64,000 nt of DNA from Antedon mediterranea (lineage: Eukaryota > Animalia > Echinodermata): positions 1,850,201-1,914,200 of the forward strand of contig NC_092670.1 of NCBI RefSeq assembly GCF_964355755.1, given 5' to 3'. The notes under the pieces were generated by a model. That model was not told where the DNA came from, searched no databases, and saw only the letters and a program-made list of their open reading frames with translations. Of this stretch, positions 1 to 64,000 are shown piece after piece; positions within the stretch are counted from its first letter, which is position 1, and each line of letters begins with the position of its first letter. Both the position numbers and the translations under genes were made by a program.

Positions 1-663
1 TGTTAATTAATGTGTCTGTCTCTTATTATTGTTTGAAGGGTGGACAGTGCAATATTTGTTAGGCTTATTGTCATCCTTTCAATATTTCTGTATTTTTAGG
101 TTTTTAGTAATTCCATGCTTGTTTTGCTTGACCATTCATTAACCAATTTGCTTTGACCATGGAAATTCTTATATAATTGGAACTCTGCCAGGTGACCTTA
201 CAATTAGAAATCAATAGGTAAAATGACCTTCACCTACTACCTAAGTAAAAGTTACTTTCTATTGTTTATTTACCAGTACCAGCTATTATTCAAAGTTTAA
301 TCATTTACAATAATATAACGTAATAATAGACAAGAATATATTATGGAGCTTCAATATTTATAATACTAATAACCACTCTCTAGCCTACCAACTGTTTTGT
401 TATGTAAATTATACTATTTATTCGGTATTTATACTATTATTACTTATTATTAGACCTACCTACTCTATAGAGGCTAAATCGTAATGTGTGTAGTTATCCG
501 TGTAGTAATAGTATTATTACCTAGCTAAAAAATATGCCTACAGTAGCTAGTCTAAGGATCATATTAATATTATAGGGTAGGCCATCCATAGCCCATAGTT
601 TTCCTACTGAAAAATATGCCTACAGTAGAAAAAAAAATCCACACAAAAAAATTTTTTTCTTAC

Positions 664-1036
664 TTCTTTTTGCTTCATCTTCTATCGCTGCAAGATCAGA
701 AGTTGTTGCTTCATTTTCTTCTGGATTATGTGAAGTTTTGGCTGTAAAATAACAACGTAAACTCCTTCTACTCATCTCCCCCTCATTTTCATCACTGTCA
801 GAGTTACTATCCCTGCCAGGGCTAGGCCTATGACAGCGTTCGAGTCGTCGTCGTTCCATCCTCCCTCTTCTTGCGGTGCTGGTGGCCGCTGAACATTCCA
901 AATCATCATCTTCCTCCTCGTGGCCTAGCCCTGGGTTTCTCTGTTGTCCGTCTCGATTTCTGGAAAACGAGACTTCTGTTTGAGACTCGACCTTTTGGCA
1001 TTTCGTGGTATCTCTATCAGTCTTTTTGTCAGCCAT
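664..1036 (-). CDS. Possible first coding exon of an unidentified gene running off the left end (low-complexity, charged; MADKKTDRDTTK...EAKR)
   Basis: Open frame from ATG at 1036 with GC-richer coding-like composition, ending at a gtaaga donor-like site near 664; no recognisable domain. Confidence 0.4.
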
Positions 1037-1241
1037 TACGGAGTTCCTCTTCAAAATTCAAACATATTTATTGAACTTTCATTCACAAAAATCAACAAAA
1101 CAAACAAAACGCATTTCATAATTCTTCATCCATCAAAAAAGTAAAAGTGCGCCCTCTATAAAAAATATATTCACACAATGTCGTTTTGATAATTCATCCA
1201 AAGAAATTAAATTATCTTATTAGTTTTTCTTTACTTATTTA

Positions 1242-1565
1242 AATTACATGCCCATTCATATAGTGAGTAATCTTTGGTATCCTCATCTTCATCCTAATTA
1301 CATGCCCATTCATATAGTCAGTAATCTTTGGTATCCTCATCTTCATCCTAATTACATGCCCATTCATATAGTCAGTAATCTTTGGTATCCTCATCTTCAT
1401 CCTAATTACATGCCCATTCATATAGTCAGTAATCTTTGGTATCCTCATCTTCATCCTAATTACATGCCCATTCATATAGTCAGTAATCTTTGGTATCCTC
1501 ATCTTCATCCTAATTACATGCCCATTCATATAGTCAGTAATCTTTGGTATCCTCATCTTCATCCT
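1242..1565. repeat. 54-bp minisatellite, ~6 copies
   Basis: Unit aattacatgcccattcatatagtcagtaatctttggtatcctcatcttcatcct repeated; explains the repetitive ORFs 1239-1616 and 1248-1613. Confidence 0.95.
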
Positions 1566-2313
1566 CTCTATCCTATTTTTCTCCGCGACCAAAGCTGTAC
1601 GCGTTTTCCATAGCAATTTTCTTTAAAACATGCATGCCGCACTAATGAGTAGTAGTAGACAAGTAACACAATTATTACTTCAGTTATACTAAAAGTTCAA
1701 TATAAATAAGTTTTCCTCTAACAAAAGATTGAGCATTATTGAACTTATTCTTTGAAGTAAGATGATGGTATGGTCTGGTTATTTTACTAATGTTATGATT
1801 TGTTCATTAAGTTTTTTGGATAGCGATAATATGTCTCTCTACATGTTGCAATATATTTATTGGTACATAATAACGTCACATACATTGAACATTACCTTTC
1901 AGTTTTGTTTAAAAAAAAACCAAAAATGATTTAAAAAAATATAAGCATAGTTCACTATAATATCTCTATGATATAAGTCAAAGTAAAAAGTAGTGGGTAA
2001 AATTAAATAAAAAAAACAAAATAAGATTGTATGCATTTATAGCGTAACAAATAACTATTGAATTGATGGAATGATATTTTGTCAAATATAGGATTGTTAT
2101 TATTGTGGGTTTGTTCTTAGTTTGACACCAGCTCTCTGTTCACTGTCCATTTAGTACCATCTTTAATCTGTTTACAATCTCTATGGAAACACAATTGAGG
2201 GCGCTACGTTTAAGTCAATTTCTTACATCCAAGACACAACTGTGTAAACTCAACATTTAATTTTACTTCATAGCTATATAGCGTCCAAATATTTATTAAC
2301 TAACCAATCCACA

Positions 2314-2840
2314 ATGGCTAAATCTATCGTCGATGCCCGCGATGTTGGCGTCGGTTCTTGCTCGGCTAGCTCCGTAGGATTAACGACGGTATCGCTACCT
2401 CAGATCGCCCACCATCCCGACTCCTGGACCAGGGTCACCACCAACAATATGCACTTAAGATCGCTACACCAGATCGATCAATTTCAGGTAAGGATAGGCT
2501 CATGCCAAGACTGAACTAAGAGAGCAAATTACATGCAGGAAAAATTAGACAAAACATTCATTATTTTCAAACAAATGTTATGGCGTGTTGAACGGCTTGT
2601 ATTAAATTGTTGATTTTTGAAAAAAGGAAAACAGTTTTTAACGAGGCCGCATCCATGGAGCTGTGTCTTTAAAAGCGGTAAATTATGTTTACTGCTGACT
2701 GTTTCAATAAGTTACAATTTTAATTTGTATCAAAATATGTTTTTATTTTTCATAGGCGTGGCAAAGCGATGTACAAAGCCAAATATCCTGTATTTCTGAA
2801 AAACTGGTAAATACTTATCGTACTTTATTTTCAAAGTAGT
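2314..2840 (+). CDS. Possible small two-exon gene (2314-2487 + ~2756-2840), unknown product
   Basis: ATG-initiated GC-richer ORF ends at cag|gtaagg; downstream pyrimidine-rich cat ag acceptor continues in frame; no recognisable homology. Confidence 0.25.
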
Positions 2841-3284
2841 CTTTGGTGGTTCCTTTTACCATCACTAAGATCAAGGGCGTAAAAACCCACGCAAGAAGTT
2901 TGACCAATCACAAGCGATGAATCATCCTCTGAATTGTGATTGGTTAAATGTAGGCCTACTTGCACGCAGCGGTTTTTATCAATAGAAAGTGATCAAATTC
3001 AATACTGTACAACCAAACGAACGGGTTTTTGTGCAGGAAAAAATGTATTGGAACAACGCGTCCGTACGCGAGATATTCGGGCAGGACGAGTAGGGCCTAT
3101 CATACTCTACTTTAAAAATATAAAAGTAAGCCTACTGAAATTGATCATGTATTATTATTTTGTAGAGATCATCACTAGAAGAAAATCCGCATCCTAATAT
3201 TAACATTTCCACATACGGTCCTGAAGAAGTCAGCTTTGAAGATAAAAGAAAACAATACACTCGCAAGACAACGCCCCAAATACA

Positions 3285-3440
3285 GAATGCCATAGCATTC
3301 GGCAATGGCCGAACGTAAAGAATGCCTTTCGGCAATGGACGAGTAGAATGCCATAGCATTCGGCAATGGCCGAACATAAAGAATGCCTTTCGGCAATGGA
3401 CGAGTAGAATGCCAGAGCATTCGGCAATGGACGAACGTAA
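3285..3440. repeat. ~62-bp tandem repeat (gaatgccatagcattcggcaatgg...), ~2.5 copies
   Basis: Directly visible repeated unit. Confidence 0.85.
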
Positions 3441-4177
3441 CAGAATTGTTGTATTTCAATAACACAGAATTGTTGTTGATAAAGCTGCAGAGGTGGCATC
3501 AGAGTGCAGTGGGCGGCAAGGAATTAACATAAATGACTAAAAAGATGCAACCAAAAAAGATCATGTTTTAGCAATATAAACCTCGAGGTTGTTTATTTTT
3601 AATATTCACATAAATTTGGACATCAACAAATCGAAGAAAGTAAAATAAATATAAATTGAAATAAATCATGGAAGTCCCTGATATAGTAATATAAATATAT
3701 ATTAATGTTAAAACAAAATACGTTAAAATGCTGATTTGGTCGGCGGTAAGTGTATGTTCTTATCCAAAAAAAACCAGCACAATAGGCATATGCCGGTTAC
3801 AAAATAAAAAAAGACACATTAGACTACATTAAGACAAGGGACGTATATTTTATGCTATTTTAAAAGAGATAAACAGGTGGTCACTAATGGGCCGTTATAC
3901 TTTTAGGTAGCGATGCAGAAAACACGAATTATTCATTATATATCCGATATTCCTTACTGAATATACATTAGATGTACGTAACTGAAAATGCTAATTCTGC
4001 CGTCCGTTGAAGTTGTATTTAAGATATTATTATAATATTCTTGCCTGATTACAATAAGCACACATTTTAGCAGCATTAATTACAAATATATTTTTATCTT
4101 TAGTGTTTGTAGGGCCTAGACGTGTGGTTCCAGCAAATAAAATATATAATTATTTCAAACAATCTTGTGCTTGCTTT

Positions 4178-6229
4178 TTATTCATAGAGACTGCTAACAC
4201 CTTTTGTAGTCAATAATTTTTCAAAATCTTCTCTTGCCTTATCAACCGACTGTCCTCTAAGATTCGATACTAATGACACTTTTCCTTTCGTTAGCTCCGG
4301 GAAAGCCGGACTACTGACAACATTCTTCGCTTTTGTAACTTGATCGTCGTCTGTTCCAGAATTTGTTTCGGATATTTGTTGTCGGGTTTTTGCTCGTTGA
4401 ACGCTCTTTTCACCAACTTTCTTGCGAAGGTCTGTATAGGTTGACCGTTTTTGACCATCTGAAAAGGAGAAAAAATCTAAAAATCAGTCAACTATTATTA
4501 TTAATAAAAGACGATCGCAATGCACACCACCCCACTCGTAGGCCTACACTGATGTTACCAAGGTCCGTACGCGGGGAGATAAAAACACGCACGCGTACTA
4601 TCATTGATGTCACCAAGGTCCGTACGCGGGGAGATAAAAAAAAAAAACACGCACGTGTACTAACATTGATGTCACCATACGTCCGTACGCGGGGAGATAA
4701 AAAACACGCACGCGTACAAACATTGCACCAAGGTCCGTACGCAGGGCGATAACAAAACACACGCGTACTAACATTGATGTCACCAAGGTCCGTACGCGCG
4801 CAAAGAGTATACTTATTACTTATATCGCAAAGGATCTTACTTGAAAACTCACAAATTTATGGTATAAAATAAATATGAATTGAATAATAATTGCATAATT
4901 AGGCCTAATGGATTAATGAGTATTTTTTTTTTGCCAAACGTTTAACGGGTTTGTTAGGCATGATAGTTTAAATGTCGAGGATTTTAAATAAGCAACAGAA
5001 AAAAAAAATCAAAACTTACGAATATCTTTTTTTGAGTCAGTTTTCTTGTTTTTTCTATTCGCTTGTACAACTCGTTGAATACTTTCCTCTGAAAATACCA
5101 ATGCTCTATCACCGGCCACCGGGTTGCCATTACAGCATTCTGCATTACACATTTCTCTATCATCTTCCACTTTTCCATGCGGGGCAGCCGTTTCTTTAGC
5201 ATTTTTATGTAAAATATCGTAGCCGGGTCGGAATGAGTCGGTGAGTTGATGTTGTAAATAATCGTATAACTTACGAAGTTCTTTATATTGCAATTTGTTG
5301 TTCAGTGTTTCATCATTGTCGTCAAGATTATTGATAGAAGGCGATTTAAAAAGTTCGTTTCTGTCTCCGGTCGCCGGTTCCGGAGACGGATACTGTATCG
5401 ACTTGTAAGAACTGTGCATCTTACTAATAGCTGACCCGTCTATTGTCTGATTTTCGTCGTCAAAAGTTACGTAAGAGACAGAATCATCGGAACCATACAA
5501 AGAGTCGTACTCATCATCGTCATCTGAGGCGCCAACCCGCCGTTGTCGAACAGCGTTCTGTTCTCTGTACGCTATCATATTGGATACTTTATTTGGGATG
5601 GTTGGTAAAAAAGACTGCTGTTTGGTCGTCTGAATAACCTTTTTCGGACGCATTTCCGCCCAGTCGTACGCACTACGAAATTCACGGTCGCGTACGGTTG
5701 TCGACGCGTTACCTTGATGGATTAGAATACTAGCGCTCACATCATGTCCTCCACGCATAGCTTGCATTAATGGAGTCATTCCATTGAAATTTGGAATATC
5801 CACGCTCAGAGAGTATTTCAGTAAGGCATCCACCATCCTTTTCACAGTGGCAGCACTACCAGAAGATGCAGCGTGAAAAAGAGCTGTACAGCCATTCATA
5901 TCCACCTGGTTCAGGTCAAGATCCACGTCTCTGTGAGCTAGAAGGTAACTTACAAGATAGTCTTTACCGTAGATGCACGCCCATTGCAGCGCATTCCTCC
6001 CGACGACATCTGTCTGCGAAACTTTAGCGCCATATTTCAGAAGCAGTTTTACAACTTTGATCTGGTTTCGGTTGTTGTCGATGAAGACCGCTCGTATCAG
6101 CGGACCTTGTATGCAGTCGTCGACGACGGAGACACGAACGCCGGATTCGATAAGCAGACGAACTTGCCGAGGTCTACCCGCCGAGACTGCCTTAAGTATA
6201 GCGGAACTTGTACCGCTTTCTTCTAGCAT
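4178..6229 (-). CDS. Ankyrin-repeat protein (ANKRD34/63-like architecture), 2 exons: 6229-5020 and 4458-4178, ~496 aa
   Basis: N-terminal ankyrin repeats (GRNALQWAC, GCTALFHAA, GMTPLMQA); phase-1 donor gtaagt after 5020 joins in frame to acceptor at 4458, open to TAA at 4178. Confidence 0.8.
4540..4800. repeat. Imperfect ~60-bp tandem repeat in the ankyrin gene intron
   Basis: Repeated caccaaggtccgtacgcggggagataaaaa...acgcgtactaacattgatgt. Confidence 0.85.
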
Positions 6230-7938
6230 GGTTAATTCTTACAGTAGAGATGATTTGAAAAAATAGTTAATTTTCAATAGACGATTAAAAAGAAGCTGTA
6301 AATATGTTTTTGCTTCTGTTGGTCAAACACAAACGTTCAGCCCTACTGTACTGTTGGTCAAGGCAAACTGTTATGCGAATATACGTGATAACAATCGAGC
6401 TAAACTCTTGTAGACAAGATAAGGTATCAACTAAACTTAGGGACGGATGTGAACATTATCAATATCTCTACACGTCCTCCTTCCAAAGTTTCGTCATTAC
6501 GTCACTTTAATTGACGGAGTGACGTCACATGGAACGATGATTGACGAAATGTCAAATTAATTATCACATAATGGTTATTAAATGTTATCTTCCGCTAGTC
6601 AATGTGGATTACAAGTGTATGTTACACAAACCACTTTCAATTTAATAAAGGTTGAAGCATTCAATGATTAGGAGACTGACCTTTACCGGATAAGGTCTTT
6701 GTTCTCAGGAGGAAGAAAAGAGTTCTCTGTTTATGGCACGTCATTGTCGACATCATGCGTCCACAATGGAACATGTCCCCCGGTTTGTGGCGCACTGTGA
6801 ATACCTCACAGTCGGTTTTTTCGTTACAGTGTTCAAATCAATTACTGAGATAAACTCATTAGATTTGTTGCATTAAAGATTTTATGATCAATTAAAAATC
6901 TATTTTTATTGATTTCTGTTCGGCTGTTCAGAATCGGATACTACTGCTACCTATCCTATTTTGTAACGATTAAGTATAAACAGTTACTGTAATGTTACAG
7001 ATTACACAAAAGTGAATTCAGGAGAGAATTCAAGGCAGGAACAAAATAAGTCGAAAATAATTATGATCAAAGATGTAGGGCTATTATTAATAAAATCAGA
7101 CTTAAAATAGGCCATGTTGTAGTTTTAATAAAGTTAATGTTTTCGATCCCAATTTTGGTCAAAGTGAACAAAAAAAACATTTAGGGGCTGTATATTATTA
7201 AGAATCAGAATCTTATTATTGTTATAATGGAGAAGGGAGGGAGGGGAATTAATGGGTTTTATTACAAGTTACCGTATGTAGATTAAGTAAGATTACCTAT
7301 GTTTTTTGTCTATTTTGTGCTTTCATTTATTATATATTTTTGTTGGACGCACCTTCAAAATGTGAAGTGTGCCACTGTTACAAAAGTGAAGTTCCGAAAT
7401 AATAATTAATTATTATTATAGTATTTTTTAAGGATCTTTTTGATTGACAGTGTCAAACATAGGCCTACACAATCAACAATCTACAAACAAATTGTCAAAT
7501 CAAAGTGTACACAAAATACTTTACAATGCTGAAGGAGATATGACGTCACGCGATGTCAAATAAATTGTACTGTGTATTAATATTATTATTTGACTGTTAA
7601 CAATAAAATGGCATTTTAAGGAACTTTTAAAACATGGTTCACGATGATATAATAATAGCATGAATGAAGAACAGAGTTTTAAATGACTTGCATCTTGGAC
7701 AAGTGTGTGTTCTTCACACGGACTTCTCACCAAGTGTTTTCTGTGTGTTTAAACATTGTATAGTGAATATTAAAAGTAAACACGGAACACCCGCTATGAA
7801 TTAATAAATAGGTCAATTTGGGGTGGGTGAGAGAACAAGGGAGAACAATACGCAATACGGGCTGAAGAATGGTAGCCATACCATGCAGGTGATGGGTGAG
7901 AGAAAGGGAGAACAATACGCAATACGGGCTGAAGAATG

Positions 7939-8774
7939 ACGACTTTGAAAGTGGCTATGCTGACGACTTTGCTGTAAGCTCCTGGTCACAAGAAGAACTG
8001 CAAACCATTGTGAACATCTTGAATAAAGTTTGTCTGGAATTTGGTCTAAGAATTAGTGCCCCCAAAACAGAAACCATTATATGGAACTGGAAAGAGGAAG
8101 TTGAAGAATACCCAAGATGCATCATACAAATTGGCGGCGTACACATTAACAACGTAACACACTTTAGATACCTTGGTGTATGGGCTACCTACAATGATGT
8201 TCATATTGGAGATCAAGAAGTAAAATACAGAATCAATTCAGCCAAAGGAGCATTTGCAGAGAATAGGGCATTGCTTACCAACAGAACGATCCACCTACAA
8301 ACAAGAATGATGTTTCTTAATGGTCTAGTTAGGAGTAGACTCACCTATGGTTGCCATGCTTGGAGGGCAACAGGAAGTGAAATGTCCAAACTTAGCACAA
8401 CATACAAAACCTTCCTAAGAAGAATGCTAGTGAATGGCTTTCAAAGAGTCTGCCCACCAAACCATGTAGACATATCCTCAGATGAAGAAACAGATGAAAA
8501 CTATATAGACTGGCGTTACGTAATTGATAATGACGATCTCTACAAAATTACTGGCTGTCAACCGCTAGAAGAATATGTCTACAAGCAACAATTCAACTGG
8601 ATCGGACATGTAATTAGAAAAGAAAATGAAGATCCTACAAAAATTCTTACTTTTCACACAACACAAAGTAAACGAAGAGGTCGGAAGATACCATCAGTAC
8701 TTGATAGAGTTGTACAACAAAGTCAACTTACTAGATGCAACTTCATTAGAGCCTGCTTCAACAGAAATTTATAA
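7939..8774 (+). mobile_element. 5'-truncated non-LTR retrotransposon (LINE) RT C-terminal fragment
   Basis: YADD motif, GLRISAPKTE, FRYLG, SRLTYGC, WIGHVIR, RRGR typical of the LINE ORF2 C-terminal region; begins abruptly inside the satellite. Confidence 0.9.
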
Positions 8775-9317
8775 TTCCCAGCAATGTTTTAACTGTATAT
8801 ATGAACTGTTTTATAAGTTGTTTTGTGACTGTGTAATTTGGTAGTAGTCACTCTCATACTGTAGGCCTACATTTAAAAGTAACACATCCAAATGCCAACT
8901 TCAAGTCAATGGCTACCAGATGTCTCTGTGAGACGGTTATTTGAACCAGTACCAGTACCAGTATACCATGCAGGTGATGGGTGAGAGAAAGGGAGAACAA
9001 TACGCAATACGGGCTGAAGAATGGTAGCCATACCATGCAGGTGATGGGTGAGAGAACAAGGGAGAACAATACGCTATACGGGCTGAAGAATGGTAGCCAT
9101 ACCATGTAGGTGATGGGTGAGAGAACAAGGGAGAACAATACGCAATACGGGCTGAAGAATGGTAGCCATACCATGCAGGTGATGGGTGAGAGAACAAGGG
9201 AGAACAATACGCAATACGGGCTGAAGAATGGTAGCCATACCATGTAGGTGATGGGTGAGAGAACAAGGGAGAACAATACGCAATACGGGCTGAAGAATGG
9301 TAGCCATACCATGCAGG

Positions 9318-10407
9318 GGGTGTCACGAAAGCTCAGACCACGAAAGCTCAGACCCCCTAAGACCTAAGATCACGAAAGCTAAGACCCAACACCTAAGATT
9401 ACAAATATTTATCTTTCGCACCTGCCTTGTATTTTAACTCCCAACATTTATTCTGAATACCACACCTTAGAATTGGCACTTTCATGAAAAAGAATCACAT
9501 AAAAAGTAACAAATACATTTTTAAATTGATGATTTTACAGACGTTTTTCTCGCACACAAAATGACTAGCCTACACCGTACAGTAGGCCTACCCCATGGGC
9601 CATGTTCAATGTTTTTGTTTCTATGGAACGTCAAAAGAGCAAAAATTATATAGAGGGCTGAAAACTCTGTGGAGTCCATCTACAGTGTGGATGGAACAAT
9701 GTAAAATTAAAATTGTAATGATAATAGTATAATCATGCAAGTACGAAGAAATAAATACTGGCAAATAAATTTTAACTTAAAAGGTTTTTTGTTTCGTTTT
9801 CTTTCTGTTTTTATACTTGTACTATTATTGTTGCTCTTTTGGCGCTCCATAGAAACAAAAACATTGAACGGGGAGCTCGAGGAGTTACATTACAGTATAC
9901 AAAGAACGCGCGTACAAAGAAACACGCCTGTAAAATCATCAATTTAAAGGATTTATTTATTTGTTATGTGTTTCTCCTTCTGAAAGTACTTATAAGTCCT
10001 AATTTTAAAGTGTGGTGTTCAGGATAAAGTTAGTCAACAAATTATAATATTTGGAGTCAAAATACAAGAAAGGCAGGTGCGTAAGAAAAACATCCTCTGA
10101 AGCAACACAATGGAGTAAATATATACCAACAAACAACCCGTCAAGTTTGTTTGTTGTAAAGAAAAAATATACATTTACTCAACGGGCGAAAATAATGTGA
10201 GTTTATCTATGTTTTGCGGTAGTATTAAATTATATTTATGGTAATAAATGAAACCTACTGTGTTTAAAATTATGTATGGATAAACAAGTATTGTTTTTAA
10301 GCTGTAGTATATCTTAGTATTTGTAATCTTAGGTGTTGGGTCTTAGCTTTCGTGATCTTAGGTCTTAGGGGGTCTGAGCTTTCGTGGTCTGAGCTTTCGT
10401 GACACCC
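9318..10407. mobile_element. Non-autonomous fold-back DNA transposon (MULE-like MITE), ~88-bp perfect TIRs, 10-bp TSD ACCATGCAGG
   Basis: gggtgtcacgaaagctcagacc... at 9318 and its reverse complement ending 10407; accatgcagg at 9308-9317 and 10408-10417; degenerate inverted similarity continues internally. Confidence 0.88.
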
Positions 10408-11442
10408 ACCATGCAGGTGATGGGTGAGAGAACAAGGGAGAACAATACGCAATACGGGCTGAAGAATGGTAGCCATACCATGTAGGTGATGGGTGAGAGA
10501 ACAAGGGAGAACAATACGCAATACGGGCTGAAGAATGGTAGCCATACCATGCAGGCACTGTGTTCTACTTATTTTGTAATGTCCAGAATAATTCATAACC
10601 GCTTATTCGCGTGAGGATAAATATAATAAGTTTTTGAAATTATATCTAATCACTTTTATTTATTTATTTTCAATCTTTCGACAATCAGAAACAAAAAAGT
10701 TGAACGGGGCTGTCGAGGTAAAGCAAAACTGTCACTACAAAAGATGTGCTTTAAACCCACGTCAACAATACATATCAACAAAAAAAAATTCAATACAAAA
10801 CATAAAAACAAATAAAATACACTGTGCAAAAATTATATTGGAGATAGATGTTGAATTGAAGAGATCATGTTAAATTGTTGTTCATTCGTTAAAATACATG
10901 GCTTACTTATTCCATGGAGTAAAGAATACTCCATGCTTATTCCATGGACCTATAATTCATAGGTTCTTGCTTTATTCCGTTATAGCATGGAGCTATTTAT
11001 AGAGGAAATTGCATTTGAAGGTATTTGTATGCTTAATTACCACCCGCCGCTTTGTTCATGAACATAAAACATTATCATAAACATCAATAAATTACGCCCT
11101 CTACAACTATAAAAAGGGAAAACCCCTTTAGGAGTACTCCACTTTACAAAGGTAAAATTGTTTTATAATTAGAACAATGAATCTCATTTTTTTAAACATA
11201 AACAAATAATCTAAAACAATTAGACAATATGCAATAATATAAATGTTTTGATTCAGTTTAATTTTGCATCTTAACATACAATTAGAAACTGAAACCTAAA
11301 TTTTAAAAACCTAACACAACTATTTACATAATGGAATGGTCCAACATTGAAGACGCTAAAAAAGAATATAAGTATTTCCTTGTTTCACTTCTTCTTCTTG
11401 CTGGTAGAATAGACATTTTTGTAGGCCTACTGTAGAATAGAA

Positions 11443-14400
11443 ATGGCGAACAAGGGGCACGTTTTGATTTACTTGTCTGTTATTTTAAAGCTGGCTTTGA
11501 GTCAGAGCGACGACCCAACAAATCCTCATAGAGATCCGTCAAAATGTGAAGGTAAGAAATATTGGAAACAGGCTAATAAATAGTAGTAGGCTAGGGCCTA
11601 GCTAGCAAGCAGTTGTACAACTCTCCATACAGTACCACGCCTGGTGTAGCACAGTACTATTTAGCTTCCAATCTGACTATTCTGTTGATTTTGGATCATT
11701 ACTATGGGCTCTGGCCAAAAGCAATTATAATTATACCTACAATGTACATCTATCTATTTAATTGCACTAGGCCTAGGCTAGGCCTACTACCACCGCCGTG
11801 CAAAGGGCAGGCGCTAATATAAGGATCTGATGTACAGATTTAAATATTGTATATAGTTTATACTGTCACTGCACAGGTAGTTAAATTATTAACAACATAA
11901 AGTGGCCTTATACTTTATTTTAATCTGGTTATTAAAATAGAAAACATAATTTGGTTTCCAGATTTAATGATGAATAATAAATAATGTAATGTTTTAGTTT
12001 GATATTCTGTTTTTTAGATTTTCAATAATTGTTGAAAAATTCATTTCCTGTTTTGCAGTTTGTAAATATGTTGTTGACGAATTAGAGGGTAGCTTATCTG
12101 ACACCTCAAAAACTCATGAGGTTTTAAGAATAGGACACGAGTTTGATAAAGAAGCTAAAGAAATAAAGTACAGGCATTCGTAAGTACATTAACTATTTTT
12201 AGGGATGCTTCTATATATAGATTAATTAATTTAGTTTCAGCAATTTACTCTATAACCAAATTTTGGAGTCCCCTTACACATGAAATACATGTGATAAATA
12301 AAACAGTAAATACAGAAATGTCTGGCTTACAACTTTGAGGCATAATACATTATTAAATGCATACAAATCAATAAAGGAAATGAATAATGGATCCATTTTA
12401 TATACGAATAATGCATTTAATTATACATACAACATTAACCAATGATTGTTGTCTCAGCAAGAATTAATATGAGTACTGCATATATCTTAATGAATAATGC
12501 ATACATGTTAATGAGTACTACTGTATTAATAATACATACATGTTAATGAGTACTATGAACAATGCATGAACCAAGTACAGAGAAATATAATCACAAATTT
12601 AAGCTCAATTTCACAACAAGAAAGTATTACTTTAGATTCCTATGGAAAGCCAAACCCGCCAAAAATACATAATACATACCATCCACCAATAATTAATTCG
12701 TACAAAATTCAAACCATCCAATATTATCTCATGCAGTTCAATGAAAACTTAAACCATTCACCTAGTATCTACACCATCCAATATAATGTGTGACCATCTA
12801 TCACTAGCCCAAACGACAATACGCCGAACAAACTACCCATAACACAAACCATCTAAAGAATGTTGAGCCCAGGCAGCAATAATTGAATTAATCTAACGTT
12901 AATACAAGTATATATTAGTCAACTCATTTATCAACATTTCATGTAGTTCATGAACATTTCAAACAAAGCATCTTAATTATAGTTCATCGAATTATAATTC
13001 TAATACATTGCCTGTTTTATACACCGTTCGTCTGTTCAACAGTTGAAACAACTGTTTTGCACACGATACGCCCGTTCGTGAGTTCAAACCATGATATTTG
13101 AAGCATCGACTTTCCAAACAGCGATTTTTCGCACCGAACGTATTTTCTTGAGTTAAAGTGGTTGCATTTCAATCACTTACTTTTGATTGGCCAGTATTAC
13201 ACACCGTTCGCTTGTTCGTGATTTCAAACCATGATATTTGAAGCATCGACTTTCCAAACGGCGATTTTTCGCACCGAACGTATTTTCTTGAGTTAAAGTG
13301 GTTGCATTTCAATCACCTACTTTCGATTGGCCAGTATTACACACCGTTCGCTTGTTCGTGATTTAATGTGATAACATTTCATTCGACAACTTTTCAAACG
13401 TTAGCTTTTGGCTCCGCTTACGTATATATCAGTTGATATACTATTTTTTAATTTTCATACTTTCCATACATCAGTTTTGTACATCATTCGCATTTACGCA
13501 TGTAAAGTGTAGATATTCCACTCGACAAGTTTTAAAACGGTAGTTTTTGTTTTATTGTTTAATTGTAACTGTTGGCGCCGATTTTATATTGGGGTGGGGG
13601 GGGGGGGGAGGTGTTCGGTACTGAATGTGAACAGTACACATTTTTAAATATGGTACCTCTACATGTCCGGAAATTACACTCTCTCAAAAAAGGGTTTTTT
13701 TTTCCGTAGTGTGTAATATTAAATCAACCACAACCACAACCGTAAGATGAGAACATTTTAGGAACAATGGACATGTTATGCCCTGAAATTGTACTCATTA
13801 AAAATATTCCAGCTAGAATAAAATGTATAGTCCCCTCTCATATTCCCAAAAGTCTTTAACATGGCGTATGTTCCTATTGCTATTGCTTTGCAAGAAATCT
13901 GTCAAACACTTGAACAGTATGTGAATGGTAACATTGATAGAAATCTATTAATGCCACTCCCAATGCGACTGGAGGTTATTATCGAAACGATAATCGGGCA
14001 TGAAAATATCCGGTTAGAGGTAATCGATAATCTTGTAGCGAGTAAAAGAGCGATAGAAGAAGTCATTGGCCCAGGCCAGGTAGGAGACGAACATCCCACT
14101 ACGGACTCTGCCATGATTCACACTGGCAGACCAGGACGGGCAAGATTTGTGATCGGGCGTAGTCAGCTGCAGTTCTTTGTGGGTGCGTATTATTTTTAGG
14201 CCTCCTAGGTTTTGGGCCTAGGCCTATGTATCATTATCTACTTTAATTATTTCTTGTCTTTGGTAAAGTGGCTACCATCGAAGTAAGTAATTCATTCATT
14301 AAATTAAATTCGTGTTTCGGAAGCCATCTTCTTCTTGAAGAGAGTGGCAAACAGTCGTAACCAGCCGAGCCTTAAAAACAATTATTTTTTGTTTTTTACG

Positions 14401-17400
14401 CTCGGCTGATCATGGTTGTTTATCATCTTTGTAAGATAGTAGCACGAACATAGTGTGTTTAATACAAATTTAAAGTAGGCCTAACGACCTTTACTTTTAT
14501 GTGAAACAAATTTTGTAATTTAAATATTAATATATTGCATGACAAAAGGTAGGTAGGTTGCATGATAGGTAGGCCTACTGTATTATTTTTTTTTAAATTA
14601 TTATGAGGCTCTTGCAATAATAAGCATGTAGAGTCTTTTTTCTCTCGAAAATATTACCTTACAGTACAGTACTTTGAATTATTTCTTAGAATTTTCTAGC
14701 CAATATATTATCCAATTCCCATATAACAATTTAGTATTAATAATGAACAAAATTTGGTGTTTTTGTAAACCTAATATTTTACTTTCCGTTCAGTCTTCTC
14801 TCCATAGTCAGTTATTTTCATTTACTTCGTAGACAACAACTTTACTGTTCAGGACATGAGTAAAATGTTTTCTGTAAGTAAAAGAACGATAGAAAGGAGG
14901 CTACAAGAATACAACATGACAACAAGAAACTACACAGATATTTCTTCCGAGTTTCTAGACGCGCGTATTGGCATGATAACCATGAATTTTCCAAGATCAG
15001 GTAGGTATTTAAAATATACAGAATGGCTTGTTTTGTTACGCGACGGACTTTAGAATAGAAGAAGTACTCCTTCGACATGATAAGCATACAAAATAAGGAT
15101 TATTTTTTGAAAGGTTGGGTTAGATACGATGATCGCATCATTTATTGATGGGATGGGATTCTTTCTAAATGATAGAGAGTAGTACCACTGTTTGTAGCGG
15201 TAGCTATTTGCATAGTTTGCTTATTTGTTTTTCTTTATTCATCATTTCATCTTAACACTAGGACTTAAGTCAATTGAGGCTCATTTGATGAAAGACGGCA
15301 TACGAGTACGAAGAGAAGCATTGCGAGATTCTGTCAAAAGGGTTGATCCCGTTGGGCGTCATTTGCGGTCTCTGCGTTGCATACGCAGACGAGTTTATTC
15401 AGTGCCATCTCCGTTGGCTCTGTGGCACATAGACGGGAATCATAAACTAATAAAGTAGGTCTACACGTTTACGATATGTTATGATCAAAACAGATTCGTA
15501 GGCAACCCGACGCAGATATGAAAAATGATAATGTAAATGTAAGAAATTTACATTTTATGATACAATAACATAAAAGTATTTTCAGTTTCCTTTATAATTG
15601 TCGTATGTTTGATTCTACAGATGGAGGTGTGTGATTCATGGAGGTATTGATGGTTATAGTAGAGCGATAGTGTACCTAAAACTCAGTACAAATAACAGGG
15701 CATGCACGGTTCTAACTTGTTTCCAGGAAGCTGTCAGAAAATGGGGATTGCCGTCGAGGGTGAGAGCGGACAAGGGGATCGAAAATGTTGATGTGGCTCG
15801 CTTAATGTTGAACCACCCTTCTAGAGGACCAGGCAGAGGTAGTTTTATTACTGGAAAAAGTGTTCATAACAGCAGGATTGAAAGATTGTGGAGAGATGTA
15901 TTTGAGGCTGTTATATGTTCCTGGCGCACATTCTTTAGCAGTTTGGAAACCATGGGTTGTTTGGACCCAGATAACGAGGCGCATATTTTTATTTTACATT
16001 TCATTTATGTACCCATTATTAATAGTATGTTGATGGATTTCCAACTGATGTGGAACAACCACAAACTGCGGACCGAGCACAACAAAACCCCAAATCAATT
16101 GTTCATAATGGGTATACAAAATATTGCATCCGATGCAAGCATCATAGCGTCTGAGTACTTTGAAGCCATACCAGAGGTAACGTGGAGTTGTATAAATTAA
16201 AGTAATAAATAAAACCTTCATTTTATACGGTATTCTTGGATTTAGAATGTAAGGCGAACGGATGTTCGTATAATTTGTTTGTCGTAACAACTACGTTATT
16301 ATAAACCTGTAACAAAAACTGTTTTAAAAATAGTCTCCCCGACACACACATTATACGTGAGAAACTACTTGTATAGTTAGCCGTTACCGTACACATTTTA
16401 ATTTTACCGTGTCTTGTATGATCTACCTAATCTTCTTTCATTATTTTGGCTTATTGTAGGAAAGTGTTCAGCAGTATGGTATAGATCCAAACTCACCCCT
16501 TCCAGAAGAAAATGATGGTATAGTTGTCCCTGACACTGCCTGTCCAATGAATGATGAACAACTCTCTTTATTTAAGGATGAAATAGACAATGCGCTAAAT
16601 AATGCAGTTGATATTTGGGATGCAACTCCTTATTTACGAGGCTTAGATATTGTTTCTGAATTTTGATGAGTAATAATGACTATTGTGAATGTTTAAAATA
16701 GAAAATTATCATAATGCATATATTAATAATTTGGTTGGCATTTACACTTTAGTATTGGAAATCAGGCTGTGTGAATATCGATTGTTTTGAAAAACAACTT
16801 ATTCTCAAATGAATGTTAATGTTTTTATTAGTTAATTATATTAGGCCTAAAAATATCTGTGTAGATTGGGGATAGAGAGAGAGAGAGCATGTTGCACAAT
16901 TTTACTGATTGGTGTATTTAATGACTGCCTTAATTGTTAATTAACAACAAGTTTCTTTAATTGTTAAAGAAAAACGTTTATTGCCATTAAATTGAAAAGG
17001 TTATTATATGTCCTAAAATCAATACCGTAGTCAACATATGATTTGCTTTAACATTTTTTCTACTGATGTGTAAACTAAATATGTTTGTTGAAAATAATGT
17101 TGTACTTAATGTTTCAAGAACTGCCGACACTAAAATGTTTAGAATCAAATATTATATTTCATTTATTTAGATCTACCCTGTACAGGGGGTTTAAGAACTG
17201 GTATGCCTAATGTTTAAAACGGAAATAATATGAAAACGTATTAGCTCATAACAACCCTTTCAACCATCGCTCATCTTCTTCTGTCATATATCTTTCCGTT
17301 ATGTAAATACAAATTACCACCACTCTTTCTCAACGGTCACCTCCTCTATCCACTCTCCATGTCCTAAATTGAAGCATTATGGATTTTGCTCTGTGATTGA

Positions 17401-20400
17401 ACCAACCCATATCTACAGTAGAAAACTTTATTTAAAGTATGTCACTTGCTTTGTTCTGACCCACTTAGGTCTACACATTACCAAAAAACTGTTGAGAAAA
17501 TGCCAAATCATACATATTGAACAGTGTGTCTTTTGGCGGCAGACTGCATGTTAAACCTGGCCGTGGAAGTTGCATACTGTTAATACACGTGTTGGCAGAC
17601 GGGAGAAAAGAACCTGCTGTTTCTGTAAATACTATTTGTGGATGGAGAACAAAACCCAACACTGGTTCTTCATCCGTTCCGGTCACAAACTGCAACAGAT
17701 GACCAAGCGTCAGGTGACCTCTTCTACCACCTATGAAAAAGAGAGGTAAAAGTCAAAACAAATCAAGTCATAACAAAACCCTTTTAGCCATCGCATCAGT
17801 AAGTGACTTGGCTTAAATGCTTTGAATAGTTTTAACACTGCATGTTCTGATATGAATTAAAAGTAATGAGGTTTAAGAAAATTTGAAAAATGTCGGAGTA
17901 AAGCGAATTTATTTTGGTATGTTACGGTTATTGCTCTTTTTTGCCATTTTAGACACTGTTATTATATGGTTTGCGACGGCAACAACAAATACTTCACTTG
18001 TATAGCGGACACATCCACTACAAGTGTGCTCAATGCAATATTCCTTTATTGTTTGTTTATTGTTTTCCACACATAATAAACTTAAAGTTAAATTGTACTA
18101 AACAAAAAGTGACTTCAGAAATACACATAAATAAAAAAGGGTAAGTGTGTGGAAGCCAAAATAAGCTTGAGAACTTTAGGGCATGGCCACCGGTTAAAAT
18201 AAGGGTTTAAACAAATAATGGATTGCATTATGCTACAGTAGGGCAGAAAAAGGAAAATATACGAACAGACAGTCTGTGTTTTTCTATAACTTATAACTTA
18301 CTAGCAACCTCTCTGACGTAGTCCAGAAATTGGGCATATACAGAACTTTCAAATATCTTAGTGTTTGAGCCATCGCTGCCTTTAAAAGATGGCTTCAACA
18401 ATTCTTTCATCTTTTTTACAGATAATAGTGCTGCAGGGCTGGGTCGAAAAAGATGAACAAATGTTGGTATGTGACAACAAAGCTATAGAAAATAATTAGA
18501 TAAAATGGTAGACAAGTGAATTGAATTTACAATTTTCAGTTGATCATTGAACGCATTACATTATTGTTTCAAGCAGAGATGAAGCATTATAGTGATTGGA
18601 TCTGACGTATGCATATCATTGTGTTTTAGTTACTTATTTAAAGATATGGATCAGAAGCTTAAACTGGCAGTAACTGGTTTTGCGCTCTGTATATGTATAT
18701 TGTAGCAGTACTGTACGACATACCTGATATATCCCCAACTTTGCGAGTCCCTTTCTTAAATTGGTTATGCACTCAGAAGGAGCACTGCTGTTGACGAGTT
18801 CGTCGATAAGGTCACTGTGCATGAATTGTGGCAATTTGCCATTCTGGACGATACTCATAGCTGTTAAAAGATAACCATTTTTAAATACATTAAATCATTA
18901 TAACAGTACCGTACTAGTAAAAAGAAACAAAATAAAACATACGGTATAAGGCTATTAGGAACCAATTTGGTGAAAACAATTGTTGCATTTACACGCCACG
19001 TCACACGTCAAGGAACCTCAAATAGCACCGTGAATCGCGTGATTTTATTGTAAGTAGACATTGAAAACCTACCCATTATTATGCCGATGTAGTAATATTC
19101 CTCGGGAACGTGTTCTTTCATACCGTTATCAAAATAACCATCTTTTATTGCTCTTAAAGCCAACACAAAAAATTCTTTCCTCGGGCCGCCATAATCGGCT
19201 GCTCTCTGTGTGTAAGATATGAAATTACTGTATAGCAACACGGTTAACATCTCATTTTAACTAAAATGCTTTGAATATATTCGATTAGTTTTTACAAATT
19301 CAATTGTTTTTTTTTATTATCATTGTATTTCAAAAGGTTAATTTTATTTATTACAATAAAAATGTATTTAATATACCTCATCATAGAATTGCACTTCCAG
19401 TGTTTTGCGGTAGTCGGCCATATCCCTAATTTCCGAAAAAGCAGTTGCAAGCACATCTTCTCTATTAATCATAATAAAATTTGTTTCCCCTTCGATTACC
19501 TCTGCTTCATCTTCTATCTCTAGTGGTCTTCCTGAAACAATAGCTTTTTGGTAATAACGTAGCACTTCTACAGGATTCCCATTAATGTTGTGGGTATTGC
19601 AGTAATTCACGGTATCTTTGACAATTGTTTCAATAGTAGTAAGAGCAGGTTCTCGTTCGTTACGTTCTGGTTCGTTAACAAACTAAAAATAACAATTATT
19701 TTTGTAAATGATGATACTCATCAAAACCGAAAGCTATAGTACATACTCTTGCAATAATACATAACTTCTATTATAACATAGCTAGGTAGCTTATCTTTTT
19801 CACTGAAATCGCACTATGTTTAGTTTTTTAGTTCTAAAAGTTGTTTATATAATTATATTTAAATAATGAACTAGGAACTAGCTTCACAGACATTGAATGA
19901 GTAGTGCCTACGTACAATGTTTTCAACAATTTCTAAGTCTAAGTTCTGTTCTGTTCTGTTCTGTTCTAAGTTCTCGGAGGCCGGTATTGGTTCGGTGGCC
20001 GGTATTGTTTCGGTGGCCGGTACTTCATGTAGTCCCGGTTCCAGGTCACTGTCTGAACTTGAATCTTCGTTCTGGGGTTCAATAAGAGAAGATAATGTAC
20101 AGTAATATTGCGTGGTCGAGTGAAAAAAAAGTTGTTAGCCTAAATTATGATAGAAATATTCAAATTAAGCATTTTGTTATGTTAAAAATGTATTATACAA
20201 ATCAAATAAAAAAAGGAGAATATTGATAATATCTGAAAACCGGTAATTACCGGCAAGTCCGTATCGGGAAAATTGATTTTCAATTCTCGTTTCTGAAAAC
20301 TGAAACTGATTACCAATACTACTTTCTTCTCTTTCACAGGTAATTACCATGCAATATTTGATGTGCACTTTCATGTTCTTCATGGAAATGTTGGCCCTAC

Positions 20401-23400
20401 AATTTAAACATTTTTCTCGGGCTTCCACTAATGGTATTTCTGCCTCCGGTATATCCCGCTGCAATGGGCGAATGTATAATTTTCCAGAACCAAATGTTCT
20501 AAGGTCTTGAACTTTACATGGCCCGTAATGGACAACAATCAGTTTTTTGCGATCACCTGTTGTTATCTCAAACCCTCCGCAATTTGCAAGCAACGGAAAT
20601 GTTCTACAAAAACAAATTAAAAATAAATATGTAGAATTTTGTTCTCATTTGCAAACTGTCATAAGCATCATCATCATAGTTGATTATTTTCTCTTTAACA
20701 AACAGTATTTTGGCAAAATCACCACAGAAAACATTTCGATGTGAAAACATTAGAAAAATTATCTTACTTAAATACCAGGTTGCAAAAATCGTCTTGATTG
20801 CCTTCCGCTGGAAACACAATTTTCTTCTCGCCATAGCCGTTATCTTTCAGTTTTCGACGTTGGGCTACAGTAGGAACAGTTTCCATTTTGTGTTCCATGA
20901 GGCATACTAAAAATCTTGTCAATGTTCTTCCTAAAAAAGGATAAAATATCTTATAAAAACCATCTTTTATTAATAATCATTTCGGTCAATTAAGAAGATA
21001 AGACCTCCTTGTATTATTATTAGGCATGTTTTTTGGTTAAATAGCAAATTTTGTTACATGGGCTAATTGTTGGAGGTTAGCAAATATACAGATATGTTAG
21101 GAAATACATAACATCGTTATTCTTTTTATTATATGTTTAATAAAACTGTTAACATTTCAACTTTATATAAAAAACATACACCAATAAACCTGATTGGCAG
21201 TATTATCCGAACTCAACTATAACATGACGTAATAACTGTACCGACCTAAATACATTACACACGACAGCTTCTAAACTCTCATTGTGAAAATACAATTAAA
21301 ATTGATGCGATAAAACAATTAGCATCGTACCTTTTCCAGATGGTTTACTACTGGTACTGTTGTTGCTATGACCCCTGTTATATGGGGTTTGTCTCTGAAA
21401 TAATATTATATGTACACAGTGATAAAAACTCGTTCAAAATGTTAATTTTACTTGTAATACAAAAAATATATGATGTTTTACTGAACGGCCAGGTAAGTCT
21501 CCAACAAAATTAATAAAAATGTGATGGACAACATGTTAAAATGTGGCACCATTGTATTGAAAATTATTTAAACTGGATTGGTACAGGCGCGGAGCCACTT
21601 AATAAGCTATCTATCGGTACAATAGTAAACGATTCGGGTGCCAAGAAGAAGGGGGTTTAGTAACATGATGCAACTTACATAATTTCGATTGAACAGTCGT
21701 CTGTGTTCACTCGCAATACTTTGGTCTCTGCTAGGCGTACTGCTGGTGCTAGCACTGGAACTCAACGTAGATCTACTACTAGGCCTACTAGTACTAGCAG
21801 CATGACTAGTGGTTGTAGTAGTACTAAGCTCACTACTACTATTGGAAATGGTAGCAGACGAAGGAGTGTTTGTGATAGAATTTGCTAACCCCTGCAGCAC
21901 CTGCAAAACACTACGTAAATCATCTGACATACTGGATGATACCTGAAACGAATGAGTCCATACAACTTGTATTTACACTTTTTCACAATTTCACGTTAAT
22001 TTATCACATTTTAAGTTTATATACTAGAAAATCAATATTATTCCTAGAGCCTAGTAGGCCTATATGGTTTAGAGCTATTTGGCAAAATAAAAAATAATTG
22101 TTCAGTGGTAGGCTTCTGTACTATTATTATTATTAATAAATACAACCATTGATTAAAATATCGGTCTACGCACAATCGGAGGTTTATATATAATTTAATA
22201 TAAGTATGTGTAATAATAATAATATTATATTATAGGCCTAGCTAGGGCCTGGCCTAGCTGGATAATTCCTATAATTAGTAATTTCAGCTACAAAATCCAG
22301 GTTCCAATCCTGGTCACCACTCATGGCACTAATTGTAGCTTTTTATAAAATAATGATAATAATTCCAATATTAATAATTATTAGGCCTATGCCTAGTATT
22401 AGTATTGTAAGTAGGCCTAGGGCCTATATCATGCCTAGCCTGCTAGGCCTATCTAGGCCTATACAGAAAAGTATAACAATAACTTAAACCATCATCAATT
22501 TCACCTACAAAATCGATAAAACACAGAATTTAAAATAATAATAATAATAAAACAGGAAAACACTATTAAACATTATTATATTTATTTATCTACCTATCAT
22601 CAGTATACGTACGGTACGTACCTTTTTGGTCTTCCTGAGCTGAATCAATTCAAAAATCAGCATCAATGTGTGAAAAATGACGAACTACGCAGTTGAATAG
22701 CCCCCCATCCATAACAGCGTTGGGTTATTTAATGCATGATGAATAACAAATAATTATGATTTAATAACAAATACACATGTTTTTATTTAATCCATGATAA
22801 ATATTCGTAAAATATGTTTATTCGGATATTTATTAATTACGTCTCCACTATAGTCTATAAAACATAATGAATGTCATTATTTCAAAAAAAATAGGCCTAC
22901 CCCGTAAACAAATGGAAGCTTCTCAACAACAGTTAATTTATGCATCATATAGAGAGCACAGAGCAGAAAATGGCTCTAGGCCGGCCTCATCCTAGCAGCC
23001 GCCGCACAGGGGGAGAGAGAAGCACAACACCAGCTCTCTCTCTCTCCCCTGTCTCTCCCCCACAGGCGGGTGAGGTGGGTGTTACCCCGGGCCTAGTTGT
23101 GGGGCGTAAAATTGTAACAGGCCCACAAGCTAAATTATATTATTTCATTCTGGTTTTTTTTTCATTATTTAAGTTTGTGATAATGTGTGTAACCAGGGAG
23201 ATGTAAAATAAATTTATAAATTAGTTTACATCTCCCTGACCTGTGTGTGTAACGTAGGCCTAAGTAAGTGTCATACAGTCGTATTAGTTGACATTCACCC
23301 CCCGCCCCTCAATATTAAATCGGCGCCAACAGTTACAATTTAACAATAAAACAATAAATGTGCGAACAACTACCGTTTAAAACTTGTCGAGTGGAATATC

Positions 23401-26400
23401 TACACTTTACATGCGTAAATGCGAATGATGTACAAAACTGACTATGGAAAGTATGAAAATTAAAAATTAGTATATCAACTGATATATACGTAAGCGGAGC
23501 CAAAAGCTAACGTTTGAAAAGTTGTCGAATGAAATGTTATCACATTAAATCACGAACAAGCGAACGGTGTGTAATACTGGCCAATCGAAAGTAGGTGATT
23601 GAAATGCAACCACTTTAACTCAAGAAAATACGTTCGGTGCGAAAAATCGCCGTTTGGAAAGTCGATGCTTCAAATATCATGGTTTGAAATCACGAACAAG
23701 CGAACGGTGTGTAATACTGGCCAATCAAAAGTAAGTGATTGAAATGCAACCACTTTAACTCAAGAAAATACGTTCGGTGCGAAAAATCGCTGTTTGGAAA
23801 GTCGATGCTTCAAATATCATGGTTTGAACTCACGAACGGGCGTATCGTGTGCAAAACAGTTGTTTCAACTGTTGAACAGACGAACGGTGTATAAAACAGG
23901 CAATGAATTAGAATTATAATTCGATGAACTATAATTAAGATGCTTTGTTTGAAATGTTCATGAACTACATGAAATGTTGATAAATGAGTTGACTAATATA
24001 TACTTGTATTAACGTTAGATTAATTCAATTATTGCTGCCTGGGCTCAACATTCTTTAGATGGTTTGTGTTATGGGTAGTTTGTTCGGCGTATTGTCGTTT
24101 GGGCTAGTGGTAGATGGTCACACATTATATTGGATGGTGTAGATACTAGGTGAATGGTTTAAGTTTTCATTGAACTGCATGAGATAATATTGGATGGTTT
24201 AAATTTTGTACGAATTAATTATTGGTGGATGGTATGTATTATGTATTTTTGGCGGGTTTGGCTTTCCATAGATTCCTCCATAAACTATATAATACAACGA
24301 TTGTAGGAGCAATAGGAACTAGAACTATTCCTCCATAAACTATATAATACAACGATTGTAGGAGCAGTAGGAACTAGAACTATTCCTCCATAAACTATAT
24401 AATACAACGATTGTAGGAGCAATAGGAACTAGAACTATTCCTCCATAAACTATATAATACAACGATTGTACAGTAGGAGCAATAGGAACTAGAACTATTC
24501 CTCCATAAACTATATAATACAACGATTGTAGGAGCAATAGGAACTAGAACTATTCCTCCATAAACTATATAATACAACGATTGTAGGAGCAATAGGAACT
24601 AGAACTATTCCTCCATAAACTATATAATACAACGATTGTAGGAGCAATAGGAACTAGAACTATTCCTCCATAAACTATATAATACAACGATTGTAGGAGC
24701 AATAGGAACTAGAACTATTCCTCCATAAACTATATAATACAACGATTGTACAGTAGGAGCAATAGGAACTAGAACTATTCCTCCATAAACTATATAATAC
24801 AACGATTGTACAGTAGGAGCAATAGGAACTAGAACTATTCCTCCATAAACTATATACTACAACGATTGTAGGAGCAATAGGAACTAGAACTATTCCTCCA
24901 TAAACTATATACTACAACGATTGTAGGAGCAGTAGGAACTAGAACTATTCCTCCATAAACTATATAATACAACGATTGTAGGAGCAATAGGAACTAGAAC
25001 TATTCCTCCATAAACTATATACTACAACGATTGTAGGAGCAATAGGAACTAGAACTATTCCTCCATAAACTATATAATACAACGATTGTAGGAGCAATAG
25101 GAACTAGAACTATTCCTCCATAAACTATATAATACAACGATTGTAGGAGCAATAGGAACTAGAACTATTCTAGAATATGACAAATACTGTGTCTACTGTA
25201 ATTCGTAATTATAGCTTAAATCGTTTTTATTTTACAGTGAAACCAGACTGATAGATGTGCTGGAACAAGTTTGTGAAAGAATATTGAAGTATAACATCCA
25301 TGCTGAAAGAGAGGCAAGCCGAAGGTATTTAACTGGTTTTGTGGTTAAGGTACCCGATGTCTTTATTGGTTCTGGTACCCGATGTCTTTGTTGGTTCTAA
25401 GTTCAACAATTCTGATGTTCAATTTTGTTTTTTTCAAAACGTTTCAGGTTTGCAAAAGGAACCGCTGAAACAATGCAGACGCTGATGAACTTACGAGATA
25501 AAGGGGTCAAAGTTGAACTTGGAATACCAGATAACATGTGGGAAGTACCAGGTGCTCCCATATATAAAATGAAACAATACGTAAGTATCTCACGTTATCA
25601 GTTAATTACGCACCATATGATAAGTTAATTATATTTACAGTCCGTGTAAGAATGAACTGATGGAAAATGCTAAAATCTTATCCAGGGAGGTTTTATACCT
25701 TCATCATATTCATGAATTTTGTCATATTATTAATTATTAATAATAAGAATACAGTCGAAGTTAACATACAGCCTAGAGGTTGAGGGCATTGAGGCATGTC
25801 TTCATCACCTATACGGTGCATGGCCTCATTTGGGTATACCATAGTCTTCTTATGATAGCCTAAATTTATTTAACAGTTGAAAGAGTGACAATAAAATACT
25901 GTAATACTTTGCTCATTTTTTTCTAGTGTGATTCACTAATTGAGCAATATGAAGATGTGATAAATGATTGGTATTTTGCCGAACCAGATGAAAGGACTGA
26001 CCTAACAAACCTTCTGTGTCTAGATAACTACCTAGCTAAGGGTGACCAAGGTAATATAAAGAACTGACCTAACAAACCTTCTATGTGGCAGTGATATGGG
26101 TAGTGACATCATCATGTCCATATATGGGCACATCATATTTTATTGTCACATAGAGACAAGTTTGATAGTGTAAGCAGAGCTTAAATTATTGAAACTTTTT
26201 TTTTATTCCCAAGAGTGTTTAAAGGAAGTTTGGACCGGTAAAGAGCGAGTGGACTTTGATGGTGACCAAGAAGATGAGGAGAAACAAGAGAAAAAAAAAA
26301 AAACAGGCAAAAAACGTAAGAAAAACAACACGCAGGATGGTGAAAAGAAGAAAAAGGCAAAAAAAGGCATTCATTTGAATTCAGAAAATATCCACTCAAC

Positions 26401-26425
26401 AGTACACAGCAAAACAGAACTTTGA
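11443..26425 (+). CDS. CNPY4: Canopy-family ER chaperone (CNPY3/CNPY4-like); exons 11443-11551, 12059-12179, 25238-25324, 25448-25580, 25927-26050, 26214-26425
   Basis: Signal peptide, [54 protein letters not shown], acidic/Lys-rich tail, C-terminal KTEL ER-retention signal; splice phases consistent. CNPY3 vs CNPY4 not resolvable by eye. Confidence 0.85.
12641..13600 (+). repeat. Left TIR (~960 bp) with an internal 140-bp direct repeat (13085/13225)
   Basis: Reverse complement of 23298-24270 with only a few substitutions and one ~11-bp indel. Confidence 0.95.
13861..16666 (+). CDS. IS3-like DDE transposase/integrase, 5 exons (13861-14182, 14833-15000, 15262-15454, 15621-16176, 16460-16666), ~481 aa, intact
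   Basis: GRPGR, HTH ([19 protein letters not shown]), [39 protein letters not shown]; candidate triad D(HIDG)-D(RADKG)-E(RIER); exons total 1446 nt in frame. Confidence 0.92.
17471..21930 (-). CDS. Transposon-borne HECT-domain protein (G2E3-like HECT) with a UBZ-like zinc finger; 10 coding exons (21930-21679, 21394-21331, 20930-20768, 20603-20348, 20071-19916, 19682-19377, 19205-19073, 18860-18724, 18482-18302, 17730-17471), ~635 aa
   Basis: REDVL...[51 protein letters not shown] (catalytic Cys), C-terminal FFGNV; CLNCx11Hx3C finger; all GT-AG junctions phase-compatible, 1908 nt. Confidence 0.85.
23298..24270 (-). repeat. Right TIR (~970 bp)
   Basis: Inverted copy of 12641-13600. Confidence 0.95.
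24272..25170. repeat. 55-bp minisatellite, ~16 copies, abutting the right TIR
   Basis: Unit tattcctccataaactatataatacaacgattgtaggagcaataggaactagaac, some copies with a 5-bp insertion. Confidence 0.95.
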
Positions 26426-27000
26426 ATATTTAATCATTTTAACACCTTTTTTGTTTTCAAATTCAACATTTTACTCAGCAAGCGTTATTTAAAAGTTAGA
26501 AAAAGGGGAGTTTATAGTGTTTAATAGTTTAATATGTAAATAGTTGAAATATTTCATTACATCAGAGTATACATTTTCATAAAATAATCGAACAATTTAA
26601 ACAATGTACATTTTTGGAACATTCCATTTTAATAGCTTTGCAACAACTTTTATATAAATGTTTACAGTACTTTCAGGTTTCAGAATTGCATGCAATTTTT
26701 ATATTTAAAAAGATTATTTGTTATTATAAAATATGTTTTAGTAATTAGAGTTATATACGGTAGCTAACCACGAAATACATTTTGAAAGTTATATTGTTGT
26801 TTTTTTATGTTGTGTTGATTTGGAACTGTGCAACGACAAACTTGTTCTGCGACTTTCACACATTTCTACCAATGTAGAATTTGTTATAAAAGATTACATT
26901 TAGACCTCTCTTCCCTAGCTCTATCAACTTTTTTATACAGAACACTATAAAAAAAAAGGTATACATACAATAATTACAACCTTAGAGTCCTGTCTCAAGT

Positions 27001-30000
27001 TTAGTTTGGTACAGTTTTTTGTAACACTTTTACAAGATTTGAAGTTGCCAACTGAAGTGGTGTTTTTTCTTCCTAGTATAAAACAATTATTTGATAATAT
27101 TAAAAATCATATCACAATACAAAATTAAATTCTTCACCCTGTATTTAAGATAAGATAAGATAAATCTTTATTGTCATGAACACAACAAGGCGAACATGAA
27201 ATTGGTTTTCCTTGATGCTTAAAAACATACAATATATAAAACATTAAAAATATCAATACAATACATTAAAACTATATACAGAAGTAAACAAACTATCTTT
27301 GGAATGTTGTGTTGGAAACATGAATTCCTACATCGAGTGGTATTGCACATTAAAGGACGAATTCTACCTGATTTATTAACAACATATTTATCATTCAATG
27401 GGTGTGAGTTATCTTCCATTATTTTGTTAACTTGGCTAATAACATCGCGCCTGTAAACTGCGTCGATAACACTGAAATTCCTTCCTATTATTTTACTAGC
27501 AGTTTTCATAGTACGGTCAAGTTTCATTTTATCATTAGCACTCAGACTATTGTACCAAACAACACAGTTGAAAGTTACAACACTAAGAATAACACTCTGG
27601 TGAAACATAAAAAGTACATAATTATTTCACTCTGAAAGAGCTTTCTGAGAAGGTACAGCCGTTGATTACATTTTTAAATAATATTTACAGTATTTGCATT
27701 CCAATTTAATTCACAATTTACTGTGTTGTTTATAAAATATTTACCTTATTTTGTGCTGTCAAATCTGCACCATTCTTCACTAAATACGTAGCAACCTCAG
27801 TCCTGTCCTCTTCACAAGCTAAATGTCTAAAAGACGAAAAAGAAAGTTTACAGGAAATTTACAGCAATGACAGTGCTGTAGCCACAAGAAATAAAGTGGT
27901 GAGGTTGTTGCAAGAAAATTAAACTCTGTATGAAAAAGTGGTCAGGTTGAACCTTACCAACCATAATGTACCAAAGAGTACAATTACTTTATTTACATAC
28001 AAACTAATACAATACATATTGAAATACAATCAATCAAGGTTATTATAAATTGCATTCTAACTTACAAAGCTGTGTTACCAACGGAATCTTGAAGTCCAAG
28101 TTGGCAGTGATGGTCAATAAAAAGTTCTACTATTTTCAAATGACCTTTGGATGTGGCGCGATGGAGCGGTGTTGACCCCATGTGGTCACCTTGGTCTGGG
28201 TCTGCTCCATTCTCCAACAAAACCTTTGCAATCTGAAAAAAAAGAGTATAAATCGTAAGTTAATTTTTTAATTAAAAATGTTGATATTAAAACCTGGATA
28301 AAAGTGCTCCTGTTGCTAATTATGTATAAATGCAGTTACAGTACTGACTACAAATCATGTACCATAACCCGCGTTTGTCGCGCGTGTAAAATATGTGTAA
28401 TTGCCGCGTGCCTGTATTTGCCGTGTGGACCATGACGTCATCACTTTGTAGCTTTTTACTGGTAAAATATGGAACTCCCGGTACGACGCCCGCGACAACA
28501 CACACGTGGGTATCTGTTTGTTTCTATTGTTTAGGCCTACCATCATATGTAATCTGAACCCGCCCGTTACTGTATGCAACAAAGTTTATTTTTTCTCTAT
28601 TGTTAGGCAAACAATAAATAAGAAAGTTTATAGAATTCATGTAAATTGTTTTTCATCGGGGTTTTGTTTAGAGTTCACGTCGTATCATTTTATATAATGT
28701 GAGGCTTACAGAGAGAAGTGTACAACAGGGAGGCTAGAATAGAGAGCTACTAATACTATACCTACTAAGCCCCCGACAACAACAAAACATATTTAGCGAT
28801 CTTTAATAGGTCAATAAATAGCCTAATAATAGTAATATTATAAAATGATGTTTCCTTGTATTTTCCTAACCGTAAGCCAAATATTTAATTTAAAATACAG
28901 AGCTAGTGTTTATTTTAGGCCAAGAAGTACAGTATGTATTCGCTCAAATAACTGTGACTGTGAATGGGTTTTCCGCCGCTCGGTGTAGAAAGTCAAATGA
29001 TTACGTTCTTCTAACACGTTTATTAAATGTCTTTTAGTATATTTCTATCTAACATGTCTGCATTGTATACTTGCTTTATGAATTCTCTGCTTATGTAACG
29101 ACTTAATAAGTTGCTAAATTGACGTTTATAAAGCAGATATTTGTCTGACATCAGCCCATGTTTATAATGAAAACAAAACAAGGTTCCGAAAATGGTACAG
29201 TCCAAAATGGGGTGTGCAATTAAATAATATCAACGTAAACATGCGCACGGTATCAGGGCTGTAATTATAAGAGAACTGATTTCCCCTGGACGGGAAATGG
29301 TAAAAACTTGTATTTATTCGACCTCGCTTCTCTCTCGCTCTGGCTGTGTGCGGAGGATCGCTCCAACGTGGTTTCGTGGAGCATGGTTTCGTGGAGCGAT
29401 TAATGGTCCAGTCCGTAACAGGGGTGTACATTGTTTACCGCGCTAAATACATGCATGTCAATACTGGCGTTGTAATACTATATAAATGTTTTCCTCCCCG
29501 ACGGGGAATGGTAAAATCTTTATGTTATTATTTGGCCTAGCAACTGTGTGTACCTGTGTGAACTCCATGGATGAACTCTACAACGTGGTGTGTACAGAAA
29601 GTACGTCATTCGGCCACCAGTGACGATCGTGTTTTGAAAGATATTGTTGGGTCTTTTCTACCTTGTTTTTTTAATGAGTTTTCTCAAATACTTAATAAAT
29701 ATGACTTAAAAATATATATAAACAAACCCTGAAAGCAAACTAGGCCTAGAATAGTAGTACTGTACTCCCGGTAGTACTAGTAGGCCTACTAACTAGGCCT
29801 AGTATTTTCAATCACAGACATAGCCTAATTGCATCATGGAGGTTTTTACCTTCATTATTGCAGTATGATAAATAAATCGATTTTTTATTTCAAATAGGCC
29901 TATATTTTGTTATATAAAATGCTGTTATCCTGTACTGTAATTCCAGTTATTGTCTGTTTGATAATAATAATATATATGAACAAAACATCAACAAATTATA

Positions 30001-30879
30001 AATACAGTTCGCTGCAGTTGAATTACTCAATGCAGTAATGCATGAGTGAATATGGACAGTATTGTTAGTACCTAATTACACGCGAGTCACGCGTTTTTCA
30101 CACCCGTGTAAAATGTGTGGGCTTGGTATATGATATGTAGTCAGTACTGTACAGTACCTCAAACCAATCTTTGGAAGCTGCATAATGGAGCGGAATTTGG
30201 CGTGTTTGGTTCGTCGCATTCACTTTAGCACCACTTTTTAGTAAAAGCTGTAAAATCTCTTTTCTGCCAGCTGATGACGCTATATGCAGAGAAGACCAAT
30301 CCGCCTAAGAGTAAGAGAACAATGTCAATGTACTCTAATTAGATTTGTTTACAGATGAGACATTAGTAGTACAGTACACAAACTTTTTAAACTGTGATGC
30401 CTACCTCATCAGTAGCATTGACATCTGCTCCTTTATCCAAAAGATAAGATACTATGTGGAGATGACCTGCTGATGATGCCCAGTGAAGAGGAGTGCGTTG
30501 AACCTAAAAGTACACAATAAATGAAGACAAATATTTCAATGATTAAAACTATAAATTTAAAATCTAAAAACAAAATTATACCAGTCTACAACACTCTTTT
30601 TAAACTAAAAACTAACTAATTTTAATTAAGCATTAGCTTTCAAAACCAATAAATGTGATGTTCAGTTCCCTTTTTGCTGTGTCATTTAAATGAAAATAAC
30701 CACCTTCACTTCAACCAGCCAGCCAGCCATTCACAAAAACATAACAATCTGTTTTTTGTTTCACTCAAATTAGTTACCTGATCCACTTTTGATATCAAAT
30801 TTGGTTCTGTCTCAATTTTAGACGACAACAAATTAAGATCTCCGTCATACGCTAATATGCATGATTCTAAGTTAGACAT
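27001..30879 (-). CDS. PSMD10: 26S proteasome non-ATPase regulatory subunit 10 (gankyrin); exons ~30879-30778, 30503-30405, 30304-30158, 28232-28066, 27827-27745, 27072-27001
   Basis: Ankyrin repeats [76 protein letters not shown] match gankyrin. Confidence 0.9.
27140..27720 (-). mobile_element. Degenerate LINE 3' fragment (L2/Rex1-like C-terminus) with (TCTTA)n tail in the last PSMD10 intron
   Basis: [18 protein letters not shown]...KTASKIIG...SHPL...SGR...TTRCRNS motif; aataaa followed by tcttatcttatc on the minus strand. Confidence 0.75.
28339..30149. mobile_element. Non-autonomous Tc1/pogo-like element, imperfect ~28-bp TIRs (CAGTACTGACTACA...), TA TSD
   Basis: ta|cagtactgactacaaatcatgtacca at 28339 and tggtatatgatatgtagtcagtactg|ta ending 30149. 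Confidence 0.65.
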
Positions 30880-31267
30880 TTTTATAATACTGTAATAATA
30901 TAATTTCAAGAATACTCTTCAAAAATGCTTGTTACCACAGTGTAAAAATGTATGTGTGTAGTGTAGTCTGCTCTTGATCCACTGTAAACATATTTTTGCA
31001 TAATCTCTTTATTCCTTTTAAAAATAAGCTTATTACAACCTAATCAAATTAATAATTAATTGTATTCATACCTATATTTATAACGTGTACATTAACGTAG
31101 ACTTAAACATTAAATGTTTAATTTAAAACATTAGAAAAACTAATTCATGATTAAATTTCAATAGCCAATCACAATAAGCAATATCTTTTCCCATAAAGAA
31201 CAACGTGCGCTAACCCCCTACCATCCGGCTTGAAGTGTAAGAAAAGGGAGTGGAGAAAAGGTCTAAA
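30880..31267. promoter_or_regulatory. Probable bidirectional promoter between PSMD10 and EIF3B
   Basis: Start codons head-to-head, 388 bp apart; agccaatca CCAAT box at ~31163. Confidence 0.6.
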
Positions 31268-34200
31268 ATGACGAATTTAGCATCAATGCAAAACAACGAT
31301 GACCCGTCAAATGAAAGAGTACAAGAGCCTGACTTTGATGATCCTCCTGGCTTCGTAGATGACATATCAAATGAAGGTAAATGTTGTGTTTTAGCTAAGC
31401 TATAAAACTCACCGGGAAGAAGCAAAAGACGCTGCGATTCCCGGCAAAATGCAGGCTAGCTAGGCCGCCACCTATAGTAAATTAATTACAGGCTTAGGAC
31501 TGTAACATATGTGTCGAGCTAGAATAGATAGAAGGTGGCATTATTCTTTGCTTCATGCATAAATGTAGTATCATTTTTGTGTAAGAGTGTAGGCCTATAT
31601 ATATTTTCTTTGATTGACGCATTATCTAAATTGAATTTATTATTAATCCTAGCTAGCTAAGCCTATTCTATGCCTATTATTAATTAATATATATTAATAA
31701 TGTACTTTTTTTAGACTGACTGAATTTGAATAGGAGTATTGATTACATTGCGATTTTTGAAAAATGGTTTCATAATATAAATATTAAATCTATGCTAAGC
31801 CTAGGCTAGTATTTCAATAAATATGTTATTTGTTATTTTCAGAGCTTCTTGCAGATCTGTTGAAGGATAAACCTAAAGAAGCCGATGGAATAGATTCTGT
31901 TGTTGTGATTGATAACGTTCCTTCGGTTGGACCAGAACGTTTAGAAAAACTAAAGAATGTCATAAATAAGATTTTTTCAAAATTTGGTCAAATTGTTTCA
32001 GACCACTATCCACTTGATAATGGAAAGACAATGGGGTAGGTATTTATTGAAGTTTCTTCTTTACTACTCTGGCCAAAAAATTAAACATTTGTACTCAAAA
32101 TCTAAATATTATATTATTATTGTATTAACATAATGTATGTATAAGAAAAGGTTATATACACATGTATGAATATAGTACTAGTAGACTAGAGAAACATATT
32201 AATGAACATGTTACATATGAAGAATATAAATATGATAACATATACATTTATTATATAAAATTAAATATGCATTTTTATACAAGTACAGTAAAAGTGGGTG
32301 AAATCCCCACAACAAGAAAAAAAATCAAAATGTATTTTTTAATTCTTATTTTTATAATTTTACAGATATATATTCTTGGAGTACAAGTCTCCAGCCAATG
32401 CTGTGTCAGCCGTCAAAATGTTAAATGGATATAAACTGGATAAACAACACACATTTGCTGTCAATCTATTTACAGATTTTGAAAAGTAAGAATAAAATAG
32501 CTTTCCATTCTTAACTTTATGTTGTTCCACGGCTCACATCACAGGAAAATTAGATTTTTAAAAAAAACACAATTTTTTGTATGTTTATATTTGTTTCTTT
32601 ACAGGTATGCCAATCGACCTCCGTCGCAAAACCTTGAAAAAAGACCATTTCAGGACATGGTAAGTAGTTGCTAGCAATCTCTATAAAAATTGAAGTAATA
32701 GTAAGTCCAATCTCTGCTGTTTGGTGGCAATGTCAGATGTGTGAGAGTTTCTAGTGATCTATCAGTTGGATGTAGTTAAGATGTTCTCTGCTGTTTGGTG
32801 GCGATGTCAGATGTGTGAGAGTTTCTAGTGATCTATCAGTTGGATGTAGTTAAGATGTTCTCCGCTGTTTGGTGGCGATGTCAGATGTGTGAGAGTTTCT
32901 AGTGATCTATCAGTTGGATGTAGTTAAGATGTTCTCTGCTGTTTAGTGGCAATGTCAGATGTGTGAGAGTTTCGAGTGATCTATCTGTTGGATGTAGTTA
33001 AGATGTTCTCTGCTGTTTGGTGGCAATGTCAGATGTGTGAGAGTTTCTAGTGATCTATCAGTTGGATGTAGTTAAGATGTTCTCTGCTGTTTGGTGGCAA
33101 TGTCAGATGTGTGAGAGTTTCGAGTGATCTATCAGTTGGATGTAGTTAAGATGTTCTTCTAGAACAGTAGTATGTGTATATAACAAATTCACAGTTGCTG
33201 GTAACTATCATCCTACAAATCTTTTTACTTTGCTCTTAGCTGTTTAGGGGATGTTGATTGAAATAAATGGGGAATGTGTATATGCAATCTGGTAAACTAG
33301 TTTAATATTGTTTTTTTTTTTGTTAGGGTAATCTACGGTCATGGCTTCAAGATATTGATGCTAATGATCATTACAGCGTGATCCATGACGCAGGAGAAAA
33401 GACGAGCATTTACCTTAACACGTCATCAGAGGCCATCAAGGTTGAAGAAAGAGCGGTAGGTAGTATTTACCATTTTGGTTAACAATATTCAGGGAACACT
33501 GTTGGCTCCTGAAAGTGTCTATTAGAGCCGTTTTTGTAAAATCATCATTTATTGGAAATAAAAACATAAGAATGTAAAAACATCCCAGGTTACTGCTTGG
33601 AGAACCAAGCATATGCAGTGCAAAACAAGACAACAAATACAACACACTTAAAATAAGAAGGTAAAAAAGGCTTAAAATTCAGATAGCCCTACTGCCAGCT
33701 TTAAAACAGTTTTTCTCAATCCTTATTTGCTGTGTATTTTTCAGAGATGGACAGAAACATATGTACGCTGGTCTCCCCAGGGCACTTACCTGACTACCTT
33801 CCATCAAAAAGGTATCGCTTTGTGGGGCGGGGAAAAGTTTCAACAAATACAAAGGTTTGCCCACACAGGAGTACAACTGATTGACTTCTCACCGTGTGAA
33901 AGGTAATTTTACAGATTTCTAGAACTTAGCATGCAATCACCTCAAATTAAATGCACAATAAACAACTATGTATATTCTTGCCATACATGCTGTTTTAATT
34001 TACAAACCGGTAAAAACTAGTGATGACTAGAAGTAAGAAATCAAAGTAGTTGTAACTGGAATTCTTTCTTGTTTTCAATTCAGATATTTAGTCAGCTTTA
34101 GTCCGTTGATGGACTCCAAAGATGACCCAAAGGCAATCATCATCTGGGATGTTTTAACGGGTGCTAAAAAACGTGGCTTCCACTGTCTTAGTACTTCTCA

Positions 34201-37200
34201 ATGGCCGGTGTTCAAGTAAGTATTGTTGCTTTCTTTACTTGTTTTTGTGTACCACAGCATTTTTTTGTTACTTGGTAATTTATTGATGTACTTGCTTGTC
34301 TTTTTAGATGGAGTCATGATGGTAAATACTTTGCTAGGATTGGTGAAGACAGCCTCAGTGTTTATGAAACACCGTCGTTCGGCCTTCTGGACAAGAAAAG
34401 TTTTAAGTGTAATGATATAAAGTAAGTAAAGAACATGTTCATAGTTCATGTTCATAATATATAATAATAATATATACATTTTGGTTATAATTTAGTCAAA
34501 TATAAAGACATTTTAATCAAAGATTGACATACTTTTTAGGGATTTTTGTTGGTCACCAGCCGATAGCATCATTTCTTATTGGGTCCCCGAACAAGGAGAA
34601 AGTCCTGCTCGTGTCACGCTTCTTGAGATCCCATCGCGTAAAGAGCTTCGAGTTAAGAACCTTTTCAACGTATCCGAGTGTAAACTACACTGGCAGAAAG
34701 CGGGTGATTATCTCGGGGTCAAAGTTGATAGACTTACTAAAAGCAAGAAGGGACAATACTACAGTTTTGAAATCTTCCGCATACGAGAGAAGCAGATTCC
34801 GGTAGATGTAGTAGAAATTAAGGATCCTATCGGAGCATTTGCGTGGGAACCAGTTGGGTCGCGGTTCGCTGTACTTCATGGTGAATCACCAAGAATTGGT
34901 GCTAGCTTTTATAATGTGAAGCCTAACAGTAAAATTGAGTTAATAAGTAAGTTACACAAATTAAGCATCATCAAATAGGTCAACTTAAGCCTGTTTTTCA
35001 TTTAGGCTAATTTATACGTTGACTATTGCACATGCATAGTATTATTTTCATGTTTTATGACTTGAAAAATTGTACAATAAATCAAAACTTAGAATTGTTT
35101 GTTTCGCGCGAATATATTTGCCTAGTGGAAAATATGCTGTAGAGCATTAATTTATATCTAATATTATAATCTGCATGAATCATTTGCTTGGGGTGAGCAT
35201 CGGAACTTGTATATTCAATTTCATAGTTAACAATACTACAACTAAGACATTCTTTTTTATTATCTAGCTACATTAGAGAAAAAAGCAGCAAATGCATTGT
35301 TCTGGGCACCAAATGGTCAATTTATAGTACTCGCTGGTCTGCGATCGTAAGTAAAGTATATACTAACTCTATGGCGTGTTTAATCGAAATTCATGTCATA
35401 AATTGTATTTAATTCCACAAACCTATGTTTGGATTTACTGTAGAAAAGAAAAATATGAAGATTAAATTCTGCTATTTTTTAGACCTGTTTCATGTTTTCA
35501 ATTCCAGAATGAATGGAGCATTGGAGTTTGTCGACGCCAATGACATGACTATCATGAACACGTCGGAGCATTTTATGGCAACCGACGTTGAATGGGACCC
35601 AACTGGACGATATGTAGCAACAGGTGTCAGCTGGTGGAGTCATAAGGTTAGATTAATATCTTCTGAAGATTTTCCAGTTTGTGACACTCTTCCTATTTGT
35701 TAAATTTTTCGCCTTTTGTTGGCAGGATGTTTGGAATTACAGAATAGATTAATATTCAAGGGGAAATTGTTTCACTGGACCTAAAGTTTATAGTCCTTAC
35801 TCTATCTACCACAAGAACCATGGAGCTAGTGGTGATGGCTGTTCCACTGTCTTAACCACTCGGTTCTCACATGTGGTTATGGCTACTGTTCCACTGTCTT
35901 AACCACTCAGTTCTCACATGTGGTTATGGCTACTGTTCCACTGTCTTAACCACTCAGTTCTCACATGTGGTTATGGCTATGTATTACTGTTCCACTGTCT
36001 TAACCACTCAGTTCTCACATGTGGTTATGGCTACTGTTCCACTGTCTTAACCACTCAGTTCTCACATGTAGTTCAAATATCAATTTGTTACTACGTACTT
36101 AAATGTGAGAATTAAAATATTGATTTATAACTATTTATATTGATGACTCTGCATTTGTGTCTGCAGGTTGACAATGCATACTGGATGTGGTCGTTCCAAG
36201 GAAAAGTACTTCAAAAATGCACTACAGATCGCTTCTGTCAACTGTTATGGCGGCCACGCCCACCGCCAGTGCTTACTGAAGAACAAATCAAGGTACTATC
36301 TACACCCCTTCACATTGAATGGAATAATCTGTCCAGTTTATTTACTTACTGTGAATTCTGAAAGATAGATAATATATATTAAAATGGAACCCATACTCTA
36401 CATAACTACTGTAAATCCTTTAGTTACAATTACATCTAATAAATAAAGAATCACAGGAAAAAGTGAAACATTCATTGAAAGCCCGATCATTAATTAATGA
36501 CAGTGACAGTGGCTTTGGCTGCTTCTGTGCTTTCCTGGCAGATAGTGACTATGATACATTTTCTCCTTGCATCATGTTTGTTTAATTTGTATTATATTTT
36601 GTAAAATGTGTCTTTTGCCTGATTAATTAATAGTAATAAAAGTATTGTTTATTTTTATCCTCCAAAGGATTTGAAAAAGAATATGAAGACGTACAGCAAA
36701 CGTTATGAATTGAAAGATAGAATGAGCCAATCAAAGGCCTCCAAGGTAAGACGATTTGTGGAAATAATGCAATAGTAGGCTAGTTACATTGTTTTGAATA
36801 GTGTATAGATTGATTTGACATAATGCAATAGTAGGCTAGTTGCATTGTTTTGAATAGTGTATAGATTGATTTGACATAATGCAATAGTAGGCTAGTTGCA
36901 TTGTTTTGAATAGTGTATAGATTGATTTGACATAATGCAATAGTAGGCTAGTTGCATTGTTTTGAATAGTGTATAGATTGATTTGACATAATGCAATAGT
37001 AGGCTAGTTACATTGTTTTGAATAGTGTATAGATTGATTTGACTTAAAATCTCATTTGAAGAACAAAACAATGAGAGTAAATCACAAATGGCACAGCCGA
37101 TAATTAGTGTGCGGCAAAATCAAAGTTTATTTTAACTTTTCTTGTAGGAAATCATTGAAAGACGTCGTGTATTGATGGAAGAATTTGAAAACTTCAAGAA

Positions 37201-37790
37201 ACAGAAAGAGGAACAACTTGCAGCAGAGAAGAAAGAACGTTTAGAACTGAGGAGAGGTAAGCAACAGTCATTACCAAACAGCCCTCTCTAGTTGTTGATT
37301 TACATTCATGGGCTTGCCTACAAATTGTAGATTGCAATTTCTTTTTTTTTCAAATCTTCTTTGTAACTTAAGATATGGAACGCTCACTATGCATAAATAA
37401 TTTATTCTCACTCATGGATGTGAATCAGACAAGATGGGCCTAATTTTAAGGCCTCCTAATTGTTTAATTTCAACACAGCACCAATTCAAGATTGATTCCT
37501 GATGAAAGGACATTTTTGTCCCACCTGTCCTTAACTCTAGCTACAACCAATCTCACCTTATTCAAGAGTAACTGTATATTTATTATACATGCATGGTTGG
37601 TCTAGCCAATCAGCACACAGAGGGGGTACTTGCACACCAATGAATTGGGTACTGAAAATATTATCAAAGAATATTTATTCTTTCAGGTATGGAGACTGAC
37701 TCATATGACAGTGGTTGGGATGAAGTTGCACAGGAAACTGTTGAATTTTTTATAAGCGAAGAAATCATTGAAATCGAAGATCCAGAGTAA
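31268..37790 (+). CDS. EIF3B: Eukaryotic translation initiation factor 3 subunit B, ~15 exons
   Basis: [86 protein letters not shown]; stop at 37788-37790. Confidence 0.95.
32711..33157. repeat. 76-bp tandem repeat, ~6 copies, EIF3B intron
   Basis: tctctgctgtttggtggcaatgtcagatgtgtgagag... repeated. Confidence 0.95.
35835..36068. repeat. 47-bp tandem repeat, ~5 copies
   Basis: ttatggctactgttccactgtcttaaccactcagttctcacatgtgg repeated. Confidence 0.9.
36764..37043. repeat. 56-bp tandem repeat, 5 copies
   Basis: ataatgcaatagtaggctagtt(a/g)cattgttttgaatagtgtatagattgatttgac repeated. Confidence 0.95.
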
Positions 37791-38921
37791 TTGTGTTGCG
37801 TTCAACATCTTTTGGAGTTTCACGATTGAAATTCCAAACACGTTTGAGCCGTTTGGTCAGTTGCGCATTTGTAGATTTTCGGATTAATATTGAAGACCGA
37901 AAATCATTTAAACCCGGTAGCTTTGTTGGTGGGGTGTTAGTGCATTTGTGTGAGCAAAGCTGTAACCGGAAGATTATTTCTTATTGATATCCAGAATTTC
38001 TGATTAGTATCTTTGTATTGTATACTAATTATTATATAGAATTTGTCAAATCTTACTCAGTATAGTGTGGTATTGTTATACATTGGTATATTATCGTGAA
38101 TTTATAGTTGTTTGATTTTGTTTATTTAGCCTCCCTGCATTCCATAATTGATACTCAGCCTCAAATCGAAAAACATACCTCGTTAGAAACTTGTATTTGA
38201 ATACTATAATAAGTATTATCAACAAAATAAAATTATTCTAAAACGATATTTTTTAGTTTTTAACAACAAATATGGTAATTGATTACAAACCATATTGTTT
38301 AACGTCGCCTACATATATTGTAGATTGCTCGTTTTGGAAAAGACGTCGTAAAAAACCCCGTCATAGGCACTTTTTTTATTTCTTTGTAGTATATAGTTTA
38401 ATTTCTTCATATAGTAATGTAGTCATTGGATTATTAATATATCATTCACCATTTACGATATGATATTAAATCTTATATGATAGTCAATGTCATTGATTCA
38501 GTTCTTTTTGTTGGTATATAAATTGCCCTCAGATGTTTGCATTATTCAGTCCATGGTCTACCATGAGACCAACGCACCTTCTTGAAAGTGAGCATATACC
38601 ATAACATTTTAGTGATGCCATGCAATGTAGAGTGCTAGCTTTTTTTTCCAATTTTACATTAATTTGTAATTAGTTACATCTTTATAAAAGAAATTACTAT
38701 TTATTTCTCAAAAATAAATTGCCAAAATTATGATGCATTGCATTGTGGTTACAGCTTCATAAAAGAAATTACTGTACCTATCATTAATTTATAATACAAA
38801 CAGTTGAAATTATATATAATTTATAATATACAGTAATTATAAAATCTATTATGTTCAATATATCTGGGCTCCAATAGTACTGTACTTATTTGTCCTCATC
38901 AAAACTGCATGTTGTTAAATG

Positions 38922-41900
38922 TTACAACTGAAGTGGTCTGGCTCCATCACATGCTGCACATACATAGAATGTAGCATTACCGCTATACTTAGACTAAAAA
39001 GAAAACAAACATACATTAAAATGTTATATAATGTTACCACTATCATATGTTCCATTTTTTATTCTAATCAGCGACCAATACCACAGGTAATTAATTAGAG
39101 GGACACCACATGATGTACTTACTTGCATAGTTTCCACCGTGTTCTGTACAGCCTCTTTGTCAAGTAGGGTTACAGTGCAGCCTCCAAACCCACCTCCCGT
39201 CATCCTTGATCCATAAATGCCATCACATGACATCGCTAAATTTACTAAGTCATCTAGCTCTTTGCAGCTTACTTCGTAATCCTTACTAAAATAGAAAAAT
39301 TAATGCAAAAGATAGAAAATACACTTCTGTACTACCTATTTTCTACTTTTAGTTTAATTATTTATTTAATCTCGAGTTCTGTTCACACTGAAAAATGGGT
39401 GGAGTGTTTAAAAATAGAATCATTCTTATTTCGGATTCCGCCGTAAAAAATATGTGTGTGAAATGCACTAAAAATACAATTGTACTGTTAATGAAATAGT
39501 TTAGTACTTAAACTACAACATTTAAAAGTACTATGAAAAATAAAAAACTCTCAAGCATACACCAACTAACAATATAACATAAAAAAAAAAACATAGTATA
39601 TAATCAGTTCATCTACTGATTTTTAAAAAAGAAACTTTTTACAAATGTCATGTTATGCCCAACGTACCACAAAGAATTGTGGCTTTCCACCATCAGTTTA
39701 CCAAATGTGACAAAGTCAGAGCTTGACAATGCTTCTGCTGCTTTCGAGGTTCTTGTGATCTCGCTGATCACATGTCTAGCTCGTCTAAAAGTCACATCAT
39801 CAAGCTTTCCTACTTGATCTATAAGTAAAACATTTTACGAATTAAAAAACCTTTTTAAAAATAGTTAATTATGAATATATTTGAATAATTTAAACATAAA
39901 ACCAGACTTCTTATACCCCTTTCACATCGCATTTCATACACACAATGGCACACAAAATTCTGATGTTAAAATGCTGTGTGAGTTTGGCAAGGCGATGAGG
40001 ACGTGGTAATAAGTATACATCTGCCCAAACATAGTAGTAATATTCCCAAATATGGTATATGATATCATCACGTCCATATATGGGCACATCACATTTTTTT
40101 GTCAGTTTGATAGTGTAGACAAGGCTTTAGTATTTAAAAACTAGAAAGACCAAACAATTGTTAGTACACACAATAACCACAACAGAGAAAACAATTCACC
40201 AATTGCTTACGTTGAAGGTCTTCCATCGTTGCATCCCGAAGACTTTCTTTCCCAAGAGCCTTTGCTGCTTTGTAACACTGTTTACGTCGTGATGGGTACT
40301 CACTTCCGGTAAGTTCATGTTTGACGTTTGAGTTAGTAATTAGCACAACTATATTTGGGTTGGTCATGGCAACTAATTTAGCTTCCATTGATCTAGCAAC
40401 AAAAATAAAAATAGCTAGAATATGAGAATGAGGTCCAGTGCAGCATGTAAATCTCAATTTGTTTATTTTAATAAATTTATTTATATAAATCTTCAGGCAA
40501 ATACTAGAAGTTTAAAAGTAGGTGCTTGCTAAAAACACTTAAGTACACACTTACCTACAGTCTATAAGTAAAGCATTATCTTTTTTCCCCATAACAGAAA
40601 TGAACTGGTCCATAATACCACAAGGCATTTTGGGAAAGTCATGTTCAGCTTTCTGACAGGCTAAAGCCTTGTCTTTTGGACTTGTTTTAAAACTTGGATC
40701 CAGCTGCTCTAGGAAAGTATACGTTGCGACTTCTAGCGATGCAGAGCTGGAAACACCGCCTCCTATAGGCACAGTGGTACCTATCACAGCGCTGAATGAT
40801 GATAGGTTACCTGATAAGACAAAAAGACAGCGCAACATAACAGTTGGTTATGCACTTGTCAATATTGAATGACCTACAATATGACCCCGGGAGAGGTGCG
40901 TCATTTGTCCGATGTGCGTCAATACATTTAGGTGACGATGACGCACCCATTTTGATGCATTGTGGACATGTTGTTCATGATATGATGGGTGGTAAAGTGA
41001 CGGACACTGACACACCATGTTCATTGATGTGACGTACCATCTAGGTTTTGTGAATAATTATTTGTCAATGACGCACCTCTCCCGGGGGTCATATTGTGGG
41101 TCATTCAATTGACAAGTGTCAATCAATTGAATACAGAGCTCTGGGAGTGTAAGGTACTACTTTTGCTGTGTTATTCACCTTTGTAATTTTGTACAACTCC
41201 TTTTACATAGTTTGCCCATGCAGGTTCACCTGGCAGGAGGGGGATCTCACTTGTTGGAAGAGCAAATTCAACTTGTTTTGGTTCATCAACACCTTCAGCG
41301 GTTGTTATCACTGTACACATCCCACTGTTGGTTTTTGAGCCAACAAGTACCGTCACCATAGGCAGTGCCTGAATTGGAAAAGAAGAAAGATATTACTTTC
41401 TTTATTTTCATGTATATTCATCAATAAGTAAATAACAAACAAAAAACAGGATGCTTACCTGATCTGATGATGAAACATTTTATTTTTTTATTTGATCTAA
41501 CAATCAATAACATAAAATGATTATAATATCATTTACTCCATGATAATAGTTATATATATTTCTGCTAAAAAACAAAAGGCCTACGTACTACTAGTAGTAG
41601 TAGTATGCCTATAAACCTATAGGACTATTTTATATTTCCTAGCTAAGCCTAGCTACCTGTCCTAACTAGCTAGGCCTGGCTCTACTAAGCCTGGACTTTT
41701 GTTTAGGCTAAGTAAGTTTTAGTTAACAAACACAGTGCAAGTGGTGCATCCCCCAGCCAGCATCACCCACCACACAGATGATTGGACCAACTTACCATCG
41801 GAAAAACAGTGCAAGTGGTGCACCCCAGCCAGCCAGCATCACCCACCACACAGATGATTGGACCAACTTACCATCGGAAAAACAGTGCAAGTGGTGCACC

Positions 41901-42124
41901 CCAGCCAGCCAGCATCACCCACCACACAGATGATTGGACCAACTTACCATCGGAAAAACGAACCCATCGTTGTAGTCTGTATGCTCCCCTATCAAATTAA
42001 CTCTTCCTGGTGCACACGCTGCAACATCTGGTTTACTACCGAATTGTTTTAAGAATTCATTGCAAAGTTGGGAAAGTAACGTTTCGACTTCTAAAACCTC
42101 TGTTACCCGATTCGACGAAGACAT
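38922..42124 (-). CDS. GALK1: Galactokinase; exons ~42124-41948, 41368-41179, 40810-40555, 40393-40211, 39819-39669, 39286-39123, 38993-38922
   Basis: [64 protein letters not shown]-kinase motifs. Confidence 0.95.
40853..41118. mobile_element. MITE (~265 bp) with ~55-bp imperfect TIRs (CACTTGTCAAT...) in a GALK1 intron
   Basis: cacttgtcaatattgaatgacctacaatatgaccccgggagaggtgcgtcatt versus its reverse complement ending 41118; TSD not clear. Confidence 0.75.
41731..41958. repeat. 76-bp tandem repeat (3 copies) spanning the GALK1 exon-1 donor
   Basis: acagtgcaagtggtgcaccccagcc...ggaccaacttaccatcggaaaa repeated. Confidence 0.9.
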
Positions 42125-43689
42125 TGTGTTAATTTACATTTATACTATAAAAGTATACTGTGTCATGTAAATTGCTTAGCTCATCATGTCACGACGTTCA
42201 AATAAACAAACATCATCCCAGGGTCGCGATTCCTAAAGCGTTATGATTGGCTGGTTAACACACGTGACTCCAGAAGTTAGTTTGCGCAAAGAATATATAT
42301 CACAAGAATGAGTATTCCGCGATTTTTGCATGAGAAATTTGTAACATAGAGCTCCAGAGAGTGATGCCCGCCCTCATAAGGGCGGATGTATACATATTAA
42401 ATAAGACTTGATTTAATAGATATTATACATGTCACATTAAATAGAATTATGATAATAGTTTTGCAATTGTAAACTATTTTATAATACATATTTATTAACA
42501 AACTAGTGTACATTCACTTTTACAGACAATTATTTACTAACATGCTAAGTTAGTTCACAAAAAAGGCCTAACACAGCAACACCAAAAGTCAACGAATCGT
42601 TACTCAGCACGGCCTATTCTTTACCATTGCCCGTGTACTACTCTACGCCCGGTAAATTAAGTATTGTTTTTATGATATAAATCAGTATAAAATACATGTT
42701 ATTAATAGGAAAAAATGTTAAATGTCATTAACATTTATTTGTTTTACCAGAAACAAGTTAAATATAGGAATATTATTAAACTATCCTACGTGAAAACGCG
42801 TAAACACCAACACGCCCGGTCACGCTATTGTAGCGCCCGGTTGATAAAGCAAACTGTTTATACGGCAGTTTTTACTAAATAAATTGCATAAAGCGAACAA
42901 TTAAATATCCAAATAGTTTTTAACGTGATGTTGGCATGTAGTTGATAACATTTTTATCATCGGAAAATACTCCGGTGGTCCAGCCTTTGATTAGTGAAAC
43001 CTTCACCAAAAGTTGTATACATCCCAGATACATCCACACTTATGGCGGCGCCCTACCACATGGACAATATTACTGTTACAGGGAAAATCGCGGATTACTC
43101 ATTCTTGTGATATATATTCTTTGGTTTGCGCAAAGAACTTGGTTTGCGTGATGGATGGGTGAGTGGTGGTGGTGGTGGTGGTGGAGCAGAAATAATTAGT
43201 TCATGCTCGATTTTTACACGTTTGTTATATTGTGAATATTTTATTAACAATACAATCAATCATTTTACCAGATATATTATTATCAAATTAAAAATTATAT
43301 TACATTAATTAATAGCACACACACTGCTATCCAGTTTCAGCAATTGGTAGGCCTACAGTAGGCCACTATCCAATCGGAGGCCTAAAAAATAAAGTTGCTC
43401 TCACCACTACATACATCACCCGGCCCACCCACTATAAAAGCGGCTTAAGGCCTAGGCTACATGTACATTACCAGTATAGGACAATTTTTCCTTCCGAAAA
43501 TAATAAGAACCTGTTTAGTTCGAACATGGAGGTATACCTCCATGGTTCGAACTTCAATTCAAATAATATATATGTATATTCAAAACAATAAAACACGAAA
43601 TATACCACATTGTAGGCCTACAAAGCCAAACAATCCCACCACCAACTTCGTAAACGTAAACTTAACCGTCTGCGTGCTTTCCATATGCC

Positions 43690-45546
43690 CAGCGTTGCCA
43701 GCGATAAAATTTAAATTATGCCGTATCCTGTCTCAAATAATGCCAGATTGGGAAAAATAATGCCAGATCCCCAAAATTTGGCCCTAAACAGCGCCACCAA
43801 CGGTTGTATGTCTAATAAACGTTTGTAAAACCCCAACTGACACAAAATAGGGACTAAATTGTATCCCTATGTCGTTCAAAAATTGTATTTTTAGTTTTGT
43901 GAGTAATAACTAATAATTCTAAAAATATCTGGGGTGCGAAAATGGTAATTGCAAATGAAACAAACACCAACCCACGAACCCTTCTCCCCCCCCCCCCAAA
44001 AAAAAAACCTGTTACAGCCATGGAAATTTAGAATTTTTGAGCTGAAATATGAGAGCTGCTCGATCTTTGCACTTAATTTCAAATATGAAAGGATCTTAGC
44101 CCACCATAATTAGAAAATGGCAATTATAATTTAAAATAGGAAATAAAAATATATATTAAGTGTCTCCAGGACCTCAGCCCCACCATGGTTGATAAGAAAA
44201 TTTTGAAAAATGCTGATTTAAATGCCACTTAATTTAAAATATGAAATAAAAATATATTTATTAGTGTCTCCAGGATCTTAGCCCACCATAGTTCGAAAAT
44301 GGCAACTATAATTGAAAATAGGAAATCAAAATATATATTAAGTGTCTCCAGGACCTCAGCCCCACCCGGGGCCCCACCATGGTTGGGACTGGAGGTACAA
44401 CAATTTGGAAAAATAGAGCTGCTCAATGGCCGGAAATGGCACTTAATTTCAGATATAAAATAAAAATATATTTATTAGTACCTCCAGGATCTTAGCCCAC
44501 CATAGTTTGAAAATGGCAATTATAATTTAAAATAGGAAAAAAATATATATATATTAAGTGTCTCCAGGACCTCAGCTCCACCATGGCTGATGCTGAGGTA
44601 AGAAAATTTGGAAAAATAGAGCTGCTCAATGGGCGGAAATGGCACTTAATTTCAAATATGAAATAAAAATATATTTATTAGTACCTTCAGGATCTTAGCC
44701 CATCGTAGTTTTGAAAATGGCAATTATAATTTAAAATAGGAAATAAAAATATATATTAAGTGTCTCCATGACCTCAGCCCCACCATGGTTGGGGGTGAGG
44801 TAAAAAAAATGGAAAAATAGAGCTGCTCGATGGGCGGAAATGGCACTTAATATTAAATAAAAATTACCTCGCCCACATGGTCACTACTGGGGCTGAGAGG
44901 TGAAGAACATTTGGAAAAATAGGGTTGCTACGACGATGCAAATGGAACATAATTTGAAATATGGAAAACAAATTCTCCTAGAAGAAATTCTTTTTAAAAT
45001 TAGAGCTTCTAATTAGTTACTGGAAATTGCCATTTCAAGGGTTGGGGTAGAGGTGCGGCCACTTATAATTATGAACTGAGACAACAAAACCCCTTTCATA
45101 ATGTTTTCGTTCAATTGTCTCTATATCTGGGGATCCAATAACCTGCATGGTCTCTGAAATAGAGCAACATAATTGGCCAATAGCTAGCCTCTTCGGATTT
45201 TTTGTGCTGCCTATATCGGACACACGGTAGTTTTCGAGCAGCCTTCCTTTCCGAAGAGTCTATTTAAGTCCGAAACAAAAGGATGGAAGAACTATTGTAC
45301 GGAAAACCCGAACAGATCTGTTTTGTACAATATGATATTGTGTAAGGTGATATGTATTAAATTGCAAGATTAAACAAAATATTTTATTTTTGTTCTGTGG
45401 TATATTATTTTTTTGGTTGTTCAAAAAACACAAAATTATGCCAGATTATGCTAAAAACGGCTAAATAATGCCGCGGCATTATGCCAGATGCCGTGGGCCT
45501 CTAAATAATGCCAAAAAGCATAATAATGCCAGAAATGGCAACTATG
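43690..45546. mobile_element. Non-autonomous hAT element, 8-bp TSD CATATGCC, subterminal atgccaga repeats, internal ~200-bp tandem repeats
   Basis: catatgcc|cagcgttgcca (43682-43700) and tggcaactatg|catatgcc (45536-45554). Confidence 0.85.
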
Positions 45547-46142
45547 CATATGCCGCGCGCTCGTAGCCTACGTCACGTGAAGGCAAATATCCAATGATGA
45601 CATCTAATCTATATTTTTTAAGTTGAGCGCTCTCCTTCACTTTTGTCCATTCTCACTTTGTTATATTTATATTTATATTTGTTATGCTCATTATTTTTAT
45701 GAATGAATAAAGAAACTAGAAATGTTACGACCTCATAATCATAGAAAAAAATGGAATAAACGTAAAAGTTTTGCGCATTTTTAAATTGTGCTAGACTTCG
45801 CATGGTAGGCCTTTTTGGATGGGTGACGGGTATGGTGTTATAGCACAATTAAAATATTATACTAATCAAAAAGTAGGCCTAGGATACATAGAAACTTCAT
45901 ACACCATTTGGAAATGTATCCTTGTCTTTCGTTAACATTTTGCTATGATTTGGAATTGAAAAGTTGAATAAGCAAGACCGCATGGTACTGAGAGGACATG
46001 ATTGACCCCATAACCAACATAAATAATTGAAAATGTTGTAAGTACAATCAACGAACTTGAGGGTCGTTGATACTAACATCTATTTATGAAGTACCTGGCA
46101 TGCATGCAATTTACGTGTGTACTTACACGTAGACGGACGGTG

Positions 46143-46357
46143 TAGTAAAAAAAATAGCAACAGTGTGACGCGTATTACACCCAAAAAATAGCAACAGTGT
46201 GACGCGTCGTAACCAAAAAAATAGCAACAGTGTGACGCGTCGTAACAAAAAAAATAGCAACAGTGTGACGCGTCGTAACAAAAAAAATAGCAACAGTGTG
46301 ACGCGTCGTAACAAAAAAAATAGCAACAGTGTGACGCGTCGTAACAAAAAATAGCAA
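46143..46357. repeat. ~33-bp minisatellite
   Basis: aaaatagcaacagtgtgacgcgtcgtaacaaaa repeated ~6 times. Confidence 0.9.
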
Positions 46358-46690
46358 CTGAACTTGCTTTGTTATAGTTGTTTATTGAATGAAAAAAAAA
46401 TCATTTTGAATCGATCACAGTATTAGTTGAGTTGTAAATATTTGTATACACGGTAATTTCATACACTTTATTTAAATTTCTAGCTAATAAAGTATAATTT
46501 AAAATATTCAAATTCATTTTTGCCTAATTAAATATGAAAACCTTTTGTGAAATCGAAATATCAATGGTGGGTGCACAATAACAATGCTTTTCTAAAATTA
46601 AATACATTTTAAGGATACCACCAATATTATAATAATTGTATTTAAAAACAAAATTATGAATACCACCAAATAGGATGCCAATCCATAAAG

Positions 46691-46738
<48 letters not shown>

Positions 46739-46809
46739 AGGTGGGGGGAGGGGGGGTTGTTAAATTTTAATCAACCTTCGGAACTATATTATATTACAGT
46801 ACTATATTA

Positions 46810-47290
46810 ATCATCACCAACAAATCTCCATATTCAGCAGTAAAATATTAATATTCATGTTAATTACCACCAAATCATCAATATTCAACAGTACAATATT
46901 AATATTCATGTTAATTACCACCAAATCATCAATATTTAACAGTACAATATTAATATTCATGTTGATTACCACCAAATCATCAATATTCAACAGTACAATA
47001 TTAATATTTATAATGAATATATCAATCTTCACTAACAAATATCCATATTTAACAGTATCATTCATTACCAATACCACATAATATACATATTCAACAGTAA
47101 AATATTAATATTCATGACATGTTTATCATTCATTACCAACACATAATATATAATATTCATGATGATACGTTACCATTCATTACCAACGCCACATAATATC
47201 CATATTCAACAGTAAAATATTAATATTCACTGTGTGAATAAGCTATTATCAATACAACAAAATATGCATATTCAACAATACAATATCTTT
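46810..47290. repeat. Degenerate ~57-bp AT-rich tandem repeat
   Basis: atattcaacagtacaatattaatattcatgttaattaccaccaaatcatc repeated and decaying. Confidence 0.8.
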
Positions 47291-47665
47291 ATTCATTATC
47301 AATAAGATTGTGAGAGTACCACATATTCAACACCAATGTCAAGAGTACTTTAGGAACATTAGGAACCTATATTCTACATAACTTCAGAGCAAAAGGTCAA
47401 CTTTAGAGCAAAAGGTCGCTTGATTTTGATATTCAGAAAATTACTATTACTATTAATTATTGTTAATACTGATTTAGGAATTCTACAGAGGATGCTGCAA
47501 TAAGTTAAATTTTCTTACTGCAGTAATTTTACTGTGGTTGCTGCAGTAATTATACTGTGGTAAACTGATTTTTAAATGGCAGGCCAATTTATTTTTCTTT
47601 TTACTGAATACTTAATTTTAAAAGTGGCTAAACAAATTTTACAAAATAATAAGTAAACATAAGGT

Positions 47666-48020
47666 TAGGATGACTATAACGAGGCATTTAATAAAAAGGC
47701 AAATTGCCTTAAAATGTAAATGTGACATGTTTCGAGAAACTATTCTCATCATCAGAACAGTAAACAACGCCTAGAGTGCTTATATACCAATAAGACATAT
47801 TGTATGTAAATAAGTAAGTAATTAGCATAATAAAACAACAAGGAATGTAGGCAACAACCAATCATATGGCAACAACCAATCTAGGCGTTGTTTACTGTTC
47901 TGATGATGAGAATAGTTTCTCGAAACATGTCACATTTACATTTTAAGGCAATTTGCCTTTTTATTAAATGCCTCGTTATAGTCATCGCAAGTTTGGTGGT
48001 ATTATTCATGATTTATCTAT
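47666..48020. mobile_element. Penelope-like (PLE) inverted pLTR fragment: 106-bp inverted repeats with minimal hammerhead motifs, 9-bp TSD ACATAAGGT
   Basis: 47669-47774 is the reverse complement of 47881-47986; CTGATGA-tgagaatagtttctc-GAAAC-at-GTC at ~47900-47931; acataaggt at 47657 and 48021. Confidence 0.75.
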
Positions 48021-48957
48021 ACATAAGGTGCATTCTGGTATAAATAATGTTACTTCTAAATAAACAAAACAAAGCTGCTGGATTAGTATTGTAATTAGCA
48101 GTTACTAAATAGAATCACTTATAACCAACACTCATGGGTTACAATATTCCACAAATTAGTTAAAGACCAACCTGTATTAACTATAATTCAAAACTATTAA
48201 AAACAAGTCTAAACAATTGTTATAATATGCTGAAAGCATGGAATGGCACGATTACTTTTGATCTTGGATGTTAATACTGTTTTATGCATCACACACATAT
48301 ATTTCAGATGGAAATAAAAACAAATATAATATAAATAAAATAACTTTAACCTGAAAGAGAATAAAACTATTGTAAATGAATAATACAATACTTGTTGTTG
48401 ACTACAAGTATTACCAGTTATTACAAGTATTCCCAGTTATTACCAGTTTTACCGTTTTTTATTATCACCAACAATTTGTAGTAGTATGGAATAATCTTTG
48501 AAAAAGGTTGATATAATATCAATAATATTGAAAATATTATTATATAAATTTTATCTTTGTGTTTTTAAATGTATATTTTATTATCAACCTGTAATTGGTG
48601 CCTTGCACTGTTGGTGGTAAGCAATAAAGAAAATAAAATTAATGTACGCCATATGTTGTACATTAAAATAACGCACTACCACACTCACATCTGACTAATA
48701 TATATCAATAAATTAATTATATAAAAATATAACTAAAATAATACAGAAGCAAGAAACATATTATTAGAAATGGTTTGATTATTTTTACCCCTTTTTATTA
48801 TTGTGGTGAAATTTAAAACCCTGTTTTTGCTTCAATTTTCTTTTTGTCCCAAAAGAGTTCGAATTTGAGATTATGTATTTTAAAAATATCAAACCATACA
48901 ACGGAAGTAGTCATATGTGTACTTTATACTCTTTACTCTACACTTTTTAGTATTGCT

Positions 48958-49415
48958 AACCAACCATGGTAGTACACATTTCAAACCAACCATGGTAGTA
49001 CACATTTCAAACCAACCATGGTAGAGTACACATTTCAAACCAACCATGGTAGTACACATTTCAAACCAACCATGGTAGTACACATTTCAAACCAACCATG
49101 GTAGTACACATTTCAAACCAACCATGGTAGTACACATTTCAAACCAACCATGGTAGTACACATTTCAAACCAACCATGGTAGAGTACACATTTCAAACCA
49201 ACCATGGTAGAGTACACATTTCAAACCAACCATGGTAGTACACATTTCAAACCAACCATGGTAGAGTACACATTTCAAACCAACCATGGTAGAGTACACA
49301 TTTCAAACCAACCATGGTAGAGTACACATTTCAAACCAACCATGGTAGAGTACACATTTCAAACCAACCATGGTAGAGTACACATTTCAAACCAACCATG
49401 GTAGTACACATTTCA
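48958..49415. repeat. 26/28-bp minisatellite, ~16 copies
   Basis: caaccatggta(ga)gtacacatttcaaac repeated. Confidence 0.95.
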
Positions 49416-51660
49416 TCAATTCAAGCAAAACATAACCCCTAACCCAACCATCGTACTTAAACAAACCAACTAAAACTTAGGCATGTTTTGACAAAATAGC
49501 AATATATAGAATATAACACTCTTTCTAAAAGCTAAATATTATTTATCAATTAACATTAATTATTGCTGAATGGTTTATAAGGTTCAATGAGGTACAATAT
49601 TAAAATGCTGCTGACACAAGAACACATGTATATGCTAATAATCAGTTCTTAAATTTCAGAATGTAGATATAATTTACTGACCGATGTACTGAATTCAGTA
49701 TAACTAAAGATTACACAACATTTTTTTTCCCATTTACTGTACTTTGCCAATTTAAAATGTCACGGTAACGCATGTTAAAACCAGCAATGTCTGTAAACCC
49801 ACTTTACACCACCCCAATATAATGAGAAATTTCCAATTAATAAGCCAATCCTCTAGATTTCTTTGTCAAACTGTGGAGCATTCAAGGGGACAACCACCAA
49901 ATACCAAGTAGGCCCACTCTTCCCTGGTAGGCCTAACTATTATCGTACTGTACTACATATCAACCAGTCTCACTTCATTAATGAGATATGAAATGTTGTT
50001 AAATTAACACACATAACTAGATCAAATTAAACAATTATAATTTAAAAACTTATACTCGTATTAGTATAACAAGAACTTTGTTAGAATGTTTGCATCGAGT
50101 AAAATACTTCATCAATACTTAAAAATGCTTAAGCAATAATTAGTTGTGGTAAACAAATATCTAACAAATGATTAAATAATAAATCACATTAAAATTAATT
50201 AAAATGAAATGTGTATAAAAATAAAACATATATACTGTAAACGGAAAATAATCCTATGACTTTATCATAAATGCATTTGTTAGAAATTAATATTTTTTGT
50301 GACAAAAATAAGGAATTTACAGAAAGACAAATTAAAGAAAAGGTTGAAAGAAACTATAAGCAAAATCACAATAATATGTAATTCATCACAATTTATCTAT
50401 ATACAATTAGAGATATTCATCTCGCACAGCAAGAATTTTCTCTTAATTTACATAATATATCTTTTTATTATATCTTTAAACATGGTACTCCACTATTCAT
50501 CACATAATCAGATTCACAGATTGTCTGTCAAGACTTACTTGCAAAGAATATACTAACTAAATCAGTTTCAGTGACTACGCATATTTTTTTAAAGCATGAA
50601 TCATATTACACATGCAACAATTTCTTTAAAATGTGACCAGTATTAATTGATCACCTGATAGCTAAAAACACATAACATGTGATGTACTACATTATGGTTG
50701 ATTTTTTATATTTATATATATAACTTTGGGTGGCTTTTCTGACAGACAGTGTCTAGATAGCAAAATCAATGTTATTATAAATAGAATGATGTATTGTTTC
50801 ATACACATTATTAAGACTAGATAGAAGGAATCATGGCTTGATTATTATTTCAGTTTTAAATTAAAATAGAGGTATACTGTTATTGAATACATATTCGAAA
50901 TACATTATTTTAACCAATTCAAATGAATTACTTTTTTACAAGGTAGACTTCCTGAACCAGTTGCTAAAACCCATAAAATTAATTATTTTGTGACAGTAAT
51001 CTACTGAAATCATATCTTTAAAAAAACTAGATAAATAAATCGTGCAATACCAATTAATTAATTAATTAATAAAACACATTAAAAGTTATTTTGTTAAAAC
51101 GATGCGCTTTCACCAAAACTAATACATAACTCCTTCAAATTAAAGACCCAGTTTTAGACCAGAATTTTAGGAAAATTTGGTCTCTCAGGTAGAATATCTA
51201 TATATTAAGTTTATCTGGATTACATAAAAAAGTGGTCACTAATTGGATGGAGCCTTTAATTGTTGGGTCTTTAATTAGATGGAGTTACTAAGAACAAGTA
51301 CTAAATTGCATTTATTCACTAAAGAAAATTGGACGCATTCGGAACACCATAATTAACAGAAAACCATAAATATTAGCCCAAAGGGATCTGGTATTAGGAG
51401 AGTATTCCATTGGATTTTATAAATCATTGTTTTAAAACAAAAACAAAATATGTAAATAAAATGTGATTGTTTATTTCAATCAGTTTCTGCAAGCATCATC
51501 ATTAATATCTCAACAATTCAAATTCTGATCATAATTATTAATATTCATGATTATTACTATAATATTGCATTGATTGTTTTAGATGGTCCAACTGGCGCAT
51601 CTATCGTCAACTATTTTTGTTTTTTGCTGCCGATGATGATGATGCTTGGTCCCGGTCTAG

Positions 51661-63034
<11,374 letters not shown>

Positions 63035-64000
63035 CTACAAAAAGGACATTTAAGCGATGAAAAAAATCTGTTAGTTACAAAATAATAACAATGGTTGGTG
63101 GCAGCTTTTTAAGATGAAGAGGTTTTTTAGGATCGAAACGCTCCACATAACGTCATTGGCAACATCTCTATAGTGAAACACATTACCAAAGTATTCAAGT
63201 CAATATGCATTTGCATACACTAATATTTGCATCGTAATAGTTGTAAAGGGAAATAGAGAATTAATAAAACAACAACTATGTTATGGAGTTGCTGCCAGAG
63301 GCAATCAATCAAGTTTACAAACTGCCCCACTTTAAGATATTTCAAAAGTAGTGCTGGAGAGAATATATAGTATAGTACTGTAGATCACCGTTAAGTTACA
63401 TTAGGGAGAGTTGCAACGATGATCTAACTAAGGGCGCGTTTATACAACACGCTATTACACGCATATTCTACACGCCTACGAAAAGTGTGTTGTATAACAA
63501 CAAAGAGATTCCGTGTAATGAGATTTTAATTGCAAAAAAGGCTACTTGGCTGAATCCTAAAATTTGGTGGATTCCCGGTCGCCGTTACCGTGTTGGAAGT
63601 GTCCTCAGGGTATATTTTGACCTCTCGTTAAAACAGGTCGTAATATCAATCATTGCTAACAAGATTGGGCCCATTTATTGCTGCTTCGCTGCCAGCAATC
63701 ATCCTCCTACCACGTCTTACGCCTAGCCTAGTGGGGCCAACTCGTAGTGGTAGTAGGCCTCTATCGTTTCCCACTCCAAACAGAATTAAAAAAATAACAT
63801 CGCAAAAATGGCATCTTCTTCCATAGTGTATAGATGAAACAATGAAACCCTTAAAATAACTTTTATTAATTTAAATGAACCGAGAACAAAATAAACAACA
63901 ATGCAAACGTGAACGAATACAATATAATGAAAATGGTAAAAACCGCGCGAATACATCGGACAGCGAGGAGGCGACGATGATTGTTGACAACTCAGCCAAT

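Follow-up and report, generated by a model that had tools for sequence, protein, structure and literature searches.

An intact IS3EU/GingerRoot transposon of the crinoid Antedon mediterranea with a convergent second gene for a HECT-domain protein

Transposons of the IS3EU/GingerRoot lineage are described as having TA..TA termini, terminal inverted repeats (TIRs), 6-bp target-site duplications (TSDs) and an integrase-like DDE core (PMC10045372, PMC6839031), and the IS3EU members reported so far are said, at second hand, to encode two proteins (PMC8232023). The stretch of A. mediterranea DNA analyzed here (the window, 64,000 nucleotides) contains an intact 11,630-bp element of this lineage at positions 12641-24270. 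It shares the termini, the TSD length, the TIRs, the DDE core and the number of encoded proteins with these systems, but its second protein is a HECT-domain protein, and its TIRs are ~960 bp long, compared with the 100-150 bp given for plant GingerRoot elements in the accounts cited. The words 'HECT' and 'ubiquitin' do not occur in the main texts of the three papers, and outside Repbase Reports and Kojima's 2019 review, which may describe ORF2, we found no literature joining IS3EU or GingerRoot elements with HECT proteins.

A related arrangement has been reported in rust fungi, where IS3EU elements carry a transposase gene together with an oppositely oriented alpha-kinase gene, and also TET/JBP genes (PMC12730594). 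As presented there, these elements resemble ours in their TAYGG..CCRTA ends, their 6-bp TSD and the placement of the transposase opposite a protein-modifying enzyme; the modifier is a kinase in the fungi, whereas it is a HECT protein in the animal elements described here, which have no TET/JBP gene. A search for HECT in the supplement of that study returned nothing.

Structure and mobility of the element

The preliminary description of this DNA had proposed a young, probably mobile IS3EU element with a GATTCC duplication, near-perfect TIRs of ~960 bp, an uninterrupted five-exon DDE transposase gene and a convergent, uninterrupted ten-exon HECT gene, a proposal borne out by the features in Table 1, by an empty-site allele and by further copies. 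A local alignment of the TIRs extends over 963 bp of the left arm and contains 951 matches, 10 mismatches and a few indels; its outer 828 bp hold 4 mismatches and no gaps, and subrepeats of ~70/140 bp occupy 13054-13403 of the left repeat. GATTCC flanks the TATGG..CCATA termini on both sides and is present as a single copy in the empty site, the chance match of one given 6-mer of this composition being ~2e-4. A TSD of 8 or 9 bp was also considered, as TAGATTCCT fits either side of the joint, and was ruled out by the symmetry of the TIRs at TATGG/CCATA.

Table 1. Features of the element and its surroundings (positions in the window)
Feature	Positions	Strand	Basis
Host intron enclosing the element	12180-25237	+	spliced joint 12179 to 25238 in run X8
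Left TSD, GATTCC	12635-12640	.	flank identity and empty-site joint
Left TIR, ~963 bp, TATGG start	12641-13603	+	local alignment
IS3EU transposase gene, 5 exons, 481 aa, DD36E	13861-16666	+	ORF/splice model, Pfam
Transposase exons	13861-14182, 14833-15000, 15262-15454, 15621-16176, 16460-16666	+	
HECT gene, 10 coding exons, 635 aa, convergent with transposase	17471-21930	-	ORF/splice model, RefSeq
Optional upstream coding exon of HECT gene, 14 aa	22622-22663	-	in frame with exon 1
Right TIR, CCATA end	23298-24270	-	local alignment
Right TSD, GATTCC	24271-24276	.	opens a 55-bp tandem array

The empty-site allele with a single GATTCC, which had been proposed as a check, was found in three of the four runs (X1, X8 and X5), where an exact joint leads from 12632 to 24269 and skips 11,636 positions (11,630 + 6); the insertion is therefore polymorphic. 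The exons on both sides of the host intron match Pfam DUF3456 (Canopy-like). Left ends of the element with different flanks occur in six contigs of X1 and six of X5, and X1 also contains a derivative with an internal deletion (joint 13663 to 22718). In X1 the contig depth is 33 for the flank and ~127 for the element body, a depth that does not amount to a copy number here. Two contigs, of 41.4 Mb and 36.2 Mb, encode HECT proteins identical over 635 residues, the copy on the 36.2-Mb contig having a first exon unlike that in the window, and a contig of 31.9 Mb holds a further, truncated copy.

All four transposase introns are GT-AG, and the frame has no internal stop. Pfam rva_4 matches exon 4 (E 1e-67), with D221, D278 and E315 as the catalytic residues. 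With the model of a relative's transposase as guide, the predicted domain order is an N-terminal helical domain, an HTH region, the rva_4 core and a C-terminal tail, and the same model resembles TnsB and retroviral integrases (Z 14-15). By eye, the core fits the IS3EU subgroup with the motifs LWHID.NHKL, GG.DG.SR, R.DKG.ENV and SVHN.RIERLW, which includes the Repbase cores IS3EU-1_CVi, -1_SK, -3_CGi, -3_DR, -4_DR and -6_CGi. The Pfam match, the triad, these motifs and the fold of the relative agree in assigning the transposase to the integrase-like DDE enzymes of the IS3EU lineage.

The HECT gene and the architecture of its product

The nine introns of the HECT gene are likewise GT-AG (9/9), there are no internal stops, and the product is identical to RefSeq XP_071954475.1 (P0042) at 635/635 residues. 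The splice junctions predicted in the preliminary description stand in part, in that contigs from runs that may be RNA or DNA show transposase intron 4 (one of four; X8) and HECT introns 9 and 7 (two of nine; X10) spliced out, the shorter side of the intron 7 joint being only 24 letters long. The optional upstream coding exon was absent from that description; RefSeq P0043 and P0001 take the equivalent exon from another copy.

The protein begins with helices and a Ser/Thr-rich linker, which lead into a ubiquitin-like beta-grasp domain (residues 105-209; Z ~7 to the TBK1 ULD and UFM1, a middling score), a C-x2-C-x11-H-x3-C finger (226-245), an acidic linker and a shortened HECT domain (~329-635) with Cys598. 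Pfam recognizes the HECT domain (E 3.9e-9) and no other domain in the protein. Within the family the modules ahead of the HECT domain vary, the finger being present in 38 of 116 proteins and a SAM domain in 3 of the 13 scanned. Cys598, which aligns to the PTAHTC motif of AREL1, is kept in 64 of 65 aligned proteins. HECT E3s carry an aromatic residue four from the C-terminus, and F or Y holds this place in 76 of the 78 family proteins with the catalytic motif. An AF2 model (mean pLDDT 79.5) predicts the bilobal C-terminal HECT fold, with a Foldseek E value of 1e-10 and a superposition on HUWE1 (6xz1; VIA Z 20.4, rmsd 3.5, 270 residues aligned). With the canonical enzymes NEDD4, E6AP, HUWE1, UBR5 and AREL1 the protein has in common this fold (Z up to 20.8), a DxGGP..EFF motif, the P-x-A-x-T-C catalytic loop and the aromatic residue; it differs from them in the ubiquitin-like domain and finger that precede the HECT domain, in being the product of a multi-copy, mobile gene, and in the N-lobe.

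The small subdomain of the HECT N-lobe, comprising alpha6-alpha8 and beta5-beta6, is described as the site of E2 binding (PMC3077247). Throughout the family the N-lobe is ~75-90 residues short, and the small subdomain is probably absent. The modeled HECT domain has 302 residues, compared with 375 in NEDD4 and 374 in Smurf1; its residues 323-504 cover E6AP 476-761, and its residues 397-518 contain no beta-strand. Between sequence anchors the deficit is 80-91 residues relative to Rsp5 and AREL1, and among the 192 proteins with both anchors the linker is 17-30 residues long in 187 and exceeds 30 in none. The loss was located by lengths, secondary structure and known motifs; profiles of the segments flanking the missing part yielded no hit to solved HECTs and a single, unrelated hit to PCNA. 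Because of the short N-lobe and the probable lack of the E2-binding subdomain, the status of a standard HECT E3 cannot be assumed. The likely loss argues against ordinary HECT catalysis; the retained cysteine and C-terminal aromatic fit ordinary thioester transfer.

G2E3 and the 'GL-Metazoa' proteins are also highly divergent metazoan HECT domains (PMC3673628, PMC2837046), and the ESM Atlas clusters nearest to our protein are chordate HECT proteins (score 0.96-0.97). Vertebrate G2E3, as portrayed in these sources, is a single host gene whose product has PHD/RING fingers and a non-functional HECT domain; the protein described here, by contrast, lacks PHD/RING fingers and keeps the catalytic cysteine, and its gene exists in several copies inside TIRs. 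The string 'transpos' does not occur in the available text of either paper.

Recurrence of the gene pair

Co-occurrence of the two genes in other copies, proposed earlier as a check, was found in metagenome loci. Counting from the HECT side, 26 of 80 metagenome loci of the family carry an rva_4 IS3EU transposase, in every case (26/26) downstream and on the opposite strand. Where at least 2 kb of sequence is available, a transposase is present downstream in 19 of 25 loci and upstream in 0 of 15; after clustering at 80% identity the counts are 12/17 and 0/8 (Fisher p 0.0016). Among the six of those 25 loci in which the transposase is missing, five have broken HECT frames and one (L016) is apparently intact. 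The convergent layout persists even where the proteins of the paired elements share no more than 36-52% identity with those of the window. Inverted repeats surround both genes in 5 of the 26 paired loci, and one locus (L072:2313-8268) is a full element of 5,956 bp with TATGG..CCATA ends and a 6-bp TSD, CTTTAG, at both sides, its HECT frame being broken. The flanks of another locus (L020), considered as a TSD, were rejected as inverted rather than direct.

The proposed comparison of the two phylogenies gave a mixed answer. Short coverage excluded 5 of the 26 paired loci, and redundancy 5 of 22; in the set that was kept, the HECT and transposase trees have six sister pairs in common (support 95-100), and the Mantel rho between the proteins is 0.57 on 17 pairs. 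At greater depth the two proteins descend together only to a modest degree (rho 0.45 with p 0.009 for 10 pairs; 0.32 with p 0.09 for 9 pairs), and L020 is placed differently in the two trees, a pattern that suggests swaps between elements. Such swaps would be disfavored under strict cognate pairing.

Estimates of dN/dS, which had also been called for, were obtained from 11 pairs of HECT frames: 0.27 for L005/L009 (527 codons), 0.23 for L001/L034 (207 codons), 0.48 for L031/L064 (148 codons), and 0.07 and 0.58 for two near-identical pairs; among the others, four were saturated, one had 30 codons and one repeated L005/L009. By these codon comparisons the HECT frames are shown to be under purifying selection (dN/dS ~0.25). 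In the best pair the HECT gene evolves faster than the transposase gene (0.27 versus 0.08).

The family at large comprises 631 clusters at 50% identity (E up to 1e-10). In viral contigs scanned with the HECT alignment, 0 of 43 pattern matches were confirmed, and accession adjacency in named genomes revealed no transposase/HECT neighbors among the 10 clusters listed, which belong to different subfamilies and so carry no information on the pairing.

Possible functions of the HECT protein

We regard as almost certain the part of our account that covers the ends, TSD, empty site and copies of the element, the recurring convergent pair, purifying selection, retention of the cysteine and aromatic residue, and the family-wide loss of ~75-90 N-lobe residues. 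The HECT gene belongs to the element family and is not a one-off capture. For its function we propose, with a probability of roughly 0.45 for the whole chain, that the HECT protein binds the transposase, loads ubiquitin on Cys598 in a non-standard manner and ubiquitinates the transposase. Following established DDE chemistry, the transposase would bind the TIR subrepeats, excise the element and insert it with a 6-bp stagger. The HECT protein would dock on its cognate transposase. As it probably lacks the usual E2 site, ubiquitin would have to reach Cys598 along a non-standard route, with the additional N-terminal helices, the ubiquitin-like domain or the zinc finger holding an E2 or adaptor instead. 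Ubiquitination would then limit the dose of transposase. Alternatively, the finished strand-transfer complex might be marked for removal through p97 and the proteasome, leaving the gaps open to repair by the host.

A complex predicted for the two proteins of a relative (L005) lends weak support to the docking step. Its score is 0.38, compared with 0.16 for the best control, contacts agree between runs to at least 32%, and the partners have a pLDDT of at least 62. In our calibration at scores of 0.60 or below, the mark was reached by 5 of 78 solved complexes and by all four passing mismatches (4/4); such a pass is therefore more often wrong than right.

The HECT protein may be an anti-silencing effector that ubiquitinates a piRNA, chromatin or innate-sensing factor of the host, allowing the element to escape repression, with the transposase not being a substrate. 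The faster evolution of the HECT gene, as might be expected of a host-directed protein, the variable N-terminal modules and the apparent swaps between elements are consistent with this role, as are the TET/JBP genes of the fungal elements, interpreted as anti-silencing in the account of those elements (PMC12730594). The CpG observed/expected ratio of the TIRs (1.41, versus 0.64-0.87 in the flanks) points in the same direction, though the youth of the element alone may be the cause. However, Pfam and fold searches found no known host substrate-binding domain in the protein, binding to the cognate transposase is weakly predicted, and six sister pairs descend together with their transposases; we consider an anti-silencing role unlikely.

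Still less probable, in our view, is that the protein is not a ubiquitin ligase of the usual kind and either takes ubiquitin or a ubiquitin-like protein from another donor, or serves as a decoy or scaffold at the transpososome. The family-wide shortening of the N-lobe, the size of the deficit relative to Rsp5 and AREL1 and the built-in ubiquitin-like domain, with its middling score, would fit such a role; retention of the catalytic cysteine and C-terminal aromatic speaks against it, and the missing segment is placed by lengths, secondary structure and motifs. That the element captured its HECT gene from a host on a single occasion, or carries it as a neutral passenger, is very improbable and largely refuted: 22 of 77 GingerRoot elements are reported to hold captured host gene fragments (PMC6839031), and divergent metazoan HECT families have been handled as host genes in the literature cited (PMC3673628), but here a whole gene with nine introns is multi-copy, recurs in related elements in a fixed convergent layout despite their divergence and evolves under constraint, so that the refuting case named in the preliminary description (a single-copy gene, syntenic and missing from other copies) fails on all points examined.

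Returning to the proposed ubiquitination of the transposase, we offer as a tentative and rather speculative extension that the HECT proteins of a widespread lineage of animal IS3EU elements are minimal ligases: having lost the E2-binding subdomain, they would acquire ubiquitin in a new way, which might require docking on the transposase of the same element. On this view, transposons would account for much of the so far unexplained 'G2E3-like / GL-Metazoa' HECT diversity of animal genomes, and vertebrate G2E3 might owe its HECT domain to domestication of such a protein. Our findings give a name to the second gene of IS3EU elements in animals, a gene little studied so far, and indicate that a transposon retains a gene of ubiquitin-system type under selection across diverged families. 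The intact, polymorphic and spliced copy is a candidate for the first transposition assay in this superfamily, and a natural HECT domain with its cysteine, and probably without an E2 site, offers a direct test of minimal HECT requirements. In mollusc, coral and hemichordate annotations, transposon genes may underlie many of the models named 'HECT-type E3'; the database label 'G2E3-like', expected in the preliminary description, did not materialize, the names among the matches listed being 'uncharacterized' or 'HECT-type E3'.

An Intact and Polymorphic Element in a Host Intron

The element is real, intact and polymorphic, and each IS3EU feature that can be tested is found in it. Its duplicated target site (TSD) and long, near-identical terminal inverted repeats (TIRs), which align over 963 bp, with 951 positions matched and 10 mismatched, are as the preliminary description had them. 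Both convergent genes, likewise described as uninterrupted, read through without stops, and the HECT protein is identical at 635/635 residues to a RefSeq model of the crinoid Antedon mediterranea (XP_071954475.1). The predicted junctions were recovered in part: contigs from the sequencing runs contain spliced joints for one of four transposase introns and two of nine HECT introns, one of these joints being short-sided. The joints point to expression of the element's genes and are good but partial evidence of it, since the types of the runs are not on record. The host intron, element included, is spliced out in run X8.

The element is also young and mobile, as had been proposed. An empty site with a single TSD was found in three of the four runs compared, as a contig joining 12632 to 24269 and omitting exactly the element and one TSD; run X1 has this empty site and also contains every word sampled from inside the element. 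The left end is abutted by six contigs with other flanks in X1 and likewise by six in run X5, and X1 contains an internally deleted derivative (joint 13663-22718). Nor is the HECT gene single-copy: an identical protein is encoded on a 41.4-Mb and a 36.2-Mb contig, the first exon of the latter copy being one residue shorter than the window's, and a third contig carries a truncated copy.

Features of the element, its two products and the surrounding window
Feature	Position	Strand	Details
Element	12641-24270		starts TATGG, ends CCATA; GATTCC on either flank
Transposase gene		+	5 exons, 481 aa, stop-free; Pfam rva_4, E 1e-67; triad D221-D278-E315
HECT gene		-	10 exons, 635 aa, stop-free
N-terminal helices	HECT protein		AF2 model
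Ubiquitin-like beta-grasp domain	HECT protein, 105-209		VIA Z about 7, middling
Finger C-x2-C-x11-H-x3-C	HECT protein		weak Pfam XAF1-type matches
Acidic linker, then HECT domain	HECT protein		Z 20.4, rmsd 3.5, 270 aligned to HUWE1
Canopy-like (DUF3456) host gene	11444-25580	+	element within intron 12180-25237
Ankyrin-repeat frame	5012-6238	-	intronless, 409 codons
Non-LTR retrotransposon-like frame	7893-8771	+	by eye
Exon with Pfam eIF2A	34517-34975	+	eIF3b-like by eye
CRAL-TRIO exon	57849-58316	-	

The X1 derivative is non-autonomous and retains both TIRs; in X5 a far shorter joint runs from 12665 to 24222. Across 11891-22205, contigs of X5, labelled organism B, depart from the window at 3/1886, 8/3924 and 16/~1680 letters within the element, against 30/~570 and 6/105 to its left. 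Divergence inside the element is far lower than in this one flank, a hint that the two labelled organisms either exchanged it recently or share gene pools. A 55-bp tandem array (24271-25270) starts exactly at the right TSD, its first unit beginning GATTCC and subsequent units TATTCC. Short high-depth pieces with loose ends at 18950-19036, 22226-22381 and 14302-14768, inside introns of the element's genes, are probably small nested repeats.

The HECT Gene across the Element Family

HECT is a gene of the element family itself. Metagenome contigs were scanned with a 65-protein HECT alignment, which confirmed 215 stretches, and transposases were sought at the best 80 of these loci with 120 transposase homologues, so that linkage is counted from the HECT side only. 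The suggested co-occurrence was borne out: a transposase is present at 26 of these best 80 loci, on the opposite strand and downstream of HECT in 26/26, matching the window's layout. Where at least 2 kb of sequence was available, it lies downstream at 19/25 loci and upstream at 0/15; clustering at 80% identity leaves 12/17 and 0/8 (p 0.0016). Inverted repeats enclose both genes at 5 of the 26 paired loci. At one locus, L072, the element is complete: its 5,956 bp run from TATGG to CCATA between copies of a CTTTAG duplication, but its HECT frame is broken. Six loci have room for a transposase yet lack one, with the HECT frame broken in five and apparently intact in one. Many loci are coral-like, 20/80 being at least 60% identical to named cnidarian proteins; homologues with a named source were found in bivalves, hemichordates, corals and one anemone.

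Comparison of the two phylogenies (17 non-redundant pairs) favored shared descent in part. The trees have six sister pairs in common, with support 95-100, and a Mantel rho of 0.57, or 0.65 with one member per sister pair (11 pairs); stepwise removal of outliers lowers rho to 0.45 (10 pairs) and then 0.32 (p 0.09, 9 pairs), and locus L020 is placed in conflict. Co-descent therefore holds at the tips, with swaps probable deeper down.

At five metagenome loci (L005:82-5374, L001, L003, L004 and L013) neither the transposase nor the HECT frame contains introns, which would make them easy to clone; in L005 both frames are whole and the zinc finger is absent.

IS3EU elements are said to encode two proteins (PMC8232023, in excerpt). 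Rust-fungal elements pair the transposase with an alpha-kinase gene in the opposite orientation (PMC12730594, in excerpt), in contrast to the HECT partner here. The portions of IS3EU/GingerRoot papers searched do not mention HECT, and HECT surveys, in the sections available, handle divergent metazoan HECTs as host genes with transposons unmentioned (PMC3673628, PMC2837046). A full-text literature search, whose scope excluded Repbase and Kojima's review, did not find the IS3EU-HECT pairing; an earlier Repbase note is possible.

A Trimmed HECT Protein and Its Possible Role

In the HECT protein (AF2 model, mean pLDDT 79.5), the finger's spacing is reminiscent of UBZ4 fingers. Cys598 is conserved in 64/65 aligned proteins, and F or Y occupies the position four from the end in 76/78. 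The HECT domain has 302 residues versus 374-375 in Smurf1 and NEDD4, with 80-91 residues absent between sequence anchors. This deficit lies in the N-lobe, where model residues 323-504 cover E6AP 476-761 and no strand occurs between 397 and 518. A short linker is shared across the family: of 291 proteins examined, 192 have both anchors, 187 of these show the short linker, and in none is it longer than 30 residues. The E2-binding small subdomain of HECT is described, in the part of the source available, as alpha6-alpha8 plus beta5-beta6 (PMC3077247); we infer that the family has lost it. Several family members (P0003, P0018, P0038, P0171 and P0182) start with a SAM domain where the window protein has plain helices, and P0178 carries PF01335.

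From established knowledge, transposition itself would proceed by DDE chemistry with a 6-bp stagger. For the HECT protein, we tentatively favor a self-directed role (probability about 0.45): it would bind the element's own transposase, be loaded at Cys598 by a non-standard route, and ubiquitinate the transposase, either to control its dose or to take the finished complex apart. For L005, an intronless relative, the predicted complex of the two proteins, with the transposase modelled without its last 89 residues, scored 0.38 versus 0.16 for the best control, a weak pass of a kind more often wrong than right; contacts agreed at 32% or more and partner pLDDT was at least 62. That the protein is instead a host-directed, anti-silencing ligase seems rather unlikely, and a decoy or non-ubiquitin transferase, lacking the E2-binding subdomain as the family appears to, is less likely again. 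The proposed dN/dS comparison gave 0.27 and 0.23 for the two best independent HECT pairs, and we give hardly any credence to the gene being a passenger. A family-wide HECT partner under selection with a trimmed N-lobe would surprise transposon and ubiquitin specialists, and is directly testable.

Other Repeats in the Window

A second TIR-bounded element (53414-57720) has 632-bp arms (98%) with inverted repeats nested inside, and is broken by a reverse-transcriptase-like frame at 56559-57050. At 9318-10407, perfect 90-bp inverted arms are flanked by the 10-bp direct repeat ACCATGCAGG and adjoin a 69-bp tandem array.

Follow-up and report, generated by a model that had tools for sequence, protein, structure and literature searches.

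Can a HECT-type ubiquitin ligase work once it has lost the part of its N-lobe on which a charged E2 docks? The question is raised by a gene in a 64,000-nucleotide stretch of the genome of Antedon mediterranea (the window, to which all coordinates refer), which encodes a protein with a HECT-like catalytic centre and a shortened N-lobe (short HECT). Papers cited by PMC or preprint number were available in part, and statements resting on them are limited to that part of their text.

Gene organization and the missing N-lobe segment

The last five exons of the short-HECT gene (19682 to 17471; Table 1) are all bounded by GT-AG, contain no stop, and translate to a sequence identical with the C-terminal part of A. 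mediterranea protein P0001; another contig encodes a further HECT protein that matches without a difference from end to end. Two predicted splice joints are present in run X10 (kind unrecorded), in one low-depth contig each, while the joint 18723-18483 was not seen in the reads and the HECT pieces in run X8 are unspliced; none of the runs is recorded as RNA. Assembly error was rejected as an origin of the short form, given the unbroken contigs that span the deletion site in runs X1 (which may be the source sample), X5, and X8 and the same gap across family loci.

Table 1. Positions in the window of the short-HECT gene, its parts, and the element that carries it
Feature	Position	Strand	Remarks
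Complete IS3EU-type DNA transposon	12641..24270	.	11,630 bp, TATGG..CCATA termini
Left target site duplication (TSD)	12635..12640	.	GATTCC, 6 bp
Right TSD	24271..24276	.	GATTCC, 6 bp
Left terminal inverted repeat (TIR)	12641..13603	+	963 bp, internal ~140-bp repeats, 950 matches to right arm
Right TIR	23298..24270	-	973 bp
DDE transposase	13861..16666	+	5 predicted exons, 481-aa open frame
Transposase exons	13861-14182, 14833-15000, 15262-15454, 15621-16176, 16460-16666	+	
Short-HECT gene	17471..21930	-	10 exons, 635 aa, exact match to protein P0013
Short-HECT exons 1-5	21930-21679, 21394-21331, 20930-20768, 20603-20348, 20071-19916	-	
Short-HECT exons 6-10	19682-19377, 19205-19073, 18860-18724, 18482-18302, 17730-17471	-	
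Predicted ubiquitin-like (beta-grasp) domain	20464..20925	-	P0001 ~111-210, one intron inside; AlphaFold
C2HC zinc finger, C228-C247	20351..20410	-	Weak Pfam zinc-finger matches
Shortened HECT-fold domain with N-terminal helices	17474..19634	-	P0001 ~317-638; Pfam HECT E 4e-9
Six-residue loop N470-S475, in place of the small E2-binding N-lobe subdomain	18775..18792	-	
D406-E413, counterpart of Rsp5 D495-E502 (composite ligation site)	19173..19196	-	Alignment to Rsp5
Catalytic-position Cys601 codon	17585..17587	-	
Phe635, -4 aromatic	17483..17485	-	

The HECT-fold domain is ~80-90 residues short in its N-lobe. From the GG motif to the catalytic Cys we count 193 residues in the alignments, versus 275 in E6AP and 286 in AREL1, and from REDVL to the C-terminus 265, close to the ~260 of the preliminary description. 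In superpositions of the N-lobe alone, the model has 178 residues against 262 of WWP2, 180 against 263 of ITCH, and 177 against 266 of HACE1; at 83-89 residues short, it offers no complete N-lobe. About 80 residues are absent at the junction of LIDELV and ECITNL, and ~13 more from the hairpin just upstream; the site of the deletion had been named correctly beforehand, its size (~100 residues) somewhat too large. The join itself is short as first described, with a spacing of 6 residues rather than about 10, and lies within a single exon (18860-18724) with no intron at the junction, so that no exon can be missing there. A missed exon, the obvious source of the lost subdomain, was rejected on this ground and on the occurrence of the short form in 17 loci with a single stop-free frame; the introns flanking the junction exon, of 212 and 241 nt, contain stop-free stretches of at most 47 and 29 aa, respectively.

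In the family profile, G454 aligns with position 110 of 1c4z, which becomes E6AP residue 604 if C820 (PMC8635412) is taken as the catalytic Cys. On the other side of the gap, the equivalent of E476 pairs with Pfam HECT position 157, roughly E6AP 705 if indels are ignored, and the deleted span by alignment counting is thus ~E6AP 620-704, some 80 residues; its residue-level placement rests on these sequence alignments because the structural aligner reports ranges only. We take the limits of the E6AP small subdomain to be 621-702, in agreement with that span. The small N-lobe subdomain houses the E2 site together with a portion of the exosite (PMC3077247). The deleted span contains the E2-interface residues T656 and F690 of E6AP (PMC8635412) and, by the same counting, covers the counterparts of Rsp5 V591 and L609 in the E2 site and of F618 in the exosite (PMC4965700).

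Structure model

The AlphaFold model of the HECT-fold domain (pLDDT 94; pTM 0.90; alignment of 85 sequences) is bilobal, and its top fold matches are all HECT ligases (best Z up to 22), including HUWE1 (PDB 6xz1; Z, 21.8; rmsd, 3.3; 272 of 384 residues aligned). The domain also matches the Pfam HECT profile (Table 1), a comparison proposed as a check in the preliminary description. At the deletion site, helix 462-470 is joined to helix 476-486 by a short loop. The model lies within 3.3-3.8 Å of ubiquitin-loaded or ligation-state HECTs (6xz1, 4lcd, 8c07, and 9r85), compared with 13-14 Å for E2~Ub complexes (3jvz, 3jw0, and 9b55); this closer fit is suggestive only, and a predicted lobe arrangement is itself no evidence of catalytic state.

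The model of the whole protein has a pTM of 0.58. For residues 111-210, most fold matches in rows 20-50 of the list are ubiquitin-like, with middling but consistent Z-scores of 5.5-7.0, the best being the TBK1 ULD (Z, 7.0; rmsd, 2.7; 79 aligned residues), and the predicted beta-grasp domain is covered in 51 of 55 long members. The C2HC motif, presumably a UBZ-like finger, is present in 30 of the 55 members of at least 520 aa. Pfam also finds SAM_1 in 19 and DED in 1 of 85 members.

Distribution of the short form

With residues 330-638 as the query, 162 relatives were obtained; among the 120 of them that were listed, the named ones (hemichordates, bivalves, and cnidarians) share 36-60% identity. 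The P457-K483 span measures 24-34 aa in 121 of 126 aligned relatives and is truncated in the other five, none being longer. When 262 proteins were examined and 58 without an anchor were left out, both anchors (G454 and G489) were found 26-43 aa apart in 204 of 204 (the named ones being from echinoderm, hemichordates, bivalves, and cnidarians), a count that shows the breadth of the short form rather than the absence of long forms, since relatives found and ranked by likeness to the short form are selected against long ones; the homologues that span the site do share the deletion, a point that the preliminary description had left to be checked. When 1.84 billion representatives were searched with a family profile, 5,980 matched at E 0.001 and 414 at 1e-30; these are not all short HECTs because the profile included the N-terminal part, and no form long at the junction occurs among the best 150 of the 5,980. 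A search for long-form relatives with the N-terminal-domain region returned only the protein itself among 92 candidates. Neither search turned up the closest ancestor of full length, so that it is by reference to solved HECTs that the shorter N-lobe is read as a loss.

Of 377 pattern matches in metagenome contigs, 244 proved to be relatives, and 80 loci were kept; in 68 of these, a single alignment contains the two anchors, 26-38 aa apart. One stop-free frame runs from the GG motif to the Cys in 17 of the 80 (GG-to-Cys, 191-219 aa), nine of which have a convergent transposase on the same contig. The short form is a widespread family trait, not a private lesion. None of 33 pattern matches in viral contigs was confirmed, and a viral fold library gave distant giant-virus HECTs (10-15% identity). 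Near clusters in the ESM Atlas are HECT-named and from Mollusca and Chordata, with uninformative lengths; for the N-terminal domain, only clusters without a name were obtained.

A divergent subfamily (P0183, P0189, P0191, P0205, P0208, P0223, P0224, P0230, and P0238) has an even shorter junction, with 30-34 aa between the anchors, and a longer upstream hairpin. In a tree without outgroup of 53 of 114 near-complete domains, the bivalve rows fall together with modest support (76/77).

Retained and lost catalytic residues

Residues were mapped by alignment to Rsp5, with roles taken from PMC3738095. The counterparts of Rsp5 D495, E502, and F736, needed for ligation or ubiquitin contact (PMC3738095), are D406 (kept in 212 of 216 relatives), E413 (209 of 217), and F567 (194 of 196); that of L771 is L595 (mostly L or I), which completes the composite ligation residues. 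The catalytic C777 corresponds to C601, a Cys in 155 of the 157 relatives that reach the position, and F806 to F635, four residues from the end and F or Y in 143 of at least 147; the ANTC Cys and the C-terminal Phe, earlier described as intact, are indeed so. R560/F561, also needed for ligation (PMC3738095), are not kept, their counterparts being G454/K455. H775 corresponds to N599 (N in 110 relatives, H in 31), and F778 to the variable I602.

The median frequency of the top residue is 0.55 over 297 positions, and the junction loop is among the least conserved (0.17-0.40); conservation across relatives revealed no replacement surface at the junction. In 45 pairs of 10 chosen intronless loci, amino-acid identity is 45% and identity at four-fold sites 31%, near random. 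For close copies, dN/dS is 0.10-1.30 (5 of 153 pairs usable, near-identical), and these values do not demonstrate constraint on recent copies. Judged by the alignments, most residues of the second step (ligation) are retained, and the E2 platform of the first step is lost. Sequence, structure model, and family conservation thus bear out the central claim of the preliminary description, that the E2-binding subdomain has gone from an intact catalytic centre.

An IS3EU-type transposon carries the gene

The gene stands tail-to-tail with a DDE transposase inside a complete DNA transposon (Table 1). IS3EU elements are marked by TAYGG..CCRTA ends, a 6-bp TSD, and an integrase-like DDE transposase (PMC10045372, PMC12730594), and the IS3EU/GingerRoot features found here are TA..TA termini with TIRs, a 6-bp TSD, and an integrase-like DDE transposase. 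The transposase matches Pfam rva_4 (E 5.9e-69) and rve (E 5e-5), with weak HTH matches; D221, D238, D278, and E315 are kept in related loci, and the acidic triad is kept. Its last intron is skipped in one contig of run X8.

A transposase relative occurs in 25 of the 80 short-HECT loci, always downstream on the opposite strand and in no other arrangement. Where at least 2 kb of downstream sequence is available (25 loci), 19 have such a relative and 6 have no transposase match, one of these adjoining a Harbinger-type ORF. Elements that are more alike in one of the two genes tend to be more alike in the other (Spearman 0.51; permutation p 0.001; 15 non-redundant elements, left of 20 after near-copies were collapsed), which shows shared descent of both genes and not physical interaction. 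As typed by its ends, TSD, and transposase domains, the element is an IS3EU-type transposon, and the short-HECT gene is its second, co-inherited gene, long resident in such elements. An empty-site joint that skips 11,636 nt (the element and one TSD) is present in three of four runs, and varied flanks at both ends of the element indicate that other copies exist; because of the empty site and the several flanks, the element is polymorphic and probably recent.

Other copies and the surroundings were also noted. In locus L070 (2313-8268), a second complete element has TATGG..CCATA ends and the 6-bp TSD CTTTAG, and its HECT copy lacks query residues ~106-241; internally deleted copies are also suggested by joints in run X5 and by P0015. 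In L069 (6233-7760), a frameshifted short-HECT copy adjoins a Harbinger-type DDE_Tnp_4 ORF, either as a nested insertion or with another carrier. The transposon in the window lies in an intron of a DUF3456 host gene (Pfam E 6e-6; 11425-12183 and 25215-26425, +), whose exons resume beyond the element and which we take to be canopy CNPY3/4-like, and a 55-bp tandem array (24272-25170) starts right at the right end of the element. Neighbours at 5012-6238 (-), 7893-8771 (+), 31241-34975 (+), 28062-30918 (-), 56559-57050 (+), and 57849-58316 (-) comprise an ankyrin ORF, two reverse transcriptase fragments, an eIF2A-family WD ORF (presumably eIF3b-like), ankyrin exons that in our view resemble gankyrin, and a CRAL-TRIO exon. 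The preliminary description, right about the deletion, had contained neither the transposon cargo nor the widespread family nor the ubiquitin-like domain and C2HC finger.

How the catalytic cysteine may be loaded

Since the E2-docking part is lost and the catalytic Cys kept, the protein is likely loaded with ubiquitin by another route. We put the probability at about 0.5 that this HECT-derived protein takes ubiquitin on Cys601 and joins it to a target, some other tether bringing in the charged E2; its mode of action is likely that of a HECT's second half. The E2~ubiquitin would be held by the ubiquitin surface of the C-lobe (F567 and L595) and by a substitute tether. The C2HC finger and the beta-grasp domain of the protein itself are the most plausible candidates for this role, beside a host adaptor or RING partner; with only 30 of 55 long members having the finger, it cannot be the universal tether. 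Ubiquitin would then pass from E2 to Cys601 by transthiolation, and closure of the lobes would bring D406, E413, and F635 together as the ligation centre. Since part of the N-lobe exosite is absent, mono- or short-chain ubiquitin would be the expected product, and the target would be one that helps the element, for instance a host silencing factor or the transposase. When the E2 site of Rsp5 is mutated, its C-lobe ubiquitin surface suffices for loading from a chemical thioester (PMC4965700). Against the reading, the HECT E2 site is essential in the native cascade (PMC4965700, PMC8635412). The second genes of fungal IS3EU elements encode alpha-kinase and TET/JBP proteins (PMC10045372, PMC12730594), an analogy that points to a host-directed modification. 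Also counting against the ligation reading, several of the kept residues (F567 and the glycines) are structural as well.

It is possible, though unlikely, that the truncated N-lobe allows Cys601 to be charged directly, whether by a donor of larger size (E1~Ub or the ubiquitin-charged form of another E3) or with a different ubiquitin-like modifier. Such loading would suit the clean and ancient loss of the entire E2 platform around a kept catalytic centre and the further trimming of the junction, to 30-34 aa, in the second subfamily, and in vitro, thioesters other than those of an E2 can charge HECT C-lobes with ubiquitin (PMC4965700); however, a natural precedent was not found in a limited literature search, and no E1-binding feature was identified in the protein. 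A transposon HECT that dispenses with any E2, being charged by E1 or relayed by a ligase in a two-step cascade used against the host, may be imagined with rather low probability.

The preliminary description had left open a non-canonical ligase, a decoy, or a different Cys-dependent chemistry, and conservation of the ligation-step residues favours the ligase among these. An idle decoy or scaffold would interfere with host ubiquitination, blocking or diverting it through binding of ubiquitin, a substrate, or a partner ligase, as might be expected from the loss of the E2 site and of the R560/F561 counterparts, from the SAM (19 of 85 members) or DED (1 of 85) domains, and from human G2E3, whose HECT is reported to be non-functional (PMC3673628). 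We regard this as rather improbable, because a pure decoy would have little reason to keep the Cys (155 of 157), D406, E413, and the -4 aromatic while silent sites are saturated. Another Cys chemistry in the same fold, namely the discharge of E2~Ub or E3~Ub by thioesterase action, or transfer or isopeptide cleavage on ubiquitin conjugates, would make use of the kept Cys and C-lobe ubiquitin surface and may need no stable E2 dock, but is decidedly improbable in view of the retained ligation-specific D406, E413, and F635, the lack of an identifiable protease triad, and the exclusively HECT-ligase top fold matches. Artefact or decay (a missed exon, an assembly deletion, or a dying transposon gene), to which the broken copies elsewhere (L060, L069, L070, and P0015) and the unseen joint might point, is very improbable for the window and refuted at the family level by the junction within an exon, the unbroken contigs, the open frames of both genes, and the 68 of 80 loci with closely spaced anchors.

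Relation to known systems

With canonical HECT E3s (E6AP, the Rsp5/NEDD4 family, HUWE1, UBR5, and AREL1), the short HECT shares the two-lobed fold, the near-C-terminal Cys, the -4 aromatic, the DxGG..E ligation motif, and the LQF motif, at an identity of only 15-24%; these enzymes keep the E2-contact span and the exosite Phe, whereas the short HECT, with an N-lobe 83-89 residues shorter, lacks both. Because the small E2-binding subdomain was looked for and is absent, we file the protein as HECT-derived and not as a canonical HECT member. In SMURF2, the E2 adaptor is Smad7. The anchoring of an E2 through an adaptor (title of PDB 1zvd) is a precedent for delivery beyond the HECT surface; SMURF2 keeps the small subdomain, in contrast to the short HECT.

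The G2E3 and GL-Metazoa (G2E3-like) families (PMC3673628) are likewise divergent metazoan HECTs, and GL-Metazoa may include proteins of the present kind; the source record of relative P0009 calls it G2/M phase-specific E3-like. In human G2E3, PHD/RING fingers accompany an extended HECT of ~365 aa (341-706; PMC9547173), and fish NHRE3 has a 350-aa HECT with E2 sites (PMC13623101). Unlike in G2E3, where such fingers are N-terminal, P0001 matches no PHD/RING family of Pfam, none is among the 25 families shown for the 85 members, and the model has the beta-grasp domain and the C2HC finger in this part; the available text of PMC3673628, PMC9547173, and PMC13623101 mentions neither an N-lobe deletion nor a transposon for G2E3/GL-Metazoa.

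IS3EU and GingerRoot elements (PMC10045372, PMC12730594) share with the present one the ends, the 6-bp TSD, the DDE transposase, and a second gene in opposite orientation, which in the known cases (fungi) is an alpha-kinase or TET/JBP gene and here a short HECT. The words HECT and ubiquitin have no occurrence in the main text of the IS3EU, GingerRoot, and DDE literature searched. Repbase, which stood outside that scope, has IS3EU families from zebrafish, Hydra, and acorn worm, and its entries might already note a HECT gene. In the available portions of PMC10045372, PMC12730594, PMC13196369, PMC3077247, PMC3673628, PMC2837046, PMC11353290, PMC6839031, PMC3738095, PMC8635412, PMC9547173, PMC4965700, PMC11934779, PMC13623101, and bioRxiv 2021.09.26.461848, neither a HECT without the small subdomain nor a HECT in an IS3EU element is described; no description of a transposon-borne or subdomain-less HECT was found in the open literature, most subscription papers lying outside the search.

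The small N-lobe subdomain has been taken as required for HECT loading, and a natural family that lost this dock yet keeps the catalytic and ligation residues over four animal phyla provides a test of dock-free charging, with a compact catalytic unit of 260 aa available for study. It also carries a warning: of the uncharacterised or G2E3-like HECT genes in the annotations of bivalves, corals, and echinoderms, many belong to transposons. A ubiquitin-pathway enzyme is a standing cargo of animal IS3EU-type transposons, which suggests that these elements act on host proteins.
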